From NCBI GenBank assembly GCA_002483085.1, contig DLHF01000072.1, forward strand, positions 28,310 to 92,309: a stretch of 64,000 nt of DNA, in the 5' to 3' direction. Shown one piece after another: positions 1 through 64,000 of this stretch. A program made the position numbers and the translations under genes. A model generated the notes under the pieces. It was given only the letters and a program-made list of their open reading frames with translations. It had not been told where the DNA came from and did no database searches. Within the stretch, counting starts at the first letter, position 1, and each line of letters begins with the position of its first letter. The DNA comes from Ignavibacteria bacterium UBA7675 (GTDB lineage Bacteria > Bacteroidota > Ignavibacteria > Kapaibacteriales > UB7675).

Positions 1-411
1 TCGCCGTTCCGGAGGCAACGCGCAGTAGCATGTATATTCCAACACTGCGCTGAATGTTCCCGTAAAGCGGTTCTCGGGCAAAGCAAATACATCGGCCTGC
101 ACAATAGCGACGTTCACATTGCTGCTCACGGCATTGTCCTGAAGCACTTGCAACGGTTCAGCAGCGAAGTCAACGGCTGTTACGCGATAGCCTGCACGCG
201 CAAAAGCAAGAGCATCGTAGCCATAGCCACAGCCGGGCACGAATAATGTCGCTGCCTGCCCATGCTGCACAGCAGACACTGGAAATTCACCGCGCAACCT
301 CAACCCGCGAAAGACCGGGGTTTCGTCCTTCATATCCCAGCCAGTTTGCCCAGAGGCATATCGTTCGGCCCAGTAATCAGGAGTATCAATACGGGCATTG
401 TCGGTAGGCAT
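1..411 (-). CDS. SAM-dependent methyltransferase, TPMT-like (partial; C-terminus lies beyond the window start)
   Basis: Absent from the ORF track because there is no stop in the window. The reverse complement from the ATG (cat at 409-411) reads MPTDNARIDTPDYWAERYASGQTGWDMKDETPVF...LFVPGCGYGYDALAFARAGYRVTAVDF. It shows the W..Y....WD N-terminal signature of the thiopurine/halide methyltransferase family plus a GxGxG SAM motif. Confidence 0.6.
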   Translation of the reverse strand, partial: MPTDNARIDTPDYWAERYASGQTGWDMKDETPVFRGLRLRGEFPVSAVQHGQAATLFVPGCGYGYDALAFARAGYRVTAVDFAAEPLQVLQDNAVSSNVNVAIVQADVFALPENRFTGTFSAVLEYTCYCALPPERR

Positions 412-544
412 GTGCATACGTGTTATGTGTTCAGGCATTTGCCGATTTGCACTCGGAATATTTTCTGCAAACGGTACTCGTGCAATTTACATCAATTTCC
501 GTATTTTGTCGTGCGCGTTTTTTACAGGATCAACATCGTTCCTC

Positions 545-1255
545 ATGAAGAATATCTGGACTATCCTCCGCATCTTTGCTGTCACAACGGGCTATTCAAG
601 CTTCGGTATCGTTCTCTCGCTTTTCAGCAACTGGCACGAGAACTTTTTCAAATACGCGCGCAAATGGGCTGAGAGCGTCTTGCGTATTGCGGATATTACG
701 GTTGCTGCCGAAGGCCAGAGCAATATGCCAGCTACCAGTTGTGTGTATGTATGCAACCACGCCAGCTTGTTCGATATTCCGATTCTGATGGCAGGCATCA
801 ACGACGACATACGCATTATGTATAAGCGCGAGCTTCGGAAAATTCCGTTTTTTGGCTGGGTACTTGCGCTCTCTCCGTTTATCCCCGTAGACCGCACCGA
901 TCCACGCGACGCAATGGCAGGTATCGAGCGAGCAGCGGCAGCTATACGCGAGGGTACGTCGGTTATTATTTTTGCTGAGGGCACACGCTCGCCCGATGGC
1001 GCACTTGGTGCGTTTAAGCGCGGTGCCTTTGTGCTCGCCGTGCGCGCACAGCGCCCTATTGTTCCTGTGGCAATTGCAGGTAGCTCGGCCATACTCCCCT
1101 CGAAAACATCTCATATTACTCCGGGGCATGTGCGTATCATTCTCAAACCGGCAATAAGCGCGCCGCCAGCCAGCGACCGGGCTCTTGAGAAAGCTCTGAT
1201 GAACGATGTACGGACAGCGATTGCAGCGGCGCTGGATACGGCACCACAACCCTAA
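545..1255 (+). CDS. plsC: 1-acyl-sn-glycerol-3-phosphate acyltransferase
   Basis: Contains the HX4D motif (CNHASLFD) and the FAEGTRS motif. The internal Met at 545 (MKNIWTIL...) gives a normal TM-anchored N-terminus. The track ORF starts at 398, but its upstream residues look non-protein-like. Confidence 0.85.
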   Translation: MKNIWTILRIFAVTTGYSSFGIVLSLFSNWHENFFKYARKWAESVLRIADITVAAEGQSNMPATSCVYVCNHASLFDIPILMAGINDDIRIMYKRELRKIPFFGWVLALSPFIPVDRTDPRDAMAGIERAAAAIREGTSVIIFAEGTRSPDGALGAFKRGAFVLAVRAQRPIVPVAIAGSSAILPSKTSHITPGHVRIILKPAISAPPASDRALEKALMNDVRTAIAAALDTAPQP

Positions 1256-1425
1256 ATCCGCTGCGTACCGCGCTTTGGCAATGGTGTTTTGCCGCACAGA
1301 TATGTATATTTGCAGAAGATCGCGCAATTCGCATGAACAACACGTGCGGTCTTGCGGGCGGTGACAGCGACGAGCAACACGAACAACACGCCCGCGCAAT
1401 GATTATATCCGATATTGATACTACT

Positions 1426-1716
1426 ATGAGCATTAACCGCGAAACTATTGATAAGATTGCCTCGCTGGCGCGTTTGTCGTTCACCGAAGAGGAAAAAGAC
1501 GTGTTCGTGGAACAGTTCCAACGCATTGTGGAATATGTGGACGTTATTCAGTCGCTCGACCTCGACGGCGTAGAACCGCTGAAGCACATAGGCATCGGAA
1601 CGGAAAATGTATTCCGCGACGACGTTGCACAGCCTTGTATTCCATTGGAAGACGCGCTGCAAAATGCGCCAAAGCGCAATGAGAGTTTCTTCAAAGTGCC
1701 GAGGGTACTGGGTTGA
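1426..1716 (+). CDS. gatC: Asp/Glu-tRNA(Asn/Gln) amidotransferase subunit C
   Basis: The 96 aa product MSINRETIDKIASLARLSFTEEEKDVFVEQFQRIVEYVDVIQSLD... is typical GatC in length and sequence. The internal Met at 1426 was chosen over the track start at 1333. Confidence 0.85.
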   Translation: MSINRETIDKIASLARLSFTEEEKDVFVEQFQRIVEYVDVIQSLDLDGVEPLKHIGIGTENVFRDDVAQPCIPLEDALQNAPKRNESFFKVPRVLG

Positions 1717-2462
1717 TGGCGGTTGGAATTATACCCGCGCGCTACGCTTCCGTGCGCCTGCCCGGTAAACCGCTTGTTGATCTCAATGGCAAAAGCATGA
1801 TTCGCCGTGTGTGGGAAGGTGCTACAGAATCTCGCCTGCTCGAACGTGTGGTTGTGGCTACCGACGATGAACGCATCGCAGAGGAATGCCGTAGCTTTGG
1901 AGCAGAAGCTGTCCTGACATCGCCCGAGCTTCCAAGCGGAACCGACCGCATTGCAGCGGCACACAAGGCGCTACACCGGGAATACGACATCGTAGTGAAT
2001 ATCCAGGGCGACGAGCCCTTGCTGCGCGGTGCGCTTGTCGATAAGCTCGTGCAGGCTCTTGCCGATAGTGATGCCGATGTAGCAACTCCTGTTACTCCTC
2101 TCACTTCTCTCGAAGAGCTCAGCAACCCAGCCGTTGTGAAAGTTGCGATGAATGCCGCAGGACGCGCACTGTATTTTTCACGCAGTGCGATTCCCTTTTT
2201 CCGCGACGCAGACATGGCACACTGGCCCGAACACTATCCATACCAAAAGCACATCGGATTGTACGCTTACCGCCGTGCAGCATTGGAGCGCTTTGTAGCT
2301 CTTCCTCCTTCGTTGTTAGAGCGCGCGGAATCTCTCGAACAGCTTCGTTTGCTCGAAGATGGCGCGGTATTTCACTGCGTGCACACCGACAACCGGCTGG
2401 TGGCCATTGATACCCCTGCAGACGCCGACCACGTGCGCGTTCTGTTGCGGGATAGAGAATAA
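1716..2462 (+). CDS. kdsB: 3-deoxy-manno-octulosonate cytidylyltransferase (CMP-KDO synthetase)
   Basis: MAVGIIPARYASVRLPGKPL...VNIQGDEPL is the canonical KdsB N-terminus with the QGDEP motif. The ATG overlaps the gatC stop (TGATG). Confidence 0.9.
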   Translation: MAVGIIPARYASVRLPGKPLVDLNGKSMIRRVWEGATESRLLERVVVATDDERIAEECRSFGAEAVLTSPELPSGTDRIAAAHKALHREYDIVVNIQGDEPLLRGALVDKLVQALADSDADVATPVTPLTSLEELSNPAVVKVAMNAAGRALYFSRSAIPFFRDADMAHWPEHYPYQKHIGLYAYRRAALERFVALPPSLLERAESLEQLRLLEDGAVFHCVHTDNRLVAIDTPADADHVRVLLRDRE

Positions 2463-2577
2463 CCACACGGTTCCATTCCTCCTTGCCATTCACCGCCGCT
2501 ATCAGGCAACCGTGGCAAATGCCTTGCACAAGCTATTTCAGCTCCTTACTTCATGTAGTTTCGTTTCTGCCATAGAA

Positions 2578-2700
2578 AATCTGTGGCACGGGCGTCGCTG
2601 GGTCGTCCGTCGCATCGCTGTCACCGGTCGCACCTTCCGCTTCTTGTCTGCCCAACTGGTACTCGCACAAAAGAACTCCAATAGCAGCGTATCCGGCTTC
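2578..2700 (-). repeat. Three-box intergenic repeat, copy 1 (partial: box3 + box2, no box1)
   Basis: tgtggcacgggcg at 2582-2594 and cgctgtcaccggtcgca at 2616-2632, with a 21 nt gap. The downstream segment resembles the inter-box region of copy 3. Confidence 0.7.
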
Positions 2701-2721
2701 GCCATGATGACAGCTATGTAC

Positions 2722-2765
2722 AAAAAAAGCGCGGGGACTAAAAAATCCCCGCGCTCTTGTTTTCC
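2722..2765. terminator. Bidirectional intrinsic terminator between kdsB and the 1462 aa gene
   Basis: A 10 bp GC-rich stem (agcgcgggga 2728-2737 / tccccgcgct 2746-2755) is flanked by an A-run (2722-2728) and a T-rich tract. Confidence 0.65.
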
Positions 2766-2785
2766 TGAAGGCTGAGCCTTCGATG

Positions 2786-5700
2786 TTATCTCGTAATCAC
2801 CATTTGGCGGCTTTCTACATACGGACCCGCGATAAGGCGGTAGGTGTATGTACCTGAAGGCAGCTCTGTTGTAGTGATACGCACTCTGTAGGTACCGGCT
2901 TCGCGAACACCATCCACGAGGACTTTCACCTCTTCGCCAATGGAGTTGTACACAGCCAATTTCACCGGAGCATCAAAAGCCACATCGTATTCGATTTCGG
3001 TTTCAGATGCCGAGGGGTTTGGCGTATTCTGGCGCAGTGCAAACGCCCGTTTGTACTGAATACCACGGAAATCGCGCACGCAAAGCTCGTCGAGCAGGAG
3101 TTCGCCATTCACCGTAGAAGGCACAACACACACGGCGCGATTGCCGAGGTCGGACTGTGCAGCGTTCAGCACAAGAGGCAGTTTGTCTTTGGCCGAAAGA
3201 TAGACGTTCATTTTCAGTTTCAGGAACACGCCTTCAACTGACAGCGGGCTACCCGTGTTCTGCTTACCTCTGATCGTGATCTTGCCGCGTGCATCTTGTC
3301 CATTAGCGTCTTTATCAGGTTCAATGGCGACATTCCAGCCATTCAGCCCCGGAGCGCTAAAGTTGCCATTGTAGCGCAACGCATCGGGATCGTAGGAAAG
3401 TACAAGCACGAACTCGTTGAGTTTTGCCTCGGCAATCTGACCGGAAACATTGAACTGTAGTTCAGTTTCCTCTTTCGGCAACAGTTTCTTGGTACTACCC
3501 ACTACCGTAAAGGTGACGGGCACTGTATAGCCCGTACCAGTCAAGCGCGCAATATTCTTCTGATCAATCGGAGCATTACTTACCACCTCAACATTGAGAT
3601 CATAGGGAGATGCGCCATTGCGCGGTGCGAATGTCACCGTGAATGTCCTCGTAGCACCAGCCGCAAGTATAAACTCAACCGGATTCGACAGAGGATTGCC
3701 GTTTTCGGTAATCGTGTACACAGCAGTGTTGCCCGTGTACAAGAAGTCCGACACGATGAGATCGCGTGTACCTGTGTTTTTCACTGTGAAAGTAGCTGTT
3801 TTAGTATCGCACATCAGCACGCTACCAAAGTTGATATCAGTCACATCAATACCGGGCTCACCTTCTGTATAATCACAACCTTTAAGCTGAGTTTGCACGG
3901 GCTCAAAGAAGTCTCCATCGGCATTGACACCATCGCCGGGTTTGGTATCGGCTACAATCACTACATCATCAATGTAATTTTTGATATTGCCAACATTGGG
4001 CCCTGTGTACGACTGAGTCGTTATATCGGCTGTGAAGTACGCATTAATAGTAGCTGTTGCACCAGTTGAAATGACAAGCGGGTCAGCCGGTGTCGGCATT
4101 TTTTGTCCCGGACCATCAGCTCTCAGCTCAAACGCCGACGGAAGTTTCGGCAGTGTCACCGACTGTACAACGAGGTCTGCTGTCATACTGGTATTGGTAA
4201 TTTTCACCATACCAACCTCGGTAGAAACCGTACCCTGTTTGATACATTCAAACTCATCGCCTTCTACTACAATGTGCGGCAGAATACCGTTGCCAATCGC
4301 TTTACCCTCAACAACAGTCTCGGAGTTAGCATAGGTCGGAATGATAAGTTGTTCGTAGGATGTCTCGGACTGCGGAATAAATTTTACGGTAAAGACAATG
4401 CGATTGGTCTCTCCTTGATACAGCGGAATTGTAGTCTTAAAGTTCGTCAGATCACCTACCGGAGCAAGAAGATCAACATTGGTAGTACCATCAACTTTTA
4501 CACTGATCACTTTCAGGCTACTTACATCTCCTGCCGTATGGAAGCCTGTTACATTGAGCGTAAAGTCACCAGTATTAGTCAGAATAATATCAGCACTGTG
4601 CACAGTATTCACGCGTTTATCACCAAAGTCAACAACTGTGATTTGCGGGCCGGGATCCTGCGCCAGACCAGTCCATTCCGATACATTGTCATTCGATTTA
4701 TCTTCCGAATCAGCATCGGAAACGAATGTCACATCGATAGTCTGTCTGCCTGTTTCTTTAGGATCGTAGCACAGCGTTTTTACTGTCACTTTCTCGCCCG
4801 GCTGCAGAATAATGGGCAGAGGCGGTGTCATGGTTGTGAGATCCAAGCTAAAGGGGGCTGCAATATTTTTGAGTTCGGTAATCGTAAGGACATCCGTACC
4901 GGTATTCTCTACCAGCAAAGTACCGTCTTGATTAGTATTACAGTATTTTGTCCCTACCTGATGCGTTCCTGCATCCCAGTCGCCCACTTGAATATGCGGC
5001 ATCACGCCCTGCCCTTGTAGCCAGCCCAGTGCAAACTTACCGCAGCTCGCTTCGGCAAATACCGAATCAATATCGTATTCATCCTGTTTCTTGATTTCTT
5101 TTGTCGGCGTGTATTCGAAATCGATATCAATTTCGGTACCTGCAAGCACAACTAACGGGAATGTCGTTGGTTGCAGAATCTTGAATTCCTTGTTCTTTTT
5201 CAGCCAAATATTTTTGACTTCAACATCGCGCTTTGTAGGATTAACGATCTTAGCAGTAAGAGTTTTAGCCGTTTTAACGCGCACTTTGCCAAAGATTACA
5301 GAATCGGGCTTCATTGCTACAAGCTCGGCTGTATAGCGAACACTGTCGATTGCTGTATTCCCAGCTCTATCCATTACATAGTACAGAGCAAACGCATCCT
5401 GTGACTTATCTTTTACGCGTAGACGGAATTCAAACACTTCGCGACGCGGTTCAATATGGATATTATCCACATCGGCTGTAATCAGTTCAAGCGCATAGTT
5501 GTAGCTTTGCTCCAGATCAAGCTCAATCTGGTTGATACCAGTGTCGATTTGGGTAGAATCCTGAGCCTCATTGGGCTCTTGATCACGCTTTTCCGTTGCA
5601 GTCACCAAGTAATCACCACATTCGGCCACCGTGTCCAGCAGCGGTTTCAGCGTATCGAGCTGATCGAGCTTATTGAGCGCCGTAGCCGCAGGCCACAGGT

Positions 5701-7174
5701 AAGAAGCAAAATCGGCAAATCCATAAATAACACCACCAAACGGCGTCTCGCCCTTAATATGGTGAGGGCCAGGGGGCAGTTTCACTTTTGCCCAGTAGAT
5801 ATCAGTATTCTGAATACGGTTGACAATAAACGTCGGGTTGGAAACCCACACAGGCTTGCCGTCGATGGTGATGGTCTTGAGCTTTTCCTGCGTTATGTCG
5901 TTGGTATCACCAATAGCCAGAATATTAAAATAGTTATTGACATAAGCCACGTTTGCCGGCGTCTGAAAGACTGTTTCAAGTGTGTACTGTTCTACAGGCA
6001 CACCTATTACCATCGCCGGGTCAAAGATTGAATTGCCATACCACTCAGCGGAACAAGCGTACTGCATCACAAAGATTGGCTTGTCTGCAGTCCAGACAGC
6101 TACTCCCTTAATCGATGTAGAAGGAGGCCACGTATTTTCCCTCTCCATGAAGTCGCCAGCATCTTGCAGAGTACCTTCCCACGTGTAGGTAATATTATCT
6201 TTCAGGTCTGTATAGCGACACTTAAACTTCGTATTTTTCTCTTTTGCAAAAACCCTAAAGAAGTCTCCTCGATTGGCTTTCGACTCCAGTTCAAGCGTTA
6301 CATACCTTTTCCCCCAGCTTGATATTGGCGGAATCATCTCCACAAGGTGATCGCGTCCGTTATTAGGTGAAGGAAACGAAGGAATCATTGTACGTTGGTG
6401 AAACGAGAAAAAGCCAATAGGCTTACTCGCCGTCACCACAGTACCGCTGAAGTCAAATTCATTCAGAGTCTGGCCATTGCCTCGCACCATGTATGTCTGG
6501 CCGCGTTGCAATGTAAACTTATAGGGTGTACCGAGCTTCTTACCTTTTTTCGTCCGGCCTGCGGGGTTGCCATTATCAGTACCTTTTAGCGTGAACTGCA
6601 CCTGTGTGTTGTTCTCTTTAGCAACAATAACAAACCCTCCGCCCCAAGGCGAAGAGCTAGCGAACTCACCAAAATCGTACAGACTCATGTGCATATACTG
6701 AGTGCCCCATACAGTCGTGGGCAGTGCCAGAAAGCCATCAGCGCTTACGCTTTTGGCATTCAGTGCATATACAGAAATTGGCTGATCGGATATAATATGG
6801 ATGCCTTGATTGCTGGCTCTTTCATCGTCGCGAATCTCCCAAGCCCAGTTCGCAGACTTATCGGCAGTAGTAAACGTTGTAATCTCATAGGCTTTTACCG
6901 GTTTAGTCGTACTAAAGCCAGAGCCAGGATGTTCGATGGTGACTTTAGCATTTCTACTGGACGTTACATAGATTTCCAGCTCCAGCGCAGGATAGCCACC
7001 GTCGAATTCATTAGGCGGGATAGTAATCCAAAACTCACGCCCCTGCGCCGAATTATTCAGCATCTGGGCAGACGACGGTATTTTTTTTGCAATAGTGCTC
7101 TTATCCTGCTGCGCATTCGCCAAAGGCGAACATAGTAGTAGTATAATGAGCGCAAACGCGTACAAACGGTGCAT
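2786..7174 (-). CDS. Large secreted T9SS cargo protein (1462 aa): N-terminal IgGFc-binding-like domain, multiple Ig-like repeats, cohesin-like module, T9SS C-terminal sorting domain
   Basis: Signal peptide MHRLYAFALIILLLCSPLANA. The GREFWITIPPNE start is typical of the IgGFc-binding N-terminal fold. There are recurrent FG.V.....N.G...L.I Ig-like repeats. The C-terminal about 80 aa (NTPNPSASETEIEYDV...YTYRLIAGPYVESRQMVITR) matches the Por/T9SS CTD pattern. Confidence 0.85.
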   Translation of the reverse strand: MHRLYAFALIILLLCSPLANAQQDKSTIAKKIPSSAQMLNNSAQGREFWITIPPNEFDGGYPALELEIYVTSSRNAKVTIEHPGSGFSTTKPVKAYEITTFTTADKSANWAWEIRDDERASNQGIHIISDQPISVYALNAKSVSADGFLALPTTVWGTQYMHMSLYDFGEFASSSPWGGGFVIVAKENNTQVQFTLKGTDNGNPAGRTKKGKKLGTPYKFTLQRGQTYMVRGNGQTLNEFDFSGTVVTASKPIGFFSFHQRTMIPSFPSPNNGRDHLVEMIPPISSWGKRYVTLELESKANRGDFFRVFAKEKNTKFKCRYTDLKDNITYTWEGTLQDAGDFMERENTWPPSTSIKGVAVWTADKPIFVMQYACSAEWYGNSIFDPAMVIGVPVEQYTLETVFQTPANVAYVNNYFNILAIGDTNDITQEKLKTITIDGKPVWVSNPTFIVNRIQNTDIYWAKVKLPPGPHHIKGETPFGGVIYGFADFASYLWPAATALNKLDQLDTLKPLLDTVAECGDYLVTATEKRDQEPNEAQDSTQIDTGINQIELDLEQSYNYALELITADVDNIHIEPRREVFEFRLRVKDKSQDAFALYYVMDRAGNTAIDSVRYTAELVAMKPDSVIFGKVRVKTAKTLTAKIVNPTKRDVEVKNIWLKKNKEFKILQPTTFPLVVLAGTEIDIDFEYTPTKEIKKQDEYDIDSVFAEASCGKFALGWLQGQGVMPHIQVGDWDAGTHQVGTKYCNTNQDGTLLVENTGTDVLTITELKNIAAPFSLDLTTMTPPLPIILQPGEKVTVKTLCYDPKETGRQTIDVTFVSDADSEDKSNDNVSEWTGLAQDPGPQITVVDFGDKRVNTVHSADIILTNTGDFTLNVTGFHTAGDVSSLKVISVKVDGTTNVDLLAPVGDLTNFKTTIPLYQGETNRIVFTVKFIPQSETSYEQLIIPTYANSETVVEGKAIGNGILPHIVVEGDEFECIKQGTVSTEVGMVKITNTSMTADLVVQSVTLPKLPSAFELRADGPGQKMPTPADPLVISTGATATINAYFTADITTQSYTGPNVGNIKNYIDDVVIVADTKPGDGVNADGDFFEPVQTQLKGCDYTEGEPGIDVTDINFGSVLMCDTKTATFTVKNTGTRDLIVSDFLYTGNTAVYTITENGNPLSNPVEFILAAGATRTFTVTFAPRNGASPYDLNVEVVSNAPIDQKNIARLTGTGYTVPVTFTVVGSTKKLLPKEETELQFNVSGQIAEAKLNEFVLVLSYDPDALRYNGNFSAPGLNGWNVAIEPDKDANGQDARGKITIRGKQNTGSPLSVEGVFLKLKMNVYLSAKDKLPLVLNAAQSDLGNRAVCVVPSTVNGELLLDELCVRDFRGIQYKRAFALRQNTPNPSASETEIEYDVAFDAPVKLAVYNSIGEEVKVLVDGVREAGTYRVRITTTELPSGTYTYRLIAGPYVESRQMVITR

Positions 7175-7386
7175 TTCGAACTCCTGTTGGTTTAAAGATG
7201 TATTTATGTATGAACCTCGGTAATGTTCGGTGTACAGTCACCCAGCCAATCAACCAGTCCTTGTTAGCCTACTATATCAATGCGGGTAAACCTATAGAAA
7301 AGATTATTTCCATACAAGGGACTTATAAATCCATGTAAAAGATGCGTAATCTTACGGTTTATTGCAAACCTTATTACAATTGCAAA

Positions 7387-7420
7387 ACAAGGCAGTGATG
7401 GTTATCACTGCCTTGTTTTT
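7387..7420. terminator. Intrinsic terminator downstream of the OmpA/PD40 gene
   Basis: A perfect 13 bp stem (acaaggcagtgat 7387-7399 / atcactgccttgt 7404-7416) with a 4 nt loop and T-runs on both strands. Confidence 0.6.
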
Positions 7421-7464
7421 ATTCATCCGAAGGTATTCAGACAGAAAGTGTAATGATTGCGGAG

Positions 7465-10173
7465 TTACTTGAGGTCTTCAAGCGGGGTCCGAATAATCAC
7501 CTGTACTGTACGATTGTAGAAGCGGCCTTCCGGAAGTTCGTTGGTGTACAGAGCCTCGTCCTCACCTACTCCACGCGAATCCAGTGTACCGTATTTACCG
7601 CCAGTTGTAGATTTAATACCAGTCTGGACAGTTTTGGAACGGTTTTCCGACAGGCGTTTGTTGTGGTCGTATAAACCAACAACATCTGTATGGCCTACAA
7701 CTTCGATTTCTGTGCGCGGGAATACACGCGGGAACACATATTCTTTCAGAATACGCTCGTTGAGCGGTCCGGCATCGAATTTGTCAAATGGGAAAAGGAT
7801 AAGGCTGTAGCGCTCAAGTGTTTTTTGCGTGTCCTTAGCATAAGTGTTCTCAATAGTCGTAATGCGTTTAACCTTAATAGCCACCGGATCGGAAATACAC
7901 TCGCGGCCAGATGTACTGGTGACAATCAGGCGTGCTTCATAAGGGCCGGGATTAGGTTCCTGCGGAAAATCTCCGTTCTCATCTTTCCAGTCCCATGTGT
8001 ACACTTCCTCGTTACGGCCAACTTCACGGAGTGTCTTCCAGGGTTTGCCATTGCGTATTACTTCAATACGGCGGGAAGCCACGATGCTGTTGTCGATACC
8101 ATTATCCATTGTGTAGTTCATGGTTTCCGGCGAGGGAATCAGCGTAGGATCAACATCAAGGATAGGCTTGATCACTTCCCAGCGGTCGCAGAGCAATTCC
8201 ACACGACGGTTCTCTACAATACCAAGCGAGTCCCTAATATTGGAAGGTGTTTTCGGCAGATCGCGAATGGTAATCGTCATGCGCGAGGGATCGATGCCCC
8301 ATACATCTTTCAAATAGTTATACACACCTTCTACCCGTTCTTTAGAAAGACCGGGACGTTTTTCCAGCGAGCTACCTTGGTCATTACAGCCTACCAACTC
8401 AATTTTAGCATCGGGGAACTTGCGCAGGCGATGGCCATAGATATTGAGCACGTGATAATACTTTTCAAGCGTACCGCCGCGAATTGCTTCGTCGGAGAAT
8501 CCTTCGGTTTGAGCCGGGTTCTTGAAAAGCACATAGCGCGAAGGAAGCTTGCCTTCGCCCTCGCCAAAGAACACATAGTTCAGCAGCGGATAGAGCGAAA
8601 TAGTCTTGATCTCCTGTAAAACCAACCCTTTGAAATTCGCGATATCGGGTTGCTTGCCAGCATTTTGCTTGATATAATCAGCAAAATCCATTTCGGCATC
8701 AATGCGGGGTTTGCGACCCAGCTTCAATTGTACCGGCGGAATATCAATCACTTTTTCAGATTCGGACTGGTTCTTTGTTTTTTCCGGCTTGTCCACCCGC
8801 ACAATCTCGGTTACTTTACCATAGGTGGGATTTTCGGCTGTAATTTCGAGGTTGAGAACCTTGATAGAGTCTTCAGGACGCCCAAAATCCATATTGCTTA
8901 TAATAATGCCGAATTCTTTCAGCCCACCAGCAGTAAGCGTATCGCGCTTTACTTTTTTGGTGACGGAATTGGTCATTGTTACAACGGCGGGGATATTCTC
9001 GTTGCTACACTCGTCAATAACTGTACCAGTAATATTCACAGTGCGGAAAAAGCTCGGCACAAAAGCCATAAAGATATCGTATCCGCCCTGATAATGAGCA
9101 AGGTCTTCGCGCTGCGACGAGAAGTAGAGAATGTCGCCAGAAGCGGGTAAAGTAATGAACGCCTCGTCCTGCGGAGTGTTAATGGGAGCACCAAGATTCA
9201 CAGGCTTGCCCCACTTTCCATTATCTCCCAACTGCGAAACATAGAAATCAGTCCCACCCAGATTTGGGGTATGGCCATCCGACGAGAAAAACAGCGTCTG
9301 ATTATCGGCACTCATAAACGGCGCCCAGTCTTTTCCCTTCGTATTAATAGAAGGACCAAGATTCACTGCGGGCTTCCATTCTTCGAGATCGAAGTCGTAG
9401 TCGGTGTACCAAATGTCAAAGTCACCGTCGCCACCAATAGCGCCCGGCCTGTTCGACGCAAAATAAATCCGGCTTTTATCGGCAGTAATAGAGGGCTGGG
9501 AATCCCACGAGGGGGAGTTCACATTACGACCCAGGTTACGGGGCCGTCCCCACTTATCGCCTTCTACTTCCACAATATACAGGTCGCAGCCACCGATACC
9601 ATCGGCACGGTCACAACCGGTCAGGATAAGAGTTTGCTGGTCTGCCGAAATTGTCGCAACGCCCTCGTGGAGCGAGGTATTTACGCCGAGATCGCCATAG
9701 GTAGTTGCCGTGTCGATATTATATGGCTTATTAAAGACAGTATCATAGCGATCAGCTTTTTTTGCTGCCCAGAAATCGTCGGATGGATCGCCATTAGCAG
9801 TTAATTTGCTGCCGCGACGGCGGGATACATAGTACAGTGTTTTGCCATCGGCACTAATTGTAGGCGCAAAATCGCGGCCATCTATGTTAATAACAGGTCC
9901 GAGGTTAATAATACGTATGTTCTTCGCATTGAGAATGCTCTCCTCCTCATCGCTTTGCGGTGGCTGAGGTACATTATTATCAGTTGGAGCCTCGGATATT
10001 ACAGCGGCATACAAATGCAGATCGGACGACTCCGCCTGTCTCACCTCTTGGCTGGCCGGTGCAACAGCAACTTTGCCATCGCTCTGGGAAGAGCCGGTTT
10101 TATTCTGAGGTATCATTGACATTGGCAAAGAGAGGAGTATCATTCCAATGCAATAAGCCAGTAAGTGTTGCAT
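7465..10173 (-). CDS. OmpA-family protein with TolB/PD40-like beta-propeller repeats and two OmpA-like C-terminal domains
   Basis: Has a signal peptide. PD40-like repeats include FAPTISADGKTLYYVS, PSITADKSRIYFAS and APFMSADNQTLFFSS. There is a degenerate OmpA-like domain (ELVGCNDQGS...NRRVELL) and a canonical one (VVGHTDVVGLYDHNKRLSENRSKTV). Confidence 0.8.
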   Translation of the reverse strand: MQHLLAYCIGMILLSLPMSMIPQNKTGSSQSDGKVAVAPASQEVRQAESSDLHLYAAVISEAPTDNNVPQPPQSDEEESILNAKNIRIINLGPVINIDGRDFAPTISADGKTLYYVSRRRGSKLTANGDPSDDFWAAKKADRYDTVFNKPYNIDTATTYGDLGVNTSLHEGVATISADQQTLILTGCDRADGIGGCDLYIVEVEGDKWGRPRNLGRNVNSPSWDSQPSITADKSRIYFASNRPGAIGGDGDFDIWYTDYDFDLEEWKPAVNLGPSINTKGKDWAPFMSADNQTLFFSSDGHTPNLGGTDFYVSQLGDNGKWGKPVNLGAPINTPQDEAFITLPASGDILYFSSQREDLAHYQGGYDIFMAFVPSFFRTVNITGTVIDECSNENIPAVVTMTNSVTKKVKRDTLTAGGLKEFGIIISNMDFGRPEDSIKVLNLEITAENPTYGKVTEIVRVDKPEKTKNQSESEKVIDIPPVQLKLGRKPRIDAEMDFADYIKQNAGKQPDIANFKGLVLQEIKTISLYPLLNYVFFGEGEGKLPSRYVLFKNPAQTEGFSDEAIRGGTLEKYYHVLNIYGHRLRKFPDAKIELVGCNDQGSSLEKRPGLSKERVEGVYNYLKDVWGIDPSRMTITIRDLPKTPSNIRDSLGIVENRRVELLCDRWEVIKPILDVDPTLIPSPETMNYTMDNGIDNSIVASRRIEVIRNGKPWKTLREVGRNEEVYTWDWKDENGDFPQEPNPGPYEARLIVTSTSGRECISDPVAIKVKRITTIENTYAKDTQKTLERYSLILFPFDKFDAGPLNERILKEYVFPRVFPRTEIEVVGHTDVVGLYDHNKRLSENRSKTVQTGIKSTTGGKYGTLDSRGVGEDEALYTNELPEGRFYNRTVQVIIRTPLEDLK

Positions 10174-10670
10174 ATTCGTTTACTATCCCAAATGATTAAT
10201 AAATGAAGATTATTTCGAATGACAGTCTTCTTCTTGTTGTTGTTTGTCGCATTTGAGGCACAGCCGCGGTTCGTTAGTCCCCATCCGAAGGAAAGCAAAA
10301 CATTGAGGAAGAATTTAGTTAAATTTTCGCATTAATGCCGAAAATTTTTACTGCCGGATTTCCTTTGTCTTACCTCTACCATATCATCTGGTTAGCACGA
10401 TAGCCAGACGCTATTTTCTTGACGGAATACTCCGCCGGCATGGGTTACCTTATAGCCAGCTATTTATAGGTTATTCATTGCTACATTGCATTTTTTGCAC
10501 ACCTGCTCACGCACCTACTTCTCATATCTGATTTGTATAACCACACGACCCACACACCTGCTGGTACAGAACCTCTCGCATGCCAATTAGGACGTGTTGG
10601 CACATCTCCACACCGAAGATGGGAGGCTTACTACTCTCTTATATCGTTGTTTTTGAAAGAATAACCAAGG

Positions 10671-11471
10671 TTACAATTTAATAGACGCTGCAATCAGGAG
10701 CTGCGAGGCACGAATTTTAAATGCTTCTCCATTTTTGGAAAGCGTTGTCAACGGAATAACATACTGATACAGAGGCGTAATCATCAACCTGTCGCTTATG
10801 CGAATGTCCACACCAAAACCTCCTGCCAGCCCTAGCTGGAACGCTTGTACATCGGGTAAACTGCCGTCTTGGAGTGTGGCCTGACTTGGATTGTCTTCTG
10901 TAAAGCTAATATATACAACCTGCCCGTCGTCGAGAGTTACGGTTTCCTGTGCAGCTTTTTTAGTGTGCGTAATATGCGATGAGAGAATAAACTGTGGCAT
11001 CAGGCCGAGGTGGATAAAGCTCTGCCACGCAGGCGACCATTCAACGAAGGGAGTGAACGACAGCAGCGAAAAATCGACGTCGGCTTCGTTGCGGAACAAG
11101 ATGGATTCTTTCAACGTTTGACCCGGTGTCGACGAAGGTATATCGTCGATGAGTTCATATTCATTGTAGACAGCATTAATATTCCGGTGCTCGTAGGCAG
11201 CGCGAATACCATAGGCAAAGGACGAGGTGCCTATTCGCCGCCTAATCATGGTGCCAATCATAAAGCCTGTCTGAGCTCCTCCGGTAAAACGGCCACAACT
11301 GGTTTCCAGAGTGCCGTCCTGCATGTGGAAGCTCGGCCCAAAAATTATTCCGATCTCGCCAGGAGACGTGCGCCTGCCAGGAACTAAAGGATCCGACAGT
11401 GTGGAGTCCTGTGCAAGAACCAAACTACTACCTGTAAGCAGACAAAAGAGGACGGTAAAGATGCGATACAT
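10671..11471 (-). CDS. Putative outer-membrane beta-barrel protein
   Basis: Signal peptide MYRIFTVLFCLLTGSSLVLAQ, followed by alternating hydrophobic and aromatic beta-strand patterns. No specific family was recognised. Confidence 0.5.
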   Translation of the reverse strand: MYRIFTVLFCLLTGSSLVLAQDSTLSDPLVPGRRTSPGEIGIIFGPSFHMQDGTLETSCGRFTGGAQTGFMIGTMIRRRIGTSSFAYGIRAAYEHRNINAVYNEYELIDDIPSSTPGQTLKESILFRNEADVDFSLLSFTPFVEWSPAWQSFIHLGLMPQFILSSHITHTKKAAQETVTLDDGQVVYISFTEDNPSQATLQDGSLPDVQAFQLGLAGGFGVDIRISDRLMITPLYQYVIPLTTLSKNGEAFKIRASQLLIAASIKL

Positions 11472-12084
11472 AGCTGTGATCGACTGAATGAGCGCCTTGT
11501 GTAACTGTGCGGGTCGAAGTTATTAAACATTTGCATATCGTGCAAGTCTATATTCGATTCCACAAGCAGTCGTTTTTTACCAGACAGATGCTATCGCTGC
11601 TACCGATCATCAACAAAAGTGGGCTGGTAGTTTCCGCGCAATGTCTCTGTGTGAGCAAAATTATCGGGGCTCTATAGACGTCGATACAACGCAGTGTTGC
11701 ATATTGCATAACTTTGGAAGCCAAGCCAAGAGCTATTTATATATCGGCAAAAGCTAGGCAGCGTTCTGCTGCAAAGGAAAAAACAAGGGCGTGGGCGGTA
11801 GCCCCAAGAGCGATCTGATGGCGGCGAGGCTTGGGCTGCTTTGAGTAATGGCTGCGGTAAAGCCAGGCAACAACGAGGCGGTAATGCAGCGCGGTGCGCT
11901 CGTCCGCGCATCATTCTTATGATAACTCAGGCCAAACGCGAGGGTGTCAAGCGCAGCGCAATACTACTCTTTTATAGTATAGTCTTACAGATTTACAGAC
12001 GCAGCCAGATAATTGCCGCTGAATTCTATGCGCCTTAGTTGTAATATTATTTTTGATATTAAGAACATTATAAAGCACAAGAAG

Positions 12085-13545
12085 ATGAATACAGTACATA
12101 CAGACAAGAACAATCCTGAACGCAATGATACTGTAAAGAACCTCCCGGAGATAGCGCGGGAACACGACAACGAGACTCATTTACATGCTGGTACTCCTTT
12201 GTATGGAGGGGCACGTGGAGCGGCAATCCGCGTGCTATCGCGGATCGACCAGAGTGATTCCTATTTAGACAAAGTGTTAGAGAAAGAATTAGAGAACTCG
12301 GAGCTCAGCAGTCTCGACAAATCGCTGCTTACAGAAATCGTCCACGGCGTCGTTCGCTGGCAAGCCAAGCTGGACTGGGTTCTGACTGGTTTTTATCATG
12401 GGGAATTCACCAAATGTATTATCCCTGTGAAAAACGCGATGCGCATTGCGCTCTATCAGATTATGTTCCTTGATAAGATACCCCCATTTGCCGCTGTCAA
12501 CGAGTCGGTAGAAATCATCAAGCGCATAAAGGGTGTGCGTTCGGCTAATGTTGTCAATGCTGTACTGCGTAATATTCTCCACCACATCGACGAAATCCGC
12601 TATCCAAAGCGGGAAGAAGATATTCCCCGGTACTTTGCTATTGTGTATTCGCACCCGCAATGGATGGTAAAGCGCTGGCTTGAGCAGTTTGGCGAGGAGC
12701 AGACCGAGGCATTCCTACAGGCCAATAATCGCCGCCCTCCTCTTACTTTACGCATCAACACGCTTCAGACCTCTATACAAGATTTCACCGATATGCTGCA
12801 GGAGCGCAAGGTAGCTTTTTCCGTTTCGCCCTACGAAGAACGGTCGATTATTATGCAATATCTGCATAACATCCGGCATTCGGAAGCGTTCGGCAAAGGA
12901 ATGTTCTCTGTGCAGGACGTCAGCGCCACGCTTGCGGCTAGGCTCGCCGCTCCTGCTCCTGGTTCGCTGATTTATGACCTTTGTGCAGCTCCTGGTGGCA
13001 AAGCAACATTTCTGGCCGAGTTGTCAGGAGACACTGGCAAAATTATAGCTCTCGACAAATACGAAGCCAAGCTGCGCTATATACGGGAGAATGCCCAGAG
13101 ACTAAAGCTGAACTCTATAGAGGCAGTAGCTGCCGATGCCCGCACCTTTGCACCTGGCGAGCTGGCCGACGTCGTTCTGGTCGACGCTCCTTGCTCTGGA
13201 ACTGGTACACTTTCTAAAAAGCCAGACATTAAATGGAAGCGGGAAATTCAGGATATACGCGTTATGGCTGATTTCCAGAAGCAACTGCTGGCTCATGCTG
13301 CATCATTAGTTCGCCCAGGTGGCGTATTGGTGTACAGCACCTGCTCGGTTGAGCCAGAGGAAAACACCGCAGTAGCAGAGTGGTTTCGCCAAAACTTCAC
13401 TCACTTTACATTAGATAACGCCGAATCGTATCTTCCGACCGAAGTGTGTAGCAATGGCTATATGCAGATGTTCCCACATGTTCACCGCACAGATGGAGCC
13501 TTTGCAGCGCGATTTGTCCGCCAACCAGACACCCCCTTGGAATAA
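12085..13545 (+). CDS. rsmB: 16S rRNA (cytosine967-C5)-methyltransferase
   Basis: NusB-like N-terminal domain, SAM motif DLCAAPGGK, and catalytic motifs DAPCSGTG and YSTCS. The ATG at 12085 was chosen; the track start is 12013. Confidence 0.85.
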   Translation: MNTVHTDKNNPERNDTVKNLPEIAREHDNETHLHAGTPLYGGARGAAIRVLSRIDQSDSYLDKVLEKELENSELSSLDKSLLTEIVHGVVRWQAKLDWVLTGFYHGEFTKCIIPVKNAMRIALYQIMFLDKIPPFAAVNESVEIIKRIKGVRSANVVNAVLRNILHHIDEIRYPKREEDIPRYFAIVYSHPQWMVKRWLEQFGEEQTEAFLQANNRRPPLTLRINTLQTSIQDFTDMLQERKVAFSVSPYEERSIIMQYLHNIRHSEAFGKGMFSVQDVSATLAARLAAPAPGSLIYDLCAAPGGKATFLAELSGDTGKIIALDKYEAKLRYIRENAQRLKLNSIEAVAADARTFAPGELADVVLVDAPCSGTGTLSKKPDIKWKREIQDIRVMADFQKQLLAHAASLVRPGGVLVYSTCSVEPEENTAVAEWFRQNFTHFTLDNAESYLPTEVCSNGYMQMFPHVHRTDGAFAARFVRQPDTPLE

Positions 13546-13790
13546 AGTAACTTTTGCTCGAACGCAGGGTTATTAACCATAGCAATCTTTCAGTTCCCTT
13601 CCTTTGCTGCCCGGCGAATACTCTGAAAGACAAACCGTTATCTTTCTTAAAGATAGTGGTGTTTCCCCCTTGATTTTCAGAAAAAGTTTCGTCAACTTAC
13701 GAATTGGCATTTCCGGGGACGGAGATCTAATAACGGAAACTATATTCCTGCTATATTCTATTAATTAACAGCTTCTATTCGGAGGACAAG

Positions 13791-16700
13791 ATGAGAAAAC
13801 TGTACCATCTGTTGTTGCTCTCCGCAGTTGCATTGTGTATGCTCGGAGCTTCTGCAAAGACAGCATTCGCGCAAACCACAACTGTAGAGATTACGGAAGG
13901 ACGAGAGTTTTACTTTGGGATTCCCCATTGTAAGCGTCCCACAGGCGAAGGCGCACGCGGCGTTCCAATCCAGCTCTGGGTCGGTTCCAAAATCGACAAT
14001 ACCGTTACGGTCGAGGCTCCAGCTCTCGGCTTTGCACAAACACACAAGATAAAAGCTGGCACTGTTAAAATTATTTCCATTCCTGAAGGCCTGATGAATA
14101 CCGAAAGCGAGATTAGAAGATCGTATGGTATTCATGTGTCGGCTGTCGATCCTGTCACCGTCACCTGCTATCTTAGCTATAAGGTGTCCGGCGAGGCATT
14201 TGCTGTACCTTCGGTGGAAACAGCAGGTAAAAAATACTTTATCGCAAGCATGTGGCAGGATCAGACCAACGAATACAAACCTGGTCAGATTCTGATTGTC
14301 GCTACAAAAGACAATACAAAGGTAACGTACACCCCCACAGTGGATACCGAAAGGATCAAGGCTAAGAAAATCGGTAGCGTAACGCTGCAAAAAGGCGATA
14401 CGTACCTTATCCAGTCCAAAGTCCAGCCTGCATATAACCAAGACCCCATGACCGACCTTACGGGTAGCTACATTGAATCGAACAAACCCATTGTCGTGTT
14501 CTCTGGTCATACAAAAGGTGCCTATCCTCCCTTCAGCTCAACGATGCTCGGTATCCCGGCTAACTTCATGCGTAATATGTACCTAGATCACATGCATGCA
14601 GTTGAATTTCTCGGCACCGAATATGTGATAGCTCCTATCCAGTACACAAACCGCCCGTACAACAACGCAGATATTCCCGGTGAAGGGGATCTGATTCGTT
14701 TTGTTGCTTCGCAGGACGGTACCGACATGTTTGTAAGCAGAAACGACGGCACAGCGCCAAAGCTGCTCAAGTCTGGCATGAAAAGGGGCGATTATTATGA
14801 AGTAATTACCTTCAAAGATGCAGCCGTTTATACTTCGTCCAAACCAGTGCTTGCAGTTCAATACGGCAAGTCATGGCGCGTAAGTGTTGTTCCTCCGATT
14901 ATCGACCCCTCCGGTGGTGATGGGTCATCGGCCAGCCGCAAAAAAGAACAAATAGCCAACCCGCCGCGCAATGGCGAAGGTATGATGTTTGCTCTTACGC
15001 CAGAATCGCAGTGGTCGTCCCATGCAATCTTCCGTTCGCCGGAAGGCATGAACAACTTCGTCAATATTACTTTCCGCACAATCCACACCGACTCGCTGAA
15101 GTTCAACAAAAAATACTTCAGAGCAGTCTTTGGCTCGAAAGTGCATGAAATTCCCGGTACGCCCTATAGCTATGTAGCAGCAATTAATGCTTCGGGCGAA
15201 CATCAAATCGAAGCGGATTCCGGTTCCGGAGCTAAATTTGCGGCGTATGTATATGGCAACTTAGATGGCACAAAAGATGGCTTTGCCTATGGCTATCCTG
15301 TTGGTGTGAACTACGCTCTGAATCTGCCCCCCGCTCTTATCGAAATTACCGATAATATGATTTGCGGCAATGTAACAGGCAAAGTCGAAATTATTCATCA
15401 AACCCCCGATTTTGCAGGCCTGTTCGATATTCGCCTCGATAAGACTCTGTCGAGCAACTACACGCTTTCGACAGTACCCAGCCCCATCGAGACTGGCTCG
15501 GACAAGGCTGAATTCGCGCTTACACTGATCGATCCTACCAAAGACGCTCATGGCGTGGTGTATGTCATCGACCAGACTGGACAGCAGATTACTCGTACCT
15601 ACGATTATATAGCTGAAAAAGTAGAAGCTAATCCTACATCTGTGAAATTTGGCCCGCTGGCTATTGGTGCTGAAGAGTGCAAACAAATTACTCTGACCAA
15701 TCCGACCAAAGCTGATGTTGTTCTCAACGGCCTTGAGCTGAAAGACAACAGAGTAGAGTTCACAATTAAGAATCCGACGACATTCCCGGTTACCATACCC
15801 GCAGGCGGTAGCATTACCATTGATGTATGCGGTAAAGCTTTGGCAGCAGGCGAAGTGAAAGATTCCGTTCGCGCTCTGCTTACTTGCTACAACCCCATGA
15901 TCGCTGAGCTGAAGCTCGTAGCAGGACAGCCGAAAGTAACGATGACAGACTGGAATTTTGGCGATGTTCCTGTGAACATTGAAAAATCCAAGCAAATTGT
16001 TATCGAGAACATTTCCGAAGGCGATATTCAAGTTGAACTCTATTCAGTAGCATGGCAGGATAAAACCCACTATCGTACTGAAGGTCTGGAAAATGACAAA
16101 TTCCCGATTATCCTGCCGAAACGCGGAGATACCTACACCTTTACGGTGTACTACAAACCCGATCAGGTGGGTGTACAGAACGATGATGTAGCACTATTTC
16201 AGTGCAATACAACCATCGATAAAACCAATTCAATCTGGCAGGGACGTGGCATTGATGCAGGCCCGTATATCACAGGTAATGACTGGCTGAAGAGAAGAAT
16301 CAACCGCGGTCCGTACCCCTTTGATCAAGGTAGCTTTGGCATCGCAGGTAATACCGGATTTAAAGTAGAGCGCCTTGAGCTTGATGGCGCCGCACAGGAT
16401 GTTGCAGCTTTTACTGTTGATATCGACAGATTCAACAAAGACTACGCAGGCAAAACTCTGCCCGGTGGTTTTGAAGTAAAAGACTTCAAATATACCTTCA
16501 GCCCTACGGAAGAACGTGCTTACTCGGTAAAAATCAAGCTGCACGGTACAGCTCCGAATGGCGAGGCTAAAGTTGCAGAAGCTGAACTGCGCGGTATTGG
16601 TATCGAAACACATGGCAAGGGCGATGTCCTCGACTTTGGCTCGCACCTTGTAAGCACAACTCCGATCCCGGGTGTAATCGAGGCTTTCTGTACAGCTACC

Positions 16701-18092
16701 GAAAACGTTCCGATGGAACTGAAATTCAATCCGGCAGATCCGCTGAAAGGCGCCGACGAAGCATACTTCAGCATCGATCCGTCGTTCGATCTGACCCAGA
16801 CCTATCTGGTACAGCCCGGTACATCTCTCGAAATCCCGGTTCTCTTTACACCTTCGGTAAAACAAGCCAGCTTCAATGCGGAAATCAACGTAACAGAAGA
16901 TGCTCCCGAAGAAGTTCGCCTGCTCCTGATGGCCAGTTCCTTTACAGAAGGTACTCCGGGCGCTACAGCCAAAGGCGATGAGTTCAACCCGATCTACATT
17001 TATACGAACAGCGACGACGGTGTGTACAGCCCGAAACAGTATGGCAAAGTAACTGTTAAAAACACAGGTACCATCGACGCAACGATTACTGGCTGGTCTA
17101 TTGATCAAAGTAAAGACTATGTGAACTTCACAGAGCCGATAGTAAAAGCACTCCCGCTGGCCGCTGGTGAAACAACCGTCATTGACAACTTTACGTTTGT
17201 GAACCCGACTACAGAGCGCAATAACTACGAAGCAACTGTCAACATTACTGTGAAGTTCAACAACGAGCAAGAAGAAACCCTTCAGGCTACTCTGCTCGCA
17301 AAAGCAAAAGACCTGCCTATTGAGGTGAGCATCCCCAAAGGCTACAGAGTTGATGCCGGTAAGTATCAGGTAATTGACTATAACATCCGTAACCTCGATG
17401 CAAACGAGCCGCTGACAAATGCTCTGATGAACAAGTTCCATGCTTTCATAGACTATGATCAGGCGGTCATCCGCCCCGAATTCAAAGGAAGCAGGGATCT
17501 GAAAGATGCTATTCTGCTGAATGGATTGCTTGAAAGCAGCAAAGGTTGGACAGTAGCAAACGCTGAGCTCATCTCTCTGCCCGATGGCAAAGAGCGCCTG
17601 AGCCTTGAACTTCGCAACGATGGCTCCAATCCAGTCGTCCTTGGTGGCACAGCTACACAAACGCTGTTCCGCATCTCGGTACGCGGCTACCTCGCTACCG
17701 ATAAGAACACGGATTTGGACTGCGAAATCCTGCCCGTTGAGCGCCAATTCGTTATCCCCAGCGATGTGCCCGGCGATCTGGCAATCAATGAGTTCTGCGT
17801 AGATGATACCCGCGCTATCAAAAAACGCGCTGGCTTCGCTCTGAACTCGATTGCTCCGAACCCCGTAAAAGATCGTACAGAGATTACGTACTCGGTCGCT
17901 TTCGATGCTCCGACCCGACTCGTTGTTGTCAATAGCCTCGGCGAAGAAGTAGCTGTTCTCGTAGATGGTGTGCAAGAACCCGGTATCTATACAGTACCGT
18001 TCGATGCTACCACTCTCGCGGCAGGTGTGTACTTCTATCGTATCACGGCTGGCCCGTACAGCGAAACCAAAACGATGAATGTCGTGAAGTAA
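13791..18092 (+). CDS. Large secreted T9SS cargo protein (1433 aa), paralog of 2786..7174
   Basis: Signal peptide MRKLYHLLLLSAVALCMLGASA. It has the same GREFYFGIPH N-terminal domain, Ig-like repeats, a cohesin-like module and a T9SS CTD (FALNSIAPNPVKDRTEITYSV...YFYRITAGPYSETKTMNVVK). Confidence 0.85.
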   Translation: MRKLYHLLLLSAVALCMLGASAKTAFAQTTTVEITEGREFYFGIPHCKRPTGEGARGVPIQLWVGSKIDNTVTVEAPALGFAQTHKIKAGTVKIISIPEGLMNTESEIRRSYGIHVSAVDPVTVTCYLSYKVSGEAFAVPSVETAGKKYFIASMWQDQTNEYKPGQILIVATKDNTKVTYTPTVDTERIKAKKIGSVTLQKGDTYLIQSKVQPAYNQDPMTDLTGSYIESNKPIVVFSGHTKGAYPPFSSTMLGIPANFMRNMYLDHMHAVEFLGTEYVIAPIQYTNRPYNNADIPGEGDLIRFVASQDGTDMFVSRNDGTAPKLLKSGMKRGDYYEVITFKDAAVYTSSKPVLAVQYGKSWRVSVVPPIIDPSGGDGSSASRKKEQIANPPRNGEGMMFALTPESQWSSHAIFRSPEGMNNFVNITFRTIHTDSLKFNKKYFRAVFGSKVHEIPGTPYSYVAAINASGEHQIEADSGSGAKFAAYVYGNLDGTKDGFAYGYPVGVNYALNLPPALIEITDNMICGNVTGKVEIIHQTPDFAGLFDIRLDKTLSSNYTLSTVPSPIETGSDKAEFALTLIDPTKDAHGVVYVIDQTGQQITRTYDYIAEKVEANPTSVKFGPLAIGAEECKQITLTNPTKADVVLNGLELKDNRVEFTIKNPTTFPVTIPAGGSITIDVCGKALAAGEVKDSVRALLTCYNPMIAELKLVAGQPKVTMTDWNFGDVPVNIEKSKQIVIENISEGDIQVELYSVAWQDKTHYRTEGLENDKFPIILPKRGDTYTFTVYYKPDQVGVQNDDVALFQCNTTIDKTNSIWQGRGIDAGPYITGNDWLKRRINRGPYPFDQGSFGIAGNTGFKVERLELDGAAQDVAAFTVDIDRFNKDYAGKTLPGGFEVKDFKYTFSPTEERAYSVKIKLHGTAPNGEAKVAEAELRGIGIETHGKGDVLDFGSHLVSTTPIPGVIEAFCTATENVPMELKFNPADPLKGADEAYFSIDPSFDLTQTYLVQPGTSLEIPVLFTPSVKQASFNAEINVTEDAPEEVRLLLMASSFTEGTPGATAKGDEFNPIYIYTNSDDGVYSPKQYGKVTVKNTGTIDATITGWSIDQSKDYVNFTEPIVKALPLAAGETTVIDNFTFVNPTTERNNYEATVNITVKFNNEQEETLQATLLAKAKDLPIEVSIPKGYRVDAGKYQVIDYNIRNLDANEPLTNALMNKFHAFIDYDQAVIRPEFKGSRDLKDAILLNGLLESSKGWTVANAELISLPDGKERLSLELRNDGSNPVVLGGTATQTLFRISVRGYLATDKNTDLDCEILPVERQFVIPSDVPGDLAINEFCVDDTRAIKKRAGFALNSIAPNPVKDRTEITYSVAFDAPTRLVVVNSLGEEVAVLVDGVQEPGIYTVPFDATTLAAGVYFYRITAGPYSETKTMNVVK

Positions 18093-18110
18093 TTCGCTCT
18101 ATCTTGCAAA

Positions 18111-18143
18111 AACGCCCCTGTATCCACAGGGGCGTTTTTTTTT
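18111..18143 (+). terminator. Intrinsic terminator
   Basis: aacgcccctg / caggggcgtt 10 bp stem with a 6 nt loop, followed by T9. Confidence 0.85.
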
Positions 18144-18322
18144 CGGCCTTGTGCATTCTACACGCCACACCCACAAAGCACCTACTTCCGCCGTCCATAT
18201 CACCATCCTCTTAAAAAACTTATGTAACTCCTGCTCCTCAAGTGTGTTCTCACGCTGCAACTCCATAGCAAGCAACAACCAAACCCTTTGTTATTTTACA
18301 TACACCTATTGCGAGGTGCACT

Positions 18323-19759
18323 ATGAGTATCTCTCTTTTGCGTCGACCAGCCCTCTCGTTCCTGTTTTGCATAAGCCTGATAATAGTAAACACGACCTTA
18401 TACGCAGGTGAAATTACGCAAGAACGGGAATTCTACATCAGCATTCCACATTACAAAACACCGGCAAACAGCGGTGACTATGAGGCTAGCAAAGACGGTC
18501 TCGCTTTTGGCTCTCCCGTTGGTGGCAATTATACGCTGAATCTCGAACCCGACTCCATCGCAGTGGTAGCAGCAGCATCTACCTGTGGTGCCGAACAGGG
18601 CACGATACATTTTTTTGCCCACAAAAGTGGTAGCCCCGTGGGCCTTTCAGAAATATCGCTGGATAATAGCCAGTCGTTTAACTACAGGCTTACGCCTTCC
18701 ACTACTGTCGTAGGTAGCAGCACAGTGGGCTTTACCCTTACCCCTATCGACCCTTCCATCGATGCTCATGCCGTCGTTGTTATTACTGATCGCACGGCCC
18801 AGCGAGTGACTCATACAGCTCACTACACAGCGCCAAGAGTCGTTGCAGAGCCTTCAGTGAATTTTGGCCTTCTTGCTCTTGGAGCCGAAGAATGCCGGGA
18901 AATCACACTTGCCAACCCAACCTCCGAACCTATTGAAATTAGGAATATCGACGTGGCTGGCGGTAATAGTGCATTTACAATTGCCAATCCTACGGACTTT
19001 CCCCTTACCATACCAGCCGGTGGTGCCCAAATAGTGAAAGTTTGTGGCAAAGGTACTGCTGTGGGCGAAATGACAGATTCTCTCCGCATAAGCCTTGCAT
19101 GCTACACGACAACAACAACCACACTGCGAATGCAAACTGGCCAAGTACGTGTAACCATGGGCGATTGGAATTTTGGTGAGGTGGACAAGGAAACGGAAGT
19201 ATCTCGCGACATCGTTATCGAAAACATCTCCGTTGGCGCTCTGCCCTTGGAACTGTACTCCGTAGATTGGGACGATAAAGTGCATTTCCGCACCGAAGGC
19301 ATAGAAGACGATAAGTTTCCAATTGTGCTGCCCAATGTCGGCGATACATACACATTCCGAGTCTTTTACCGCCCCACAGAAGCGTCGGTGCAAAATGTCG
19401 CCATCGCTTGGTTCACCGGCAATGCTGTACTCGAAAAAACAACGTCGACATGGACTGGTCAGGGCAAAACCACGGTGTCTGTAAGCGAACCAAATGTGCC
19501 CCACCTCTGGCTTTCCAGCATTGCCCCACAACCGCTTTCCGGTTCCGGCACTGTACACTACCGCTTGGATAAGCCCGCAAACCTCACGCTCTCGGTATAT
19601 ACAATTCTCGGCGAACGAATTTTGTACACAAATGCAGGTATGCAGGCTGCTGGCGAATACACTTTGCCGATCAACACGGCGAATTTACTGCCGGGGATGT
19701 ATCTGTGCCGATTAGAGGCAGGCGGACAATCTGCTACGCAATCGCTGCTGATCCGATAG
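18323..19759 (+). CDS. T9SS cargo protein (478 aa), domain-deleted paralog of 13791..18092
   Basis: It aligns by eye to three segments of the 1433 aa protein only: the first about 20 mature residues (EREFYISIPHYK), the segment from about residue 494 to 816, and the T9SS CTD (SIAPQPLSGSGTVHYRL...YLCRLEAGGQSATQSLLIR). Confidence 0.8.
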   Translation: MSISLLRRPALSFLFCISLIIVNTTLYAGEITQEREFYISIPHYKTPANSGDYEASKDGLAFGSPVGGNYTLNLEPDSIAVVAAASTCGAEQGTIHFFAHKSGSPVGLSEISLDNSQSFNYRLTPSTTVVGSSTVGFTLTPIDPSIDAHAVVVITDRTAQRVTHTAHYTAPRVVAEPSVNFGLLALGAEECREITLANPTSEPIEIRNIDVAGGNSAFTIANPTDFPLTIPAGGAQIVKVCGKGTAVGEMTDSLRISLACYTTTTTTLRMQTGQVRVTMGDWNFGEVDKETEVSRDIVIENISVGALPLELYSVDWDDKVHFRTEGIEDDKFPIVLPNVGDTYTFRVFYRPTEASVQNVAIAWFTGNAVLEKTTSTWTGQGKTTVSVSEPNVPHLWLSSIAPQPLSGSGTVHYRLDKPANLTLSVYTILGERILYTNAGMQAAGEYTLPINTANLLPGMYLCRLEAGGQSATQSLLIR

Positions 19760-19760
19760 A

Positions 19761-19925
19761 GCGCTTCGGCCTCTGAAGGAGGCGCCCATGTGGGTGCCCC
19801 TACGCTTGGTCTCTGCACCGCGCAGCACCGCCGCTGCGTGGTTGTTCGAGCTTCATCGCTTTTTCTCGTCGTGTAGCCACTGGCGACAGCGGCCACACAG
19901 ACACTGCAACGGTGCCCGTACAACA
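19761..19925 (+). repeat. Three-box intergenic repeat, copy 2 (box1 perfect; box2 and box3 degenerate)
   Basis: Box1 ctctgcaccgcgcagcaccgccgctgcgtgg at 19811-19841, cactggcgacagcg at 19878-19891, and ggtgcccgtaca at about 19910-19921. Confidence 0.7.
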
Positions 19926-20031
19926 AAAGCAGAGGATAAAAAACCATCCAGACTGCAGAAATCACATTAATCGCAATTACATAGGACGGAACACCCAATC
20001 AGTCAACTTTTTGCAGGACGGGACAGACAAC

Positions 20032-20060
20032 AAAAAAGCCGGGTTTTACCCGGCTTTTTT
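20032..20060. terminator. Bidirectional intrinsic terminator
   Basis: A6-gccggg-tttta-cccggc-T6, lying between convergent genes. Confidence 0.75.
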
Positions 20061-20082
20061 GTGCATACTATTGTCAATAGTC

Positions 20083-21237
20083 CTACAGCGAGCCAAGCGC
20101 CTGCTCCACATCTGCCAGCATATCTTCCACATCTTCGATACCACACGACAGGCGTATAAGCCCATCGGTAATACCGAGTTCAGCGCGTGTTTCCGGTGGC
20201 ACACTGCCGTGCGTCATCGAGGCCGGGTGGCACACAAGAGACTCTACACCGCCGAGCGATTCAGCAAGAGTAAATATCCTGACAGCACGCGAAAAGGCAA
20301 GAGCCTTTTCCATCGAACCGAGTTCGATGGAGATCATACCACCAAAATTTCGCATCTGCTTTTTCGCGAGCTCGTGCTGTGGATGCGAGGCCAAGCCCGG
20401 ATAGTGAATAGCTTGCACTGCCGAATGCCCTTCGCAGAACTGCGCCACCTGCATAGCATTGCTGCAATGGCGATCCATACGCAAAGCAAGCGTCTTTACC
20501 GAGCGCAACAGCAGCCAGCACTCGAACGGACCGGGCACGGCACCTGTAGCATTTTGCAGAAACTTCAATTGCTCGGCAATGTCCTCCCTGTTCGTAGCTG
20601 CAATGCCGCTCACGAGGTCGGAGTGCCCACCGAGGTACTTGGTAGCCGAGTGCAGCACAATATGCGCTCCAAGAGCAAGAGGCTGCTGCAAATACGGACT
20701 CATAAACGTATTGTCCACCGTAAGCAGAATATCTTCCTGCCGGGCAATTTCTGCCAGAGCCGATAAATCGGTGAGCATCATCATCGGATTTGTAGGGCTT
20801 TCGGCATAGATCATCTTTGTATTTGGCTGCAGCGCCCGCACGACTTCCGACGCATCACTCATATCTACATACGTGAACGATACACCATAACGCCGCAGCA
20901 CTTTGTCGAACAGGCGAAATGTTCCGCCGTACATATCGCGGGCAGCTACCACGTGATCGCCGGACGACAGCAGACGCATCACTGTATCGAGCGTAGCCAT
21001 ACCGCTGCCAAAAGCAAAAGCAGCTATCCCCTGTTCAAGCGCCGCCAGATTTTTTTCCCAAGCAAACCGCGTAGGATTCTGCGTGCGCGCATACTCGAAG
21101 CCCTTGTGCTTGCCAATTTCTTCCTGCGCGTAAGTAGAGGTCTGGTACAGCGGCACAGTAACAGCACCAGTAAGCGGATCGGGCTCCTGACCAATGTGAA
21201 TTGCCTTCGTCGAAAATCCTTTATACGTCATACTCAT
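20083..21237 (-). CDS. PLP-dependent trans-sulfuration enzyme (cystathionine gamma-synthase / beta-lyase / gamma-lyase family)
   Basis: Full-length Cys/Met-metabolism PLP fold with the PLP-lysine motif SATKYLGGHSD. The specific activity cannot be assigned by eye. Confidence 0.85.
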   Translation of the reverse strand: MSMTYKGFSTKAIHIGQEPDPLTGAVTVPLYQTSTYAQEEIGKHKGFEYARTQNPTRFAWEKNLAALEQGIAAFAFGSGMATLDTVMRLLSSGDHVVAARDMYGGTFRLFDKVLRRYGVSFTYVDMSDASEVVRALQPNTKMIYAESPTNPMMMLTDLSALAEIARQEDILLTVDNTFMSPYLQQPLALGAHIVLHSATKYLGGHSDLVSGIAATNREDIAEQLKFLQNATGAVPGPFECWLLLRSVKTLALRMDRHCSNAMQVAQFCEGHSAVQAIHYPGLASHPQHELAKKQMRNFGGMISIELGSMEKALAFSRAVRIFTLAESLGGVESLVCHPASMTHGSVPPETRAELGITDGLIRLSCGIEDVEDMLADVEQALGSL

Positions 21238-21349
21238 CCTTCAACATAATAAATAGTAGTTCTGTCGCCCGGGAACAGGAGTCCAGGCGAATAGGTAGCT
21301 GTTATCAACAGCGGAAACCATTGCACACTGTGCAATACAGGCAGGGCGA

Positions 21350-22042
21350 TTAATCTTCTTCGAGCTCTTCGATGGCCTCGACAAGAGCAACACCGGAACT
21401 CGTTCCAAGGCGATCTGCGCCAGCATCTAATAGATCCAACGCCAAATCGATATCGCGAATACCACCCGATGCTTTGATGCGCACGCCCAAACCTACATAG
21501 CGCCTCATAAGCTCTATATCTTCCACGGTAGCTCCTCCCGAAGCAAACCCAGTCGATGTTTTGATAAACTCAGCTCCTGAATTCGTAACAATCTCGCAGG
21601 CTGTAATTTTCTGATCTTCGTTCAGAAGAGCAGTTTCTACAATCACCTTCACGATTGCGTCGCCCTTGCGCGCGGCATTGACAACCGATTCGATGTCGTA
21701 TTGTACTATTGCGAGTTCATCACCCAAGAGCGAGCCTATATTCAGCACCATGTCGAGTTCTGTAGCGCCATTGCGTATAGCCTCGCGTGCTTCCGCCACC
21801 TTTACTTCAGTAAAAGTTGCGCCGAGCGGAAATCCTATAACCGTGCACACCCTTACCATCGTGCCGATGAGATGCTTCGTTGCAAGTGCTGTAAACGCCG
21901 GGTTGACACACACCGAGTAGAAGCCGTAGTTGCGTGCTTCCTCACAGAGTTTGGCAATTGCCGCTGGCGTGGCATTGGATTTAAGAAGAGTATGATCGAT
22001 GCAGGAAGCAAGTTTTTGTTGTCTTTGCGTGAGCCTGATCAT
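21350..22042 (-). CDS. deoC: Deoxyribose-phosphate aldolase
   Basis: IDHTLLK, YSVCVNP and the Schiff-base region FIKTSTGF are classic DeoC motifs. Confidence 0.9.
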   Translation of the reverse strand: MIRLTQRQQKLASCIDHTLLKSNATPAAIAKLCEEARNYGFYSVCVNPAFTALATKHLIGTMVRVCTVIGFPLGATFTEVKVAEAREAIRNGATELDMVLNIGSLLGDELAIVQYDIESVVNAARKGDAIVKVIVETALLNEDQKITACEIVTNSGAEFIKTSTGFASGGATVEDIELMRRYVGLGVRIKASGGIRDIDLALDLLDAGADRLGTSSGVALVEAIEELEED

Positions 22043-22084
22043 GAATCTGCATGACTTAAGTCGAGAAATACTATTCCGGCGAAT

Positions 22085-23698
22085 TTATTGTACGTCTATG
22101 TCTTCTCCAAATATTTTAGGCACCTCGAACTGCGGATGTTTAAACGCCGAAAATAACTGGCCTACGCCAAGCACGATCTGGCCCAGTTTGCGCTCGTGAA
22201 AATTGTAGGGAATATCTATACGCATCATCACATATGGCCCTAATAGCTGGTCGTTGTGGATGCGTAGCCCCAAGCCCGCCGAATGGTACACCTGCGCCTG
22301 ATGTAGCTTGCTGCTCTGGTCCCATACAGTGCCGACATCGTAAAAGAGCGCGCCGGAGAATCGAAAGCTCATAAGGTCGAAATCAGGAAAGAAACGGTAT
22401 TCGAGATTGGCAAGGATACGGTTGTCGCCGGTGAGTTCGTTGGCATTGTATCCGCGCAGCCCGCTGTCGTTGTCGAGCACAAGCTGCCGAAATGCCGTCC
22501 AGTTCCATGCAGTTTGCTGGCGGATACGCGCAGTAAACAAGCTCCGTGGAGAAGTTCTGTAAAAAGCATGGCCGAGAAATTCCTGATATGTGTATCGCGG
22601 ATCGCTGCCCGCAAAGCCACTCCCTGCGCTTACCTGCCCGGATAAGTAGAGATTGCCTGTCATGACCGATTGCTCTACCTGACCACCAGCGTAATACAAC
22701 TGCTCACCGCCCGGACGAATCGGAACAATACGACCTAGAATAGCTGTCCCCCACGCTCCAGTCGACATGTGTTCCTCGCTTAAGGTATTCAGAAATTGCT
22801 CGGTGCGGAACACCTGCTTCACCGAAGAAAATCCCACCAGAATTTTAGCGGCGTTGTCCGTTGCCCGGCGGAAAACATGGTCGATCCTGTCAACATCAAG
22901 CGCAGACACATAGCCGGTGATAAAATATCTATCCCTGCGGGCAAAAGCATGAGAATACCAAAGTGTACCGCCTCGCTCCTGGAACGGCAGCAGCAGTACC
23001 GTATCCGGCTGGCCATAGTAGAAATCCGATCCAAATGCTCTTGTATAATCGCCGTAGTAAGCGCTGTGGGTACCCAATGTGCGAAACGGCTTCAGAATGT
23101 AGGCGTACTGGTCGGTGCGCGAATCGCTGGCTTTTAGCTTGCCGCCGATGTTATACTCTGAACGAAAAATACGCCTTTGCTCTATTGTTAGCTCTCCCTC
23201 CGGACCAATATCGTTCTCAGAGCGATTACCGCCGTAGATCGACAAGTGTGTGCCTACGCCTACAAGATTGAGCTCGCGAAATCCCACACCTATGTCTGTT
23301 GTGCCACCACCTGTCTGCGCTTTTATATACGGCATGGTCGTCCAGCGCTCCTGCGCTACGACATACAAATCCACATCAAAATCGTTGATTGTGTCGATCT
23401 CAACATGCACGTCCTTGAAAAATCCAGTGCCGAGCAGGTTTCTCTCAGTTTCACGCAGTAGCTCTTCATCGAGTAGTTCGCCCTCTTTAAACAATATCTC
23501 GTCGTCGATGACATACTCACGTGTATTGATATGCAGCGAGTTCAGCAGAGGGAAAACGAATAACTGTTCCTCTTCCTCCTTGCTAAATACCTCCTTCTGG
23601 TCGATATAGATCGAGCGAATGCGGTACTGAGCCGAAACAGTGACAGCAAAGGAGCAAAGTAGTGCGCCCATGAGGACGGCGCGGGCAGTTAATCTCAT
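22085..23698 (-). CDS. Omp85/BamA-family outer-membrane protein (single POTRA + surface-antigen barrel)
   Basis: From the internal Met at 23698: signal peptide MRLTARAVLMGALLCSFAVTVSAQ, a POTRA-like segment, then a barrel whose terminal strands (GLGLRIHN..., MRIDIPYNF) resemble the D15 family. Confidence 0.75.
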   Translation of the reverse strand: MRLTARAVLMGALLCSFAVTVSAQYRIRSIYIDQKEVFSKEEEEQLFVFPLLNSLHINTREYVIDDEILFKEGELLDEELLRETERNLLGTGFFKDVHVEIDTINDFDVDLYVVAQERWTTMPYIKAQTGGGTTDIGVGFRELNLVGVGTHLSIYGGNRSENDIGPEGELTIEQRRIFRSEYNIGGKLKASDSRTDQYAYILKPFRTLGTHSAYYGDYTRAFGSDFYYGQPDTVLLLPFQERGGTLWYSHAFARRDRYFITGYVSALDVDRIDHVFRRATDNAAKILVGFSSVKQVFRTEQFLNTLSEEHMSTGAWGTAILGRIVPIRPGGEQLYYAGGQVEQSVMTGNLYLSGQVSAGSGFAGSDPRYTYQEFLGHAFYRTSPRSLFTARIRQQTAWNWTAFRQLVLDNDSGLRGYNANELTGDNRILANLEYRFFPDFDLMSFRFSGALFYDVGTVWDQSSKLHQAQVYHSAGLGLRIHNDQLLGPYVMMRIDIPYNFHERKLGQIVLGVGQLFSAFKHPQFEVPKIFGEDIDVQ

Positions 23699-24019
23699 AC
23701 ACAGCTTACCATAAATTCGAGAGCACAAGCGCGGTAGATAGCCAAATGTACCGATACAGCGCTCCTGTAGAAACAGCGAAATTAGAGAAAATCCTCCAAA
23801 CTCCGAGCACCCATACAAAACAGCGCAGCAATCGCACTGCCACAGATAAGGAATGCCCATCCTGTCTATAACCCATTGACAGCTCTATTAGTGACGCCAA
23901 GGTACTATCCTCTTAAAAAATCATACAACTGATGTAAGGTATTTTTTAGTATCTTGCCGCGCAAAACCGGCGTACCGCACACCCGCTGTCGCCTTTCTAC
24001 GACCCGACATATTCCAACC

Positions 24020-25861
24020 ATGACTAGCTTCAGCATCGCCCGCCTTGCATTTGTCTTGCTCACAGTTATTTCTGTGTGGCAGTGCCCTCTTTACGCCGAG
24101 CACGATTTCGAGATAACAGAAACTATAGAGTTTTTTATTACCGGCAGTAAAACACAGGAATACAAAGCGTACTCGCTGCACAATTTCACGGCGACCTATC
24201 TATCGCAGCGCTCCATGGAGCACAACGTATTTACTATAGGGGAATCGTATTATCAAACCATCTCGCACATTGAAGCCGAGCAGGACGACGACCGCCTGCC
24301 GAAAAGCGCTTTCACCTATGAATACAACACGACAGACGCTTTTATCTCCGATTTCAAACAGCATAAGATCACATTTCCGAGAATAGTGCGTACAGGACAG
24401 TCAATAGCTTACAGTTTCCGACGCGACTACCGGAGTATTGAATTCATACCAATCCTGCATCTTGCCAATGTCGACTACATAAAAGAATTCAAAGTCGTTT
24501 TTCACCATCCCGCAGATGTCACCATTCATTTCGACACCTGGTTTCCTCGCACAGTTTTACCGTACTCCATCGACACAACCCAGCCGGAGCAAACAACGCT
24601 TACGTTCTCCGGTATCGAACGCAGCTTACCTCTGAAATACTTCCCTTTCAACGATGCGCAGGCATTTATTCGCTTGCAAATCGCAAGAGCAGACACCGAA
24701 CTCACTCCTTCGACTCCACCGGTATTCGCTGCTTGGTATCGCAATCTATTCGACCAGCAGCCAGCGCTCGACTCGGCGCACAACTCCTTGCTTTCCGAAA
24801 AGATTGCTTCGGCGCCGACTAAACGCGATAAAGTAGCCGCAATCCACGATTATGTTCGCAGTACCATCCGCTATGTAGCCGAAGAGCACGGTATGAATGC
24901 TATCGTACCGCGCCCGCCATCTACTGTACTGCACAGGGGATACGGCGACTGTAAAGACCGAGCTTTCCTTGTAGCCTCATTAGCTCGTAGATACGGAATA
25001 GATGGCGTCTTTATGGCATTGATCAATACATATCCTACTCCGGCTTTTACCGGAACTCATGTAAACCAGTTTAATCATGTGATCTGCGCTTTTGAGGAGA
25101 ATGGCAGGATAACATTTTTCGACCCAACTCATAAGTACAGCGAGTTTGGCAATACCCCCGAAAGCGATATCGACCGCCCGACTCTTGTGCTCAATCCCGC
25201 CAACGCGCGCGTGGTTGCCGTACCGCGCCAGAATACTTTACCCGCTGTGGAAGCAACGATATCAGCAGATATTAACTGGCCGGGTATAGCTACAGCAGTA
25301 ATTACGCTTCGCAATGGCGCCCTTGCTTCGGCTCTCCAAGCTATCGACAATAAACAGGGTATGGAGATAGAAAATTCGCTCTCTGCAATTGTCACACCCA
25401 ATTTTCACAAAATTGCTTTTGACAACTTCGTGCTGCAATCCCGCAGCGACACGGCGATAACGCTTACTGCCGACGCAAACCTTTCGTCGTTTATCATTGC
25501 TTCGCCGACCAAAAAATACATACCTCATCTGCCGTTCCGCACTGTGGACACAGAACTGATTGAGCGAGATCAAGATAGCCTCGACCTCTATCTCTCATTC
25601 CGCGATAATTACGCGCTTACAATCAATTTGGAAATAAAAGGATATGCATCCGAACCAGCACAAATAGCTATGGGCGATATGGCTACAACAGGATTCACAG
25701 CTTCAGCCCAGAAATCGGACTCTGGAATGGTGCTGAAATACCGCTATAGCCAGCACACAAAAGTATTCGCCCGCGAAAAGAAAAAAGAATTCATTTCCTT
25801 CTGCAAGGATGTGCTGAAAGCCAAAAAAAATATGTTTATCTTCACGAAAACAGAACCATGA
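24020..25861 (+). CDS. Transglutaminase-like protein (DUF3857 / TGase core / DUF3858-like architecture), module 1
   Basis: Has a signal peptide. The Cys-His-Asp TGase-core signature is GYGDCKDRAF ... FNHVICA ... FFDPT. Confidence 0.8.
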   Translation: MTSFSIARLAFVLLTVISVWQCPLYAEHDFEITETIEFFITGSKTQEYKAYSLHNFTATYLSQRSMEHNVFTIGESYYQTISHIEAEQDDDRLPKSAFTYEYNTTDAFISDFKQHKITFPRIVRTGQSIAYSFRRDYRSIEFIPILHLANVDYIKEFKVVFHHPADVTIHFDTWFPRTVLPYSIDTTQPEQTTLTFSGIERSLPLKYFPFNDAQAFIRLQIARADTELTPSTPPVFAAWYRNLFDQQPALDSAHNSLLSEKIASAPTKRDKVAAIHDYVRSTIRYVAEEHGMNAIVPRPPSTVLHRGYGDCKDRAFLVASLARRYGIDGVFMALINTYPTPAFTGTHVNQFNHVICAFEENGRITFFDPTHKYSEFGNTPESDIDRPTLVLNPANARVVAVPRQNTLPAVEATISADINWPGIATAVITLRNGALASALQAIDNKQGMEIENSLSAIVTPNFHKIAFDNFVLQSRSDTAITLTADANLSSFIIASPTKKYIPHLPFRTVDTELIERDQDSLDLYLSFRDNYALTINLEIKGYASEPAQIAMGDMATTGFTASAQKSDSGMVLKYRYSQHTKVFAREKKKEFISFCKDVLKAKKNMFIFTKTEP

Positions 25862-27804
25862 AACACCTGTACCTACTCCTGATCTGTGCCACTCTCCTCT
25901 CTTCCTGTGGCCAGTTTGCCGCTCCTACTACACACAGCCTTCCTACCCATCCCGACACGCTTGCAGCAATGAGGCTACAAACAGCCGGGTACGAAGAGCA
26001 ATACGCACGGTACGATGGCGTTTTTCTTATTTCAGACCAATTACACGATAGCCACTCCGCAGGATATACCAAGTGCACGAAGCTGTGCTATCTGGTGCTT
26101 AAGCCCGATAAAGAATGGCTTACTACGTTTAAGGTGAATACCGATGAAGGCGAACAACTGAGCGATGTGCATATTTCTATCGTAGCACCCGACGGTAGTG
26201 TGCGGACATTTGGCAAACAAGATCTGCACAGCGAAACGTCGTCGGATAAGTCTACCGTGTGGAAACTCGCCTATCCTAATATTTCCAAAGGAACAATCAT
26301 CGAGGAGAACTACGTTGTAGACCATCCCGGTCATATCGAATGGTCGCAGGATGTACCCCTGCAAATGACTCTGCCTTGCCAGAAAAAGCGCTTTGTCTAC
26401 AGCTATCCCAAATGGTGGGATGTACAGGTAAAAGCTAATGGTGAAGCAACTCCTGCATTCTACCAAACCGAATCCGACAGAGAAAAAAATAAGACGCTGT
26501 TTGTCTACGAAGAGAACATGGTGCAACCACGGGAATGGGAGCCGTATTCCCCGTATTTCAAAGAAGTAGGAAAGTACACCGAGATACTAGTGCACTCTAC
26601 CAATAAGCAGTACAGAAGCGTAAGCACCGATGAAGCATGGCGGTACTTTGCCAGCCACTACCGCAAACATGTCCTCGATAAGGAGTCGATGTGGTCGGGA
26701 AAAGTACGCTCTACCACCGAGGAAATCACCAAACAGTGCTCCACAAAAGTCCAAAAGCTCGAAGCAATTACTACCTATATCCAGCAGAATATAAGCATAG
26801 GTAAAAGCTCGGCAGACGACAATTTCTCGGACGTGTTGGAGAAAAAAGAAGCGACGCCCTACGTGAGCACAGCACTGGCAAAAAAAATGTTAGAGAAGCT
26901 AGAGATTCCCTCCGACTTTATCCTTATTCATTCCGCACGCGACGGGCACTTCGACATTAACTACGTTACCCCAGATCAGCTTTATATACCGGCGCTGTAT
27001 GTGGCTATCGACACTGAGCAATATGTAGTATTCCCCTACTACAAAAATGTGCCAATTGATCTGATCCCCGAGCCGTTCCAAAAGCAACAAGCGCTGCGCA
27101 TCAACGAAGATGGATATAATGGCTTTTTCATAACGCCAAAAGCGCGCGATATCGACAATACTACCGATGAGAAATACACGCTGACCATCGACGAAGAAGG
27201 AAAAATTAAAGTCGATGAAGAAAAAACGCTGCGCGGATTTACGGCCTACAGTGTCCGCGACCGGCTCGACAATATGAAGCCCGAAGAAGTCGAAAAAGAA
27301 ATGAAGGACATGCTCACCTACACCGAGGGCGATATCAAACTGCTTTCGCACGAAGTAATCAACCGCTCAAACCTCCGCGAGCCACTCGTGATAAAGCTCT
27401 CCTACGAAATCGACAACCTTGTCACCGTTACGCCCGAAGAAGTACTCTTCCAAACAGCAGGACTGCTTTCGCCAGCGTCGAGCTATATGCAAAAGGCAGA
27501 TACCGCCGAGCGCAGGACTCCTATTAAAGTGCGCTACACAGAAATGCTCAACAAAGACATTACCATCAACTACCCACAGAGCTGGAGCCTGACAACGGCG
27601 ATGGAAGGAAGAAAAATCGAAAATACCTTTGGTTCCGTAGAAAGCACAATAGAAATGGCGAGCGGAAAGTTGACCATTAAGCAGCAACGTATTCTGCTGA
27701 AAGCAGACGAATCGAAAACAAAGTACCGCGAACTACTGCGGATTATCGGCAAGAATTCGGGCATGGCTGTACCAACACTCATCTTCTCCGCACAAGGCTC
27801 GTAA
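25858..27804 (+). CDS. Lipoprotein, degenerate transglutaminase-fold paralog, module 1
   Basis: Lipobox LLSSC. The ATGA overlaps the upstream stop. It is collinear with 24020..25861, but the GDCKD and NH positions are replaced (ATPYVSTALAKKML, LYIPALYV). Confidence 0.7.
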   Translation: MKHLYLLLICATLLSSCGQFAAPTTHSLPTHPDTLAAMRLQTAGYEEQYARYDGVFLISDQLHDSHSAGYTKCTKLCYLVLKPDKEWLTTFKVNTDEGEQLSDVHISIVAPDGSVRTFGKQDLHSETSSDKSTVWKLAYPNISKGTIIEENYVVDHPGHIEWSQDVPLQMTLPCQKKRFVYSYPKWWDVQVKANGEATPAFYQTESDREKNKTLFVYEENMVQPREWEPYSPYFKEVGKYTEILVHSTNKQYRSVSTDEAWRYFASHYRKHVLDKESMWSGKVRSTTEEITKQCSTKVQKLEAITTYIQQNISIGKSSADDNFSDVLEKKEATPYVSTALAKKMLEKLEIPSDFILIHSARDGHFDINYVTPDQLYIPALYVAIDTEQYVVFPYYKNVPIDLIPEPFQKQQALRINEDGYNGFFITPKARDIDNTTDEKYTLTIDEEGKIKVDEEKTLRGFTAYSVRDRLDNMKPEEVEKEMKDMLTYTEGDIKLLSHEVINRSNLREPLVIKLSYEIDNLVTVTPEEVLFQTAGLLSPASSYMQKADTAERRTPIKVRYTEMLNKDITINYPQSWSLTTAMEGRKIENTFGSVESTIEMASGKLTIKQQRILLKADESKTKYRELLRIIGKNSGMAVPTLIFSAQGS

Positions 27805-27825
27805 AGGCAAAAATAGATAGAGCGA

Positions 27826-27990
27826 TGTGGCACGGGCAGCTCTGGTACGCGCGCCGCGTCGCTGTCACCGGTCGCACACCCGGTGTCGGTTGGCCAGAAG
27901 CTACGCGCCCCCAAAAGCGATGAAGCCTTAAAGCCACGCGGCAGATGTGCTGCGCGGTGCAGAGGCGAACAGTACGAACAGCCGATCCCG
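27826..27990 (-). repeat. Three-box intergenic repeat, copy 3 (complete, reverse orientation)
   Basis: tgtggcacgggc at 27826-27837, cgctgtcaccggtcgca at 27860-27876, and ccacgcggcagatgtgctgcgcggtgcagag at 27934-27964. Confidence 0.8.
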
Positions 27991-28215
27991 CGCAAAAAAA
28001 TCGTCTATGGCAGTCTATAGACTAAGGCTTCTCTACTCCCAACAGAATAGGACAACCTACTCCGCGTTGATGATTCGTGTGATGGAAAGCCTTCACACAA
28101 GAAAAGCACATACATCATAGCACAGATTCGTTGGCTGTGAAAATTATTGTTCATAATTTGCATGCGTCCCATAATAATACGCTGTATTTGTTTACCCCTC
28201 ACTCCTGCGATCATC

Positions 28216-30069
28216 ATGATTGACATTCCCTTGCGTCGGGCAATTCGCCTGGCACTCCTCTGGCTATTTGTTCCACTGTTGCCGGCATTTGGCTTTGCCG
28301 ATTATGTGGTACAAGAAGAACACGACTACGATATTAGTGCTACAAATCAGGATACGACAACACTCTATGAGCTTACATCGAGCCACAAGGTACGGACAAC
28401 GTACCTTTCGCGTCAATCGGTCACACAGCGTGTATTTAAAGTGGGTGAATCGTTCTTTAGCCCAATGCGCCGCCTGCAGGCTTTCCTCAACGATGTATCA
28501 GATCGCCGTATCACCATCAAACACGACTTTGAGCAACAACGCGATATTCTAACCTCTGATTACAAGATACATACGATTACGTATCCTGCTATCATCAAGC
28601 CCGGCGACATTGCGGAATACACCTATGAGCGCTCTTACAAGAGTATAAACTACTTCCCCTTGATCTCTGTATCGAATTGGGACTCGATCAGCACCTACAG
28701 AATTAGCATCCACCATCCCAAAGAGCTCCAGATTGACTTCGACGTATGGTTTCCAAGCCATAGAATTCCTTTTGAAATCGACAGCTCCGACCCTCAGACA
28801 ACGGTACTCATATTTTCAAAGGTCGGAGAATCTGCATTGATAGACGACCTGCCATTGGACCATACGCACGCCTATATACAAGTCATTCCCTCCTTGCAGA
28901 AGCAGCCGATTGTCGCTTCTACTCCTACGGCATTTGCACGCTGGTATCGCTCTTTGTTCGACCAGGAGCCGGTTGTTGAATCGCCTGAATTGGAGCACGT
29001 GAAAAAGCTCATAGAACCGCTGCACGACGACCGATCGCGGCTTGCAGCTCTCCACGACTATGTTCGGAAAAACATCCTCTATATAGCCGAAGAACATCAG
29101 CTCGGAGCCATCGTACCCCGCCCACCATCTACTGTGCTTACGCGCCAGTTCGGCGATTGCAAAGACCGCGCTTATCTTATCTATAGCCTCGCCAGATTTT
29201 TTGGTATCAAGAATGTCTATATGGCGCTCATCAACACCGAGGTTCGGCCTGCTTTCAAGGGGTGCCACATGTGGCAATACAACCACATGATATGTGCACT
29301 TGAAGAGAATGGACAGGTGTTATTTTTCGACCCAACCGATACATACACAGCATTTGGCGAGGTACCAGAACGCCTCATAGAACGGCCTGCATTTGTGCTC
29401 AATCCAGACAATCCGCGACACGTTACAGTACAGTCTACCAGCAGTGCGCCAACTCTCGACGCAACAATTACAGCATCGGTACAACATCCAGATCAAGCAC
29501 ATGCGCGCATCATCGTGCGTGGCAGCAATCTTTCCCGCGCCCAATGGCTTTTAGACAACTACACCATGGACAGAGTAAATACCGATATGTCTCAACATAT
29601 TGCAGAATACTTTCGAGCCATAGCCATTGGCAACCTCGCTGTTGTGATGCGAAGTGATACAGCCATCGAGTTCAGCGCAGATGTAGATTTGTCGCGATTC
29701 TTTCTTTCATCGCAAGCACAGGTATTTATTCCATCGGCCCCATTCCCACGCGTAAGAAATCAGTTTATCGACCGCTCCGAAGACTCGTTAGACATCAGCC
29801 TTTATGGCTGCGATAATATCGCTCTGGCTATTGTACTCACAGCACCGGGATATCGTGCAGAAGCTACCTCTGTTTCCCTTGGCGAAGGAACGCCCGGCAG
29901 CTTTACAGCAGCAGTAGCCAATGTGGAAGACCGCATAGAAATCCGCTATCGCTTTATCGAAAAGAAGCGTATTCTCAGCGGCGAAGAGAAACACGCTCAC
30001 ATGAAATTTTGCGTCGACTATCTCCAGCAAAAGAAAACTATGTTCACCCTTACCGGAGGCACACCGTGA
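28216..30069 (+). CDS. Transglutaminase-like protein, module 2 (paralog of 24020..25861)
   Basis: FGDCKDRAYL ... YNHMICA ... FFDPT. It aligns with module 1 along its whole length, at moderate identity by eye. Confidence 0.8.
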   Translation: MIDIPLRRAIRLALLWLFVPLLPAFGFADYVVQEEHDYDISATNQDTTTLYELTSSHKVRTTYLSRQSVTQRVFKVGESFFSPMRRLQAFLNDVSDRRITIKHDFEQQRDILTSDYKIHTITYPAIIKPGDIAEYTYERSYKSINYFPLISVSNWDSISTYRISIHHPKELQIDFDVWFPSHRIPFEIDSSDPQTTVLIFSKVGESALIDDLPLDHTHAYIQVIPSLQKQPIVASTPTAFARWYRSLFDQEPVVESPELEHVKKLIEPLHDDRSRLAALHDYVRKNILYIAEEHQLGAIVPRPPSTVLTRQFGDCKDRAYLIYSLARFFGIKNVYMALINTEVRPAFKGCHMWQYNHMICALEENGQVLFFDPTDTYTAFGEVPERLIERPAFVLNPDNPRHVTVQSTSSAPTLDATITASVQHPDQAHARIIVRGSNLSRAQWLLDNYTMDRVNTDMSQHIAEYFRAIAIGNLAVVMRSDTAIEFSADVDLSRFFLSSQAQVFIPSAPFPRVRNQFIDRSEDSLDISLYGCDNIALAIVLTAPGYRAEATSVSLGEGTPGSFTAAVANVEDRIEIRYRFIEKKRILSGEEKHAHMKFCVDYLQQKKTMFTLTGGTP

Positions 30070-32024
30070 GATCAGTTCTTCTATATACCATCTGTGCTTG
30101 CACGCTGCTGCTGTATGGCTGTAATACATCGTCTTTAGTGCGGATCAATTATCCTCCTACTTCTACCCTTGCGCTTCAGGCATTGCATGTGGATGTGGCA
30201 TCCTACGAAAAACGCTTTAGCGCCGACCACCATCCATCTGTCTTTCTGGTGTGGGAGCAGGATCAGGAGATAGGAAAGCAAGCCTCGCGCTACTATGTGC
30301 ATACAACACATCGGCAACAGTATCTTGTGCTCGATCCGTCCAATGAGTGGTTGTCGCAGTTCAGACCTAACCTCGAAAAGAACGAAACGCTTGATAAAGC
30401 AGTGATTTCCATACGCTACCCTGATGGCACAGTACAGCAGTTTACAGAAAAAGATATGCGCGTAGAGAAGGGATCGGAGTACACATCGTATAAGCTCGCT
30501 TATCCAAACGTATCGCGCGGAACTGTGATTGAAGAATGGTACACAACTATACTCTGGCATAAATACGGCTACCTTCCCGACAACCACGAGAAAAAACTAC
30601 AATTTTCCGTCCCCGCCGATACAGTGAGATATCGCTTTATATCGCCAGACGGCTCAACTGTCCAGGTCAGGCAAATGACCGCCAATGAACGGGTTCCATA
30701 TACAGTGCACATTGATGATACGGCATGGGTAAATGTTCTCACCTATGAGAAAGCTCACGTCCCTGCTACCCACAATGAACCGTACTCGCCATATGACAAT
30801 GAGTACCGCGATGGCCTTGATTTCCGACTGAGCTCAATCGCCAGTGGCTTTTCTAATCAAGGCATTCAATCTTGGGAACAATTTGCAGATGGGTATAAGG
30901 TATTGCTTACATCATCGGCATTTAATCTCAATGATGCGGAAGACATCGTAGACAGCCTTACAGCATCGTGCAAGACCGATGAAGAGAAGCTCAGAGCTAT
31001 CGTTGCCCATGTCCAGCGGGAATACCAAAGCGACAACGATGCCGTCTATTGGGCGATCAATGGGCAGATGCTTGGGAATAATACAGAAATCACCTGTTTT
31101 ACAATATGGTTGTTGCGGCTTGCGGATATAGAAGCCGAGCTCGTGTTTATTCAACCAGAACAGGAAGGATATTTCGACCCGACGTTTTATTCTGGATATC
31201 AGTTCTACTCCCCTGCATTATATGCTGATATCGGCGGTAAACCCTTCTTTGCACTCCCCTACTGGAAACATGTGGCCGTAGGATTGTTGCCCGACAATCT
31301 GCAAAACAGACCCGCACTCCGCATTACGGAGTCGGGATTCAACGGATTCCGGCAAACGCCCCAGAGCGACAGCGCGATAAATACTACCGACGAGCGATTT
31401 GTCGTTACCATCGGCACAGACGGCAAGGCAATCGTGGAGGAAGAACGCCGTCTTCGCGGCTTCGATGCACAGGAACTGCGCGACCAGCTCTATGAGCTCA
31501 ACCCGGAAGAATGCACCAAAGAACTGCGCGACATGGCGACATACATCGATGGCAACACCCGCTTTCTCTCGCAGGAAGTCGCCTATCTCAATGAAGCCGA
31601 CAGTGTACTTGTTATCAAACTGCGCTATGAAGTGGATAATCTGGTCGCTATGGCCAACAATACAGCGATACTGCAAACAGCGGGCTTGCTCGCCCCACAG
31701 TCGCTTACCACCGCTCCGGCTGTCCCCAAACGGCACAATCCCGTAAAGGTACGGGTGCCTTGGACAAAGAACCTCGATATTACAATCCGCTATCCACAGC
31801 AATGGAACTTGCGCTCTGTTCCCAACAACTACAACGTGGCTAACCGCTTCGGCGTGTCGTCGGGCAGCTTTCAATCTGCACCCGGCGTCCTGACTGCCAC
31901 ACTACGGCAGGAAGTGCACAGGGCAGACGGGAAAGCAGAGGAATACCGTGCCCTACTTGATATCATCGGCGACCAGGCAAAGCCCGCAGTGCCGCCGCTC
32001 GTGTTCTCCGCGCAGGGATTGTAA
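30066..32024 (+). CDS. Lipoprotein, degenerate transglutaminase-fold paralog, module 2
   Basis: The GTG start forms a GTGA overlap with the upstream stop, mirroring the ATGA in module 1. Lipobox LLYGC. It shares YKLAYPNVSRGTVIEE with module 1 (WKLAYPNISKGTIIEE). Confidence 0.7.
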   Translation: MRSVLLYTICACTLLLYGCNTSSLVRINYPPTSTLALQALHVDVASYEKRFSADHHPSVFLVWEQDQEIGKQASRYYVHTTHRQQYLVLDPSNEWLSQFRPNLEKNETLDKAVISIRYPDGTVQQFTEKDMRVEKGSEYTSYKLAYPNVSRGTVIEEWYTTILWHKYGYLPDNHEKKLQFSVPADTVRYRFISPDGSTVQVRQMTANERVPYTVHIDDTAWVNVLTYEKAHVPATHNEPYSPYDNEYRDGLDFRLSSIASGFSNQGIQSWEQFADGYKVLLTSSAFNLNDAEDIVDSLTASCKTDEEKLRAIVAHVQREYQSDNDAVYWAINGQMLGNNTEITCFTIWLLRLADIEAELVFIQPEQEGYFDPTFYSGYQFYSPALYADIGGKPFFALPYWKHVAVGLLPDNLQNRPALRITESGFNGFRQTPQSDSAINTTDERFVVTIGTDGKAIVEEERRLRGFDAQELRDQLYELNPEECTKELRDMATYIDGNTRFLSQEVAYLNEADSVLVIKLRYEVDNLVAMANNTAILQTAGLLAPQSLTTAPAVPKRHNPVKVRVPWTKNLDITIRYPQQWNLRSVPNNYNVANRFGVSSGSFQSAPGVLTATLRQEVHRADGKAEEYRALLDIIGDQAKPAVPPLVFSAQGL

Positions 32025-32032
32025 CTGTTCAC

Positions 32033-32069
32033 AAAAAAGCCGGAACACGCTCTGCGTACTCCGGCTTTT
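32033..32069. terminator. Bidirectional intrinsic terminator
   Basis: A-run, agccgga (32038-32044) / tccggct (32060-32066), then a T-run, between convergent genes. Confidence 0.7.
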
Positions 32070-32095
32070 CGATAATGCCACATGTGTGCCTGCAA

Positions 32096-33760
32096 TTACA
32101 CCTGCATTACGCCCTGTTTCCACTCCGGAATGTCGTCGTTGTGCGAAGCGCAGGCAAGAGCCCGAGAGATCACATTGCGCGTAGTTACTGGCGAGATAAT
32201 ACCATCCACCCACAGGCGAGCAGCAGCATACTGCGGCGTTGTCTGTGCTTCGTAGCGGTCTTGTATTTCTTTGAGCATAGCATTGCTATCTTCCTCACTT
32301 ATACTTTTGCCTTCGCGCTCCAAGGATGCCGTGCGAATAGTGAGCAGTGTCTTCGACGCTTGCGCTCCTCCCATCACCGCAATTTTTGCCGATGGCCATG
32401 CGTAAATGAACCTCGGGTCGTAGGCTTTTCCGCACATGGCGTAGTTGCCCGCGCCATAACTATTGCCAATAACAATAGTAATCTTGGGCACGACAGAATT
32501 TGCAACGGCGTTCACCATTTTTGCGCCGTCTTTGATAATACCGCCCTGCTCGGCACGCGTGCCTACCATGAACCCCGTTACATCCTGCAAAAACACCAAG
32601 GGTATAAGCCGCTGGTTGCAGTTCATGATAAACCGAGCAGCCTTGTCGGCACTGTCGCTGTAGATCACCCCACCTACCTGTATTTCGCCCTTTGCCGATT
32701 TGACCACCGCTCGATTGTTGGCTACAATGCCAACAGCCCATCCGTCGATGCGCGCATAACCGCACACAATGGTTTTGCCGTAGTCGGGCTTGTATTCGTC
32801 GAACTCCGAACCGTCGATAAGGCGGGCGATGAGCTCGTAGGTGTCATAAGGTCGCGTCCGGTCGGCTGGTAGAATTCCCCAGAGCTCTTCAGTATCAAAA
32901 GCAGGTGCCTGCGGCTCTATACGCGAAAAAATGTTTTTGCGGCCTTTAAGTGGCGAGAGCTTGTCAATGAGCGAGCGGATGGCATCTAAGCACTCTGCGT
33001 CGCTGTCGAACTTGCGGTCCACAACTCCGCTGATGCTCGAATGCATCGTAGCACCGCCAAGTGGCTCTATGCCTGTCTTTTCGCCAATAGCAGCTTCTAC
33101 TAATGCAGGGCCGGCAAGAAAGAGGCTCCCGGTTCCGTCTACGATCAGCGCTTCATCGCTCATAATAGGCAGGTATGCTCCACCGGCTACACATGGCCCC
33201 ATGATAGCGGCAATCTGCGGCACGCCCATAGCCGAAAGCTTTGCATTGTTGCGAAACTGGCGCCCAAAGTGCTCCTTGTCCGGGAAAATTTCGTCCTGCA
33301 TGGGCAAGAACACACCGGCGGAGTCAACGAGATAAATGATCGGCAACTTGTTTTCAATAGCGATTTCCTGTGCACGCATGTTTTTCTTGCAGGTCATCGG
33401 AAACCATGCACCAGCTTTTACAGTAGCGTCGTTGGCTACGATCACACACTCACGACCGTGAATCATGCCAATGCCCACGACTACGCCTGCCGACGGAGCA
33501 CCGCCATACTCTTGGTACATCCCTTCGGCGGCGAACAGCCCCACTTCCAGAAAATGGGATTCTGCATCCACAAGATGCACAATGCGTTCGCGGGCTGTAA
33601 GCTTGCCCTTGGCCTTGTGCTTTTCAATTGCGGATTTCCCTCCGCCCTTTTTAATAGCATCACCACGAGCATCCACACGGCGCCATACATCTTTGTTGGC
33701 GTCGGCGTTGATATTGAACTGAAGCGCCTGCTCAATGGCAGAACCGATTATTCTCGACAT
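32096..33760 (-). CDS. Acyl-CoA carboxylase carboxyltransferase (beta) subunit, methylcrotonyl-/propionyl-CoA carboxylase type
   Basis: 554 aa with the two-domain carboxyl-transferase pattern: KGKLTARERI, VANDATVKAGAW, and GPCVAGGAYLP in the oxyanion region. Confidence 0.9.
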   Translation of the reverse strand: MSRIIGSAIEQALQFNINADANKDVWRRVDARGDAIKKGGGKSAIEKHKAKGKLTARERIVHLVDAESHFLEVGLFAAEGMYQEYGGAPSAGVVVGIGMIHGRECVIVANDATVKAGAWFPMTCKKNMRAQEIAIENKLPIIYLVDSAGVFLPMQDEIFPDKEHFGRQFRNNAKLSAMGVPQIAAIMGPCVAGGAYLPIMSDEALIVDGTGSLFLAGPALVEAAIGEKTGIEPLGGATMHSSISGVVDRKFDSDAECLDAIRSLIDKLSPLKGRKNIFSRIEPQAPAFDTEELWGILPADRTRPYDTYELIARLIDGSEFDEYKPDYGKTIVCGYARIDGWAVGIVANNRAVVKSAKGEIQVGGVIYSDSADKAARFIMNCNQRLIPLVFLQDVTGFMVGTRAEQGGIIKDGAKMVNAVANSVVPKITIVIGNSYGAGNYAMCGKAYDPRFIYAWPSAKIAVMGGAQASKTLLTIRTASLEREGKSISEEDSNAMLKEIQDRYEAQTTPQYAAARLWVDGIISPVTTRNVISRALACASHNDDIPEWKQGVMQV

Positions 33761-33918
33761 AGCACAACAATTGGTAAGAGGAACTGCATCAAAGCATTAA
33801 AGGTACGGAATTTTTCTGAAACTGTGGGAAGGAAATACGCGCAGTTTCGGCGCTTTTTGCAACCCAGCGGGTTTTAAGAGCATACCCCATGCACTCTATG
33901 AAAAATTCTCTTGCAAAG

Positions 33919-33957
33919 TTTAAATAACATGTGTTATATTTACAGCGTTATATAACG
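33919..33957. promoter_or_regulatory. Two palindromes in the divergent promoter region; candidate TetR operator
   Basis: ATAACATGTGTTAT (33924-33937) and CGTTATATAACG (33946-33957). A related half-site motif recurs at 34798-34815. Confidence 0.4.
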
Positions 33958-34029
33958 TACTCGTTTTTAAAATAAGACCGTTAGCGGTAGGTAGTATGGA
34001 CATCGGTGTGTAGAGCTCAGCTACGGCAT

Positions 34030-34175
34030 GGGCGCTTCTGTCTCCGAACTCCCGTCTGGCCTCTGCACCGCGCTGCACAGCCGCCGCGTGTTGTTCTGCC
34101 CGCCGTCCGCGTATTGTTCTGCGTGGCAGAATGCAGCGTGCACAGCTCTGCCACGAACTTCTTTATCAGCGGAGA
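34030..34175 (+). repeat. Three-box intergenic repeat, copy 4 (leader block + box1; distal boxes degenerate)
   Basis: gggcgcttctgtctccg at 34030-34046, and ctctgcaccgcgctgcacagccgccgcgtg at 34061-34090. Confidence 0.65.
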
Positions 34176-34205
34176 TGGCAGCCCACTCCGGCAATTTATA
34201 TTGAT

Positions 34206-34781
34206 ATGCCTCCTACAGTCACATTTACTAAAGAACTTATCGTAAAGACAGCCTGCGATCTTGTAGAGGAACAGGGCTGGGAAATGCTCACGGCGCGCAA
34301 TGTGGCCGCCCGCTTGTCGTCGTCCACAGCTCCTATCTATAGCTGCTTTGCGTCTATCCAAGAGCTCCAGCAAACTGTCATCGACAGCGCGCGCGACGTG
34401 ATGATAAAGTGCACATACACAGCATACACAGAGCGCCCGTTTCTGAACCAGGGTACGGGAATTGTCGTATTCGCCCGCGAACACCGGGAATACTTCCGGC
34501 TTCTGTTTTTATCAGACAAAGCGCCAAAGCTCATTCCCGACCTCTACAGCCAGGTGCTGCACGATATGCAGCACGATGATCGCTTCAAGGGCTTTACCGA
34601 CGAAGAATGTGCAACGATCTTCAACAAACTCTGGATGCTAGCTATCGGCATGGCTACCCTCGCATTCAACCGCCAACTGCCTGATAACTCTACAGAATAC
34701 ATCATCAGTATATTTCTGGAAACCGGTTCGCTGATTATTCCCGACGGCATCGCAAAAATTTACGCGCACCGCTCTATGTGA
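34206..34781 (+). CDS. TetR/AcrR-family transcriptional regulator
   Basis: N-terminal HTH: FTKELIVKTACDLVEEQGWEMLTARNVAARLSSSTAPIYSCF. Length is about 190 aa. The internal Met at 34206 was chosen. Confidence 0.8.
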   Translation: MPPTVTFTKELIVKTACDLVEEQGWEMLTARNVAARLSSSTAPIYSCFASIQELQQTVIDSARDVMIKCTYTAYTERPFLNQGTGIVVFAREHREYFRLLFLSDKAPKLIPDLYSQVLHDMQHDDRFKGFTDEECATIFNKLWMLAIGMATLAFNRQLPDNSTEYIISIFLETGSLIIPDGIAKIYAHRSM

Positions 34782-34797
34782 AAATTTTTTTACCCTA

Positions 34798-34815
34798 TTA
34801 AATAACGTCTGTTAC
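34798..34815. promoter_or_regulatory. Operator-like motif upstream of the hydrolase gene
   Basis: TTAAATAACGTCTGTTAC here against TTAAATAACATGTGTTAT at 33920-33937 (15 of 18 identical). Confidence 0.4.
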
Positions 34816-34855
34816 ACAACAGTGGTTTTATAAAAACAATATTCATAAGTGAACT

Positions 34856-35878
34856 ATGGCAACGTTATCTCAACGCGTGTTGATGTACCTGTTCTTTGCA
34901 GCAACACTGGCAAGCCTCGCCTCCTGCAATAGCAACGCGCTCGACGTCGGCGAACCGGGCAACCTCGTTCCGCACACCGTCGATGAAAACCCCGATCTCC
35001 CCACGCTATCGCTGAATGGCTCACAGTTCCACATCGAGACATTTGGAACGCCCGGCAAGCCGGTGATCGTCTTTCTGCACGGCGGCCCAGGTGGCGACTA
35101 CCGCAGCCTTCTGCGCCTACAAGACATGTACAATGGCCACAGCCTTGCCGATAATTATTTCCTTGTGTTTTGGGATCAGCGTGGCGCTGGCCTCTCGCGC
35201 AGGCATGCAAAAAGCGACGTCTCTATCGACATCTACAAAGAAGACCTGCGCCAGATTGTCGAGCACTTTTCGCCCAGCGCGCCAGTCGTGCTCATCGGGC
35301 ATTCGTGGGGAGGAATGTACGCCACGGCTTTTATCAATGAATACCCGGCTATGGTGCGGGGCGCCGTTCTGCTCGAATCCGGCCCGCTTACCGGGGCACT
35401 ATACGAAGAAATTAAGACTCGCCTCATCTCGCTCGACTTCTTCTCGGAATGGCTGAATGATTTTGCGTGGAGCCAGCAGTTTATCTCCGCCGACGACCAT
35501 GCCCGATGGGACTTCCAGCGCCTGCTCGGTATGAAGCAATCGCAGCCGGAATACTACCAAGACATGAACACCGATCCGGCTCCCTTCTGGCGATTAGGCG
35601 CAGCAGCGAACCAATATATTCTGGAAGATGGCATGGACGACAAGAGCCTGATGACCTACAACTTCGCAGATAAACACCTGCCGGACTTTACGACAGAAGT
35701 GCTATTCGTAGCAAGCGGCAACAACACAGTGATTGGCCGGGAATTTCAGGAACGGCAGCGGCACTTATACCCACAATCGAGATTAGAGGTTATTCCCGGC
35801 TGTGGGCACGACCTCCAGTGGAAAAAGCCAGCCGAATGTGTAGTTGCTATTAGAACATATCTCAACACTCTTCCCTAA
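34856..35878 (+). CDS. Alpha/beta hydrolase lipoprotein, proline-iminopeptidase-like (S33)
   Basis: Lipobox LASC, an HGGPGG motif and a GHSWGG nucleophile elbow. Confidence 0.8.
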   Translation: MATLSQRVLMYLFFAATLASLASCNSNALDVGEPGNLVPHTVDENPDLPTLSLNGSQFHIETFGTPGKPVIVFLHGGPGGDYRSLLRLQDMYNGHSLADNYFLVFWDQRGAGLSRRHAKSDVSIDIYKEDLRQIVEHFSPSAPVVLIGHSWGGMYATAFINEYPAMVRGAVLLESGPLTGALYEEIKTRLISLDFFSEWLNDFAWSQQFISADDHARWDFQRLLGMKQSQPEYYQDMNTDPAPFWRLGAAANQYILEDGMDDKSLMTYNFADKHLPDFTTEVLFVASGNNTVIGREFQERQRHLYPQSRLEVIPGCGHDLQWKKPAECVVAIRTYLNTLP

Positions 35879-35909
35879 TTTTTTCTTCTTACAGCAGTAG
35901 GAAACACTC

Positions 35910-36584
35910 ATGCACATATACAGACTTTTCATCCTCGTCCCCGCGCTGATACTGGCGTTTTCTGAGCTCTTTGCACAGCCCATCAATATCTCGTCGGTAA
36001 CAGCACACGAACAGCGCATCTACGCCCAGTTTGGGCTCGACGACGCGTTCACAGCCACGCTTGGCTACTTGTATGCCCTGCCTATCGGTTCGCAGGAACA
36101 GCCGCTTATCCTTTCCACCGAGCTTGCGCTTCCCGTCGCCGAGTTCGACCTCCGCGACTACCGCACAGCCATCAGCGCCAGGTACACGGCGCTGCGGCAC
36201 GACAACATCGCGGCTACAGCGGGCGTGGGTATTGTAGCACGCGGCACAGACAACGATATTTTCAGCGCCTTTAACATCGGCGCACGCGCCGAGATGGAGC
36301 TCGGCTACTACGCCGATGGCTGGTTTGCGGGCACAAGTGTACAATACGACAAAACATTAGCCAGCCACATCACCAACAGCGACTGGTACCGCACCTACTT
36401 TTTCCAAGAAGCAAAGGACGGCTGGTACGGCTCCACAGGCGGGAATTTCACCTACAGCCTGCTCGGCGGCTTCGCCGTTGACCGCTCGGAACTTACGCTT
36501 CAGGCGGGTTTCAGCACGACCGAGCACTTCCACCTGCCGTTGTTGTCCTGGCACGGCACACTTGGCTACAGCTATCGCATATAG
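35910..36584 (+). CDS. Putative outer-membrane beta-barrel protein
   Basis: Has a signal peptide (…FSELFAQ), alternating beta-strand patterns and an aromatic-rich C-terminal strand (GTLGYSYRI). Confidence 0.5.
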   Translation: MHIYRLFILVPALILAFSELFAQPINISSVTAHEQRIYAQFGLDDAFTATLGYLYALPIGSQEQPLILSTELALPVAEFDLRDYRTAISARYTALRHDNIAATAGVGIVARGTDNDIFSAFNIGARAEMELGYYADGWFAGTSVQYDKTLASHITNSDWYRTYFFQEAKDGWYGSTGGNFTYSLLGGFAVDRSELTLQAGFSTTEHFHLPLLSWHGTLGYSYRI

Positions 36585-36639
36585 AAGCTGGCACCAGAGA
36601 AGCTATCAAGTACCGCCACAGGAGGAAAGCGGATCGATC

Positions 36640-36852
36640 TCCTGTGGCACACGCCCGGCATTGCGCGGCGCAGTTCTCTATACAATTCACTCTGCACCGA
36701 GGGCTTGGCCTCCGCACCGCGCTGCACAACTGATGCGTGTTTACCAGCCTTCAGCGCCCGGCATTGCGCGGGTACAGTGCGAACAGCACACCGGCGGATG
36801 TGCGACCGGTGATAGCAGCTATCAGCACGAACTCCACGCCCGTGCCACAACA
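36640..36852 (+). repeat. Three-box intergenic repeat, copy 5 (composite, with an inverted box3 at its 5' end)
   Basis: tgtggcacacgccc at 36643-36656 (inverted box3), box1 ctccgcaccgcgctgcacaactgatgcgtg at 36710-36739, box2 tgcgaccggtgatagca at 36801-36817, and box3 cgcccgtgccaca at 36837-36849. gcccggcattgcgcgg occurs twice (36654-36669 and 36758-36773). Confidence 0.8.
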
Positions 36853-36967
36853 TCGCCCCGCGCACTCTGCCAACGCCTGCAGCACCTTCGGTAGCCAAAG
36901 CACACAACAGAATAGCGCACCCCGCCGAGTTCCCGCCAATGGGTTCGGTTTTTCCAATTCTTTTGAG

Positions 36968-36975
36968 TAATTTTG
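36968..36975 (+). promoter_or_regulatory. Bacteroidota-type -7 promoter element (TAnnTTTG)
   Basis: TAATTTTG lies 37 nt upstream of the E1 ORF start. This is consistent with transcription covering the long N-terminal extension. Confidence 0.4.
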
Positions 36976-37011
36976 CAGACTTGAATTCTAAAAACGAGTG
37001 ATTTCCTATAT

Positions 37012-39423
37012 ATGGAGCTTGTCATGGCAAAAACGGCGACGAAGTCGAAAAAAACAACCGAAAAAGTGGAAGTCAAACCCAAGACAAAAGGCAAGGCAGC
37101 GCAGCCTGCGGCAAGCGTTGCAGAGGTAGCAAAACCAGCAGCACCGAAGCGCGCAGCAGCGAAAAAAACCGCATCTGCGGACGAGCCGAAAAAAGCGGCA
37201 CCTACCTCCAATGGCAAAACAGCAGCAGCAAAATCTTCCGGCAATAAAGCTGCTGGCAGCAAAGCACCGCGCAAAGCCAGTGCAAAGAGCCAAACAGTGA
37301 TGGCCACTGGCAGCGGGGATGGCGCAATGGACATCAAAGAAGAAGTAGTGGTGAATACGGGCGGAGCGCAATCGCCTGAGCTTTTTGACCCTACAGGTTT
37401 CGACAAAGAAACGATCATCGACTGGTATCGCACGCTGCACCTCGGCAGGCTGCTCGACGAAAAAGCAGGTAAATACCTGAAAATGGCCAAAGGCTGGTCG
37501 TACCACGCCCCCTACGCCGGGCACGATGGCATCCAGCTCGCCATGGGCAAAACATTCCGCCCGAACAAAGATTTTCTCTTCCCTTACTACCGCGATATGC
37601 TCACCTGCTTTGCAGGCGGCATTACTGTGGATGAGATCCTGATGAACGGCCTCAGCAAAGACGCCGACGTAGCCGGGGGCGGACGCCACATGAGCAACCA
37701 CTTCGCCAAACCTTCTATTGGCATCCAGAACGGCTCGTCCTGCACAGGCAACCACTCGCTGCACGCAGTGGGAACAGCACGCGCTATCAGCAAATACAAC
37801 GGCGACGAAGTAGCTATCTACTCTGGTGGCGAATCGGCCTGCTCCGAAGGTTACTTCTACGAAGCGATCAACGCAGCATCGCGCGAGCGCCTGCCCGTGA
37901 TCTTTGTGATCCAGAACAACCGTTTCGGTATCTCTGTCCCCGTAGAAGAGCAAACGGCTAATGTGCAAGTGTCCGACAACTTCACAGGATTTAAATACCT
38001 GAAAATTATCAACTGCGACGGGCGCAACCCGTTCGACTCCTACCGCGCTATGCAGGAAGCCCGCGATTATGTGCTCTCGGGTGAAGGTCCGGCAATGGTA
38101 CATGCAGACTGCGACCGCCTCGGTTCGCATTCCAACTCCGACAACCAGGAGCTGTACCGCGATAAAGAGGAAATCGACGCAATGAAAGTGCGCGACCCGC
38201 TGGTGCGCTACCGTGCGATGGTGCTGAAGCACAACTTCCTAACAGAAGACGAGCTGAAGGCAATTGAAGACGAAAACAAACGCACGCTCAACGACGCAGC
38301 CGACAGAGTGGAGCCGATGGCCGATCCCGCTCCGGAATCCTACAAAGACTTCCTCCTGCCCGATTCGATTGTGGGCTACAACGATACATCGGAACAAGGC
38401 TACACGAACAATCCCAACGAGCAGCAGCTTACATTGCGCGAAGGTATCAATACCACGCTTATCGAAGAGTTCCGCCGCAATCCCAACACGTTCCTGTGGG
38501 GCCAAGACGTAGCATCAAAGAAAAAGCAGGGTATTTTTAACGTCTGTAAAGGTCTGCTCGACGAGTTTGGCAACGACCGTGTATTTAATGCACCTATTGC
38601 CGAAGATTCTATCGTAGGTACAGCCAACGGCTTCAGCCGCTACCGCGAAGACATCCGCGTTGTAGTAGAGGGCGCAGAATTTGCCGACTACTTCTGGCCT
38701 GCAATGGAGCAGCTTATTGAATGCTCGCACGACTACTGGCGCACTCGTGGGCAGTTCTCGCCGAACATTGTTATTCGCCTTGCCAGCGGTGGCTACATTC
38801 AGGGCGGCTTGTACCACTCGCAGAACCTCGATGCAGTGTTTTCGCATTTGCCCGGTATTCGCGTGGTATGCCCTGCCTTTGCCGACGATGCTGTGGGGCT
38901 GATGCGTAATGCCATGCGCTCCAAAGGCGTTACCATGTATTTGGAACCCAAATTCCTGTACAACTACCGCCCTACCTCTGCATCTAAACCAAGCGATGAC
39001 TTTATCGTTCCGTTTGGCAAAGCAAAAGTGCGCCGCGAAGGCAGCGACCTCACACTCATCTCCTACGGCAATGCTCTGCACGTGTCGATCCGAGCACTCG
39101 AACAGCTCGAAAAAGAAGGTGCCAACGTATCGGTAGAGCTCATCGACTTGCGTTCGCTTGCTCCGTGGGACAGGCAGACCGTGTTTGAGTCGGTAAAGAA
39201 AACCAATCGCGCAATCGTCGTGCACGAGCACTACCGCAATGTAGGCTTTGGCGGCGAGGTAGCATCGGAAATCGGCGAAGAGCTGTTCAGCTATTTGGAT
39301 GCACCTGTGATGCGCGTGGCATCGAAAGATGTACCTGTTGGCTTCGCAAAATCCCTTGAAAGCGCTGTCCTGCTACAGCCGCAAGATGTCGTGGATGCGA
39401 TCCGCCGCACGATGAAATACTGA
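37012..39423 (+). CDS. Fused 2-oxoacid dehydrogenase E1 component (alpha + beta) with an about 95 aa Lys/Ala/Pro-rich N-terminal extension
   Basis: TPP-binding alpha part (GGESACSEGYFYEAINAA...VIQNNRFGIS), a transketolase-like beta part and a C-terminal domain. The N-terminus reads AKTATKSKKTTEKVEVKPKTKGKAAQPAASVAEVAKPAAPKRAAAKK... Confidence 0.85.
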   Translation: MELVMAKTATKSKKTTEKVEVKPKTKGKAAQPAASVAEVAKPAAPKRAAAKKTASADEPKKAAPTSNGKTAAAKSSGNKAAGSKAPRKASAKSQTVMATGSGDGAMDIKEEVVVNTGGAQSPELFDPTGFDKETIIDWYRTLHLGRLLDEKAGKYLKMAKGWSYHAPYAGHDGIQLAMGKTFRPNKDFLFPYYRDMLTCFAGGITVDEILMNGLSKDADVAGGGRHMSNHFAKPSIGIQNGSSCTGNHSLHAVGTARAISKYNGDEVAIYSGGESACSEGYFYEAINAASRERLPVIFVIQNNRFGISVPVEEQTANVQVSDNFTGFKYLKIINCDGRNPFDSYRAMQEARDYVLSGEGPAMVHADCDRLGSHSNSDNQELYRDKEEIDAMKVRDPLVRYRAMVLKHNFLTEDELKAIEDENKRTLNDAADRVEPMADPAPESYKDFLLPDSIVGYNDTSEQGYTNNPNEQQLTLREGINTTLIEEFRRNPNTFLWGQDVASKKKQGIFNVCKGLLDEFGNDRVFNAPIAEDSIVGTANGFSRYREDIRVVVEGAEFADYFWPAMEQLIECSHDYWRTRGQFSPNIVIRLASGGYIQGGLYHSQNLDAVFSHLPGIRVVCPAFADDAVGLMRNAMRSKGVTMYLEPKFLYNYRPTSASKPSDDFIVPFGKAKVRREGSDLTLISYGNALHVSIRALEQLEKEGANVSVELIDLRSLAPWDRQTVFESVKKTNRAIVVHEHYRNVGFGGEVASEIGEELFSYLDAPVMRVASKDVPVGFAKSLESAVLLQPQDVVDAIRRTMKY

Positions 39424-39443
39424 TAATAACCCATATTCGGCAC

Positions 39444-39477
39444 AACCCTGCGAGACTGCTCGCGGGGTTTGTCGTTT
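39444..39477 (+). terminator. Probable intrinsic terminator
   Basis: aaccctgcgag / ctcgcggggtt stem (one G-U pair) with a 4 nt loop, followed by tttgtcgttt. Confidence 0.5.
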
Positions 39478-39536
39478 ATAAGCCGTAGAGACGCCTTTGC
39501 AGGCATCGACGGAATATAGAGCAGAACACGGGATTC

Positions 39537-40406
39537 TTACAGAATAAGAGCGGCAAGTGCGATAAGCATGGCAGTAATGGCAAGGCCAATGGAGATCGTT
39601 CGGAGCGTGGCGATGTTTTTTTCTAATCCTTTTACTTTGTCGCGCAGTTGTTCTACTTCGCGGCGACCGGCGTAGGCACCGAGCGAAGCATCTATCGCTG
39701 GCAGGGGGGCTGCGTGAGTTGCAATTGTATGCTGAGCCTGAATTGAAAGCTGGGCGTTGAACAGCTTGGTTTCTATACGGTGCTCAGCTTCTTCGATCAT
39801 GGTCGTTACAATCTTTGTAGTCTCGTCAACGATGTATTTCGTTTCGGTGACTTTATTCTTAAACTGGTCGATATCGTCCTGCACAAGCCGCATCTCGCGT
39901 CGATGCAGATCGAGCAGGCCGACCAGCTTATTATCGAGCACCCGAATATCATCTTTTATCTGCTGGAACTGCAAAGCAACTCGGGTCTCGAAGTGATGAT
40001 AGCTTTCCTCGGCAATGCGTTTTATCTGATTTTCGCTTGTCCTGATAATTTTTTCAATTTCCTTTTTCTGTGTTTGGAGCACCGAGCTGAGCTCTTGAAG
40101 CGAAGCGCGAGTCTGCTCTATAGTACTCAACTGGTCGTAGAGCGCATTCAGAGTAGAAGCCTTGTGTTCGAGGGTGGAAAGTGCGCTTCGCATGGTGTCA
40201 TCGACTTTCCGGAGGCTCTCTTGTCCGGCAGCATGCACAAAATCACACTCTTCGCGCACCCGTTCTCCCTGGGTCGCAGTAGTGCGTGCAAGCGTATCAA
40301 GCTCTACCATGAGGCGCCCGTAGTCGCGAGCCTGCTCGCGTATCTTATCGAACAGCCCGGCAACTTCTGCGCTTATGGATTTGGATGTAGACTCGCCTGT
40401 TGACAT
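39537..40406 (-). CDS. Tail-anchored coiled-coil protein (hypothetical)
   Basis: About 260 aa of heptad-like, charged helical sequence, ending in a single TM segment (ISIGLAITAMLIALAALIL). Confidence 0.5.
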   Translation of the reverse strand: MSTGESTSKSISAEVAGLFDKIREQARDYGRLMVELDTLARTTATQGERVREECDFVHAAGQESLRKVDDTMRSALSTLEHKASTLNALYDQLSTIEQTRASLQELSSVLQTQKKEIEKIIRTSENQIKRIAEESYHHFETRVALQFQQIKDDIRVLDNKLVGLLDLHRREMRLVQDDIDQFKNKVTETKYIVDETTKIVTTMIEEAEHRIETKLFNAQLSIQAQHTIATHAAPLPAIDASLGAYAGRREVEQLRDKVKGLEKNIATLRTISIGLAITAMLIALAALIL

Positions 40407-40672
40407 AATTTTACATATTCTATAAAGAAGCTAAGACTTTCGCACATCTTTTCTAGCAAATACCGTTCTACCTGAGGTATAACTTCGGATGAACTACTGT
40501 AAAGCGCATCGATGATATGGCGCTGGTATTTTTCGTCCCAGTCAAAGCGCCTGCTCATATATTCTTCCAGAAAGGGTGCGAGTTCCCCTATCTCGGCAAG
40601 CTCATCAAAGATTGTGGAAAACGAGAGCTGCTCCTTTTGCTCAATGTTTGAGGAGTTCTGTTCGTCATTCAT
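40373..40672 (-). CDS. Small acidic hypothetical protein (99 aa)
   Basis: The ORF overlaps the downstream coiled-coil gene by 34 nt. No family was recognised. Confidence 0.4.
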   Translation of the reverse strand: MNDEQNSSNIEQKEQLSFSTIFDELAEIGELAPFLEEYMSRRFDWDEKYQRHIIDALYSSSSEVIPQVERYLLEKMCESLSFFIEYVKLCQQASLHPNP

Positions 40673-40823
40673 ACGGCGGATTCTAAAACCAGCAAGGCAT
40701 AATATAAGGAAATCCGTTTTTTATCCGGTAAAGTGCCGAGATCAGCCTAACAGGTTATCGGTTGTTTAGATTAATTCTTGAAAAAACCTCCATTTAGAGG
40801 TATTTTCTCTGTACAAAGTGAGC

Positions 40824-43031
40824 ATGAACACGGATAGTATAGCTATGAAAGACTCGACAATAGACAGCAAATTAAAAGGACTGCTGGAAGATTGTCGCAA
40901 TAATCTCCCCCGGGTAGACGAGAAATTGATCACCCGGGCATTCCATTTTTGCATAGACGCCCACGGCAAGGATTTGCGTGCTTCGGGCGAGCCATTCTTT
41001 TTTCACCCCATCGAAGTAGCGCGGATTGTAGCGCGCGAAATACCGCTGGACGATATATCGGTAGCCGCAGCACTGCTGCACGACGTGGTGGAAGACACCG
41101 AGTACACCCTGCGCGATATAAAAGAAGAGTTTGGAGAGGTGGTCGCTAATATCGTAGATGGTGCCACCAAAATCACCGATGTCTTCAAAAGCCATGAGGT
41201 GACACAGGCAGCCAGCTATCGCAAGCTACTGCTTTCGATGGCAAACGACGTGCGCGTTATCCTTATCAAATTTGCCGACCGCCTGCACAATATGCGCACG
41301 CTTCAGTACCTTTCGCCGGAGCGGCAAAAGCGCATGGCGCGGGAAACCGTAGAAATCTACGCCCCCTTTGCCCATCGCTTTGGTTTGGGAAATATCAAAT
41401 GGGAGCTCGAAGACCTCTCATTTAAGTATTTGAACAGGCCAGCCTACGACGAGATTAAAAATTCGCTCAATACAAAGCGCGAAGAGCGGGAAAAATATAT
41501 TCGCAAATTTTCTACGCCTATCGAGCAGCGCTTACAGGAAAACGGTATCCGATTCGAGATCAGTGGGCGGGCTAAGCACCTCTACTCGATTTACAACAAG
41601 GTGATGAATCGCGCCAAAAGCCTTGATGAAATCTACGACCTCTTTGCTGTGCGTATTATTCTCGACACCGACAATGTCAACGATTGTTTTGTGGCCTATG
41701 GTATCGCGTCCGATATTTATACACCTGTACCAGAACGGTTCAAAAACTACATTTCGGTTCCGAAGAAAAACGGCTACCAGTCGCTTCACACGACTGTCGT
41801 AGGCCCCGAAGGTAAAAAAGTAGAAGTGCAAATCCGTACCCGCAAAATGCACGAAGTGGCCGAGCGAGGCGTTGCAGCGCATTTTCGCTACAAAGAAGAC
41901 GCTAACAGCTCGTATGTAGAAGACCGCGAATTAGAGGAATGGGCTAGCTGGGTACGCGATATATTTGAGAACGCAGGCGATGAAGCTCCCGAGCAGTTGT
42001 ACGAGAGCTTTAAGCTCAATCTGTACCAAGATGAGATATATGTGTTTACGCCCAAGGGCGACCTGCGTATTCTGCCCAAAAATGCCACACCTGTAGACTT
42101 TGCTTTTGAGATTCACTCCAAGGTGGGCTACCACTGCATCGGCGCAAAGGTCAATGGCAAAATTGTTCCGCTCGACTACAAGCTGCAAAGCGGCGATCAG
42201 GCAGAAATTTTGACCTCGAAAAACCAGACACCGAACAAAGACTGGGATCGGTTTGCAGTAACACACAAAGCGAAATCGCAGATACGCAAATTTCTGAAGG
42301 AAGAAAAACGGCAGAAGCAAGAAGAAGGCCGCGAACTCTGGCAGCGCAAAGCACGCAAGCAAAAGCTGCATATCAACGAAGACGAGCTGGAAAAGCTCAC
42401 CCATTCGCTGAAGTTCGAGAACCGTACAGACTTCTACTACGCTTTGGGTAGTGGTGCGCTTGATGTTGATACAGCCGCTGCAATGATTGAAGAACGGCTC
42501 AGCAACAACTCTACAAAATCGGGTATCGCAACCGAATCCGTTACCTTTAACTCCTTTGCCAATACCGCGCGTACCGAGGCCAATGGCATCAGCATCGTAG
42601 GTAATAATTCCTCTATCCTCTACTCCTACGCCCGCTGCTGCAACCCAGTCCCCGGCGATGATATCCTCGGCATCGTAACAGTGGGAAGTGGCGTAAAAAT
42701 CCATCGGCGCTCCTGCCGAAATATCCGCTCGATGCTCGACACGATGCGCCCGCGTATTATCGACGTAGAATGGTCGTCGGCTGAAAAAGGCGACTTTATG
42801 GCGGCTATACGGATTACCGGCGAGGACAGACCGGCTATGCTGAATGATATTACTTCAGCTATTGTGTCGTACAACAACACAAATATCCGCAGTGTAAACA
42901 TCGACTCGTTCGACTCTGTGTTCGAGGGTGTGGTAACTGTATATGTAAAAAATACCGAGCATCTCGACCGCGTATTTGACAAGCTGCGGAAAATACGAGG
43001 TGTAGAAAATGTCGAGCGATTTGAAGAATAA
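40824..43031 (+). CDS. rel: Bifunctional (p)ppGpp synthetase/hydrolase (RelA/SpoT homolog)
   Basis: HD hydrolase motif (HDVVEDT) and a synthetase domain (YQSLHTTV), followed by TGS and ACT-like C-terminal domains. A GTG at 40818 is an alternative start. Confidence 0.9.
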   Translation: MNTDSIAMKDSTIDSKLKGLLEDCRNNLPRVDEKLITRAFHFCIDAHGKDLRASGEPFFFHPIEVARIVAREIPLDDISVAAALLHDVVEDTEYTLRDIKEEFGEVVANIVDGATKITDVFKSHEVTQAASYRKLLLSMANDVRVILIKFADRLHNMRTLQYLSPERQKRMARETVEIYAPFAHRFGLGNIKWELEDLSFKYLNRPAYDEIKNSLNTKREEREKYIRKFSTPIEQRLQENGIRFEISGRAKHLYSIYNKVMNRAKSLDEIYDLFAVRIILDTDNVNDCFVAYGIASDIYTPVPERFKNYISVPKKNGYQSLHTTVVGPEGKKVEVQIRTRKMHEVAERGVAAHFRYKEDANSSYVEDRELEEWASWVRDIFENAGDEAPEQLYESFKLNLYQDEIYVFTPKGDLRILPKNATPVDFAFEIHSKVGYHCIGAKVNGKIVPLDYKLQSGDQAEILTSKNQTPNKDWDRFAVTHKAKSQIRKFLKEEKRQKQEEGRELWQRKARKQKLHINEDELEKLTHSLKFENRTDFYYALGSGALDVDTAAAMIEERLSNNSTKSGIATESVTFNSFANTARTEANGISIVGNNSSILYSYARCCNPVPGDDILGIVTVGSGVKIHRRSCRNIRSMLDTMRPRIIDVEWSSAEKGDFMAAIRITGEDRPAMLNDITSAIVSYNNTNIRSVNIDSFDSVFEGVVTVYVKNTEHLDRVFDKLRKIRGVENVERFEE

Positions 43032-43143
43032 TGGCTCTCTTCTTGGGCTGCTGTAAGCACTTGGTTTCTTCGGCGGGAAACTTCTGTAGTCGTTAGGTTG
43101 TTCTACACTCGTCTTCTCAACAAACTACAGGCGAGGGTTTTCT

Positions 43144-43632
43144 ATGCAAGGTTGGTCCCAACGCCACAACATTGGTGCACTGCTGGCAATAGCCGCATGC
43201 GTATTTCTTACAGGTTTTATCGGTGCACAGTTCACGAGCACATCGGTGAATTCTTGGTACACTACGATCCAGAAGCCGTCGTGGAACCCGCCATCATGGG
43301 TATTTGGCCCAGTGTGGACAGCACTATACATCCTGATCGCTGTATCTGGGTGGCTGCTGTGGCGCAGGAGAGCCGCTCCTCTGGCACGTACTGCACTTAT
43401 TCTATTTGCAATTCAGCTCGCGCTCAATACATTGTGGTCGGCGTTGTTCTTTGGTATGCAAAGCCCGGGGCTCGCGGCAGTGGAAATTACTCTGCTTTGG
43501 CTTGCTATTGGAGCATATATTGCGACAGCATTTCGCACCAATCGCACAGCCGCTTGGCTCTTTATTCCGTACTGGCTGTGGGTAAGTTTTGCAGCAGTTC
43601 TCAATTTTACTATCTTTTTTCTCAATTCATAA
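43144..43632 (+). CDS. tspO: TspO/MBR tryptophan-rich sensory protein (CrtK-like)
   Basis: 162 aa with 5 TM segments. WYTTIQKPSWNPPSWVFGPVWTALY is the hallmark TspO motif. Confidence 0.85.
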   Translation: MQGWSQRHNIGALLAIAACVFLTGFIGAQFTSTSVNSWYTTIQKPSWNPPSWVFGPVWTALYILIAVSGWLLWRRRAAPLARTALILFAIQLALNTLWSALFFGMQSPGLAAVEITLLWLAIGAYIATAFRTNRTAAWLFIPYWLWVSFAAVLNFTIFFLNS

Positions 43633-43664
43633 TAGCTCCATGCTGGAAGCGATGCGATAGCCCC

Positions 43665-44258
43665 ATGAAGAGAACCGCTTTTATTTCCTTGTTTCTGATA
43701 GTGCTCTGCACTGTATCTCTGCTCTATGGCAATAATAGCAACAACACAGATACAGAAAGCATGCTGCGCCAAGCCCGCATGCTATTCTACCGATCTGTGG
43801 AAGATGAGAAGTATATCAGCAGAGCCGAGGCTGCATTCCGCAAGCTCATGGACCACAATAAACAGCTCCAAGGCAGAGCCATAACGTATCTCGGCGCTCT
43901 GACAGCGATCAAAGGCAAACACGCCTTCTGGCCACACGATAAATGGGATCTTGCCAATGAGGGTATCGAACTCATGGACAAGGGTATTGCTATGGCTCCG
44001 AATGATGTCGAATCGCTGTTTATTCACGGTAGTACATGCTATTACTTGCCGTTTTTCTTCCACCGTGCCGACGACGCCCAGAGGAAATTTCGCAAGATTG
44101 TACAGTTGCTGCCCCACCAAGAAATGGAGTATGATGTAGAAATGCTGCACAATGTTGTCGATTTTATTGAAACAAATGCCGAACTCAGCGAAGCCGAGCA
44201 GCAACAGATCAGCAGCCTGCGCCGGAAACTCGCTACCCGCAGAACACCCGAAGGATAA
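43665..44258 (+). CDS. Hypothetical secreted helical protein
   Basis: MKRTAFISLFLIVLCTVSLLYG signal-like N-terminus followed by a helical repeat-like body. The track ORF 43098..44258 is open upstream only by chance and overlaps tspO in another frame. Confidence 0.55.
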   Translation: MKRTAFISLFLIVLCTVSLLYGNNSNNTDTESMLRQARMLFYRSVEDEKYISRAEAAFRKLMDHNKQLQGRAITYLGALTAIKGKHAFWPHDKWDLANEGIELMDKGIAMAPNDVESLFIHGSTCYYLPFFFHRADDAQRKFRKIVQLLPHQEMEYDVEMLHNVVDFIETNAELSEAEQQQISSLRRKLATRRTPEG

Positions 44259-44324
44259 ATAGCAGCGGGAATAAAGAATTTCTGCTTACAACTGTGCTGT
44301 ATGCCCAATAGATAAGTGTTAGCT

Positions 44325-45005
44325 ATGAACATCGAGTATCTGCTGTTGAACATTCTCATCCTCGCTGGTCCGATGGCGCTGAGCTTCGAACCAAGGATAC
44401 GGTTTGCTTCAAAATGGCGGCGCGTCCTCGCTTCGATCCTGCCACCTGCTTTGCTTTTTATTATCTGGGACAGCAATGTCACCAATCACCATTGGTTTTT
44501 CAATCCATCCTACACACTCGACATGCGGCTGCTCGGACTTCCAATCGAGGAATGGATGTTTTTTATTACAGTGCCCTACGCCTCGCTGTTTGTGTGGGAA
44601 AATATACAACTGTACCTGCTCCACCGCAGAGTGAAATGGCTGGCAGCTCTGCGATTTCTGCTCCTAGGAGCCTTACCGCTTGGGCTTGTGCTCTATGGCA
44701 GTGGCCCTGAGTACACAGCTCTTGCGCTGATAGCAATGGGCGGCTGCGCTCTGCTCGACCGCGCTCTGCACACCGATATTTTTCTGGATGTGCGCTACTA
44801 TGTATTCCTCGCAGTTACAACGATACTGATCCTCCTGTTCAACGGCTACCTTACAGCGCGCCCTGTAGTGCAATACGCTACTCAATACCAGCTCGACTAC
44901 CGCATCATTACCATACCTATAGAAGATTTTTTGTACGGCTATGCCCTGCTTACTGCGGCAGTCGTCTTGTATGAAGCATGGAAGAAAACGGAGAATCATG
45001 GCTAA
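44325..45005 (+). CDS. crtYcd: Lycopene cyclase domain protein (fused CrtYc/CrtYd type)
   Basis: About 226 aa polytopic membrane protein with two repeats of the lycopene-cyclase-domain pattern (…PIEEWMFFITVPYASLFVWE… / …IPIEDFLYGYALLTAAV…). Confidence 0.75.
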   Translation: MNIEYLLLNILILAGPMALSFEPRIRFASKWRRVLASILPPALLFIIWDSNVTNHHWFFNPSYTLDMRLLGLPIEEWMFFITVPYASLFVWENIQLYLLHRRVKWLAALRFLLLGALPLGLVLYGSGPEYTALALIAMGGCALLDRALHTDIFLDVRYYVFLAVTTILILLFNGYLTARPVVQYATQYQLDYRIITIPIEDFLYGYALLTAAVVLYEAWKKTENHG

Positions 45006-46476
45006 AACGATTGCAGTGATTGGAGCAGGATTAGGCGGCTTGAGTGCTGCTGTGCGGCTCGCCCACAAGGGATACCGTGTACGCTTGTTTGAGCGCAACA
45101 GTACAGTCGGTGGCAAAATGAATATCCGCCTTGCCGGTGGCTACCGCTTCGACACTGGCCCCTCGCTGCTTACCATGCCATTTGTCGTCGACGAGTTGTT
45201 TGCTTCCTCGGGATTTCGCCGCGAAGACTTTTTTGAGGTTCTTCCCATCGACCCAATTTGCCGGTATTTTTACCCCGACGGCACTGTGCTCGATACCCAT
45301 GCAGATACCGAACGAATGATGCAAGCGCTCGCGGTAATATCGCCCCGCGATGCCGATGCCTATAAGCAGTTCCTGAAGTATGCCCAGCGCATCTACGACA
45401 CGACTGCCGAGGTATTCCTCTTTACGCCAATTCACGAATGGAAAGAACTGCTTCGAGCGCGCTATCTGCCTACCCTGTTCGGCCTACGCCATATCGACGC
45501 ATTGCGTACAGTACACCGCAGCGTGTCGTCTTTCTTCAGCGACCCGCGTATCGTCCAGCTTTTCGACCGTTATGCTACCTACAATGGTTCTGATCCCTTC
45601 CGCGCACCCGCTACGCTCAATATCATTCCATATGTAGAATATGGATTAGGCGGCTACTACATACGCGGAGGAATGTACCGGCTTGTGGACGCACTAGTGG
45701 AAATTGCCGTCCGGCTCGGCGTGGAAATCTACACAAATGCCGCTGTGGAGCGCATTCTGCACAATAATGGCCGTGCGACAGGAGTATTAACAGATGGTCA
45801 GCCCATCGCCGCTGATGCAGTGATCTGCAATGCAGATGTCGTAGTAGCTCACAGCGAGCTGCTTGATATTCCACAGCGTGCAGAAAAACTCCGGGCACTC
45901 GAACCATCCATTTCCGGCATGGTCTTCCTCTGGGGAGTGCAAAAAAGTCATGCGGGGCTCGCACATCATAATATTATTTTTTCCAGCGACTACAGGCGGG
46001 AATTCACACAAATATTCGACCAGCACGCGGCGCCAGACGACCCTACGATATACATATCTATCACCGCAAAAACAGATCCTGACCACGCGCCTCCCGGCTG
46101 CGAGAACTGGTTTGTGCTGGTCAATATGCCTTACCTTGCACAGGGACAGGACTGGGCAACAATCGTGGCAACAATGCGAGCAACTGTTCTGGCCAAACTA
46201 CAACAAAACGGACTCGACATAGAAGAGCATATAGCACAGGAAGAAGTATTTACACCCGAGGACTTTTTCTCATTGTACGGAAGCAATCGCGGCAGCATTT
46301 ACGGGATTTCTTCCAACAGCCGGATGACAGCATTCAAGCGCCCGTCCAACCGCAGCAGAGACATTGCGGGATTGTTTTTTGCAGGTGGCTCTACCCATCC
46401 CGGCGGTGGCGTTCCCCTCGTATTGCTTTCCGGCAGCATGGCTGCCGACATGGCGAATACATACTGCACACTATAG
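44998..46476 (+). CDS. Phytoene-desaturase-family FAD oxidoreductase, CrtD-like (candidate 3,4-desaturase)
   Basis: Dinucleotide fold IAVIGAGLGGLSAAVRLAHKGYRVRLFE and a C-terminal FFAGGSTHPGGGVP motif. It is the second CrtI paralog in the cluster and overlaps crtYcd by 8 nt. Confidence 0.8.
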   Translation: MAKTIAVIGAGLGGLSAAVRLAHKGYRVRLFERNSTVGGKMNIRLAGGYRFDTGPSLLTMPFVVDELFASSGFRREDFFEVLPIDPICRYFYPDGTVLDTHADTERMMQALAVISPRDADAYKQFLKYAQRIYDTTAEVFLFTPIHEWKELLRARYLPTLFGLRHIDALRTVHRSVSSFFSDPRIVQLFDRYATYNGSDPFRAPATLNIIPYVEYGLGGYYIRGGMYRLVDALVEIAVRLGVEIYTNAAVERILHNNGRATGVLTDGQPIAADAVICNADVVVAHSELLDIPQRAEKLRALEPSISGMVFLWGVQKSHAGLAHHNIIFSSDYRREFTQIFDQHAAPDDPTIYISITAKTDPDHAPPGCENWFVLVNMPYLAQGQDWATIVATMRATVLAKLQQNGLDIEEHIAQEEVFTPEDFFSLYGSNRGSIYGISSNSRMTAFKRPSNRSRDIAGLFFAGGSTHPGGGVPLVLLSGSMAADMANTYCTL

Positions 46477-46538
46477 TGCGCGGATAGCGCATGCTTTGCA
46501 GCAGAACCATACCGCAAGTGCAGCACACCGCCCCATCC

Positions 46539-46601
46539 ATAGATAATTCCTACCATTCAGTAGATGATTCCTACCGTTCCGTAGATGATTCCGGCTGTTC
46601 A
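46539..46601. repeat. 3 x 21 bp tandem direct repeat
   Basis: atagataattcctaccattca / gtagatgattcctaccgttcc / gtagatgattccggctgttca. Confidence 0.8.
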
Positions 46602-46775
46602 CTCAGCGGCAGTTGGAGAGGAATTGTGCAGCAGCTATACTGCACCTGCTCTTTTACTGGCAATCCCCCCCATTACACAAGGATAGAAGAACTCCCACTC
46701 TTGTGTGGCACAGGCGCTTCTACAGTTGTTTATATGGATAAAATTTACGGGAATGCTTGCTTCTAAACGCGGCCG

Positions 46776-46880
46776 ACGTCCTCGCATTTGTTACCGTAGG
46801 AACGGTGCGAGGACGAGCTTACGATAACTGCGACAGGTGACAGCGACTACACGGGCGCAACAGCGATGCCTGTGCTACAG
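46776..46880 (+). repeat. Three-box intergenic repeat, copy 6 (partial: hairpin + box2 + box3-like)
   Basis: Hairpin gtcctcgca (46778-46786) / tgcgaggac (46806-46814), tgcgacaggtgacagcg at 46829-46845, and gcctgtgctaca at about 46868-46879 (22 nt gap). Confidence 0.6.
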
Positions 46881-46901
46881 AAATACGCAAGTGAATGTAC
46901 T

Positions 46902-46939
46902 AAAAAAACAGAGCGGACAACTAACGCCGCCCGCTCTGT
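46902..46939 (-). terminator. Intrinsic terminator closing the small-protein array
   Basis: On the minus strand: acagagcgg...ccgctctgt stem followed by T7 (A-run 46902-46908 on the plus strand). Confidence 0.65.
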
Positions 46940-47000
46940 TCAAACAGGTAATTAATAGGTCATGAATGGAAAACCTGCAAGGGATGGTACCGAGGTGTTT

Positions 47001-47321
47001 CTATATAGTAAACACAGCTCTACCAGTTGTAACAACGAGTCTGTTCGGCGGATTCGGCGGCGGCACCGGGCCGTTAAATCCGATGGCATACATTAGACCT
47101 TGGTAGATCACGCCTGTCACCACACAGCCTACGGGAATGGGCACATTAATCACAGTATTAGGCAAAAGGTTAAAAGGCCCGATCGGACCACAGCTTGTAG
47201 AAATGAACACATTGTTCACTACGACCGGAGTGCTATTACCGAGATAATACGCATGTGCTTCTTCGGTTGTACCAACCAAAGTCACAACAATAGCAAAAAT
47301 AAGACCGATAAGAATTTTCAT
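47001..47321 (-). CDS. Small secreted PPPN-motif protein, type A (2 Cys), copy A1
   Basis: Signal peptide MKILIGLIFAIVVTLVGTTEEAHA. Mature protein: YYLGNSTP...SCGPIGPFNL...GCVVTG...GPVPPPNPPNRL. GGGGAA SD-like box upstream. Confidence 0.8.
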   Translation of the reverse strand: MKILIGLIFAIVVTLVGTTEEAHAYYLGNSTPVVVNNVFISTSCGPIGPFNLLPNTVINVPIPVGCVVTGVIYQGLMYAIGFNGPVPPPNPPNRLVVTTGRAVFTI

Positions 47322-47392
47322 AATGGATTCCCCAAAATAAAGAATGTATAAAAAAGGAATAGAGAACTACATTTGGACAAGCGCGGAAGTAT

Positions 47393-47716
47393 TTATAAGA
47401 ATACTGCTCTTGCAGGCGTTACGATCAGTCTATTGGGCGGATTCGGAGGAGGTGCCGGACCATCGTACCCAACCGGGAAAAACATCATTTGGTAGATAAT
47501 ACCAGTTACTGTACAAACGGCTGGAATCGCCACCGGCGTTACAGTACCAGCGGGCAGATTATACGGACCAAATGGTCCACAGGAAGTTTGTATATACACA
47601 CCTGCTACGGCAGCGGGGCTACTATTGCCCAGATAGTATGTAATTGCTTTTGCTTCGGTTGCAGCACCAAGCACCACAAGAAGAATAGCACAGACAAGCC
47701 CACTAATAAATTTCAT
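47393..47716 (-). CDS. Small secreted PPPN-motif protein, type A, copy A2
   Basis: Signal ...GAATEAKA, then YYLGNSSP...SCGPFGPYNLP...VCTVTG...GPAPPPNPPNRL. AGGAG upstream. Confidence 0.8.
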   Translation of the reverse strand: MKFISGLVCAILLVVLGAATEAKAITYYLGNSSPAAVAGVYIQTSCGPFGPYNLPAGTVTPVAIPAVCTVTGIIYQMMFFPVGYDGPAPPPNPPNRLIVTPARAVFL

Positions 47717-47762
47717 ATGAACTCCTACACGATAGAACTATAAAAAAGATTTTGCGACACAT

Positions 47763-47788
47763 GGCTCGATGTATTCGAGCCTTTTTCC
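47763..47788 (+). terminator. Orphan plus-strand hairpin + T-run inside the minus-strand array
   Basis: ggctcga (47763-47769) / tcgagcc (47775-47781) followed by ttttt. No plus-strand gene lies upstream closer than crtD-like. Confidence 0.35.
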
Positions 47789-47800
47789 TCTATGGAGCTG

Positions 47801-48154
47801 TTATTGAATTTCTGCACTGTCTATGCCAAACACACCAAACACAAGGAAGTTCGGGGGATTCGGCGGAACAATTGGTACAACCGTACCGGCGGGCTGAACT
47901 GGATAGAGATTGCCATTGACATCGATATCGGTGACAAAACATCCAGCGGGTACTGGCCATGTAAAGCACTGGCCGGGAACAAGCAGCATAGGGCACGGTG
48001 CAAGAGTTGTGCTTATGCCACCGCAGTCGGCGATCAGGCACACATTAACTGCAACCGGGCTGCTATTGCATATAGTATAATTTTGCGCCTTTACAGCAGC
48101 CGAGCCGAACACGGCAAAGAGCATGGCGCAGAGAAGAGCACTGAAAAATTTCAT
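47801..48154 (-). CDS. Small secreted PPPN-motif protein, intermediate type (6 Cys), copy C1
   Basis: From the internal Met at 48154: MKFFSALLCAMLFAVFGSAAVKA | QNYTICNSSP...DCGG...APCP...QCFTWPVPAGCFVT...PPNPPNFL. The track ORF extends to 48400 and overlaps the next gene. Confidence 0.75.
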   Translation of the reverse strand: MKFFSALLCAMLFAVFGSAAVKAQNYTICNSSPVAVNVCLIADCGGISTTLAPCPMLLVPGQCFTWPVPAGCFVTDIDVNGNLYPVQPAGTVVPIVPPNPPNFLVFGVFGIDSAEIQ

Positions 48155-48210
48155 GATATAATCCTGATAAAAATTATACAAAGAAAAGAACTCATTCAGC
48201 CACAGAGCTG

Positions 48211-48564
48211 TTAGTTTGAAATATCTGCTCCGTTCAAGCCAAAACATATCCTGTTTGGAGGATTTGGAGGTGCAAGCGGTAGACAAACGCCAGGAGCTTG
48301 AATTGGATAGAGCGTACCATTGACACGAACAGCTACCGGAGCACATCCCACAGGTACAGTCCAGGTTTGTCCTACCCCCGTAGCAAGCGACACGGAGCAT
48401 GGAGCAAGTAGAGAAAGGATACCGCCGCAGTTAATTTGCAGACAAACACTAACAGTAGTACCGGGACTGGAATTCCAGACCGTATAAGGAGTTTGTGCCT
48501 GCGTGCTCGACGAGCCGAGCACAGCAAAGAACAGAGTGCAGAGAAGACTGATAAAAATCTTCAT
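48211..48564 (-). CDS. Small secreted PPPN-motif protein, intermediate type (6 Cys), copy C2
   Basis: MKIFISLLCTLFFAVLGSSSTQA | QTPYTVWNSSP...NCGG...APCS...VGCAPV...APPNPPNRICF. An alternative start lies 3 codons upstream at 48573. Confidence 0.75.
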   Translation of the reverse strand: MKIFISLLCTLFFAVLGSSSTQAQTPYTVWNSSPGTTVSVCLQINCGGILSLLAPCSVSLATGVGQTWTVPVGCAPVAVRVNGTLYPIQAPGVCLPLAPPNPPNRICFGLNGADISN

Positions 48565-48675
48565 AGAATACATACAACTAAAGATGAAAAAATGACACTA
48601 TGCCACATAGACAGACTGGTTCTCCACAAAAGAAGCACACATACGATCTCTATGTGAGCTATAAACACCCGAACA

Positions 48676-49032
48676 CTACCGTATTACCACCTGCACAACA
48701 GCAGCTCCACCGGAGTAGCAAACCCAGTTGGGCGGTGGTGCAGCTACAGGATAACAAAACGGGAAAGCAGCGGGCACTGGATAAAAAACACCGTTTACTC
48801 TTGTGCCCGACACCACACAGCCTGTAGGCACATTCCAGGTAAAGCACGCACCCGGCGCAATGAGAGCAGGGCAAGGTGCAAGAGTACCTACAACTCCACC
48901 ACAGTTCACATGAATACAAACAGCTACTGCTACTGTAGAGTTATTGCAGACAGCATAGATTTGCGCCTGTGCACTGATCGAACCGAGAGCAGTGAGCAGA
49001 ATCGCACAAAGAAAAGCACTAAAAAATTTCAT
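48676..49032 (-). CDS. Small secreted PPPN-motif protein, type B (8 Cys), copy B1
   Basis: MKFFSAFLCAILLTALGSISAQA | QIYAVCNNST...NCGG...APCPALIAPGACFTWNVPTGCVVSG...PFCYPVAAPPPNWVCY. Confidence 0.8.
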   Translation of the reverse strand: MKFFSAFLCAILLTALGSISAQAQIYAVCNNSTVAVAVCIHVNCGGVVGTLAPCPALIAPGACFTWNVPTGCVVSGTRVNGVFYPVPAAFPFCYPVAAPPPNWVCYSGGAAVVQVVIR

Positions 49033-49140
49033 ACTTATTCCTAATGATGGCAGTGATTAAAATTTATCGATAGAATATTCTTCTCGTACACACCGAGAGC
49101 CTGCACGGCGTGCGTACAGGCTCTCGAAAAGAAAACAGGC

Positions 49141-49494
49141 CTATTGAATACGAACCTGAGGCACTCCTCCGGTATAGCATACCCAATTGGGCGGAGGTGC
49201 TGCTACAGGATAGCAAAACGGGAAAACAGCGGGCACTGGATAAGCCACACCATTCACTCGTACACCTGTTACCACACAAGCTGCGGGAACATTCCAAGTA
49301 AAGCATGCACCGGGTGGGATCATCGCCGGGCAGGGAGCGAGAAATGCCACGGCGCCACCACAATTGACGCGCACACATACTGATACTGGAACATTAGAAT
49401 TATTACAAACAACATACGGTTGTGCCTGTGCATCAGGCGTTGGGCTGAGCACAGCAAAAAGTATTGCGCAAATAGCGCCAATGAAAAATTTCAT
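49141..49494 (-). CDS. Small secreted PPPN-motif protein, type B, copy B2
   Basis: Signal ...PDAQA | QPYVVCNNSN...NCGG...APCPAMIPPGACFTWNVPAACVVTG...PFCYPVAAPPPNWVCY. AGGAG upstream. Confidence 0.8.
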   Translation of the reverse strand: MKFFIGAICAILFAVLSPTPDAQAQPYVVCNNSNVPVSVCVRVNCGGAVAFLAPCPAMIPPGACFTWNVPAACVVTGVRVNGVAYPVPAVFPFCYPVAAPPPNWVCYTGGVPQVRIQ

Positions 49495-49645
49495 AATAGC
49501 TCCTAAAAAATAATAATGATGAATTGTGTTTTCCCCTGATACAGCGCTGGCTGATAGATATCAATCTCGTCTCCCTGATGCCAGCAACAAGGAAATAAAA
49601 GCCTGAGCGAACAATCCGCCCAAACTTCCCAGCACAGCAAAAATT

Positions 49646-50014
49646 CTACCGGATAATCACCTGAGGTACACCACCTGTATAGCATACCCAGTTCGGCGGA
49701 GGTGCGAGCACACCATAGCAAAACGGTATAGCAGCGGGCACGCCATAGAAGACACCGCCAACAGTAACGCCTGTTACAACACAAGCAGCCGGAACTGGCC
49801 ATGTAAAGCATCCGCCGGGCGGAATAATAGCAGGACAAGGGCCAATATTGACAATCACACCACCACAATTGGCCTGAAGGCACACAGCTACTGGAACTGT
49901 GGTATTATTACACACTGTGTACGGCTGTGCCTGCACGGACTCTGTAGCCGCAATGCTCAGCACCATGATGAAGGCTGCAACAAGTAGCCCTGTGAGTTTG
50001 TTGACAAATTTCAT
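49646..50014 (-). CDS. Small secreted PPPN-motif protein, type B, copy B3
   Basis: Signal ...ATESVQA | QPYTVCNNTT...NCGG...GPCPAIIPPGGCFTWPVPAACVVTG...PFCYGVLAPPPNWVCY. Confidence 0.8.
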   Translation of the reverse strand: MKFVNKLTGLLVAAFIMVLSIAATESVQAQPYTVCNNTTVPVAVCLQANCGGVIVNIGPCPAIIPPGGCFTWPVPAACVVTGVTVGGVFYGVPAAIPFCYGVLAPPPNWVCYTGGVPQVIIR

Positions 50015-50620
50015 AAAAAACCCCTAATGAAGAGTAAATGAAAAATGGGAAATGGGAACCTGCTGCAAGGCTTCCCCGGCCAAGCAACAACCGATACAAT
50101 AGAGTATCAGCTTGGGAATTCATGAGACTGCGGATAACAGCAATAGTAAGGAGCGGAACAAAATCCAGTAAAAATTTGGTACATGCGTGGGAACACCTAA
50201 TAAATTTCCAGACAACGGTGAACCACCGGTTCTGTGTGTGGATTGCGAGGTGTTGTCTACCACTGAGTACTCTCTGTATAACAAGATTTTGCACTATTGC
50301 TGTTGATATACAATAGAGAGTTGCACACTGCTGTACAACCCTCTGTTGAAATTGGACATGCAACTCCAGCACGGCAAACAAGAGCATACACAAACAACAC
50401 ATAGAGCAATGGACATTGCCTCGTGCTGTCTGTGTATCTCGCCCTCATATTTTCTACTTGCTATGAAAAACATCGGGTACATAGTTCACTGTGCATAGAG
50501 TGTTGCAGAAATCGTGTCATTGCCGAGTTGGCTTTGACTCTTTATACAATGCTTAACTAATGGCCACAATGAAGCACTTGCGCTCTTTTGCAATTGCACA
50601 AATGCCCGCGCCGCCATGTA

Positions 50621-50941
50621 CTACCAGAATGTAGCGCCATTCGGCGTTACCGTAACACCATTCGGCGGATTAGGCGGAGGAACAGGACCTGTATAGCCTA
50701 TAGGAAAGAATGCACCGCGAAACATAATTCCCGTTACTCTACAATTGGCAGGAATTGGGATGTTAATTGTCGCAGGGCCTGCAGGAAGGTTAAAGGGGCC
50801 GAATGGACCACAGGTCGTCCGGATAATAATACCATTCACCGGGACAGGCGTGTTGTTGGTTAGGAAATACGCCTGTGCGTCTGTTGTCGTACCGACAACT
50901 GCAAAAAGAATAGCGCACAAAATACCTACAAGCAGTTTCAT
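50621..50941 (-). CDS. Small secreted PPPN-motif protein, type A, copy A3
   Basis: From the internal Met at 50941: MKLLVGILCAILFAVVGTTTDAQA | YFLTNNTP...TCGPFGPFNLP...NCRVTG...GPVPPPNPPNGVTVT. GGGGAG upstream. Confidence 0.8.
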   Translation of the reverse strand: MKLLVGILCAILFAVVGTTTDAQAYFLTNNTPVPVNGIIIRTTCGPFGPFNLPAGPATINIPIPANCRVTGIMFRGAFFPIGYTGPVPPPNPPNGVTVTPNGATFW

Positions 50942-51454
50942 ATGATCTCCCCGAAACGATGGAAAAACAATTAATAAATAAACACCATCTATTGGTGTAG
51001 CGACTGCACAATGCCGATGTACAAAGAGGCGGCACCGCATTGTTTCTACAGGTAACGCCTTTGCCCTTTACAAAGCATTATCAGATATCCACGAACAGGG
51101 CTTGGCACATCATACCCCAGAAGTCTCTAACTTGATTGCTGCACGGTGCAGGTGTAGCCGCAAGCGCAAGTAGTCCTTGAATATGGGCTTATCCGTTATC
51201 AAGTGATCCAGCAGTATTTTCTGCTGTACCTTCTCCACTTGGCATCAGAAGTCTCTGATGCCAATAATCCAACTATATATAAATACCACTCATACCATAA
51301 GTGCCGCAGCTTACTCCCCTGTCGCGGCCCTTACTATACTAATAGTGCATGTACGAACCTCACAGCATGCTGTCTACCAGGAGGTGCAGGAATCATGTGA
51401 TTGCCGCAGAATACTATTACAACTTTGCAACTGCGTAAATGTCCATATCGCAGC

Positions 51455-51775
51455 CTACCAAAATGTAGCACCGGTGGAGGTTACCGTAACACCATTCGGC
51501 GGATTAGGCGGAGGCACAGGACCCGAATAGCCTACGGGAAAGAACATCCCGCTGTACAGGATACCTCCCACGTTACAACTAGTCGGAATGGGAACGTTAA
51601 TTGAGCTAGGCCCCGGGGGAAGGTTAAAAACCCCAAATATACCGCAGCTCGTCCGGATCTGAATGCCATTCACTGGCGCCGATGTGCTGTTGGTAAGGAG
51701 GTACGCATGTGCGTCTGTTGTTGTACCAACAACTGTAAAAAGAACAGCACACAAAATGCCTACAAGCAGTTTCAT
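51455..51775 (-). CDS. Small secreted PPPN-motif protein, type A, copy A4
   Basis: From the internal Met at 51775: MKLLVGILCAVLFTVVGTTTDAHA | YLLTNSTS...SCGIFGVFNLP...SCNVGG...GPVPPPNPPNGVTVT. GGGGAA upstream. Confidence 0.8.
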   Translation of the reverse strand: MKLLVGILCAVLFTVVGTTTDAHAYLLTNSTSAPVNGIQIRTSCGIFGVFNLPPGPSSINVPIPTSCNVGGILYSGMFFPVGYSGPVPPPNPPNGVTVTSTGATFW

Positions 51776-52215
51776 ATTATTTCCCCGATAGGATAAAAAA
51801 AGGTTTATGAACATGCCACTATCAATTATTAGTGTGGCAACTATGCAATGCCGATGTTCCTTCTCCAAATGGTATCGGAAGACCCCAATACCAATATTCC
51901 AACTCCATATAAATATCTCTCATACCATAGACACGGCAACGCATTCCCCTGCCGTAGTTGTCGGTACACTGCTGCTGTGCGACAACTACCCTTTCCCGTA
52001 CCAAATTACAGAGCACCGCAGCAAATTGATATAGGAGCATGGCGGATTCGGAAGTAAGAAGATCACCGTTTTAGCAGTAGGAAATTGTCCGATATGCCTA
52101 TCGGAAAATTCTTACTCTTCAGTCTTTAACATCAGCTTTTTAGCTACGCTCCGGAACGAACTCGCAAGAAGCTGTGTTATAGCCACGGATTTCCAACAAC
52201 ATCCCAGTGAGAGTT

Positions 52216-53745
52216 ATGCACAGTATTGCAGTAGTAGGTTCGGGGTTTGGCGGTCTGGCAGCAGCTATACGACTTCAAGCCCGGGGATTTCAGGTGACAA
52301 TTTTCGAGAAAAATGAGCGCGTAGGTGGCCATGCGTCGCAGCTCGTAAAGAATGGCTATACATTCGACATGGGCCCTTCGCTTATTACTGCTCCCGATAT
52401 TATTCGCAGTGTGTTTGCAAGCGCGGGGCGGCGCATGGAGGACTACCTCGATCTTATACCATTAGACCCGTACTACCGCATTTACTTCCACGACGGTACG
52501 TTTATCGACTACACAGGCGACGCCGATAGAATGAAGCAAGCAATGGCGCAGTTCCATCCTGGCGATGCTGCTGCCTACGACCAGTTCATGGCCCACACTC
52601 GCAAGATTTACGACGCCGTTATTACCGATGGCCTAGGAGCTACGCCGTTTATGGACCTTGGTACAATGGCGAGCTTTCTGCCAAAAGCGCTTCGTCTGGG
52701 AGCTCTCAAACCCGCCTACTCATTTGTAAAAAAATATTTTAAGGATGCACGCCACCGCTTCTGCTTCTCTTTTCATCCGCTGTTTATAGGTGGCAATCCT
52801 TTCCGCGCTCCGTCGGTGTACCTGATGATACCGTATTTAGAAAAAGCAGGCGGAGTGTGGTTTACCACCGGCGGTATGTACTCGCTCGTGCAAGCGTTCC
52901 AGCGCTTATTTACAGAGCTCGGCGGCACTATCAAAACATCATCGGAAATACAACGCATACTCGTGAGCAATGGCCGTGCATGTGGTGTAGAAACAATATC
53001 GGGCGAACAATTCGCCTCCGATGCCGTGATTTCCAATGCCGATATTGTCCATACCTACAGCGATCTCATCGCTCCGGAACAGCGCCGTAAATGGTCGGAT
53101 CGGCGCCTGCATTCTACTAAGTATTCCATGAGCGCCTTCCTGCTGTACATCGGCGTAAAAAAACAATACCCGCAGTTGCTCCACCATACGCTGATACTCT
53201 CAGAGCGATACCGCGAGCTCGTGTACGATATATTCGACCGGCACATTCTGCCCGAGGATTTCTCCATGTACCTGCACGTGCCTACTCGCACCGATCCGGC
53301 AATGGCGCCGCCCGGCTGCGAAAGCATGTACGTACTAGTACCAGTTGCCAATCTCGCGTCGGGAACAAATTGGGAAACGACAAAACACACCTATGGCGAG
53401 CGTCTGCTCGACTTTCTGGAAAAAGATTTTGGCATGGAAGACCTGCGCGCAAACATCGAAGTGTTGGAACTATTTACGCCCGATGATTTCCGCACAGAGC
53501 GCAATTCCTTCCTCGGCAGCGCATGGGGCGTAGAGCCGCATTTACTGCAAACTGCTTATTTCCGACCGCACAATCGCAGTGAAGATATCGAGCGCCTGTA
53601 CTTTGTGGGAGCAGGCACTCATCCCGGCGCAGGAGTTCCGGGCGTGCTTCTTACTGCCGAAGCGACAGAAAAGGTACTGCTCAGCGATTTTGCCGCACAC
53701 GCAGGAATTCCGGCTTCATCGGTCGGAGCAGAAAAAGCGAGATAA
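52216..53745 (+). CDS. crtI: Phytoene desaturase
   Basis: IAVVGSGFGGLAAAIRLQARGFQVTIFEK dinucleotide fold, full-length CrtI-type sequence and a C-terminal YFVGAGTHPGAGVPGV motif. A GTG at 52207 is an alternative start. Confidence 0.9.
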   Translation: MHSIAVVGSGFGGLAAAIRLQARGFQVTIFEKNERVGGHASQLVKNGYTFDMGPSLITAPDIIRSVFASAGRRMEDYLDLIPLDPYYRIYFHDGTFIDYTGDADRMKQAMAQFHPGDAAAYDQFMAHTRKIYDAVITDGLGATPFMDLGTMASFLPKALRLGALKPAYSFVKKYFKDARHRFCFSFHPLFIGGNPFRAPSVYLMIPYLEKAGGVWFTTGGMYSLVQAFQRLFTELGGTIKTSSEIQRILVSNGRACGVETISGEQFASDAVISNADIVHTYSDLIAPEQRRKWSDRRLHSTKYSMSAFLLYIGVKKQYPQLLHHTLILSERYRELVYDIFDRHILPEDFSMYLHVPTRTDPAMAPPGCESMYVLVPVANLASGTNWETTKHTYGERLLDFLEKDFGMEDLRANIEVLELFTPDDFRTERNSFLGSAWGVEPHLLQTAYFRPHNRSEDIERLYFVGAGTHPGAGVPGVLLTAEATEKVLLSDFAAHAGIPASSVGAEKAR

Positions 53746-53916
53746 GGCGCTTCGCTCTCCGTTCTGGCGCTTTGTCTCTGCACCGCGCAGCACCGCCGCC
53801 GCGTGGCCGCCCGGCCTCAACCGCATTACTTGGCGCCAGGCAGCCGGGCAACAGATAAGCGGGTCCTGCGACCGGTGACAGCGACCGGGCTCCCGGGCAA
53901 AAACGCCCGTGCCATA
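53746..53916 (+). repeat. Three-box intergenic repeat, copy 7 (complete reference copy)
   Basis: Leader ggcgcttcgctctccg at 53746-53761, box1 ctctgcaccgcgcagcaccgccgccgcgtgg at 53776-53806, box2 tgcgaccggtgacagcg at 53867-53883, and box3 cgcccgtgcca at 53904-53914. It starts immediately after the crtI stop. Confidence 0.85.
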
Positions 53917-53980
53917 TAGCTCAACATGTTTGATTGATAATTTCACAAGAAGCCATTAACGGTGTGTACTGGTAAATACT

Positions 53981-54898
53981 ATGCAATTCTGGAAAGAAGA
54001 CCACTGTAAGCTCGACTTCGAGCACGCGCGCAGGCTGACGGCGTTCTACTCGCGCAGCTTTTACTTTTCGGCGTGTGTATTGCCGCGCAATGAACGCTGG
54101 GCAACGTTTGCTGTGTATGCTTTTTGCCGCTACAGCGACAACCTGATCGACAACCCTCGCGAACGCTCACAGCAAGAGCTCGTGCAGGAGCTCGACATGC
54201 TTGCCGAAGAGCTGCACACAGCCTACCGCACAGGCGAGTCGGAACACCCCATTGTACGGCCTTTTATTATTGCAGCTCGACGCTATGGCATTCCATTAGA
54301 ATATCCGCTCGACTTGATAAAAGGCGTGCAGATGGACCTTACGCACAAGCATTACGACACATTCGGCGAGCTCTCGGTGTTCTGCTATCGCGTGGCAGCA
54401 GTGGTAGGGCTGATGATGACTCATGTGCTGGGCTACAGGCACGACTCCGCCTTCGACTATGCTGCACAGATGGGCATTGCTATGCAGCTTACGAATATCC
54501 TGCGCGATATCAGCGAAGACAAAGACCGAGGCAGAATTTATTTACCACGCGAGGAAATGCAGCAGTTTGGCGTCGCCATAGGAGATATTATAGGTGAACG
54601 TATGACACCGCAACTGCGCGAACTCATGAAGTTCCAAGCAGAACGTGCCCACCAGTATTATGGCCAAGCGCAGGAAGGTATTGCTCTTCTGCCCGTCAAT
54701 ACACAATTTGCTATCTATTCGGCGAGCAAGATATACAGAGGTATTCTGCACAGGCTTGAATTGCGCGACTACAATCCGTTTCTCGGGCGCGTTTTTGTAT
54801 CGCAGAGCACCAAAGTTGGAATTCTTCTGCGCGAAGTTCTGCGCTCGAAAGCTTTGTCGCTCCAAGAGCGTCTACACGCGTTCTCGCCAGCCAGATAA
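53981..54898 (+). CDS. crtB: Phytoene synthase
   Basis: Squalene/phytoene synthase fold: YAFCRYSDNLID (first Asp-rich region) and NILRDISEDKDRGRIYLP (second). Confidence 0.9.
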   Translation: MQFWKEDHCKLDFEHARRLTAFYSRSFYFSACVLPRNERWATFAVYAFCRYSDNLIDNPRERSQQELVQELDMLAEELHTAYRTGESEHPIVRPFIIAARRYGIPLEYPLDLIKGVQMDLTHKHYDTFGELSVFCYRVAAVVGLMMTHVLGYRHDSAFDYAAQMGIAMQLTNILRDISEDKDRGRIYLPREEMQQFGVAIGDIIGERMTPQLRELMKFQAERAHQYYGQAQEGIALLPVNTQFAIYSASKIYRGILHRLELRDYNPFLGRVFVSQSTKVGILLREVLRSKALSLQERLHAFSPAR

Positions 54899-54931
54899 CA
54901 AACGAGTGCGCGCATTCTGCAACAAAAAACA

Positions 54932-55645
54932 ATGATGATACAGGCCCGACACAGCCGCACGGCAGAGCGTATTTTTGAAGTCTATCTACGCTCTCTGTTC
55001 CGCCGCCATTTCCATTCGCTTGCTCTGCTGGGCGACATACCGGCTGTGCACAGCGAGCTGCCCGTCCTGCTGCTTCCTAACCACAGCACATGGTGGGACG
55101 GATTTTTTGCCTTTGCGCTGAATAAGCAGCTCTTCAAGCGGCCTTTTTACCTGATGATGCTCGAAGAGCAATTACAAAAGTATCGTTTTTTTACGCGGTT
55201 GGGTGCGTACTCCGTTCGCCCGGGCTCCCCGCGCTCAGTAGCCGAAACTCTTCAGTACACGGCTTCGGTACTCAGCGGGCAACCACCGCCGCTTGTGTGC
55301 ATGTTTCCACAGGGCGAGCTTCTTCCTTCGCATATTCGACCGCTGGGATACCGCCGTGGTGCAGAGCACATACTCACACGTGCAAAGGCTCCCCTTACCA
55401 TTGTCCCCCTGGCCATACGCTGTGAGTTTCTCGGCGAACAGCTTCCCGATGTTTTTTTCCTGTTTGGCTCTCCGCTTGTATGCAACGCTTCATCGGCGCC
55501 AAACGCCGAGCTTTTAGAAACAGTACAGCACAACCTGCTGGCCGACCTCCAACAACGCATCATTGCAGGCGAACGGGGGCACACTCTGCTCAAGGGTGGT
55601 GTATCAATCAACAGCGTTGTCGACGTGCTGCGCCGAAAAAAGTAA
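54932..55645 (+). CDS. Lysophospholipid-acyltransferase-family protein (possible carotenoid-glycoside acyltransferase, CruD-like role)
   Basis: HX4D motif NHSTWWD and an FPQGE motif. The carotenoid role is inferred only from its position directly after crtB. Confidence 0.65.
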   Translation: MMIQARHSRTAERIFEVYLRSLFRRHFHSLALLGDIPAVHSELPVLLLPNHSTWWDGFFAFALNKQLFKRPFYLMMLEEQLQKYRFFTRLGAYSVRPGSPRSVAETLQYTASVLSGQPPPLVCMFPQGELLPSHIRPLGYRRGAEHILTRAKAPLTIVPLAIRCEFLGEQLPDVFFLFGSPLVCNASSAPNAELLETVQHNLLADLQQRIIAGERGHTLLKGGVSINSVVDVLRRKK

Positions 55646-55721
55646 CATCGCGCATTGCAATGTTTCCGCTGCCCAACGTATTTTCCGCTCCCAACACTGA
55701 TGTATCACAAGAACAACAACA

Positions 55722-56378
55722 ATGAAAGCTGTTATTTTTGACATGGACGGTGTGCTGGTCGACAGCGAGCCTTTGTATATCAGCATGAACCAAAAGTTCT
55801 TCCGCGAGCTCGGTGCCGATATTTCGATGGAAGAACACCAGGCATTTGTTGGTATTTCCGCCGTCGCTATGTGGAGCTTCATCCGCGAAAAATTTGCGCT
55901 CTCTGCTACTGTGGAGGAACTGGTTCACAGAGAAAAAGAATTGAAATTTCAGCTTCTACAAGAATCGAATCTGCAAGCGATAGAAGGCACACCCGAACTA
56001 CTGGCAGTTCTGCGCGACAGCGGTGTTCCTCTCGCTCTTGGCACTTCTTCTCTGAGAAAAAACGCCGATCTGATACTCGGCACCATTGGTCTGCTGCCAT
56101 ACTTTGATGTACGAACAACAGGCGAAGAGATAAAGCGCGGCAAACCCAATCCCGATGTATTCCTGCTGGCTGCCGAAAAGATGAACCGAGCTCCACAGGA
56201 GTGTATTGTTGTCGAAGATTCGGCAAATGGAGTAAAGGCCGCAAAAGCCGCAGGAATGATATGTATAGCTTTTCGCAATCCCAACTCTGGCTATCAGGAT
56301 ATCAGCGCTGCGGATTATATCGTGGAGGATTTTGGCAGCCGCACAAGAGAGTTTATTACAAGGTTGTGTGCCCGTTAA
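55722..56378 (+). CDS. HAD-IA family hydrolase (beta-phosphoglucomutase-like)
   Basis: Motif I is FDMDGVLVDSE. GTSS, K...GKPNP and EDSANG(V) supply motifs II-IV. Confidence 0.85.
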   Translation: MKAVIFDMDGVLVDSEPLYISMNQKFFRELGADISMEEHQAFVGISAVAMWSFIREKFALSATVEELVHREKELKFQLLQESNLQAIEGTPELLAVLRDSGVPLALGTSSLRKNADLILGTIGLLPYFDVRTTGEEIKRGKPNPDVFLLAAEKMNRAPQECIVVEDSANGVKAAKAAGMICIAFRNPNSGYQDISAADYIVEDFGSRTREFITRLCAR

Positions 56379-56468
56379 ACCAGCCCAGCGCCGTGCATTG
56401 ATAGAAAGAGCAGAACTACTCAGCGTTGCCCCGGTGCGTTTACCAATCTATTATTTCGTCCAACCAAC

Positions 56469-56493
56469 AAAAAAAGCCCGCTCTGAGGCGGGC
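56469..56493 (-). terminator. Intrinsic terminator after the deoxyhypusine-synthase-like gene
   Basis: Minus strand: gcccgc-ctcaga-gcgggc followed by T7. Confidence 0.75.
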
Positions 56494-56518
56494 CGTATAA
56501 ACCTATTACGACAGCACA

Positions 56519-57493
56519 TTACCAGCCGAGCAACCACGCAAAAATCAGCGGTGCTACAATAGTAGCGTCCGACTCAATCACGAATTTTGGCGTGTTGATG
56601 TCGAGCTTACCCCACGTAATTTTTTCGTTGGGCACAGCGCCAGAGTACGAGCCATAGCTCGTTGTCGAGTCGGAAATCTGGCAAAAGTAGCTCCAGAACG
56701 GCACATCGTGCATTTCCATATCTTGATACAGCATCGGCACCACGCAGATCGGGAAATCGCCTGCAATACCGCCGCCTATCTGGAAAAAGCCAATGCCCTT
56801 GCCACCGGAGTTTTTCGTGTAGTAGTCGGCCAGCCACACCATGTACTCAATACCGCTTTTCATGGTCGAGGGCAGAAGCTCGCCCTTGATACAGTACGAA
56901 GCAAAAATATTACCCATTGTGGAGTCTTCCCAGCCCGGGCAGATAATCGGCAGATTGCGCTCGGCAGCGGCAATCATCCAGCTATCCTTTGGGTCGATCT
57001 CGTAATATTGCTCCATCTCGCCGGAAAGCAGCATTTTGTACATGTATTCGTGCGGTAAATACCGCTCGCCACTGTCGTTGGCCTGCTTCCACAATTTGAA
57101 AATGTGCTTCTGTATGCGGCGGAAAGCTTCTTCCTCCGGAATACAAGTGTCGGTAACGCGGTTAAAGCCGTTTTCCAGCAGTTCCCACTCATCTTGTGGG
57201 CTCAAGTCGCGGTAGTGCGGCACGCGCTTGTAGTGCGAATGCGCTACAAGGTTCATAATATCTTCTTCGAGGTTAGCGCCGGTGCACGAGATAATGTCCA
57301 CCTTGCCCTGCCGGATCATTTCGGCAAGCGATTTGCCGAGCTCGGCTGTGCTCATTGCGCCCGCAAGCGTTACCATCATCTTACCGCCTTCGGCCAGATG
57401 CGTTTCGTAGCCTTTCGCTGCATCGACAAGTGCCGCTGCATTGAAGTGCTTGTAATGATGTTCGATAAACTGGGAGATCGGTCCTCTGGTCAT
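56519..57493 (-). CDS. Deoxyhypusine synthase-like protein
   Basis: 324 aa with the DHS-family pattern (MVTLAGAMSTAELG, IISCTGANLEEDI, GGGIAGDFP). Confidence 0.85.
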   Translation of the reverse strand: MTRGPISQFIEHHYKHFNAAALVDAAKGYETHLAEGGKMMVTLAGAMSTAELGKSLAEMIRQGKVDIISCTGANLEEDIMNLVAHSHYKRVPHYRDLSPQDEWELLENGFNRVTDTCIPEEEAFRRIQKHIFKLWKQANDSGERYLPHEYMYKMLLSGEMEQYYEIDPKDSWMIAAAERNLPIICPGWEDSTMGNIFASYCIKGELLPSTMKSGIEYMVWLADYYTKNSGGKGIGFFQIGGGIAGDFPICVVPMLYQDMEMHDVPFWSYFCQISDSTTSYGSYSGAVPNEKITWGKLDINTPKFVIESDATIVAPLIFAWLLGW

Positions 57494-57602
57494 TGCAGTT
57501 CGTAGGATAACAATGCAATAAGAGCGCGCGGCTTACACCGGCGGCGGATTAAGCTGCAAAATTACGCCCGAAAATGTTCCTCCCAAAGAAGAATCGCTGA
57601 TA

Positions 57603-57700
57603 GGTGGCACAGCCGTCTTTGCGGCGCACGGCGCGGCGCTGTCACCGGTCGCACAATCGGAGCGTGAAGTTCGCCCTTCTGCGCCCTGCTGATGTTCTGC
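57603..57700 (-). repeat. Three-box intergenic repeat, copy 8 (partial: box3-like + box2)
   Basis: ggtggcacagcc at 57603-57614 and cgctgtcaccggtcgca at 57637-57653 (22 nt gap). Confidence 0.7.
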
Positions 57701-57818
57701 ATTCCCCTATAGCTCGTTGCCAATACTTCCGCCCCACTCCGCATTACATCACCACTCCGCTTGGCTCAGTCGCCACCTTTTTGCACTTTTGTAGCACTTT
57801 TTCCTCTATGGAGCATTT

Positions 57819-58583
57819 ATGACAGCAACAGGACAACACTTCAAAGACCTCTTTTCCCGGCAGTCGGCAGTGTACAGGCAGGCTCGCCCGGGCTATCCAG
57901 ATAGCCTGTTTCGCTGGCTGGCCTCACTCGTACCAAAAGACGCTACCCTGTGGGACTGTGCTACGGGCAATGGGCAAGCTGCGGTATCGCTTGCTCAATA
58001 TTTCCCACATATTATCGCTACTGATGCCAGCGAGGAGCAGATACGCAATGCTGTGGCTCACAACCGCATCAGCTATCGCGTCGCTCCTGCCGAACACAGC
58101 GGCCTACCCGATAGCTCCGTAGACCTTATCACCGTGGCCACCGCCGCGCACTGGTTCAACCACGACGCTTTTTACCAAGAGGTACACCGCGTGCTGAAGC
58201 CCGGTGGCGTGCTCGCACTCTGGACATACCACAGCACTACTATTGCGCCCGATATCGACGCCGTTGTAGCTCGCTACGAAACAGGCATATTAGATGGCTA
58301 CTGGGCCAAAGAAATACGGCATGTAGCCAATCGCTATACAACGCTCCCCTTTCCGTTTCCCCTGATAGATACACCTGTGCTACAAAGCCAGGTACTTTGG
58401 ACATTAGAACAACTGGCGGGATTCTTCATGAGCTGGTCGGCTACACAACACTATATAGCTCTCAACCGCTCAAACCCCCTCGATCTTATAATGCCCGCGC
58501 TGCAAAGCGTGTGGGGCGACCCCAGCCAGAAACGCGATGTGGCTTGGAATTTGGCGATCAAAGCAGGACGAAAACTGCCATAA
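57819..58583 (+). CDS. Class I SAM-dependent methyltransferase
   Basis: Motif I is LWDCATGNGQAA, with an acidic residue after beta-2 (IATDAS) and LKPGGVLALW as post-II. Confidence 0.8.
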   Translation: MTATGQHFKDLFSRQSAVYRQARPGYPDSLFRWLASLVPKDATLWDCATGNGQAAVSLAQYFPHIIATDASEEQIRNAVAHNRISYRVAPAEHSGLPDSSVDLITVATAAHWFNHDAFYQEVHRVLKPGGVLALWTYHSTTIAPDIDAVVARYETGILDGYWAKEIRHVANRYTTLPFPFPLIDTPVLQSQVLWTLEQLAGFFMSWSATQHYIALNRSNPLDLIMPALQSVWGDPSQKRDVAWNLAIKAGRKLP

Positions 58584-58766
58584 TTCTCTCCAAACGGGAA
58601 CCAGATGCACAAGGGCTGTTGTTTTTGGTGCTTCTCTGCTATCGGGAACAATTCACAGTCTACAGGCCGTTTGAGGAATAAAGCTACAGAGACGAGGAGC
58701 TCAGATCGAGCAGCTCAATGTAGCTGGGCGGGTAACAGCGGCAGCGCACAATGCTGTACAGAAGGA

Positions 58767-59465
58767 ATGATGAATACTTATAGGATAAAACTACTTGCGT
58801 TGTATCTGTTGCTCATAGCGGGGGGATTGTGGCATGTGCTGCATGTATTTCAGCATACAATGCAGGTGCTCGCTGTTCCGATGATCGTTGGTATCAGCCT
58901 GTGGCTTGCCTACGAATACTGGCATTTATACGCTCTTCCTCTGCTTATCGACACTCAATCACCGCGCCTGCGACAGAGGAATTTTGCGCTGTGGTGCATA
59001 GGCGTAGTAGCAGCGGGAATTGGCGTAGAAGCCCTTGGCGTGCGCACCGGCTTGGTATTTGGGCACTACGAGTATGGCAGTCTCCTTGCGCCGTTCATAG
59101 GCCCGGTGCCGCTGGCCATTGGTTTTGCTTGGCTTGGCATGATGCTGTGCTCTGTTGCCATTGTCACCCGCTCAACACCGCGCTCCCTGCGCCTCAACCC
59201 ATTTGCCGGTGCGCTGATGACCGCTCTGTTTATGATGATTTTTGACGTTCTGATGGAGCCCGCAGCAATAGCTCTCGGCTATTGGCACTGGTTTGGCGAA
59301 AGCATCCCGCTACAAAATTATATCGCCTGGTTTGGCGTGAGCTTTGTCTTTGCCTACATAGGCTTTCGGCTCCAATTGTTCGCAGGAAAAGCCCCGCTTG
59401 TAGCTCTCCACGCCTATTTTGCACAGGCATTGTACTTTGCGCTTGTAGCCATAGGAGCCTCATGA
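58767..59465 (+). CDS. cruF: Carotenoid biosynthesis membrane protein, DUF422 / CruF-like (candidate carotenoid 1',2'-hydratase)
   Basis: Polytopic membrane protein with GLVFGHYEYG and FDVLMEPAAIALGYWHW motifs, which I remember from the CruF/DUF422 family. Start chosen at the MMNTYR Met pair. Confidence 0.7.
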   Translation: MMNTYRIKLLALYLLLIAGGLWHVLHVFQHTMQVLAVPMIVGISLWLAYEYWHLYALPLLIDTQSPRLRQRNFALWCIGVVAAGIGVEALGVRTGLVFGHYEYGSLLAPFIGPVPLAIGFAWLGMMLCSVAIVTRSTPRSLRLNPFAGALMTALFMMIFDVLMEPAAIALGYWHWFGESIPLQNYIAWFGVSFVFAYIGFRLQLFAGKAPLVALHAYFAQALYFALVAIGAS

Positions 59466-60223
59466 AACCACATGATACTACCACAGGTCTCGCTCTGGCC
59501 TTTGCTCTTCTCAGCCTCTGGCTCGCCAGCCTCATCTGGCTTCTTTCCGCCGATCTCAATCACTTTTCTCTCGCCTTCATCCCTGTAGCATTCCTTCTGC
59601 AAACATTTCTCTATACTGGCCTCTTTATTACCGCACACGACGCTATGCACGGCACAGTAGCGCCCGGCTATCCAGCGCTCAACCGAGCTATTGGCAGTGT
59701 AGCTATTGTGCTGTACGCGCTCTTCGACTACCGACACCTACAGGCCAAGCATTTTGAACACCACAGGCACCCCGCACGCGAAGGCGATCCAGACTACCAC
59801 GATGGTCGGCACACGGGCTTTATGCGGTGGTACGCGCATTTTATGCTCGGCTATATGTCGTGGCGCCAGATAGTAGGCATGGCCATTGCGTTCAATATCC
59901 TCCACCATCTCGCAGGTATTCCACTCAGCAATCTGCTGCTATTTTGGGTAGCGCCTGCCCTGCTGAGCACCGCCCAGCTTTTTTACTTTGGCACGTATCT
60001 GCCTCACCGCCAGCCCGCCGAAGGCTACGGCAATCCGCACCACGCCCGCAGCAGCAACTATTCCGCTGTGCTGTCGTTCCTCGCCTGTTACCATTTTGGC
60101 TATCACTACGAACACCACGACCATCCATCAGTACCCTGGTGGCGCCTGCCATCACTACGACAAAACACCCAACTCCGTAAACGAACTGTTGATAATTCCC
60201 CGCGCGACACTACAACTGCATAG
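59462..60223 (+). CDS. crtW: Beta-carotene ketolase
   Basis: Histidine boxes AHDAMHG, FEHHRHP and HYEHHDHPSVPWWRLP are collinear with the Paracoccus-type CrtW as I remember it. The ATGA overlaps the cruF-like stop. Confidence 0.85.
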   Translation: MKPHDTTTGLALAFALLSLWLASLIWLLSADLNHFSLAFIPVAFLLQTFLYTGLFITAHDAMHGTVAPGYPALNRAIGSVAIVLYALFDYRHLQAKHFEHHRHPAREGDPDYHDGRHTGFMRWYAHFMLGYMSWRQIVGMAIAFNILHHLAGIPLSNLLLFWVAPALLSTAQLFYFGTYLPHRQPAEGYGNPHHARSSNYSAVLSFLACYHFGYHYEHHDHPSVPWWRLPSLRQNTQLRKRTVDNSPRDTTTA

Positions 60224-60385
60224 CTTCACAAGTAATCCATCACACCGATGACATCAGCTTCCGCTATGGTACTTTTGCACAGCCGAAAAACAATGATTAC
60301 TTGCTATTTTCCCCGCAAATGATATTTTGGGACAATTCTACCGGTAGCCCCAAGCCACTGGCTTGCTTCATAGAATGGAACTTCG

Positions 60386-60799
60386 ATGAGAATGTTGTCT
60401 ACTATACCAGCTTTTCCTGTTGCAGACATGGATAAAAGCATGGCGTTTTACTGCGACAAACTCGGCTTTACTCCGGGCTACCGAGAAGCAGGTTTTGCGA
60501 TTATTTGCCGCGATCACGCAGAGCTACACCTGTGGTTAGCCAGCGACGAAAGTTGGCGCACGCGCAAGCACTGGCAGCCCATTGTATCGGGTGCAGAGTC
60601 GTTTATCGCCGGTACGGCAAGCTGCCGCATAGGTATAGAAGGCATCGACGAACTGCACAGCACTCTTCAGCCGCTGGGCATCATACATCCCAATGGCCCG
60701 CTGGCCGACAAATGGTACGGTCTGCGGGAATTTGCAGTGCTGGACCCAGACAATAACCTGATCACGTTTTTCGAGAGTACCCATCGGGAAAAGGCATAA
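60386..60799 (+). CDS. VOC-family protein, bleomycin-resistance/glyoxalase-like
   Basis: 137 aa with FYCDKLGF, ELHLW and REFAVLDPDNNLITFFE, typical of the paired beta-alpha-beta-beta-beta fold. Confidence 0.8.
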   Translation: MRMLSTIPAFPVADMDKSMAFYCDKLGFTPGYREAGFAIICRDHAELHLWLASDESWRTRKHWQPIVSGAESFIAGTASCRIGIEGIDELHSTLQPLGIIHPNGPLADKWYGLREFAVLDPDNNLITFFESTHREKA

Positions 60800-60895
60800 A
60801 CAGCCGCTATTGGCTGTGGTAAGCACGTAGGATGACGGTCGAGATAGAGTATCAGCCATTTCAATACAGTTTTGCATATATTCAGGAAAACCGCT

Positions 60896-61336
60896 ATGTG
60901 GAAAGAGTTCAAAGCGTTTATCGCCCGTGGCAATGTTATGGACCTCGCCGTGGCAGTAATCATAGGTGCGGCATTTGGCAAAATCGTTACCTCTCTTGTC
61001 GATGGCGTGCTCATGCCTCCCATTGGCATGCTGCTTGGCAAGGTTGATTTCTCCAATCTATTTATTGTGTTAGACAGCGCAAAAGGCATTCCAGCCTCTG
61101 TAGCAGATGCAAAAGCACAGGGTATTCCGGTGCTGGCATATGGCGCGTTTATCAACGATATTGTCAACTTTTTGATCGTCGCTTTTGCCGTGTTCATGGT
61201 CGTAAGGACTGCAAACCGCCTCAAGAGCAAAGAAGAAGCGCCCGCTGCCGAACCAACGACGAAAGATTGTCCGTACTGCCTTTCGGCAATTCCGATCAAA
61301 GCCACAAAATGCTCGCACTGCACGGCGGATTTGTAA
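60896..61336 (+). CDS. mscL: Large-conductance mechanosensitive channel with a C-terminal CxxC...CxxC tail
   Basis: [31 protein letters not shown] is the canonical MscL N-terminus. The tail reads [23 protein letters not shown]. Confidence 0.9.
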
Positions 61337-61397
61337 ATCCAGCGTCGACAACAGAACACCTTTTTGTTTCTCATCAGTGATGTAGAAGGATTCGCTC

Positions 61398-61904
61398 ATG
61401 CTTGTTATCGCGTTTATTGTTCTCGTGATTGTCATTGTAAAAACAATGAATCCGAAAAAAACAATGTGGCAGAAGAAAACAAACCGATCTTCAGCCTCCG
61501 AGCCCGAATGTTCTCATGTGCATATTAGCCGGGTGTACAGTGTCTTTACACAAATGGAAGCACAAGCTCAGGAAGGAAGTTTCGCTGTTTTTGTGTTTAG
61601 TTCATCGGATCGACCCGCTCCGAATGATGCTGTCAATCTACAGTTCTCGGTGGAGAATTCCCATGCTGGCTTTGACTGGCTCTTGCGAACACCGCGAAAT
61701 ATTGAGGATCGTTCGCGTTTCGTGCAACTGGCAGAGTCTATGAACTACACAGTAGATCAGCGACAAAACAATGGGGTGCAATCCCTAAGGGTAGAAGGTA
61801 ATAATCTACCGCAGCTCTGCGTGGCAATTATGCAGGAGCTTTATGGGCTGAATCTCGATGATAAAGTCTACCTGTACACGATGGGTTTCGACTGGCAAGA
61901 ATGA
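61398..61904 (+). CDS. Hypothetical membrane-anchored protein
   Basis: N-terminal TM segment (MLVIAFIVLVIVIV). No family was recognised. Confidence 0.4.
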   Translation: MLVIAFIVLVIVIVKTMNPKKTMWQKKTNRSSASEPECSHVHISRVYSVFTQMEAQAQEGSFAVFVFSSSDRPAPNDAVNLQFSVENSHAGFDWLLRTPRNIEDRSRFVQLAESMNYTVDQRQNNGVQSLRVEGNNLPQLCVAIMQELYGLNLDDKVYLYTMGFDWQE

Positions 61905-61936
61905 GGGAATTTCCCCTGCTTTTTCCCCGCCCCGTA

Positions 61937-63904
61937 TCACGCCAGTGGCAGCTCGATAATAAATGTGGCTCCCACCCCGGGGCGGCTGTCGTACCGCACA
62001 TTGCCATTCATGCTTTCCACTAATTTTTTTACAATAGAGAGCCCCAGCCCTGTTGAGCTTTCACCCCCAGTTGGCCGGGCATCGAGGCGTGCAAATTTTT
62101 TAAAGAGCTTCTCGTAGTCGGCAGCAGCAATACCGGGTCCGCTATCCTGTACTTCTACCCGTGCCACAGCAGCATCCACCAACACACGTATAAAAACATC
62201 TGTGCGATAAGGCGAGTATTTTATAGCATTCGACACAAGATTGTCGAGCACTTCCAGTGTGTACTCCCAGTCGGCATACACCAGCACAACATCCGGCACC
62301 GACTTGCAATGGATATGTATCTCCTTTTCGCGCAGCCTGATTTCATAGTCGTCTACCACTGAGCGAATAGCTTCATTGAGGTTGAACGCCACTGGGTCCA
62401 GCACCATTTTGCCAGATTCTATCATATTGATATCGAGCAGTTTGGCCACAATTTGCCCCATGCGCAGCACTGTTTGTTTCATGCGGCCTATCTGGTACAG
62501 CACGTCCTGTGCAGTCATGCGCGACCAGTGATTTTCTACGAGCGAGAGCGCCATAGAAAGCCCTGTAATAGGATTTTTCAGGTCGTGCGCTACAATGCCC
62601 ATCAGCTCGTTTTTCTCGTTGTTTGCCTCGGTAAGGTCTTGGTTCAGCAGCTCTACTTTCTGAAGGGCTTCGGCGAGCTCTACATTTTTCAACCTGTAAA
62701 TTTCCTTCTCTTTTTCTGCCTGTTCGGCATTAAACCGCACCTGCATTTCGCTGATCGCCTGTAAGCGGCGCTCGTTGATTACGCTTTCTTTTATCCGGAC
62801 ATATTCTTGGTAGTGCAATAGCGCTGCTTCTGCATTCCCAGCGCGAGCCTCAGCCTTGGCGAGCAGTTCGCAAAGCTCATACTCCGCTTGGCTTATACCG
62901 ATTTCCTGAGCTATTGCCAAAGCCTGCCTGTAGTACTCTACTGCCGAGCTGATTTCCCCCTGTGCAGTACGCATATCTCCTATGGCTCGCAGAGTATCCA
63001 TGCAGTTTTTACGGTCGCCGATTTCATACGCGATGTTATAGCTCTGTTCAAAAAACACAAGCGCTTCTTTGTACTGGTGCGTGCTCATGTATATCTGCCC
63101 GGTGTACAATTGTGCAATTGCCATCTTTTTTGTATTTGCCTGTGCCTCGAAGAGCTCCAATGCGCGATTGCTGCACAGAAATGCTTCGTCGTATGCCCCA
63201 CGGCGGTTGTTGTTCCACGCCATATTGAGCAGCGTATTAGCCTCGCCGATCTCATCGCCGCTGTTCTGGTAAATCCCGAGTATATGATACTGATACTCTA
63301 ATGCCTGGTCGTACTCGCCAAGCGCCATGTGCAGGTTGGCAATATTGCTCATGATGCTTGGGTATATCCTGTGGTCCTGTTCTTGTTCCATCAGGCGCAG
63401 AGCATGCAAATAGTGCTGCATGGAGGTGTCGTACTGCCCTATGAGCAAGTAAATGGTAGCAATGTTGGTAAGTGTACCAGCCATGCCAGCAACATCTATC
63501 TCGAAAAAGCGCTCTCTTATCCCCAGCTCTTGTCGGTAGTAGTTGAGCGCCCATTCGTATCGGCACAGCAGATGGTGCGCGAGCCCCAAGTACCGAAAGG
63601 CGTAGCGCACGCCTTCCATGTCCTGAATAGAAGTAAAAATATCTAATGCCACGGTGTAGTACGGCAGAGCTTCTTCAAATTTTGACTGAAGGTGCAGCAC
63701 ACAACCGCGAAAAAATTCGGCGTATCCTCTACCGCGCATGTAGTTGACCACTTCAGAGAGATCGCCGATTTCCGTGGCAATTTCCTGTAGACGAACAGGA
63801 TTAGTGCGAATATGATGAATAGCTTCTACAATTAGCGATTCGATATGCCCGACAAGTTCGTCGTAAGAGCGCGTATCGTCTGGAGCTGACGACGGTTGTA
63901 TCAT
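61937..63904 (-). CDS. TPR-repeat sensor histidine kinase
   Basis: About 380 aa of TPR-like repeats, a coiled coil, an H-box (IVAHDLKNPITG), an N-box (LDNLVSNAIKYS) and a G-box (GLGLSIVKKLVE). Confidence 0.85.
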   Translation of the reverse strand: MIQPSSAPDDTRSYDELVGHIESLIVEAIHHIRTNPVRLQEIATEIGDLSEVVNYMRGRGYAEFFRGCVLHLQSKFEEALPYYTVALDIFTSIQDMEGVRYAFRYLGLAHHLLCRYEWALNYYRQELGIRERFFEIDVAGMAGTLTNIATIYLLIGQYDTSMQHYLHALRLMEQEQDHRIYPSIMSNIANLHMALGEYDQALEYQYHILGIYQNSGDEIGEANTLLNMAWNNNRRGAYDEAFLCSNRALELFEAQANTKKMAIAQLYTGQIYMSTHQYKEALVFFEQSYNIAYEIGDRKNCMDTLRAIGDMRTAQGEISSAVEYYRQALAIAQEIGISQAEYELCELLAKAEARAGNAEAALLHYQEYVRIKESVINERRLQAISEMQVRFNAEQAEKEKEIYRLKNVELAEALQKVELLNQDLTEANNEKNELMGIVAHDLKNPITGLSMALSLVENHWSRMTAQDVLYQIGRMKQTVLRMGQIVAKLLDINMIESGKMVLDPVAFNLNEAIRSVVDDYEIRLREKEIHIHCKSVPDVVLVYADWEYTLEVLDNLVSNAIKYSPYRTDVFIRVLVDAAVARVEVQDSGPGIAAADYEKLFKKFARLDARPTGGESSTGLGLSIVKKLVESMNGNVRYDSRPGVGATFIIELPLA

Positions 63905-64000
63905 AGCCCTTGACCCCGTAGGGAATTATGCGCTTTTGCGCAAAGATGTAGGAGAGAAAGTCCACAGCAGCGATAGCTTAGCAGTGCTCCTGTACGGCAC

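Follow-up and report, generated by a model that had tools for sequence, protein, structure and literature searches.

What are nine small, apparently exported proteins doing between the two halves of a carotenoid cluster, and do they belong to any family already described? The locus lies in the window analyzed here, a stretch of 64,000 nucleotides from Ignavibacteria bacterium UBA7675 (DLHF01000072.1:28310-92309), in which nine tandem genes occupy positions 47001-51775, all on the minus strand. Nine co-oriented minus-strand genes had been described in the original prediction and are indeed present, with precursor lengths refined to 106-122 aa and spacers to 56-606 bp (71, 84, 56, 102, 108, 151, 606 and 513 bp in the order of genes 1 to 9). 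One collinear skeleton is common to all nine precursors, and a search of the 64 kb window with the family HMM returned exactly nine matches, every one within the array. The genes, the flanking desaturases and the non-coding signals are the following.

44941..46476, plus strand: CrtD-like desaturase at the left edge of the split operon, its 3' end converging with the 3' end of the array.
46906..46941, minus strand: intrinsic terminator closing the array, with a 16-bp stem and T-run (dG -29.2 kcal/mol, z -6.7).
47001..47321, minus strand: gene 1, 106-aa precursor of subfamily A, 2 Cys, C-terminus RAVFTI, orthogroup 6.
47393..47716, minus strand: gene 2, 107-aa precursor of subfamily A, orthogroup 6.
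47801..48154, minus strand: gene 3, 117-aa precursor of subfamily B, 6 mature Cys, start corrected to the ATG at 48154.
48211..48573, minus strand: gene 4, 120-aa precursor (117 aa from the alternative ATG at 48564) of subfamily B, 6 Cys.
48676..49032, minus strand: gene 5, 118-aa precursor of subfamily B, 8 Cys.
49141..49494, minus strand: gene 6, 117-aa precursor of subfamily B, 8 Cys, mature domain modeled at pLDDT 95.4.
49597..49629, minus strand: terminator-like hairpin just past gene 7 (z -2.5).
49646..50014, minus strand: gene 7, 122-aa precursor of subfamily B, 8 Cys.
50015..50620, no strand: non-coding spacer of 606 bp between genes 8 and 7.
50621..50941, minus strand: gene 8, 106-aa precursor, a subfamily A variant with C-terminus GATFW, orthogroup 4, start corrected to 50941.
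51455..51775, minus strand: gene 9, 106-aa precursor, orthogroup 4, first in the array and divergent from crtI.
51825..51857, minus strand: putative sigma-70-like promoter upstream of gene 9, a match to the consensus only.
51855..51954, minus strand: 100-nt element in the gene 9-crtI intergenic region, with a second copy at 51225-51324 (75% identity).
52207..53745, plus strand: CrtI-family phytoene desaturase at the right edge of the split operon, divergent from gene 9.

The predicted terminator of the block was thus recovered, and of the Shine-Dalgarno-like box claimed for each gene eight are clear, GGAG, GGGG or AGGA boxes lying 6-12 nt upstream of the ATG in 8 of 9 genes while that of gene 4 is weak. 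Individual hairpins and strong boxes precede most array genes; the hairpin past gene 7 is one among several intergenic hairpins within the array. Genes 9 and 8 are 75% identical, and the stretch upstream of gene 8 (50990-51020) is 81% identical to the putative promoter region of gene 9. The 100-nt element holds an inverted repeat of 9-11 bp, both arms of which have changed together between the copies. No family remnant or Rfam match was found in the 606-bp spacer, which resembles the other long spacers at 50942-51454 and 51776-52206.

The possibility that the array consists of chance ORFs or decaying duplicates is consistent with a family that has no annotation anywhere, and with one relative that has a copy lacking the signal peptide (L001 7692-7955). 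The values of dN/dS, however, are far below 1, at 0.03-0.15 between orthologues and 0.15-0.4 between paralogues, the synteny of the array holds among contigs at dS of ~0.7-2, and signal peptides, Shine-Dalgarno boxes and paired gains of cysteine are all conserved. Since dN/dS is low, cysteine gains are strictly paired and AlphaFold predicts a sandwich with confidence, the results indicate that the array genes are real coding genes; a non-functional origin is effectively refuted by dN/dS, the fold model and the cysteine pairing. Stable orthogroups return in similar order across contigs, the types being 4, 2, 3 and 6 in the window and 10, 8, 9 and 6 in relatives. Orthogroup 6 is the type at the crtD-proximal end of those carotenoid-inserted arrays whose 3' end is visible (the window, L001 and L002) and is also the last gene called before the contig break in L084, L087 and L088. 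The family has expanded by local tandem duplication, yielding these stable orthogroups. The repeated duplication originally proposed is therefore borne out by the tandem paralogues, but fast diversification is not, given the stable orthogroups and low dN/dS of orthologues.

All nine signal peptides, as read from the sequence, have Lys at position 2 and a hydrophobic core of ~15 residues followed by a cleavage triplet (AHA, AKA, VKA, TQA, AQA, AQA, VQA, AQA and AHA). This agrees with the claim of a Sec signal and AxA-type site on every precursor. Across 81 family members position -3 is Ala or Val in 72 and position -1 is Ala in 78, and residue +1 is Gln in 64 of 70; the array proteins have the features of substrates of the Sec pathway and signal peptidase I, and look exported. 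The lipobox [LVI][ASTVI][GAS]C was absent from the cleavage site of the array proteins, and an assignment to the lipoproteins processed by signal peptidase II was rejected, the signal-peptide cysteine lying in mid-core with L or I at -1, as in GILC and ALLC. Cargo of the type IX secretion system was likewise rejected, as the array proteins end 10-15 residues past PPNPPN and gave no Pfam match to Por_Secre_tail.

Alignment of the nine copies bears out the shared motif skeleton, with Y25, N29, C44-G45, P63, C66, P89 and P91-P92-N93 invariant; in 81 family members the N, both cysteines and the central proline of PPP are also invariant. The number of mature cysteines is even in 82 of 83 members, after two overshoots of the cut site by the heuristic were corrected by eye. 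The cysteine pair at columns 45-73 is present in 81 of 81 members, and further columns co-occur with phi of 1.0 (30-64, 28-66 and 38-58), 0.96 (94-106) or 0.92 (40-55), the pair 28-66 having the same antiparallel register as 30-64. Even numbers and pairwise gain and loss are as expected for disulfide-bonded extracytoplasmic proteins, the bonds themselves being predicted. One universal predicted disulfide may lock the sandwich, with up to three further ones added pairwise.

Two AlphaFold models (pLDDT 88.1 and 95.4, pTM 0.70 and 0.83), each with 9-10 strands, suggest that the mature part of 73-95 aa folds as an all-beta sandwich. In Foldseek searches against PDB and BFVD no listed match exceeded TM 0.47, and given the confident model the topology itself may be new. 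Pro, Val, Thr, Gly, Ile and Asn are abundant in the mature proteins and charged residues are scarce, with D+E+K+R amounting to 1-5% in the nine array proteins and a family median of 2.5% versus 21% in the other ORFs of the window. Lysine is missing from 42 of 49 family members and likewise from the mature parts of all nine array proteins, and GRAVY values range from +0.2 to +0.9. Since the alternating pattern of the strands turns polar residues (T, N, S, Q, R) outward, the surface may be uncharged and polar rather than greasy, so that self-assembly is not predicted from the surface by itself. No catalytic motif or cofactor site was found in the array proteins.

The original prediction had recognized no known family, and the searches agree: the array family gave no match among Pfam, NCBIfam, PHROGs or PADLOC profiles, none in a sequence search of the PDB, and none to a known family with Foldseek against PDB and BFVD. 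Members of the family are very rare: 1.8 billion representative proteins yielded about 25 clusters, and all relatives found are on metagenomic contigs. The array proteins are thus a previously undescribed, lineage-restricted multigene family of Sec-exported mini-proteins, a novelty that holds for the protein family and probably for the fold, and is not claimed for mechanism. In the profile search, giant PKD/FN3 proteins gave marginal matches (E 3e-5 to 7e-4). On a re-run with the A4 profile these proved to be sums of many stretches, none of them significant (independent E-value >1e2 for each), and in P0049, the one PKD protein whose alignments were read, the stretches cross the junction of two PKD repeats. 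Membership in PKD (PF00801/PF18911) or fn3 (PF00041) was rejected since the weak matches are additive and none of the nine has a Pfam match. Like the PKD, FN3 and Ig-like domains of type IX surface proteins, the array proteins are all-beta sandwiches of ~80-90 residues; unlike them they are stand-alone single domains, each with its own signal peptide and without the Por_Secre_tail.

The best Foldseek matches in the PDB, obtained with a query model at pLDDT 95, were thaumatin-like proteins/MoHrip2 and the VHL beta-domain (E 0.03-0.3, TM 0.40-0.42). A beta-sandwich is common to all, and thaumatin-like proteins are also secreted and disulfide-rich, but size, cysteine pattern and organisms differ. 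Membership among the thaumatin-like proteins, which have about 200 aa, 16 conserved Cys and PF00314, was rejected, as Pfam gave no match and Foldseek only a partial alignment at E 0.1 and TM 0.40; these matches are no evidence of relationship. Cargo of anti-phage defense, phage or mobile elements was also rejected, there being no PADLOC or PHROGs match and no relatives found on viral contigs or plasmids. The 64 kb window contains no tRNA.

The identities and plus-strand orientation of the flanking genes confirm that the array lies between two halves of a carotenoid cluster and antisense to both, with TspO, a lycopene-cyclase domain and the CrtD-like protein encoded on the left and the CrtI-family protein, phytoene synthase and an acyltransferase on the right. 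Contiguity of the cluster in relatives was checked: crtD and crtI are adjacent, co-directional and 100-250 bp apart in about 25 genomes of neighboring lineages, which have no family members within +/-10 kb of crtI. In six related contigs, one of them a short contig end, an array of 5-10 genes adjoins crtI-crtB (L001, L084, L087, L088 and L091), crtD (L001 and L002) or both. Since the array is kept in contigs with the layout of the window where CrtI is just 78-85% identical, gene order indicates that it is an old, retained insertion. Of the earlier alternatives of insertion or local expansion, an insertion splitting the cluster therefore stands, with the correction that it is old and retained. 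The whole array entered the crtD-crtI junction of an ancestrally contiguous p200-cyclase-crtD-crtI-crtB-acyltransferase operon in antisense orientation, and has kept that place through family-level divergence. The family is not tied to carotenoid genes without exception. Behind an ABC-2 ATPase/permease pair in L092 lie two family genes, with no crt gene in view, and in L093 the array still adjoins tspO, which belongs to the carotenoid neighborhood in the window and L002, while p200-cyclase-crtD has been lost from that junction.

This position raises the question of whether the exported uncharged sandwiches bind the carotenoid that the flanking genes produce, a glycoside ester, and retain or transport it within the periplasm or outer membrane. 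Acyltransferase, CruF-like and desaturase genes in the cluster, with a glycosyltransferase in relatives, imply a modified, membrane-bound pigment; the placement of the array within the cluster and divergent from crtI in at least six divergent contigs, its persistence beside tspO in L093, the very low charge and the positive GRAVY are all consistent with such a role. Yet the linked arrays probably derive from one insertion event, which makes them a single observation, the crt genes run on the opposite strand and are not co-transcribed with the array, and the array-free operons of neighboring lineages indicate that the pathway does not need it. The arrangements in L092 and L093 also weaken the association, and 5-10 conserved paralogues would be unexpected in a simple carrier. 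The known binders, OCP/HCP, CTDH/NTF2-type, AstaP/fasciclin and lipocalin (crustacyanin) proteins, show no similarity to the family and were rejected on the lack of a Pfam match and absence from the best 50 Foldseek PDB matches. Carotenoid binding is the leading alternative, on balance unlikely but worth serious attention, and it is slightly less probable still that the crt operon has recruited, with this family, exported carotenoproteins of a new class. If true, binding would raise the question of pigment positioning outside the inner membrane and offer a protein handle on how diderms place carotenoids beyond it.

It was also considered that the proteins are periplasmic inhibitors or immunity binders that neutralize incoming hydrolases such as lysozymes, proteases and interbacterial effectors. 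Like orphan immunity arrays, PliC/MliC and Ivy, they are small, periplasmic, beta-rich single domains with predicted disulfides, encoded in tandem without a cognate enzyme gene and, for several paralogue types, with promoter- or terminator-like signals of their own. This reading is improbable given purifying selection on stable one-to-one orthologues, in contrast to arms-race genes, a near charge-free surface unusual in tight protein-protein inhibitors, no match to PADLOC, Pfam or NCBIfam inhibitor or immunity families, the homology of all copies as one family, and a context free of effectors, recombinases and mobile elements. Strong purifying selection and stable orthogroups also argue against the toxin or decoy suggested originally. 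Secreted toxins or bacteriocin-like peptides would agree in size (75-95 aa, as in class II microcins), hydrophobicity and low charge, and the ABC-2 pair of L092 can be read as an immunity pump, but nine conserved paralogues with a compact, confidently predicted sandwich are hardly expected of them, and in a diderm host whatever Sec exports would remain caught in the periplasm. Class II microcins and double-glycine bacteriocins were rejected since the leaders are of the Sec type and neither a C39-peptidase exporter nor an immunity gene is present in the window; a toxin role is very improbable.

The reading tentatively favored, at somewhat less than an even chance, is that the array encodes non-enzymatic proteins of an envelope coat or assembly. 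Such proteins would act stoichiometrically as structural or coating modules in the periplasm, outer membrane or surface, by self-association or co-assembly among several paralogue types. Genes for Omp85 and OmpA-domain proteins in the window mark the host as diderm. Against this reading, no assembly, secretion or anchoring partner gene is encoded near the array. BslA of Bacillus, the chaplins of Streptomyces and fungal hydrophobins are likewise small, secreted and non-enzymatic, of hydrophobic composition and low charge and often present as several paralogues; BslA has an Ig-like beta-sandwich fold, and in hydrophobins of class I and II 8 Cys form 4 disulfides, a number comparable to that in subfamily B. 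In contrast to these, the array proteins lack CC doublets, belong to a diderm without an obvious route to the surface, and have no sequence, profile or Foldseek similarity to any of the three. Membership was rejected on the lack of Pfam and NCBIfam matches, and BslA is not among the best 50 Foldseek PDB matches, so the likeness to coat proteins is functional only. If true, a coat or assembly role would have no described precedent in this part of the FCB-like radiation. A confidently predicted sandwich of 80-95 aa that is nearly charge-free and lacks lysine, strictly paired disulfides, 5-10 conserved paralogues and a fixed position in a pigment operon are traits that rarely coincide, and the proteins are small, stable-looking and easily made, which makes experiments cheap. 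Since gene 9 and crtI share a divergent control region, the coat or assembly proteins might be expressed jointly with the pigment genes. Retention of the array beside those genes also fits a carotenoid-related role.

An ORF listing of the window placed nine co-oriented ORFs on the minus strand at 47001-51775, and the family profile gave exactly nine matches across the 64 kb, all within this block, as the original prediction of a nine-gene array had it. The starts of genes 3 and 8 were corrected to 48154 and 50941 respectively. The array spacers are 71, 84, 56, 102, 108, 151, 606 and 513 bp, and GGAG, GGGG or AGGA boxes precede the start codons of eight of the nine genes, largely consistent with the SD-like box predicted for each. 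The proposed collinear skeleton was recognized in the alignment of the nine proteins, with invariant Y25, N29, C44-G45, P63, C66 and P89/P91-P92-N93. The expected terminator was also located, and the annotations of the flanking genes agree with a position between the two halves of the carotenoid (crt) cluster, antisense to both:

46906-46941, minus strand, intrinsic terminator closing the array (dG -29.2 kcal/mol, z -6.7)
left flank, plus strand, TspO, lycopene-cyclase-domain protein and CrtD-like desaturase
right flank, plus strand, CrtI-family desaturase, phytoene synthase and acyltransferase

Orthologues on different contigs showed dN/dS values of 0.03-0.15 by the Nei-Gojobori method, one pair retaining 94% amino-acid identity at a dS of 0.89, and paralogues showed values of 0.15-0.4 (0.24 for genes 8 and 9; 0.15 for genes 5 and 6). 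The secretion signals with AxA sites described earlier were read in the family sequences; in the signal peptide of every array protein Lys is the second residue, and a hydrophobic core leads up to an AxA site. Ala occupies -1 in 78 of 81 members, and Gln occupies +1 in 64 of 70. No lipobox was found in the family signal peptides when the sequences were read directly. The mature proteins contain 2, 4, 6 or 8 Cys, the count being even in 82 of 83 members, with two overshoots of the cleavage heuristic corrected by eye.

Cysteine pairs in the family (gene-6 precursor numbering)
45-73, invariant (81/81)
30-64, perfect co-occurrence in 20 sequences
28-66, perfect co-occurrence in 7 sequences, in the same antiparallel register as 30-64 (both sum to 94)
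38-58, perfect co-occurrence in 3 sequences
40-55, phi 0.92
94-106, phi 0.96

The occurrence of Cys columns only in pairs indicates that the mature proteins are disulfide-locked in an oxidising compartment, the sequence signature being that of disulfides added onto a fixed beta scaffold. AlphaFold2 predicted an all-beta sandwich for the gene 1 precursor (pLDDT 88, pTM 0.70) and for the mature domain of gene 6 (ten strands; pLDDT 95.4, pTM 0.83). The proteins are single-domain and contain no catalytic or cofactor motif. Judged from sequence, the array genes are real and their products exported and folded.

In the nine mature proteins D+E+K+R make up 1-5% of residues and lysine is absent; the median for 49 members is 2.5% compared with 21% for other long ORFs of the window, and lysine is missing from 42 of the 49. 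The overall composition is 16% Pro, 12.5% Val, 11% Thr, 10% Gly, 8% Ile and 6.5% Asn, with GRAVY values of +0.2 to +0.9. Since Thr, Asn, Ser, Gln and Arg point outward in the predicted strands, alternating with inward Val and Ile, the modelled surface is probably uncharged-polar and not simply greasy. At the invariant Asn, 95% of members keep an N-x-[ST] tripeptide, which could serve as a turn in the structure or as a glycosylation sequon.

No match below E = 0.1 was obtained in Pfam or NCBIfam and none in a profile search of PDB sequences, in keeping with the claim that the proteins belong to no known family. PADLOC and PHROGs contained no family match, and viral contigs and plasmids no relatives. 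The structural check proposed earlier, AlphaFold followed by Foldseek, returned a confident sandwich with no match of weight: the best against the PDB reached only E 0.03 and TM 0.42, and BFVD viral structures gave nothing significant. Kinship with the leading matches, the VHL beta-domain, thaumatin and MoHrip2, was dismissed (TM <=0.42). Searched exhaustively with HMMER, 1.84 billion representative proteins gave 32 matches at E <=1e-3; some 25 of these are true members, small and secreted, and the tail is composed of giant PKD/FN3 proteins. Homology to the giants was rejected as a summed artefact, since every single stretch in them was insignificant with the A4 profile; in one giant PKD protein read residue by residue (P0049), the matching stretches run across the boundary between neighbouring PKD repeats. 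A word-indexed search of 5.8 billion proteins yielded 19-23 clusters, all from metagenomic contigs or the window itself. Scanning for the motif GP[VA]PPPNPP recovered no family member from 185,579 species genomes or from the JGI metagenome contigs, a soft negative given that the scan missed the JGI contig L001, which carries family genes; such genome-collection scans rest on short exact peptide patterns. The protein family is new, with nothing known close, and the modelled fold topology is probably new as well. Lineage-specific tandem families of small secreted proteins are a familiar general phenomenon, and the newness lies at the family level. The feature has an odd composition and clear boundaries, would be cheap to test, and is confined to an uncultured lineage.

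The relatives are short metagenomic contigs without taxonomy, those of the most distant members (P0041 and P0048) being too short to reveal a gene context. In six of the contigs the arrays adjoin the same crt genes:

L001, 10 copies, between crtI-crtB-acyltransferase-glycosyltransferase and crtD
L084, at least 8 copies, beside crtI-crtB, divergent from crtI
L087, at least 5 copies, beside crtI-crtB, divergent from crtI
L088, at least 7 copies, beside crtI-crtB, divergent from crtI
L091, one copy at the contig end, beside crtI-crtB, divergent from crtI
L002, at least 4 copies, beside crtD-cyclase-p200-tspO-relA

Identities to the window's proteins in the related contigs (CrtI 78-85%, CrtB 67-83%, CrtD 67-69%, RelA 89%) place the divergence of the array-bearing contigs well beyond species level. 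The best CrtI matches among species-representative genomes reached at most 71% identity, and the nearest MAGs there are labelled Calditrichia (Calditrichota), so-called Poribacteria, KSB1, Zhuqueibacter and Ignavibacteria. In about 25 of the nearest genomes lycCyc-crtD-crtI-crtB-acyltransferase is contiguous and co-directional, often with p200 (a gene of the left crt half) first, and the gap from crtD to crtI is only 100-250 bp; no family member was present in 80 fetched loci of the nearest species-representative genomes. Thus, a crt cluster contiguous in the nearest genomes and split by the array in the related contigs, the synteny comparison suggested at the outset, upholds the insertion reading. 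Gene order indicates that the array was inserted into an ancestral crt operon and kept since, probably in a single event in the ancestor of the array-bearing clade. No tRNA, integrase, viral or plasmid link to the array was found, and a mobile-element origin was rejected on the absence of viral or plasmid relatives, PADLOC or PHROGs matches and a tRNA.

Orthogroup order along array transcription (crtI side to crtD side in crt-linked arrays)
window, 4 4 2 2 2 3 3 6 6
L001, 10 8 10 9 6 6 6 6 6
L084, 10 10 8 8 10 9 7 6
L088, 10 10 8 9 6 6
L087, 10 11 1 1 6

By this comparison of sequences the array evolves through local tandem duplication. Type 6, with the C-terminus RAVF, is crtD-proximal wherever that end is visible (window, L001 and L002) and comes last before the contig breaks off in L084, L087 and L088. 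At the crtI end the types vary by lineage. On contig L093 (90-3791), from a close relative with a RelA 94% identical to that of the window, seven copies directly adjoin tspO, and p200, the cyclase and crtD are missing from the junction, which points either to loss or relocation of these genes or to a rearrangement of the array. On contig L092 (272-3644), where no carotenoid gene is visible, an ABC-2 ATPase/permease pair is followed immediately by two same-strand copies, with a terminator-like hairpin closing them off; this transporter has no homologue in the window. Between crtI and the array in L087, a further gene call of 271 aa was discarded as a spurious Arg/Pro-rich ORF. In L001, two public gene calls that overlap family members, at 6577-6873 (minus strand) and 7692-7975, are on the wrong strand; the family copy at 7692-7955, whose open frame has neither start codon nor signal peptide, may reflect pseudogenization or misassembly.

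Genes 8 and 9 are part of an 834-bp duplication unit with repeated non-coding elements:

50990-51020 and 51827-51857, conserved promoter-like stretch
51225-51324 and 51855-51954, 100-nt element

Both arms of an inverted repeat inside the 100-nt element changed together between the copies. Most other array genes have a hairpin, an AT-rich stretch and an SD box ahead of them. The 431-606 bp spacers contain no decayed gene copies, even with filters off, and the long spacers no Rfam families; the sole match to a known RNA in the array, a sub-threshold L20-leader, was rejected as the terminator hairpin. In the relatives, blastn detected no intergenic nucleotide conservation. With the insertion in place, crtI-crtB-acyltransferase must be driven from the 431-bp region divergent with gene 9, and since this region is common to gene 9 and crtI, co-regulation of the array with crtI is plausible from the gene arrangement. 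A search for an operator common to the crt and array promoters gave nothing convincing; counts were low, though a few pairs lay above shuffle expectation. An identical 18-nt stretch, CTTTTTCCTCTATGGAGC, occurs at 57797-57814 and 47781-47798 (plus strand); the first copy sits just before the start codon of the methyltransferase, and the second lies antisense in the spacer that separates array genes 3 and 2. The chance expectation is about 0.06 and the meaning of the identity doubtful. In three relatives the CPGPP-type genes (orthogroups 8 and 9), a type absent from the window, have a short hairpin some 55-70 nt upstream, with a conserved loop that contains GGCC:

L001, 7031-7110 and 9340-9420
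L084, 7060-7140, 7530-7610 and 9190-9270
L088, 3330-3410 and 4650-4730

Compensatory changes affect three of the hairpin's six pairs, and the element may act on the mRNA, as a signal for processing or stabilisation, or be a palindrome recognised by a protein.

The family proteins would act stoichiometrically in the envelope, and we tentatively favour self-associating or co-assembling structural or coating modules as their role. This reading draws on three observations: coat and interfacial proteins such as chaplins, hydrophobins and BslA typically form small multigene families of secreted proteins with low charge, selection constrains the whole sequence, and several paralogue types are kept together. 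The main rival, binding or trafficking of carotenoids, draws on the hydrophobicity of the proteins and the position of the array in the crt cluster, but that linkage probably stems from a single event, the array is antisense to the crt genes, relatives manage without the family, and the contexts in L092 and L093 also speak against it; we regard it as rather unlikely. A role as periplasmic inhibitors or immunity proteins fits poorly with the selection pattern and the signal type and is improbable, and on the same grounds toxins are very improbable.

Other genes of the window were also inspected. The gene p200 (43647-44258, plus strand), between tspO and the lycopene cyclase, encodes 203 aa with an N-terminal hydrophobic segment and has no Pfam match. 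A homologue occupies the same crt-operon position in many Calditrichia, Poribacteria and KSB1 MAGs and in L002, a distribution that marks p200 as an unannotated conserved member of the carotenoid operon. Downstream of crtB-acyltransferase the carotenoid region runs on to 60223:

55722-56378, HAD hydrolase
56519-57493, opposite strand, deoxyhypusine-synthase-like gene
57819-58583, methyltransferase
58605-59465, Caroten_synth/CruF-like gene
59282-60223, fatty-acid-desaturase-family gene

Elsewhere, two giant proteins combine IgGFc_binding with ASH/HYDIN-type Ig-like domains and may be paralogues. Together with a PD40/OmpA and an Omp85 protein, they have the look of large proteins from the surface or envelope of a diderm:

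2786-7174, minus strand, giant protein of 1462 aa
7465-10173, PD40-repeat/OmpA-domain protein
13791-18092, plus strand, giant protein of 1433 aa
22085-23860, Omp85-family protein

A transglutaminase-core protein (23954-25861) precedes three consecutive plus-strand ORFs of 640-670 aa (25858-27804, 28147-30069 and 30009-32024) with no Pfam match. Two ORFs upstream of relA (39537-40672, minus strand), of 289 and 99 aa, also lack a Pfam match; the larger has a coiled-coil-like sequence and a hydrophobic C-terminus, and both appear to be conserved beside relA in L002 (7717-8801).

Follow-up and report, generated by a model that had tools for sequence, protein, structure and literature searches.

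A mosaic intergenic repeat built of two inverted, related arms in a Kapabacteria-like bacterium and its close relatives

ERIC (or IRU) elements of Enterobacteria are imperfect palindromes of about 127 bp; to our knowledge no transposase is known for them, in which they resemble the repeat described here. BOX elements of Streptococcus pneumoniae and BIMEs of E. coli are mosaic, modular repeats. REPINs are doublets of REP sequences that form hairpins and are associated with RAYT transposases (Bertels and Rainey 2011, PMC3116915; PMC5581495; PMC8049555), and a REP palindrome has, at one of its ends, a tag that stays unpaired, GTAG or CGTC (PMC3733652).

A leader and three boxes (box1, box2 and box3) recur in a 64 kb stretch of DNA (the window, that is, the whole of the stretch analysed). 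They are parts of an intergenic repeat of 150–190 nt which consists of two inverted, related arms and is found in a Kapabacteria-like host and close relatives. Like REPINs, this repeat is extragenic, present in high copy number and composed of two units in inverted orientation with a spacer between them; some copies are single arms, apparently left over from doublets, the family is restricted to a lineage and long-lasting in related species, and (putative) recognition sequences are conserved while spacers are variable. It differs in that each arm is about 55 nt long, with two sub-repeats and, inside it, a variable segment of 12–14 nt, and in that the divergence between the two arms is a fixed one; REPs (20–40 nt, or about 20–60 bp in broader terms) have an imperfect palindromic core of their own, for which RNAalifold gives no counterpart in the Kapabacteria arms. 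No GTAG or CGTC tag stands at the foot of a hairpin; in many right arms the reverse strand has CGTC as part of GGGCGTC, a position that is not the foot of a REP-type stem. Further, doublets are not better conserved than singlets in the small sample at hand.

The likeness to ERIC, compared by description, is that of an imperfect palindrome of 130–190 nt which lies only in intergenic, often transcribed, DNA and in both orientations, has size variants caused by insertions at fixed internal sites as well as truncated copies, and is highly conserved in sequence across species; sequence and phylum, however, are unrelated and the Kapabacteria palindrome is much less perfect. With BOX elements and BIMEs the repeat has in common a modular build (leader, optional GC hairpin, box1, optional middle block, box2–box3), of which each copy may hold a different subset, but its modules are two inverted homologous arms instead of three unrelated boxes, and there is no sequence relationship. 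Correia/NEMIS elements, the MITEs of Neisseria, are likewise short, non-coding and dispersed, with inverted ends and often beside gene ends; in contrast to them, the Kapabacteria repeat lacks a target-site duplication, has an outermost inverted terminus in few copies, and its copies are old and divergent, not near-identical. The Kapabacteria repeat opens no new category.

Copies in the window and their setting

A preliminary description had proposed a repeat family of at least eight copies in both orientations. Ten box-carrying loci are present in the window, among them all those listed earlier, as recovered by covariance-model searches with filters off (model R1 for module 2, i.e., box2 and box3; model R2 for module 1, i.e., leader and box1):

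53744–53827, +, copy A, module 1 (left arm); R2 69.6 bits, E = 1e-20
53746–53761, +, copy A, leader GGCGCTTCGCTCTCCG
53776–53806, +, copy A, box1
53803–53806 and 53821–53824, +, copy A, apical hairpin, GTGG pairing with CCGC
53829–53862, +, copy A, middle block of the long form
53855–53919, +, copy A, module 2 (right arm); R1 63.9 bits, E = 4e-14
53867–53883, 53884–53898 and 53904–53914, +, copy A, box2, variable segment and box3
19780–19862, +, copy B, module 1; R2 E = 1e-16, leader from 19760
19863–19928, +, copy B, module 2, degenerate; R1 E = 0.03
27823–27999, −, copy C, complete long form; module 2 at 27823–27888 (R1 E = 1e-14), module 1 at 27913–27999 (R2 E = 5e-17)
34029–34104, +, copy D, left arm only; R2 E = 8.5e-18
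36634–36852, +, copy E, more complete than any other; bounds on the right the three-gene block that copy D bounds on the left
36634–36646, +, copy E, left terminus TGTGGCACACGCC
36679–36759, +, copy E, module 1; R2 E = 5e-15, with a 17 nt direct repeat CGCCCGGCATTGCGCGG on its flanks
36789–36852, +, copy E, module 2; R1 E = 5.5e-13, ending in GTGCCACA
46704–46882, +, copy F, in a convergent intergenic region; module 2 at 46817–46882, R1 E = 1.6e-12
46704–46720, +, copy F, left terminus and leader TGTGGCACAGGCGCTTC; inverted box3 at 46704–46716, terminus score 20.1
2579–2644, −, copy G, right arm, with a middle-block remnant to about 2672; R1 67.8 bits, E = 4e-15
57600–57665, −, copy H, right arm only; R1 64.1 bits, E = 3.8e-14
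11852–11897, −, copy I, decayed left arm (box1 core and apical region); R2 E = 4e-6, nhmmer 11850–11966, confirming a decayed copy suspected earlier near 11780–11910
1341–1404, +, copy J, right arm, absent from the earlier list; R1 E = 4.8e-11

Counted by pattern, box2 (17-mer, at most 3 mismatches) has 7 sites in the window against 0.15 expected, box1 (31-mer, at most 3 mismatches) 4 against 0, the box1 core GCACCGCGCWGCA (at most 1 mismatch) 8 against 0.49, and box3 (at most 2 mismatches) 7 against 1.9; the leader by itself is at chance level in the window (3 sites against 0.74 expected, as many being reached in 6 of 100 shuffles). The copies are strictly intergenic, as had been claimed (10 of 10 loci; P = 1.6e-9), dense, and placed in both orientations, within co-directional, convergent and divergent gene contexts; the ten loci make up 16%, or about one sixth, of the intergenic DNA of the window and have a GC content of 62%, versus 45% in the other intergenic DNA. 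A coding role of the boxes can be dismissed on reading the sequence, as length changes of the variable segment are not divisible by 3 and TGA stands in frame 1 of box2.

The adjacency to stop codons noticed beforehand is real: copy A begins 1 base past the TAA of crtI, and copy B, the leader of which holds a GC-hairpin insert, 1 base past the TAG of a gene of 478 aa, in a convergent region. Copies D and I lie in divergent regions and copy C is antisense to both of its + strand neighbours; copy G is located downstream of a gene of 1462 aa, past the terminator-like hairpin of the latter, a context counted as convergent. Copy H precedes a deoxyhypusine-synthase-like gene and has a counterpart at the same place in two relatives (L052 and L053). 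Copy J lies directly before gatC, its box3 running into the probable ATG; in the long open reading frame of gatC the GatC domain begins at residue 50. The interior of copy F is unrelated to the family and includes a 10 bp hairpin.

Two inverted arms and their spacing

The boxes had been viewed as independent blocks, which they are not: module 1 (leader and box1) is a diverged reverse complement of module 2 (box2 and box3). A complete element holds both modules as arms of about 55 nt, which form an inverted doublet on the two sides of a small apical hairpin; it decays to single arms, which are the partial copies. The left arm reads GCGCTTCnGTCTCTG-N12-GTCTCTGCACCGCGCWGCA and the right arm TGCGACCGGTGACAGCGAC-N12-14-CAGMGAYGCCCGTGCCACA, the reverse complement of which is TGTGGCACGGGCRTCKCTG-N12-14-GTCGCTGTCACCGGTCGCA; between the arms lies a centre of about 35 nt with the small hairpin (GUGR...YCGC), to which long forms add the middle block. 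The homology is visible in the model searches, since R2 also matches module 2 on the reverse strand, at 57604–57687 (E = 4.9e-5) and 1333–1401 (E = 0.003) in the window and likewise in L052, L063, L053 and L064 (E = 8e-5 to 0.012), no module 2 copy in forward orientation being among the R2 matches listed; R1 matches the reverse strand of module 1 of copy C (E = 0.08). Alignment of the arm consensus, GTCTCTG-N12-GTCkCTG(T)CACCG..CGC, scores 19 versus a maximum of 18 in 500 shuffles, and each arm holds two GTCKCTG sub-repeats about 19–20 bp apart. The arms are far from perfect complements: in none of six copies searched without gaps do the arms share an inverted repeat of 12 nt or longer, and the longest perfect run of a box1:box2 helix is 5 bp.

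The earlier statement that no terminal inverted repeats are obvious therefore holds in part only. The two halves are inverted homologues, and an inverted-repeat architecture brings the element closer again to palindromic repeats already known, be they mobile or REPIN-like. Of 22 left ends, on the other hand, only 4 (D, E, F and, weakly, L058) mirror the outermost 13 nt at the right, which the other 18 lack; upstream of copy D, GGCATGGGCG is an inverted copy of the box3 terminus with a score of 11.1 (95th percentile of the background, 3.8). For the whole set, left-end scores do not differ from background (p = 0.08), and an outermost terminal inverted repeat is probably not a general feature of the family. 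Target-site duplications, also reported as missing, are not visible at E or F, where the flanks do not match (TCTCC / ACATC at E; CTTG / GAAAT at F). Filled and empty sites were compared between species; the intergenic DNA is too diverged to align, so that no clean empty site can be recognized.

The proposed constancy of spacing proved correct for box2 to box3, which lie 19–22 nt apart in the window and, among 19 copies of several genomes that were aligned, in 18 (a further copy, L059, with a longer insert between the two boxes, was left out of this alignment). For box1 to box2 it is correct for the three complete copies of the window (57–60 nt) and is no constant of the family: in relatives the distance is about 25–30 nt (L056, L063 and L064), about 73 nt (L057) or about 130 nt (L066), short and long forms differing by the inserted middle block. 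The linkers have diverged to the point that none is common to any two copies; given this, and a mean column identity of 65–72%, the element is not a recently spread MITE, in agreement with the preliminary description. Nor do the variable segments look like guides or antisense sequences, as none has a second match in the window with up to 2 mismatches.

Distribution and conservation in relatives

The family is present in relatives of 78–86% protein identity and in the metagenome Ga0196964, R2 detecting 18 copies of module 1 and R1 13 copies of module 2 (in L052, L053, L054, L066 and eight Ga0196964 contigs). Neither model detects a copy in 22 kb of L065, a relative at 78%, and no family member was found in the viral contigs and plasmids searched. 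The 17-mer of box2, a pattern too short to discriminate, gave 50 single chance matches in unrelated phyla when compared with a genome collection.

Loci are gained and lost between related species, some being common to several species and some lineage-specific. The copies L066:5306-5455, in a convergent region, and L066:488-552 have no counterpart in the window. The three-gene block bordered by copies D and E is missing from L066. The spacer after an acyltransferase gene holds a copy in L052, L054 and L053, the last inverted relative to the others, and none in the window. In L053 the genes crtI and crtB overlap; in the window, L052 and L054 the element stands between them. Another copy, L052:4179-4270, is antisense to its flanking genes.

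At loci common to two species, boxes are kept while linkers saturate. Copy H and L052:6219-6284 are about 91% identical in the boxes and about 59% in the variable segment and flank; for copy E and L066:2608-2671 the values are about 85% for the boxes and about 30% for the variable segment, and the adjacent intergenic DNA cannot be aligned. Copy A and the copies of L052 and L054 occupy the same locus with different leader subtypes, and this mismatch implies that apparently orthologous conservation may in part be replacement or gene conversion.

Origin, possible function and meaning

The family is probably new, albeit REPIN-, ERIC- or MITE-like in kind, its boxes being putative protein-recognition sequences. 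Of the roles envisaged earlier, binding of a protein at multiple sites is the putative one that fits the data best. The reading to which we assign a probability of roughly 55% is that of a lineage-specific, non-coding, mosaic interspersed repeat which depended for its spread, in trans, on an enzyme whose gene lies at another place in the genome. Such an enzyme would have spread the element, and perhaps still does so, by recognizing the arms, and the boxes would then be the sequences recognized; in arrangement this would be like REPINs with RAYT, or a MITE with its transposase. Copies would last for long periods and could serve as substrates for recombination, which may apply to the three-gene block between D and E. 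When transcribed in operons or untranslated regions, the box1:box2 helix and the apical hairpin may alter mRNA processing as a secondary effect. Against mobility stands that no transposase or RAYT was found in the 64 kb of this genome and the short contigs of the relatives: none of the 23 proteins of the window scanned with Pfam was assigned as a transposase, and neither the window nor the relatives' loci examined hold an autonomous element with matching ends. The idea that D and E flank a composite transposon was rejected, since the products of the genes between them are a TetR-like protein, an alpha/beta hydrolase and a beta-rich protein with a signal peptide, none of them a transposase.

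Boxes conserved in place could equally reflect a host function with zero mobility. In an explanation of this kind, which we consider unlikely, they would be arrays of sites to which a protein abundant on the chromosome binds, whether a nucleoid-associated or topological protein or a global regulator; these arrays would be held in place by purifying selection, with a fixed helical spacing of sub-sites, and would not be moving at present. Near-invariant boxes, linkers which vary freely in sequence at constrained length, the two sub-repeats per arm at their distance of 19–20 bp, the survival of boxes at interspecies loci whose neighbouring DNA is saturated, and the absence both of an RNA-structure signal and of a strand-specific tolerance of G-U would all be in keeping with such arrays. 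A promoter-linked regulon, however, is hard to reconcile with copies in either orientation in convergent (B, F, G and L066:5306-5455), divergent and co-directional sites, and host function in general with the gain, loss and even inversion of loci among close relatives, the many half-elements and the 22 kb of L065 without copies.

A more doubtful reading takes the repeat for an ordinary MITE, now decayed, which derives from a DDE transposon and has the termini 5'-TGTGGCAC...GTGCCACA-3' (TG...CA), multiple subterminal repeats as putative transposase-binding sites, and left termini that are mostly eroded. Mu, Tn7, Tn402 and IS21/IS3-type elements typically end in TG...CA and have several binding sites in subterminal position, which the proposed ends of the Kapabacteria repeat and the two sub-repeats of each arm would match; conservation of the repeat stops sharply at the right, in CACA, and both termini are present at E and F and the left one at D. 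Yet 18 of 22 copies have no left terminus, E and F are not flanked by a duplication, near-identical copies and an autonomous parent (in the window and the relatives' loci) are missing, and neutral decay should not leave boxes 85–91% identical beside saturated linkers.

The preliminary description had also favoured a structured RNA. Such an RNA, be it a cis-regulatory element of a 3' untranslated or intercistronic region or a small RNA, would have box1 paired with box2 and the boxes as functional RNA motifs. This has become very unlikely. It is true that copies A, E and J follow stop codons directly inside probable operons, that the minimum-free-energy fold of copy C pairs box1 with box2, and that RNAalifold folds ten complete copies into a consensus (−15.7 kcal/mol) that comprises the apical hairpin and a helix of 14 bp between box1 and box2; 94.5% of the cells of this 20-pair structure are paired, against 20–48% when the partner is slid by 1–3 columns. 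The box1:box2 helix is almost invariant, however, and double changes occur in only 2 of the 20 pairs and in none of the other 18; the covariation score of 0.100 (shuffled mean 0.066) is reached by 11 of 500 column shuffles, a control known to be lenient. The apical hairpin contributes one covarying pair (AU 3, GC 3, GU 2, UG 1), and its stem is extended, by differing sequences, better within a copy than with permuted partners (p = 0.007); for the outer arms (leader and variable segment 1 versus variable segment 2 and box3), duplex energies within and between copies show no difference (p = 0.40). Taken alone, the two arms have no consensus fold (−0.9 kcal/mol with 6 invariant pairs, and −0.8 kcal/mol with 2 pairs). 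The T to C changes in box2 of L066:5391-5455 and copy B are not compensated in box1, and helix 1 has 4 G-U or U-G cells and 9 unpaired ones, mostly C-A or A-C, with no strand-specific tolerance of G-U. Folding z-scores are mixed (mean about −0.7, range −2.6 to +1.8), being −2.3 and −2.6 for the short forms L063 and L064, −1.2 for L056 and +1.8 for L066:5314-5452; values of −0.2 to −0.9 were obtained for the window copies, and of −0.3 to +0.4 for A, C and E as doublet hairpins. The hairpins are not consistently more stable than shuffles. Half-elements incapable of forming the helix score as well as complete copies (G 67.8 and H 64.1 bits versus C 66.4 and A 63.9), and copies also lie antisense to flanking genes (C and L052:4179-4270) and in divergent regions. 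Finally, the comparison with Rfam proposed earlier gave no match in the window at the gathering threshold, none for the reference copy at E ≤ 10, and only chance-level matches, away from the element, in eight contigs of relatives.

A sigma-54 promoter on the reverse strand of box3 was rejected, TGGCAC (−24) being present in 12 of 19 copies and a correctly spaced GC (−12) in 2 of 19. Prediction of terminators and promoters of the sigma-70 type, which does not extend to Bacteroidota-type promoters, gave none inside B, C, D and E between 19000 and 38000, and totals for this region at the level of shuffles.

As to the significance of the repeat, nearly all that is known of Kapabacteria and their relatives comes from metagenome bins, and no interspersed repeat family was found for them in the literature searched. 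As the repeat separates crtI from crtB, which overlap in a relative, and borders a three-gene indel, it bears on how operons are structured, how genomes rearrange and how good assemblies are in this clade. Conserved boxes beside saturated linkers offer a workable system for studying how such repeats persist, and the family is a handle for finding the protein that recognizes the boxes. A bolder proposition, which we regard as doubtful, is that the boxes are under purifying selection in place, past neutral saturation and unexplained by RNA structure, and hence point to an undescribed, vertically inherited partnership of a repeat with an enzyme or host protein, or to a domesticated multi-site binding element. 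If the former were true, Kapabacteria would possess an analogue of REPIN-RAYT with long bipartite arms and hypervariable spacers of fixed length; if the latter, the repeat would be a new kind of multi-site chromosomal binding element.

Copies in the window and their anatomy

The boxes of the preliminary description recur in the window far above chance: box2, with up to three mismatches, is found at 7 sites (0.15 expected), the 31 nt of box1 at 4 (0 expected), the box1 core GCACCGCGCWGCA at 8 (0.49 expected) and box3 at 7 (1.9 expected); the leader alone has a window count not above chance. Two covariance models, R1 (box2 to box3) and R2 (leader, box1 and apical region), were built from multi-genome copy alignments and run over the entire window without filters. 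They yielded ten loci, termed A to J, six on the plus and four on the minus strand, and recovered every locus listed before. A copy previously thought possibly decayed is upheld, and another was absent from the first list:

11852-11897: locus I, decayed copy (E = 4e-6)
1341-1404: locus J, in front of gatC (E = 5e-11)

As had been claimed, all copies are intergenic: by the curated gene map, in which 13% of the window is intergenic, this holds for 10 of 10 loci (P = 1.6e-9), which together take up 16% of the intergenic sequence. They are richer in GC (62%) than other intergenic DNA (45%) and coding DNA (50%). The reported abutment of stop codons is seen in copies A and B, each of which starts one base past such a codon. 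The window has one locus per 6.4 kb, and L052, L053 and L066 (contigs of relatives) have a comparable or greater density; extrapolation from local density, as opposed to counting, suggests a few hundred copies per genome.

The “three boxes” are not independent blocks, as alignments of the copies resolve them into parts of two modules. Module 1 (the left arm) consists of GCGCTTCnGTCTCTG, about 12 variable nt, GTCTCTGCACCGCGCWGCA, CAnCCGCCGCGTG, a loop (GTTCGGCCTC) and yCGCAG; module 2 (the right arm) consists of TGCGACCGGTGACAGCGAC, 12–14 variable nt and CAGMGAYGCCCGTGCCACA, past which conservation ends sharply. The modules are directly joined in a short form of about 150 nt (L056, L063 and L064 from metagenome Ga0196964; L066:5306-5455), while a long form of about 170–200 nt (A, C, L057) has a middle block of about 45 nt, GGCCAACCGACA...CCGG. 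Since the forms differ by this block, the fixed spacing proposed earlier stands family-wide for box2 to box3, but for box1 to box2 (57–60 nt) it belongs to the long form only. In a third subtype (B, L052:2197, L054:2786) a GC hairpin, GCCGCCC-loop-GGGCGGC, is inserted in the leader, and differences between its copies are compensated:

window 19780-19810: leader GC hairpin
L052 2215-2245: leader GC hairpin
L054 2815-2845: leader GC hairpin

In copy E, a 17 nt direct repeat, CGCCCGGCATTGCGCGG (36650-36666 and 36755-36771), flanks the module 1 part and may stem from an insertion nested in the element or from a duplication within it. Copy C lies between the second and third of four tandem ORFs of about 635–671 aa (23954-32024, plus strand); the first and third are probably paralogues because they share 25–32 nt repeats at matching offsets, and three of the four were scanned and have no Pfam match at E <= 1e-5.

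Relation between the two arms

R2 also matches copies of module 2, each time on the opposite strand, in L052, L063, L053 and L064 as well as in the window:

57604-57687: R2 match to module 2, opposite strand (E = 4.9e-5)
1333-1401: R2 match to module 2, opposite strand (E = 0.003)

R1, in turn, matches the reverse strand of the module 1 of copy C (E = 0.08). When the module 1 consensus is aligned with the reverse complement of that of module 2, the two share GTCTCTG-N12-GTCkCTG(T)CACCG..CGC, with a score reached by none of 500 shuffles. From the opposite-strand matches and this alignment, the element is, at the level of sequence, an inverted doublet: its two arms, each about 55 nt long, are homologous, and within an arm the sub-repeat GTCKCTG occurs twice, some 20 bp apart. 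Where box1 alone or box2/3 alone had been described, the locus is a single arm. The arms differ from one another in a fixed manner (e.g., GCACCGCGCWGCA versus GTCACCGGTCGCA), so the divergence between them was already present in the ancestor of all copies. Only E, F, D and, weakly, L058 repeat the outermost 13 nt of the right end, CGCCCGTGCCACA, in inverted form at their left end; the left ends as a set do not differ from background in this respect. Typical copies are thus devoid of a true terminal inverted repeat.

Nature of the element

The features of the element most likely fit the palindromic interspersed repeats of bacteria (REPIN/REP-BIME, ERIC, BOX, MITE), because it is a GC-rich inverted doublet with single-arm remnants and modular size variants, is strictly intergenic in any orientation and gene context, and has loci which turn over between species while the family persists long within one clade. 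Its organization works like that of REPINs and ERICs, class membership not being established; REPs have a palindromic core and a GTAG or CGTC tag, whereas the element's arms have neither. Since it is the sequence of the boxes that is conserved, not their pairing, they are taken as putative protein-recognition sequences, most likely recognized by an enzyme that would copy the element, by analogy to RAYT, which recognizes REPINs (PMC3116915, PMC5581495). No candidate for such an enzyme was seen in the 64 kb window and the relatives' short contigs.

The main rival, that the element serves purely as a binding site in a host function, appears unlikely; it would share the protein-recognizing boxes, and a regulon operator in particular is improbable because copies are present in convergent intergenic regions. 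A decayed DDE-type MITE is somewhat less probable still; the mirrored ends of some copies speak for it, the inconsistency of terminal inverted repeats between copies and the absence of target-site duplications from the flanks of E and F against it. The element does not match a terminator or promoter (by site prediction in copies B–E), a sigma-54 site or a guide-like RNA.

A structured RNA, one of the two readings favored by the preliminary description, is the least probable of the three rivals, as Rfam returned no match, neither module 1 nor module 2 alone has a consensus fold, and substitutions in box2 occur without compensation in box1. RNAalifold folds ten complete copies at −15.7 kcal/mol into an interrupted 14 bp box1:box2 helix, a 2 bp helix and an apical hairpin (GUGR/YCGC). 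Over the 20 pairs counted in complete copies, 94.5% of cells are paired versus 20–48% with the partners slid, and the complementarity is therefore real; 10 of these pairs are invariant, only two have double changes, and the covariation score was reached by 11 of 500 column shuffles. Helix 1 contains four G-U or U-G cells and nine unpaired cells, by RNAalifold counts mostly C-A or A-C; since C-A mismatches would become wobble pairs in the opposite strand, neither strand is favored as the transcribed one. The sole positive RNA signal is the apical hairpin, whose fourth pair is AU, GC or GU and whose stem is extended by copy-specific complementary sequences (e.g., GAAGG/CCUUC, GGAGU/ACUCC) better than with permuted partners (p = 0.007); the outer arms have no within-copy complementarity (p = 0.40). 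Folding z-scores range from −2.6 to +1.8, an ungapped search of six copies found no inverted repeat between the two arms, and the scores of single arms, in which the long helix is impossible, match those of arms in complete elements. If the hairpin acts on RNA at all, that role would be secondary.

Shared and lineage-specific loci

Homologues of crtI and the E1 dehydrogenase place the window in a Kapabacteria/Ignavibacteria-like part of Bacteroidota, their nearest proteins being just 78–86% identical and from metagenome contigs. Relatives' contigs L052, L053, L054, L065 and L066 were compared and metagenomes were scanned with a degenerate box1 pattern, which gave eight true contigs, all from sample Ga0196964, and two chance matches in coding DNA. 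The relatives' and Ga0196964 contigs hold 18 module 1 copies (R2) and 13 module 2 copies (R1), and an nhmmer search of the same relatives' loci agreed closely. No copy is present in 22 kb of L065, whose E1 protein is 78% identical, and the family is therefore restricted to a sub-clade; a literature search retrieved no account of repeats of this type in the clade.

The carotenoid cluster (52216-60223) comprises crtI, crtB, an acyltransferase, a Caroten_synth-domain gene and a fatty-acid-desaturase-type gene, and a second amine-oxidase/desaturase-type gene lies upstream (44941-46476). On the minus strand at 47001-51868, genes for about nine small paralogous proteins (106–199 aa) stand in tandem; several of the proteins share an N-terminal segment read as a signal peptide, and repeat families D1–D4 and D8 lie in this array. 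L053 has a similar array of unannotated 107–130 aa genes adjoining crtI (1284-6313). The E1 dehydrogenase ORF (37012-39423) is extended at its N-terminus by about 100 residues, many of them Lys, Ala and Thr, that only the closest relatives share (query coverage 100% versus about 85% in others). Two proteins of about 1450 aa (2786-7174, minus strand; 13791-18092, plus strand) with IgGFc_binding and ASH/HYDIN-type Ig-like domains are probably secreted or on the surface.

For three of the window loci, relatives carry a copy in the corresponding position:

crtI-crtB spacer: A, L052:2197, L054:2786
upstream of a deoxyhypusine-synthase-like gene: H, L052:6219-6284, L053:14449-14512
upstream of the E1 dehydrogenase: E, L066:2420-2671

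H and its L052 counterpart have in common a derived box3 variant, GACGGCTGTGCCACC; in L053, crtI and crtB overlap, with neither element nor spacer. Within such pairs, as read from one alignment, boxes are about 85–91% identical and variable segments about 30–59%, and the non-element intergenic DNA beside them is alignable only where promoter-like. In L066, a complete element lies downstream of the E1 gene and a single arm downstream of a carboxyltransferase gene; both are missing from the window. A module 1 copy follows the acyltransferase gene in L052, L054 and, in opposite orientation, L053; the window has just 76 nt there.

Three genes (34131-36584), encoding a weakly TetR-like protein, an alpha/beta hydrolase and a 224 aa signal-peptide protein, lie between D (a left arm) and E (complete). 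L066 lacks this block: the genes on either side of it are neighbours there, and only one element separates them. Exactly this difference would result from deletion or insertion by recombination between two copies in direct orientation. The leader hairpin, carried by the L052 and L054 copies at A's locus and by B elsewhere in the window, is missing in A, so copies at shared loci may have undergone replacement or gene conversion.
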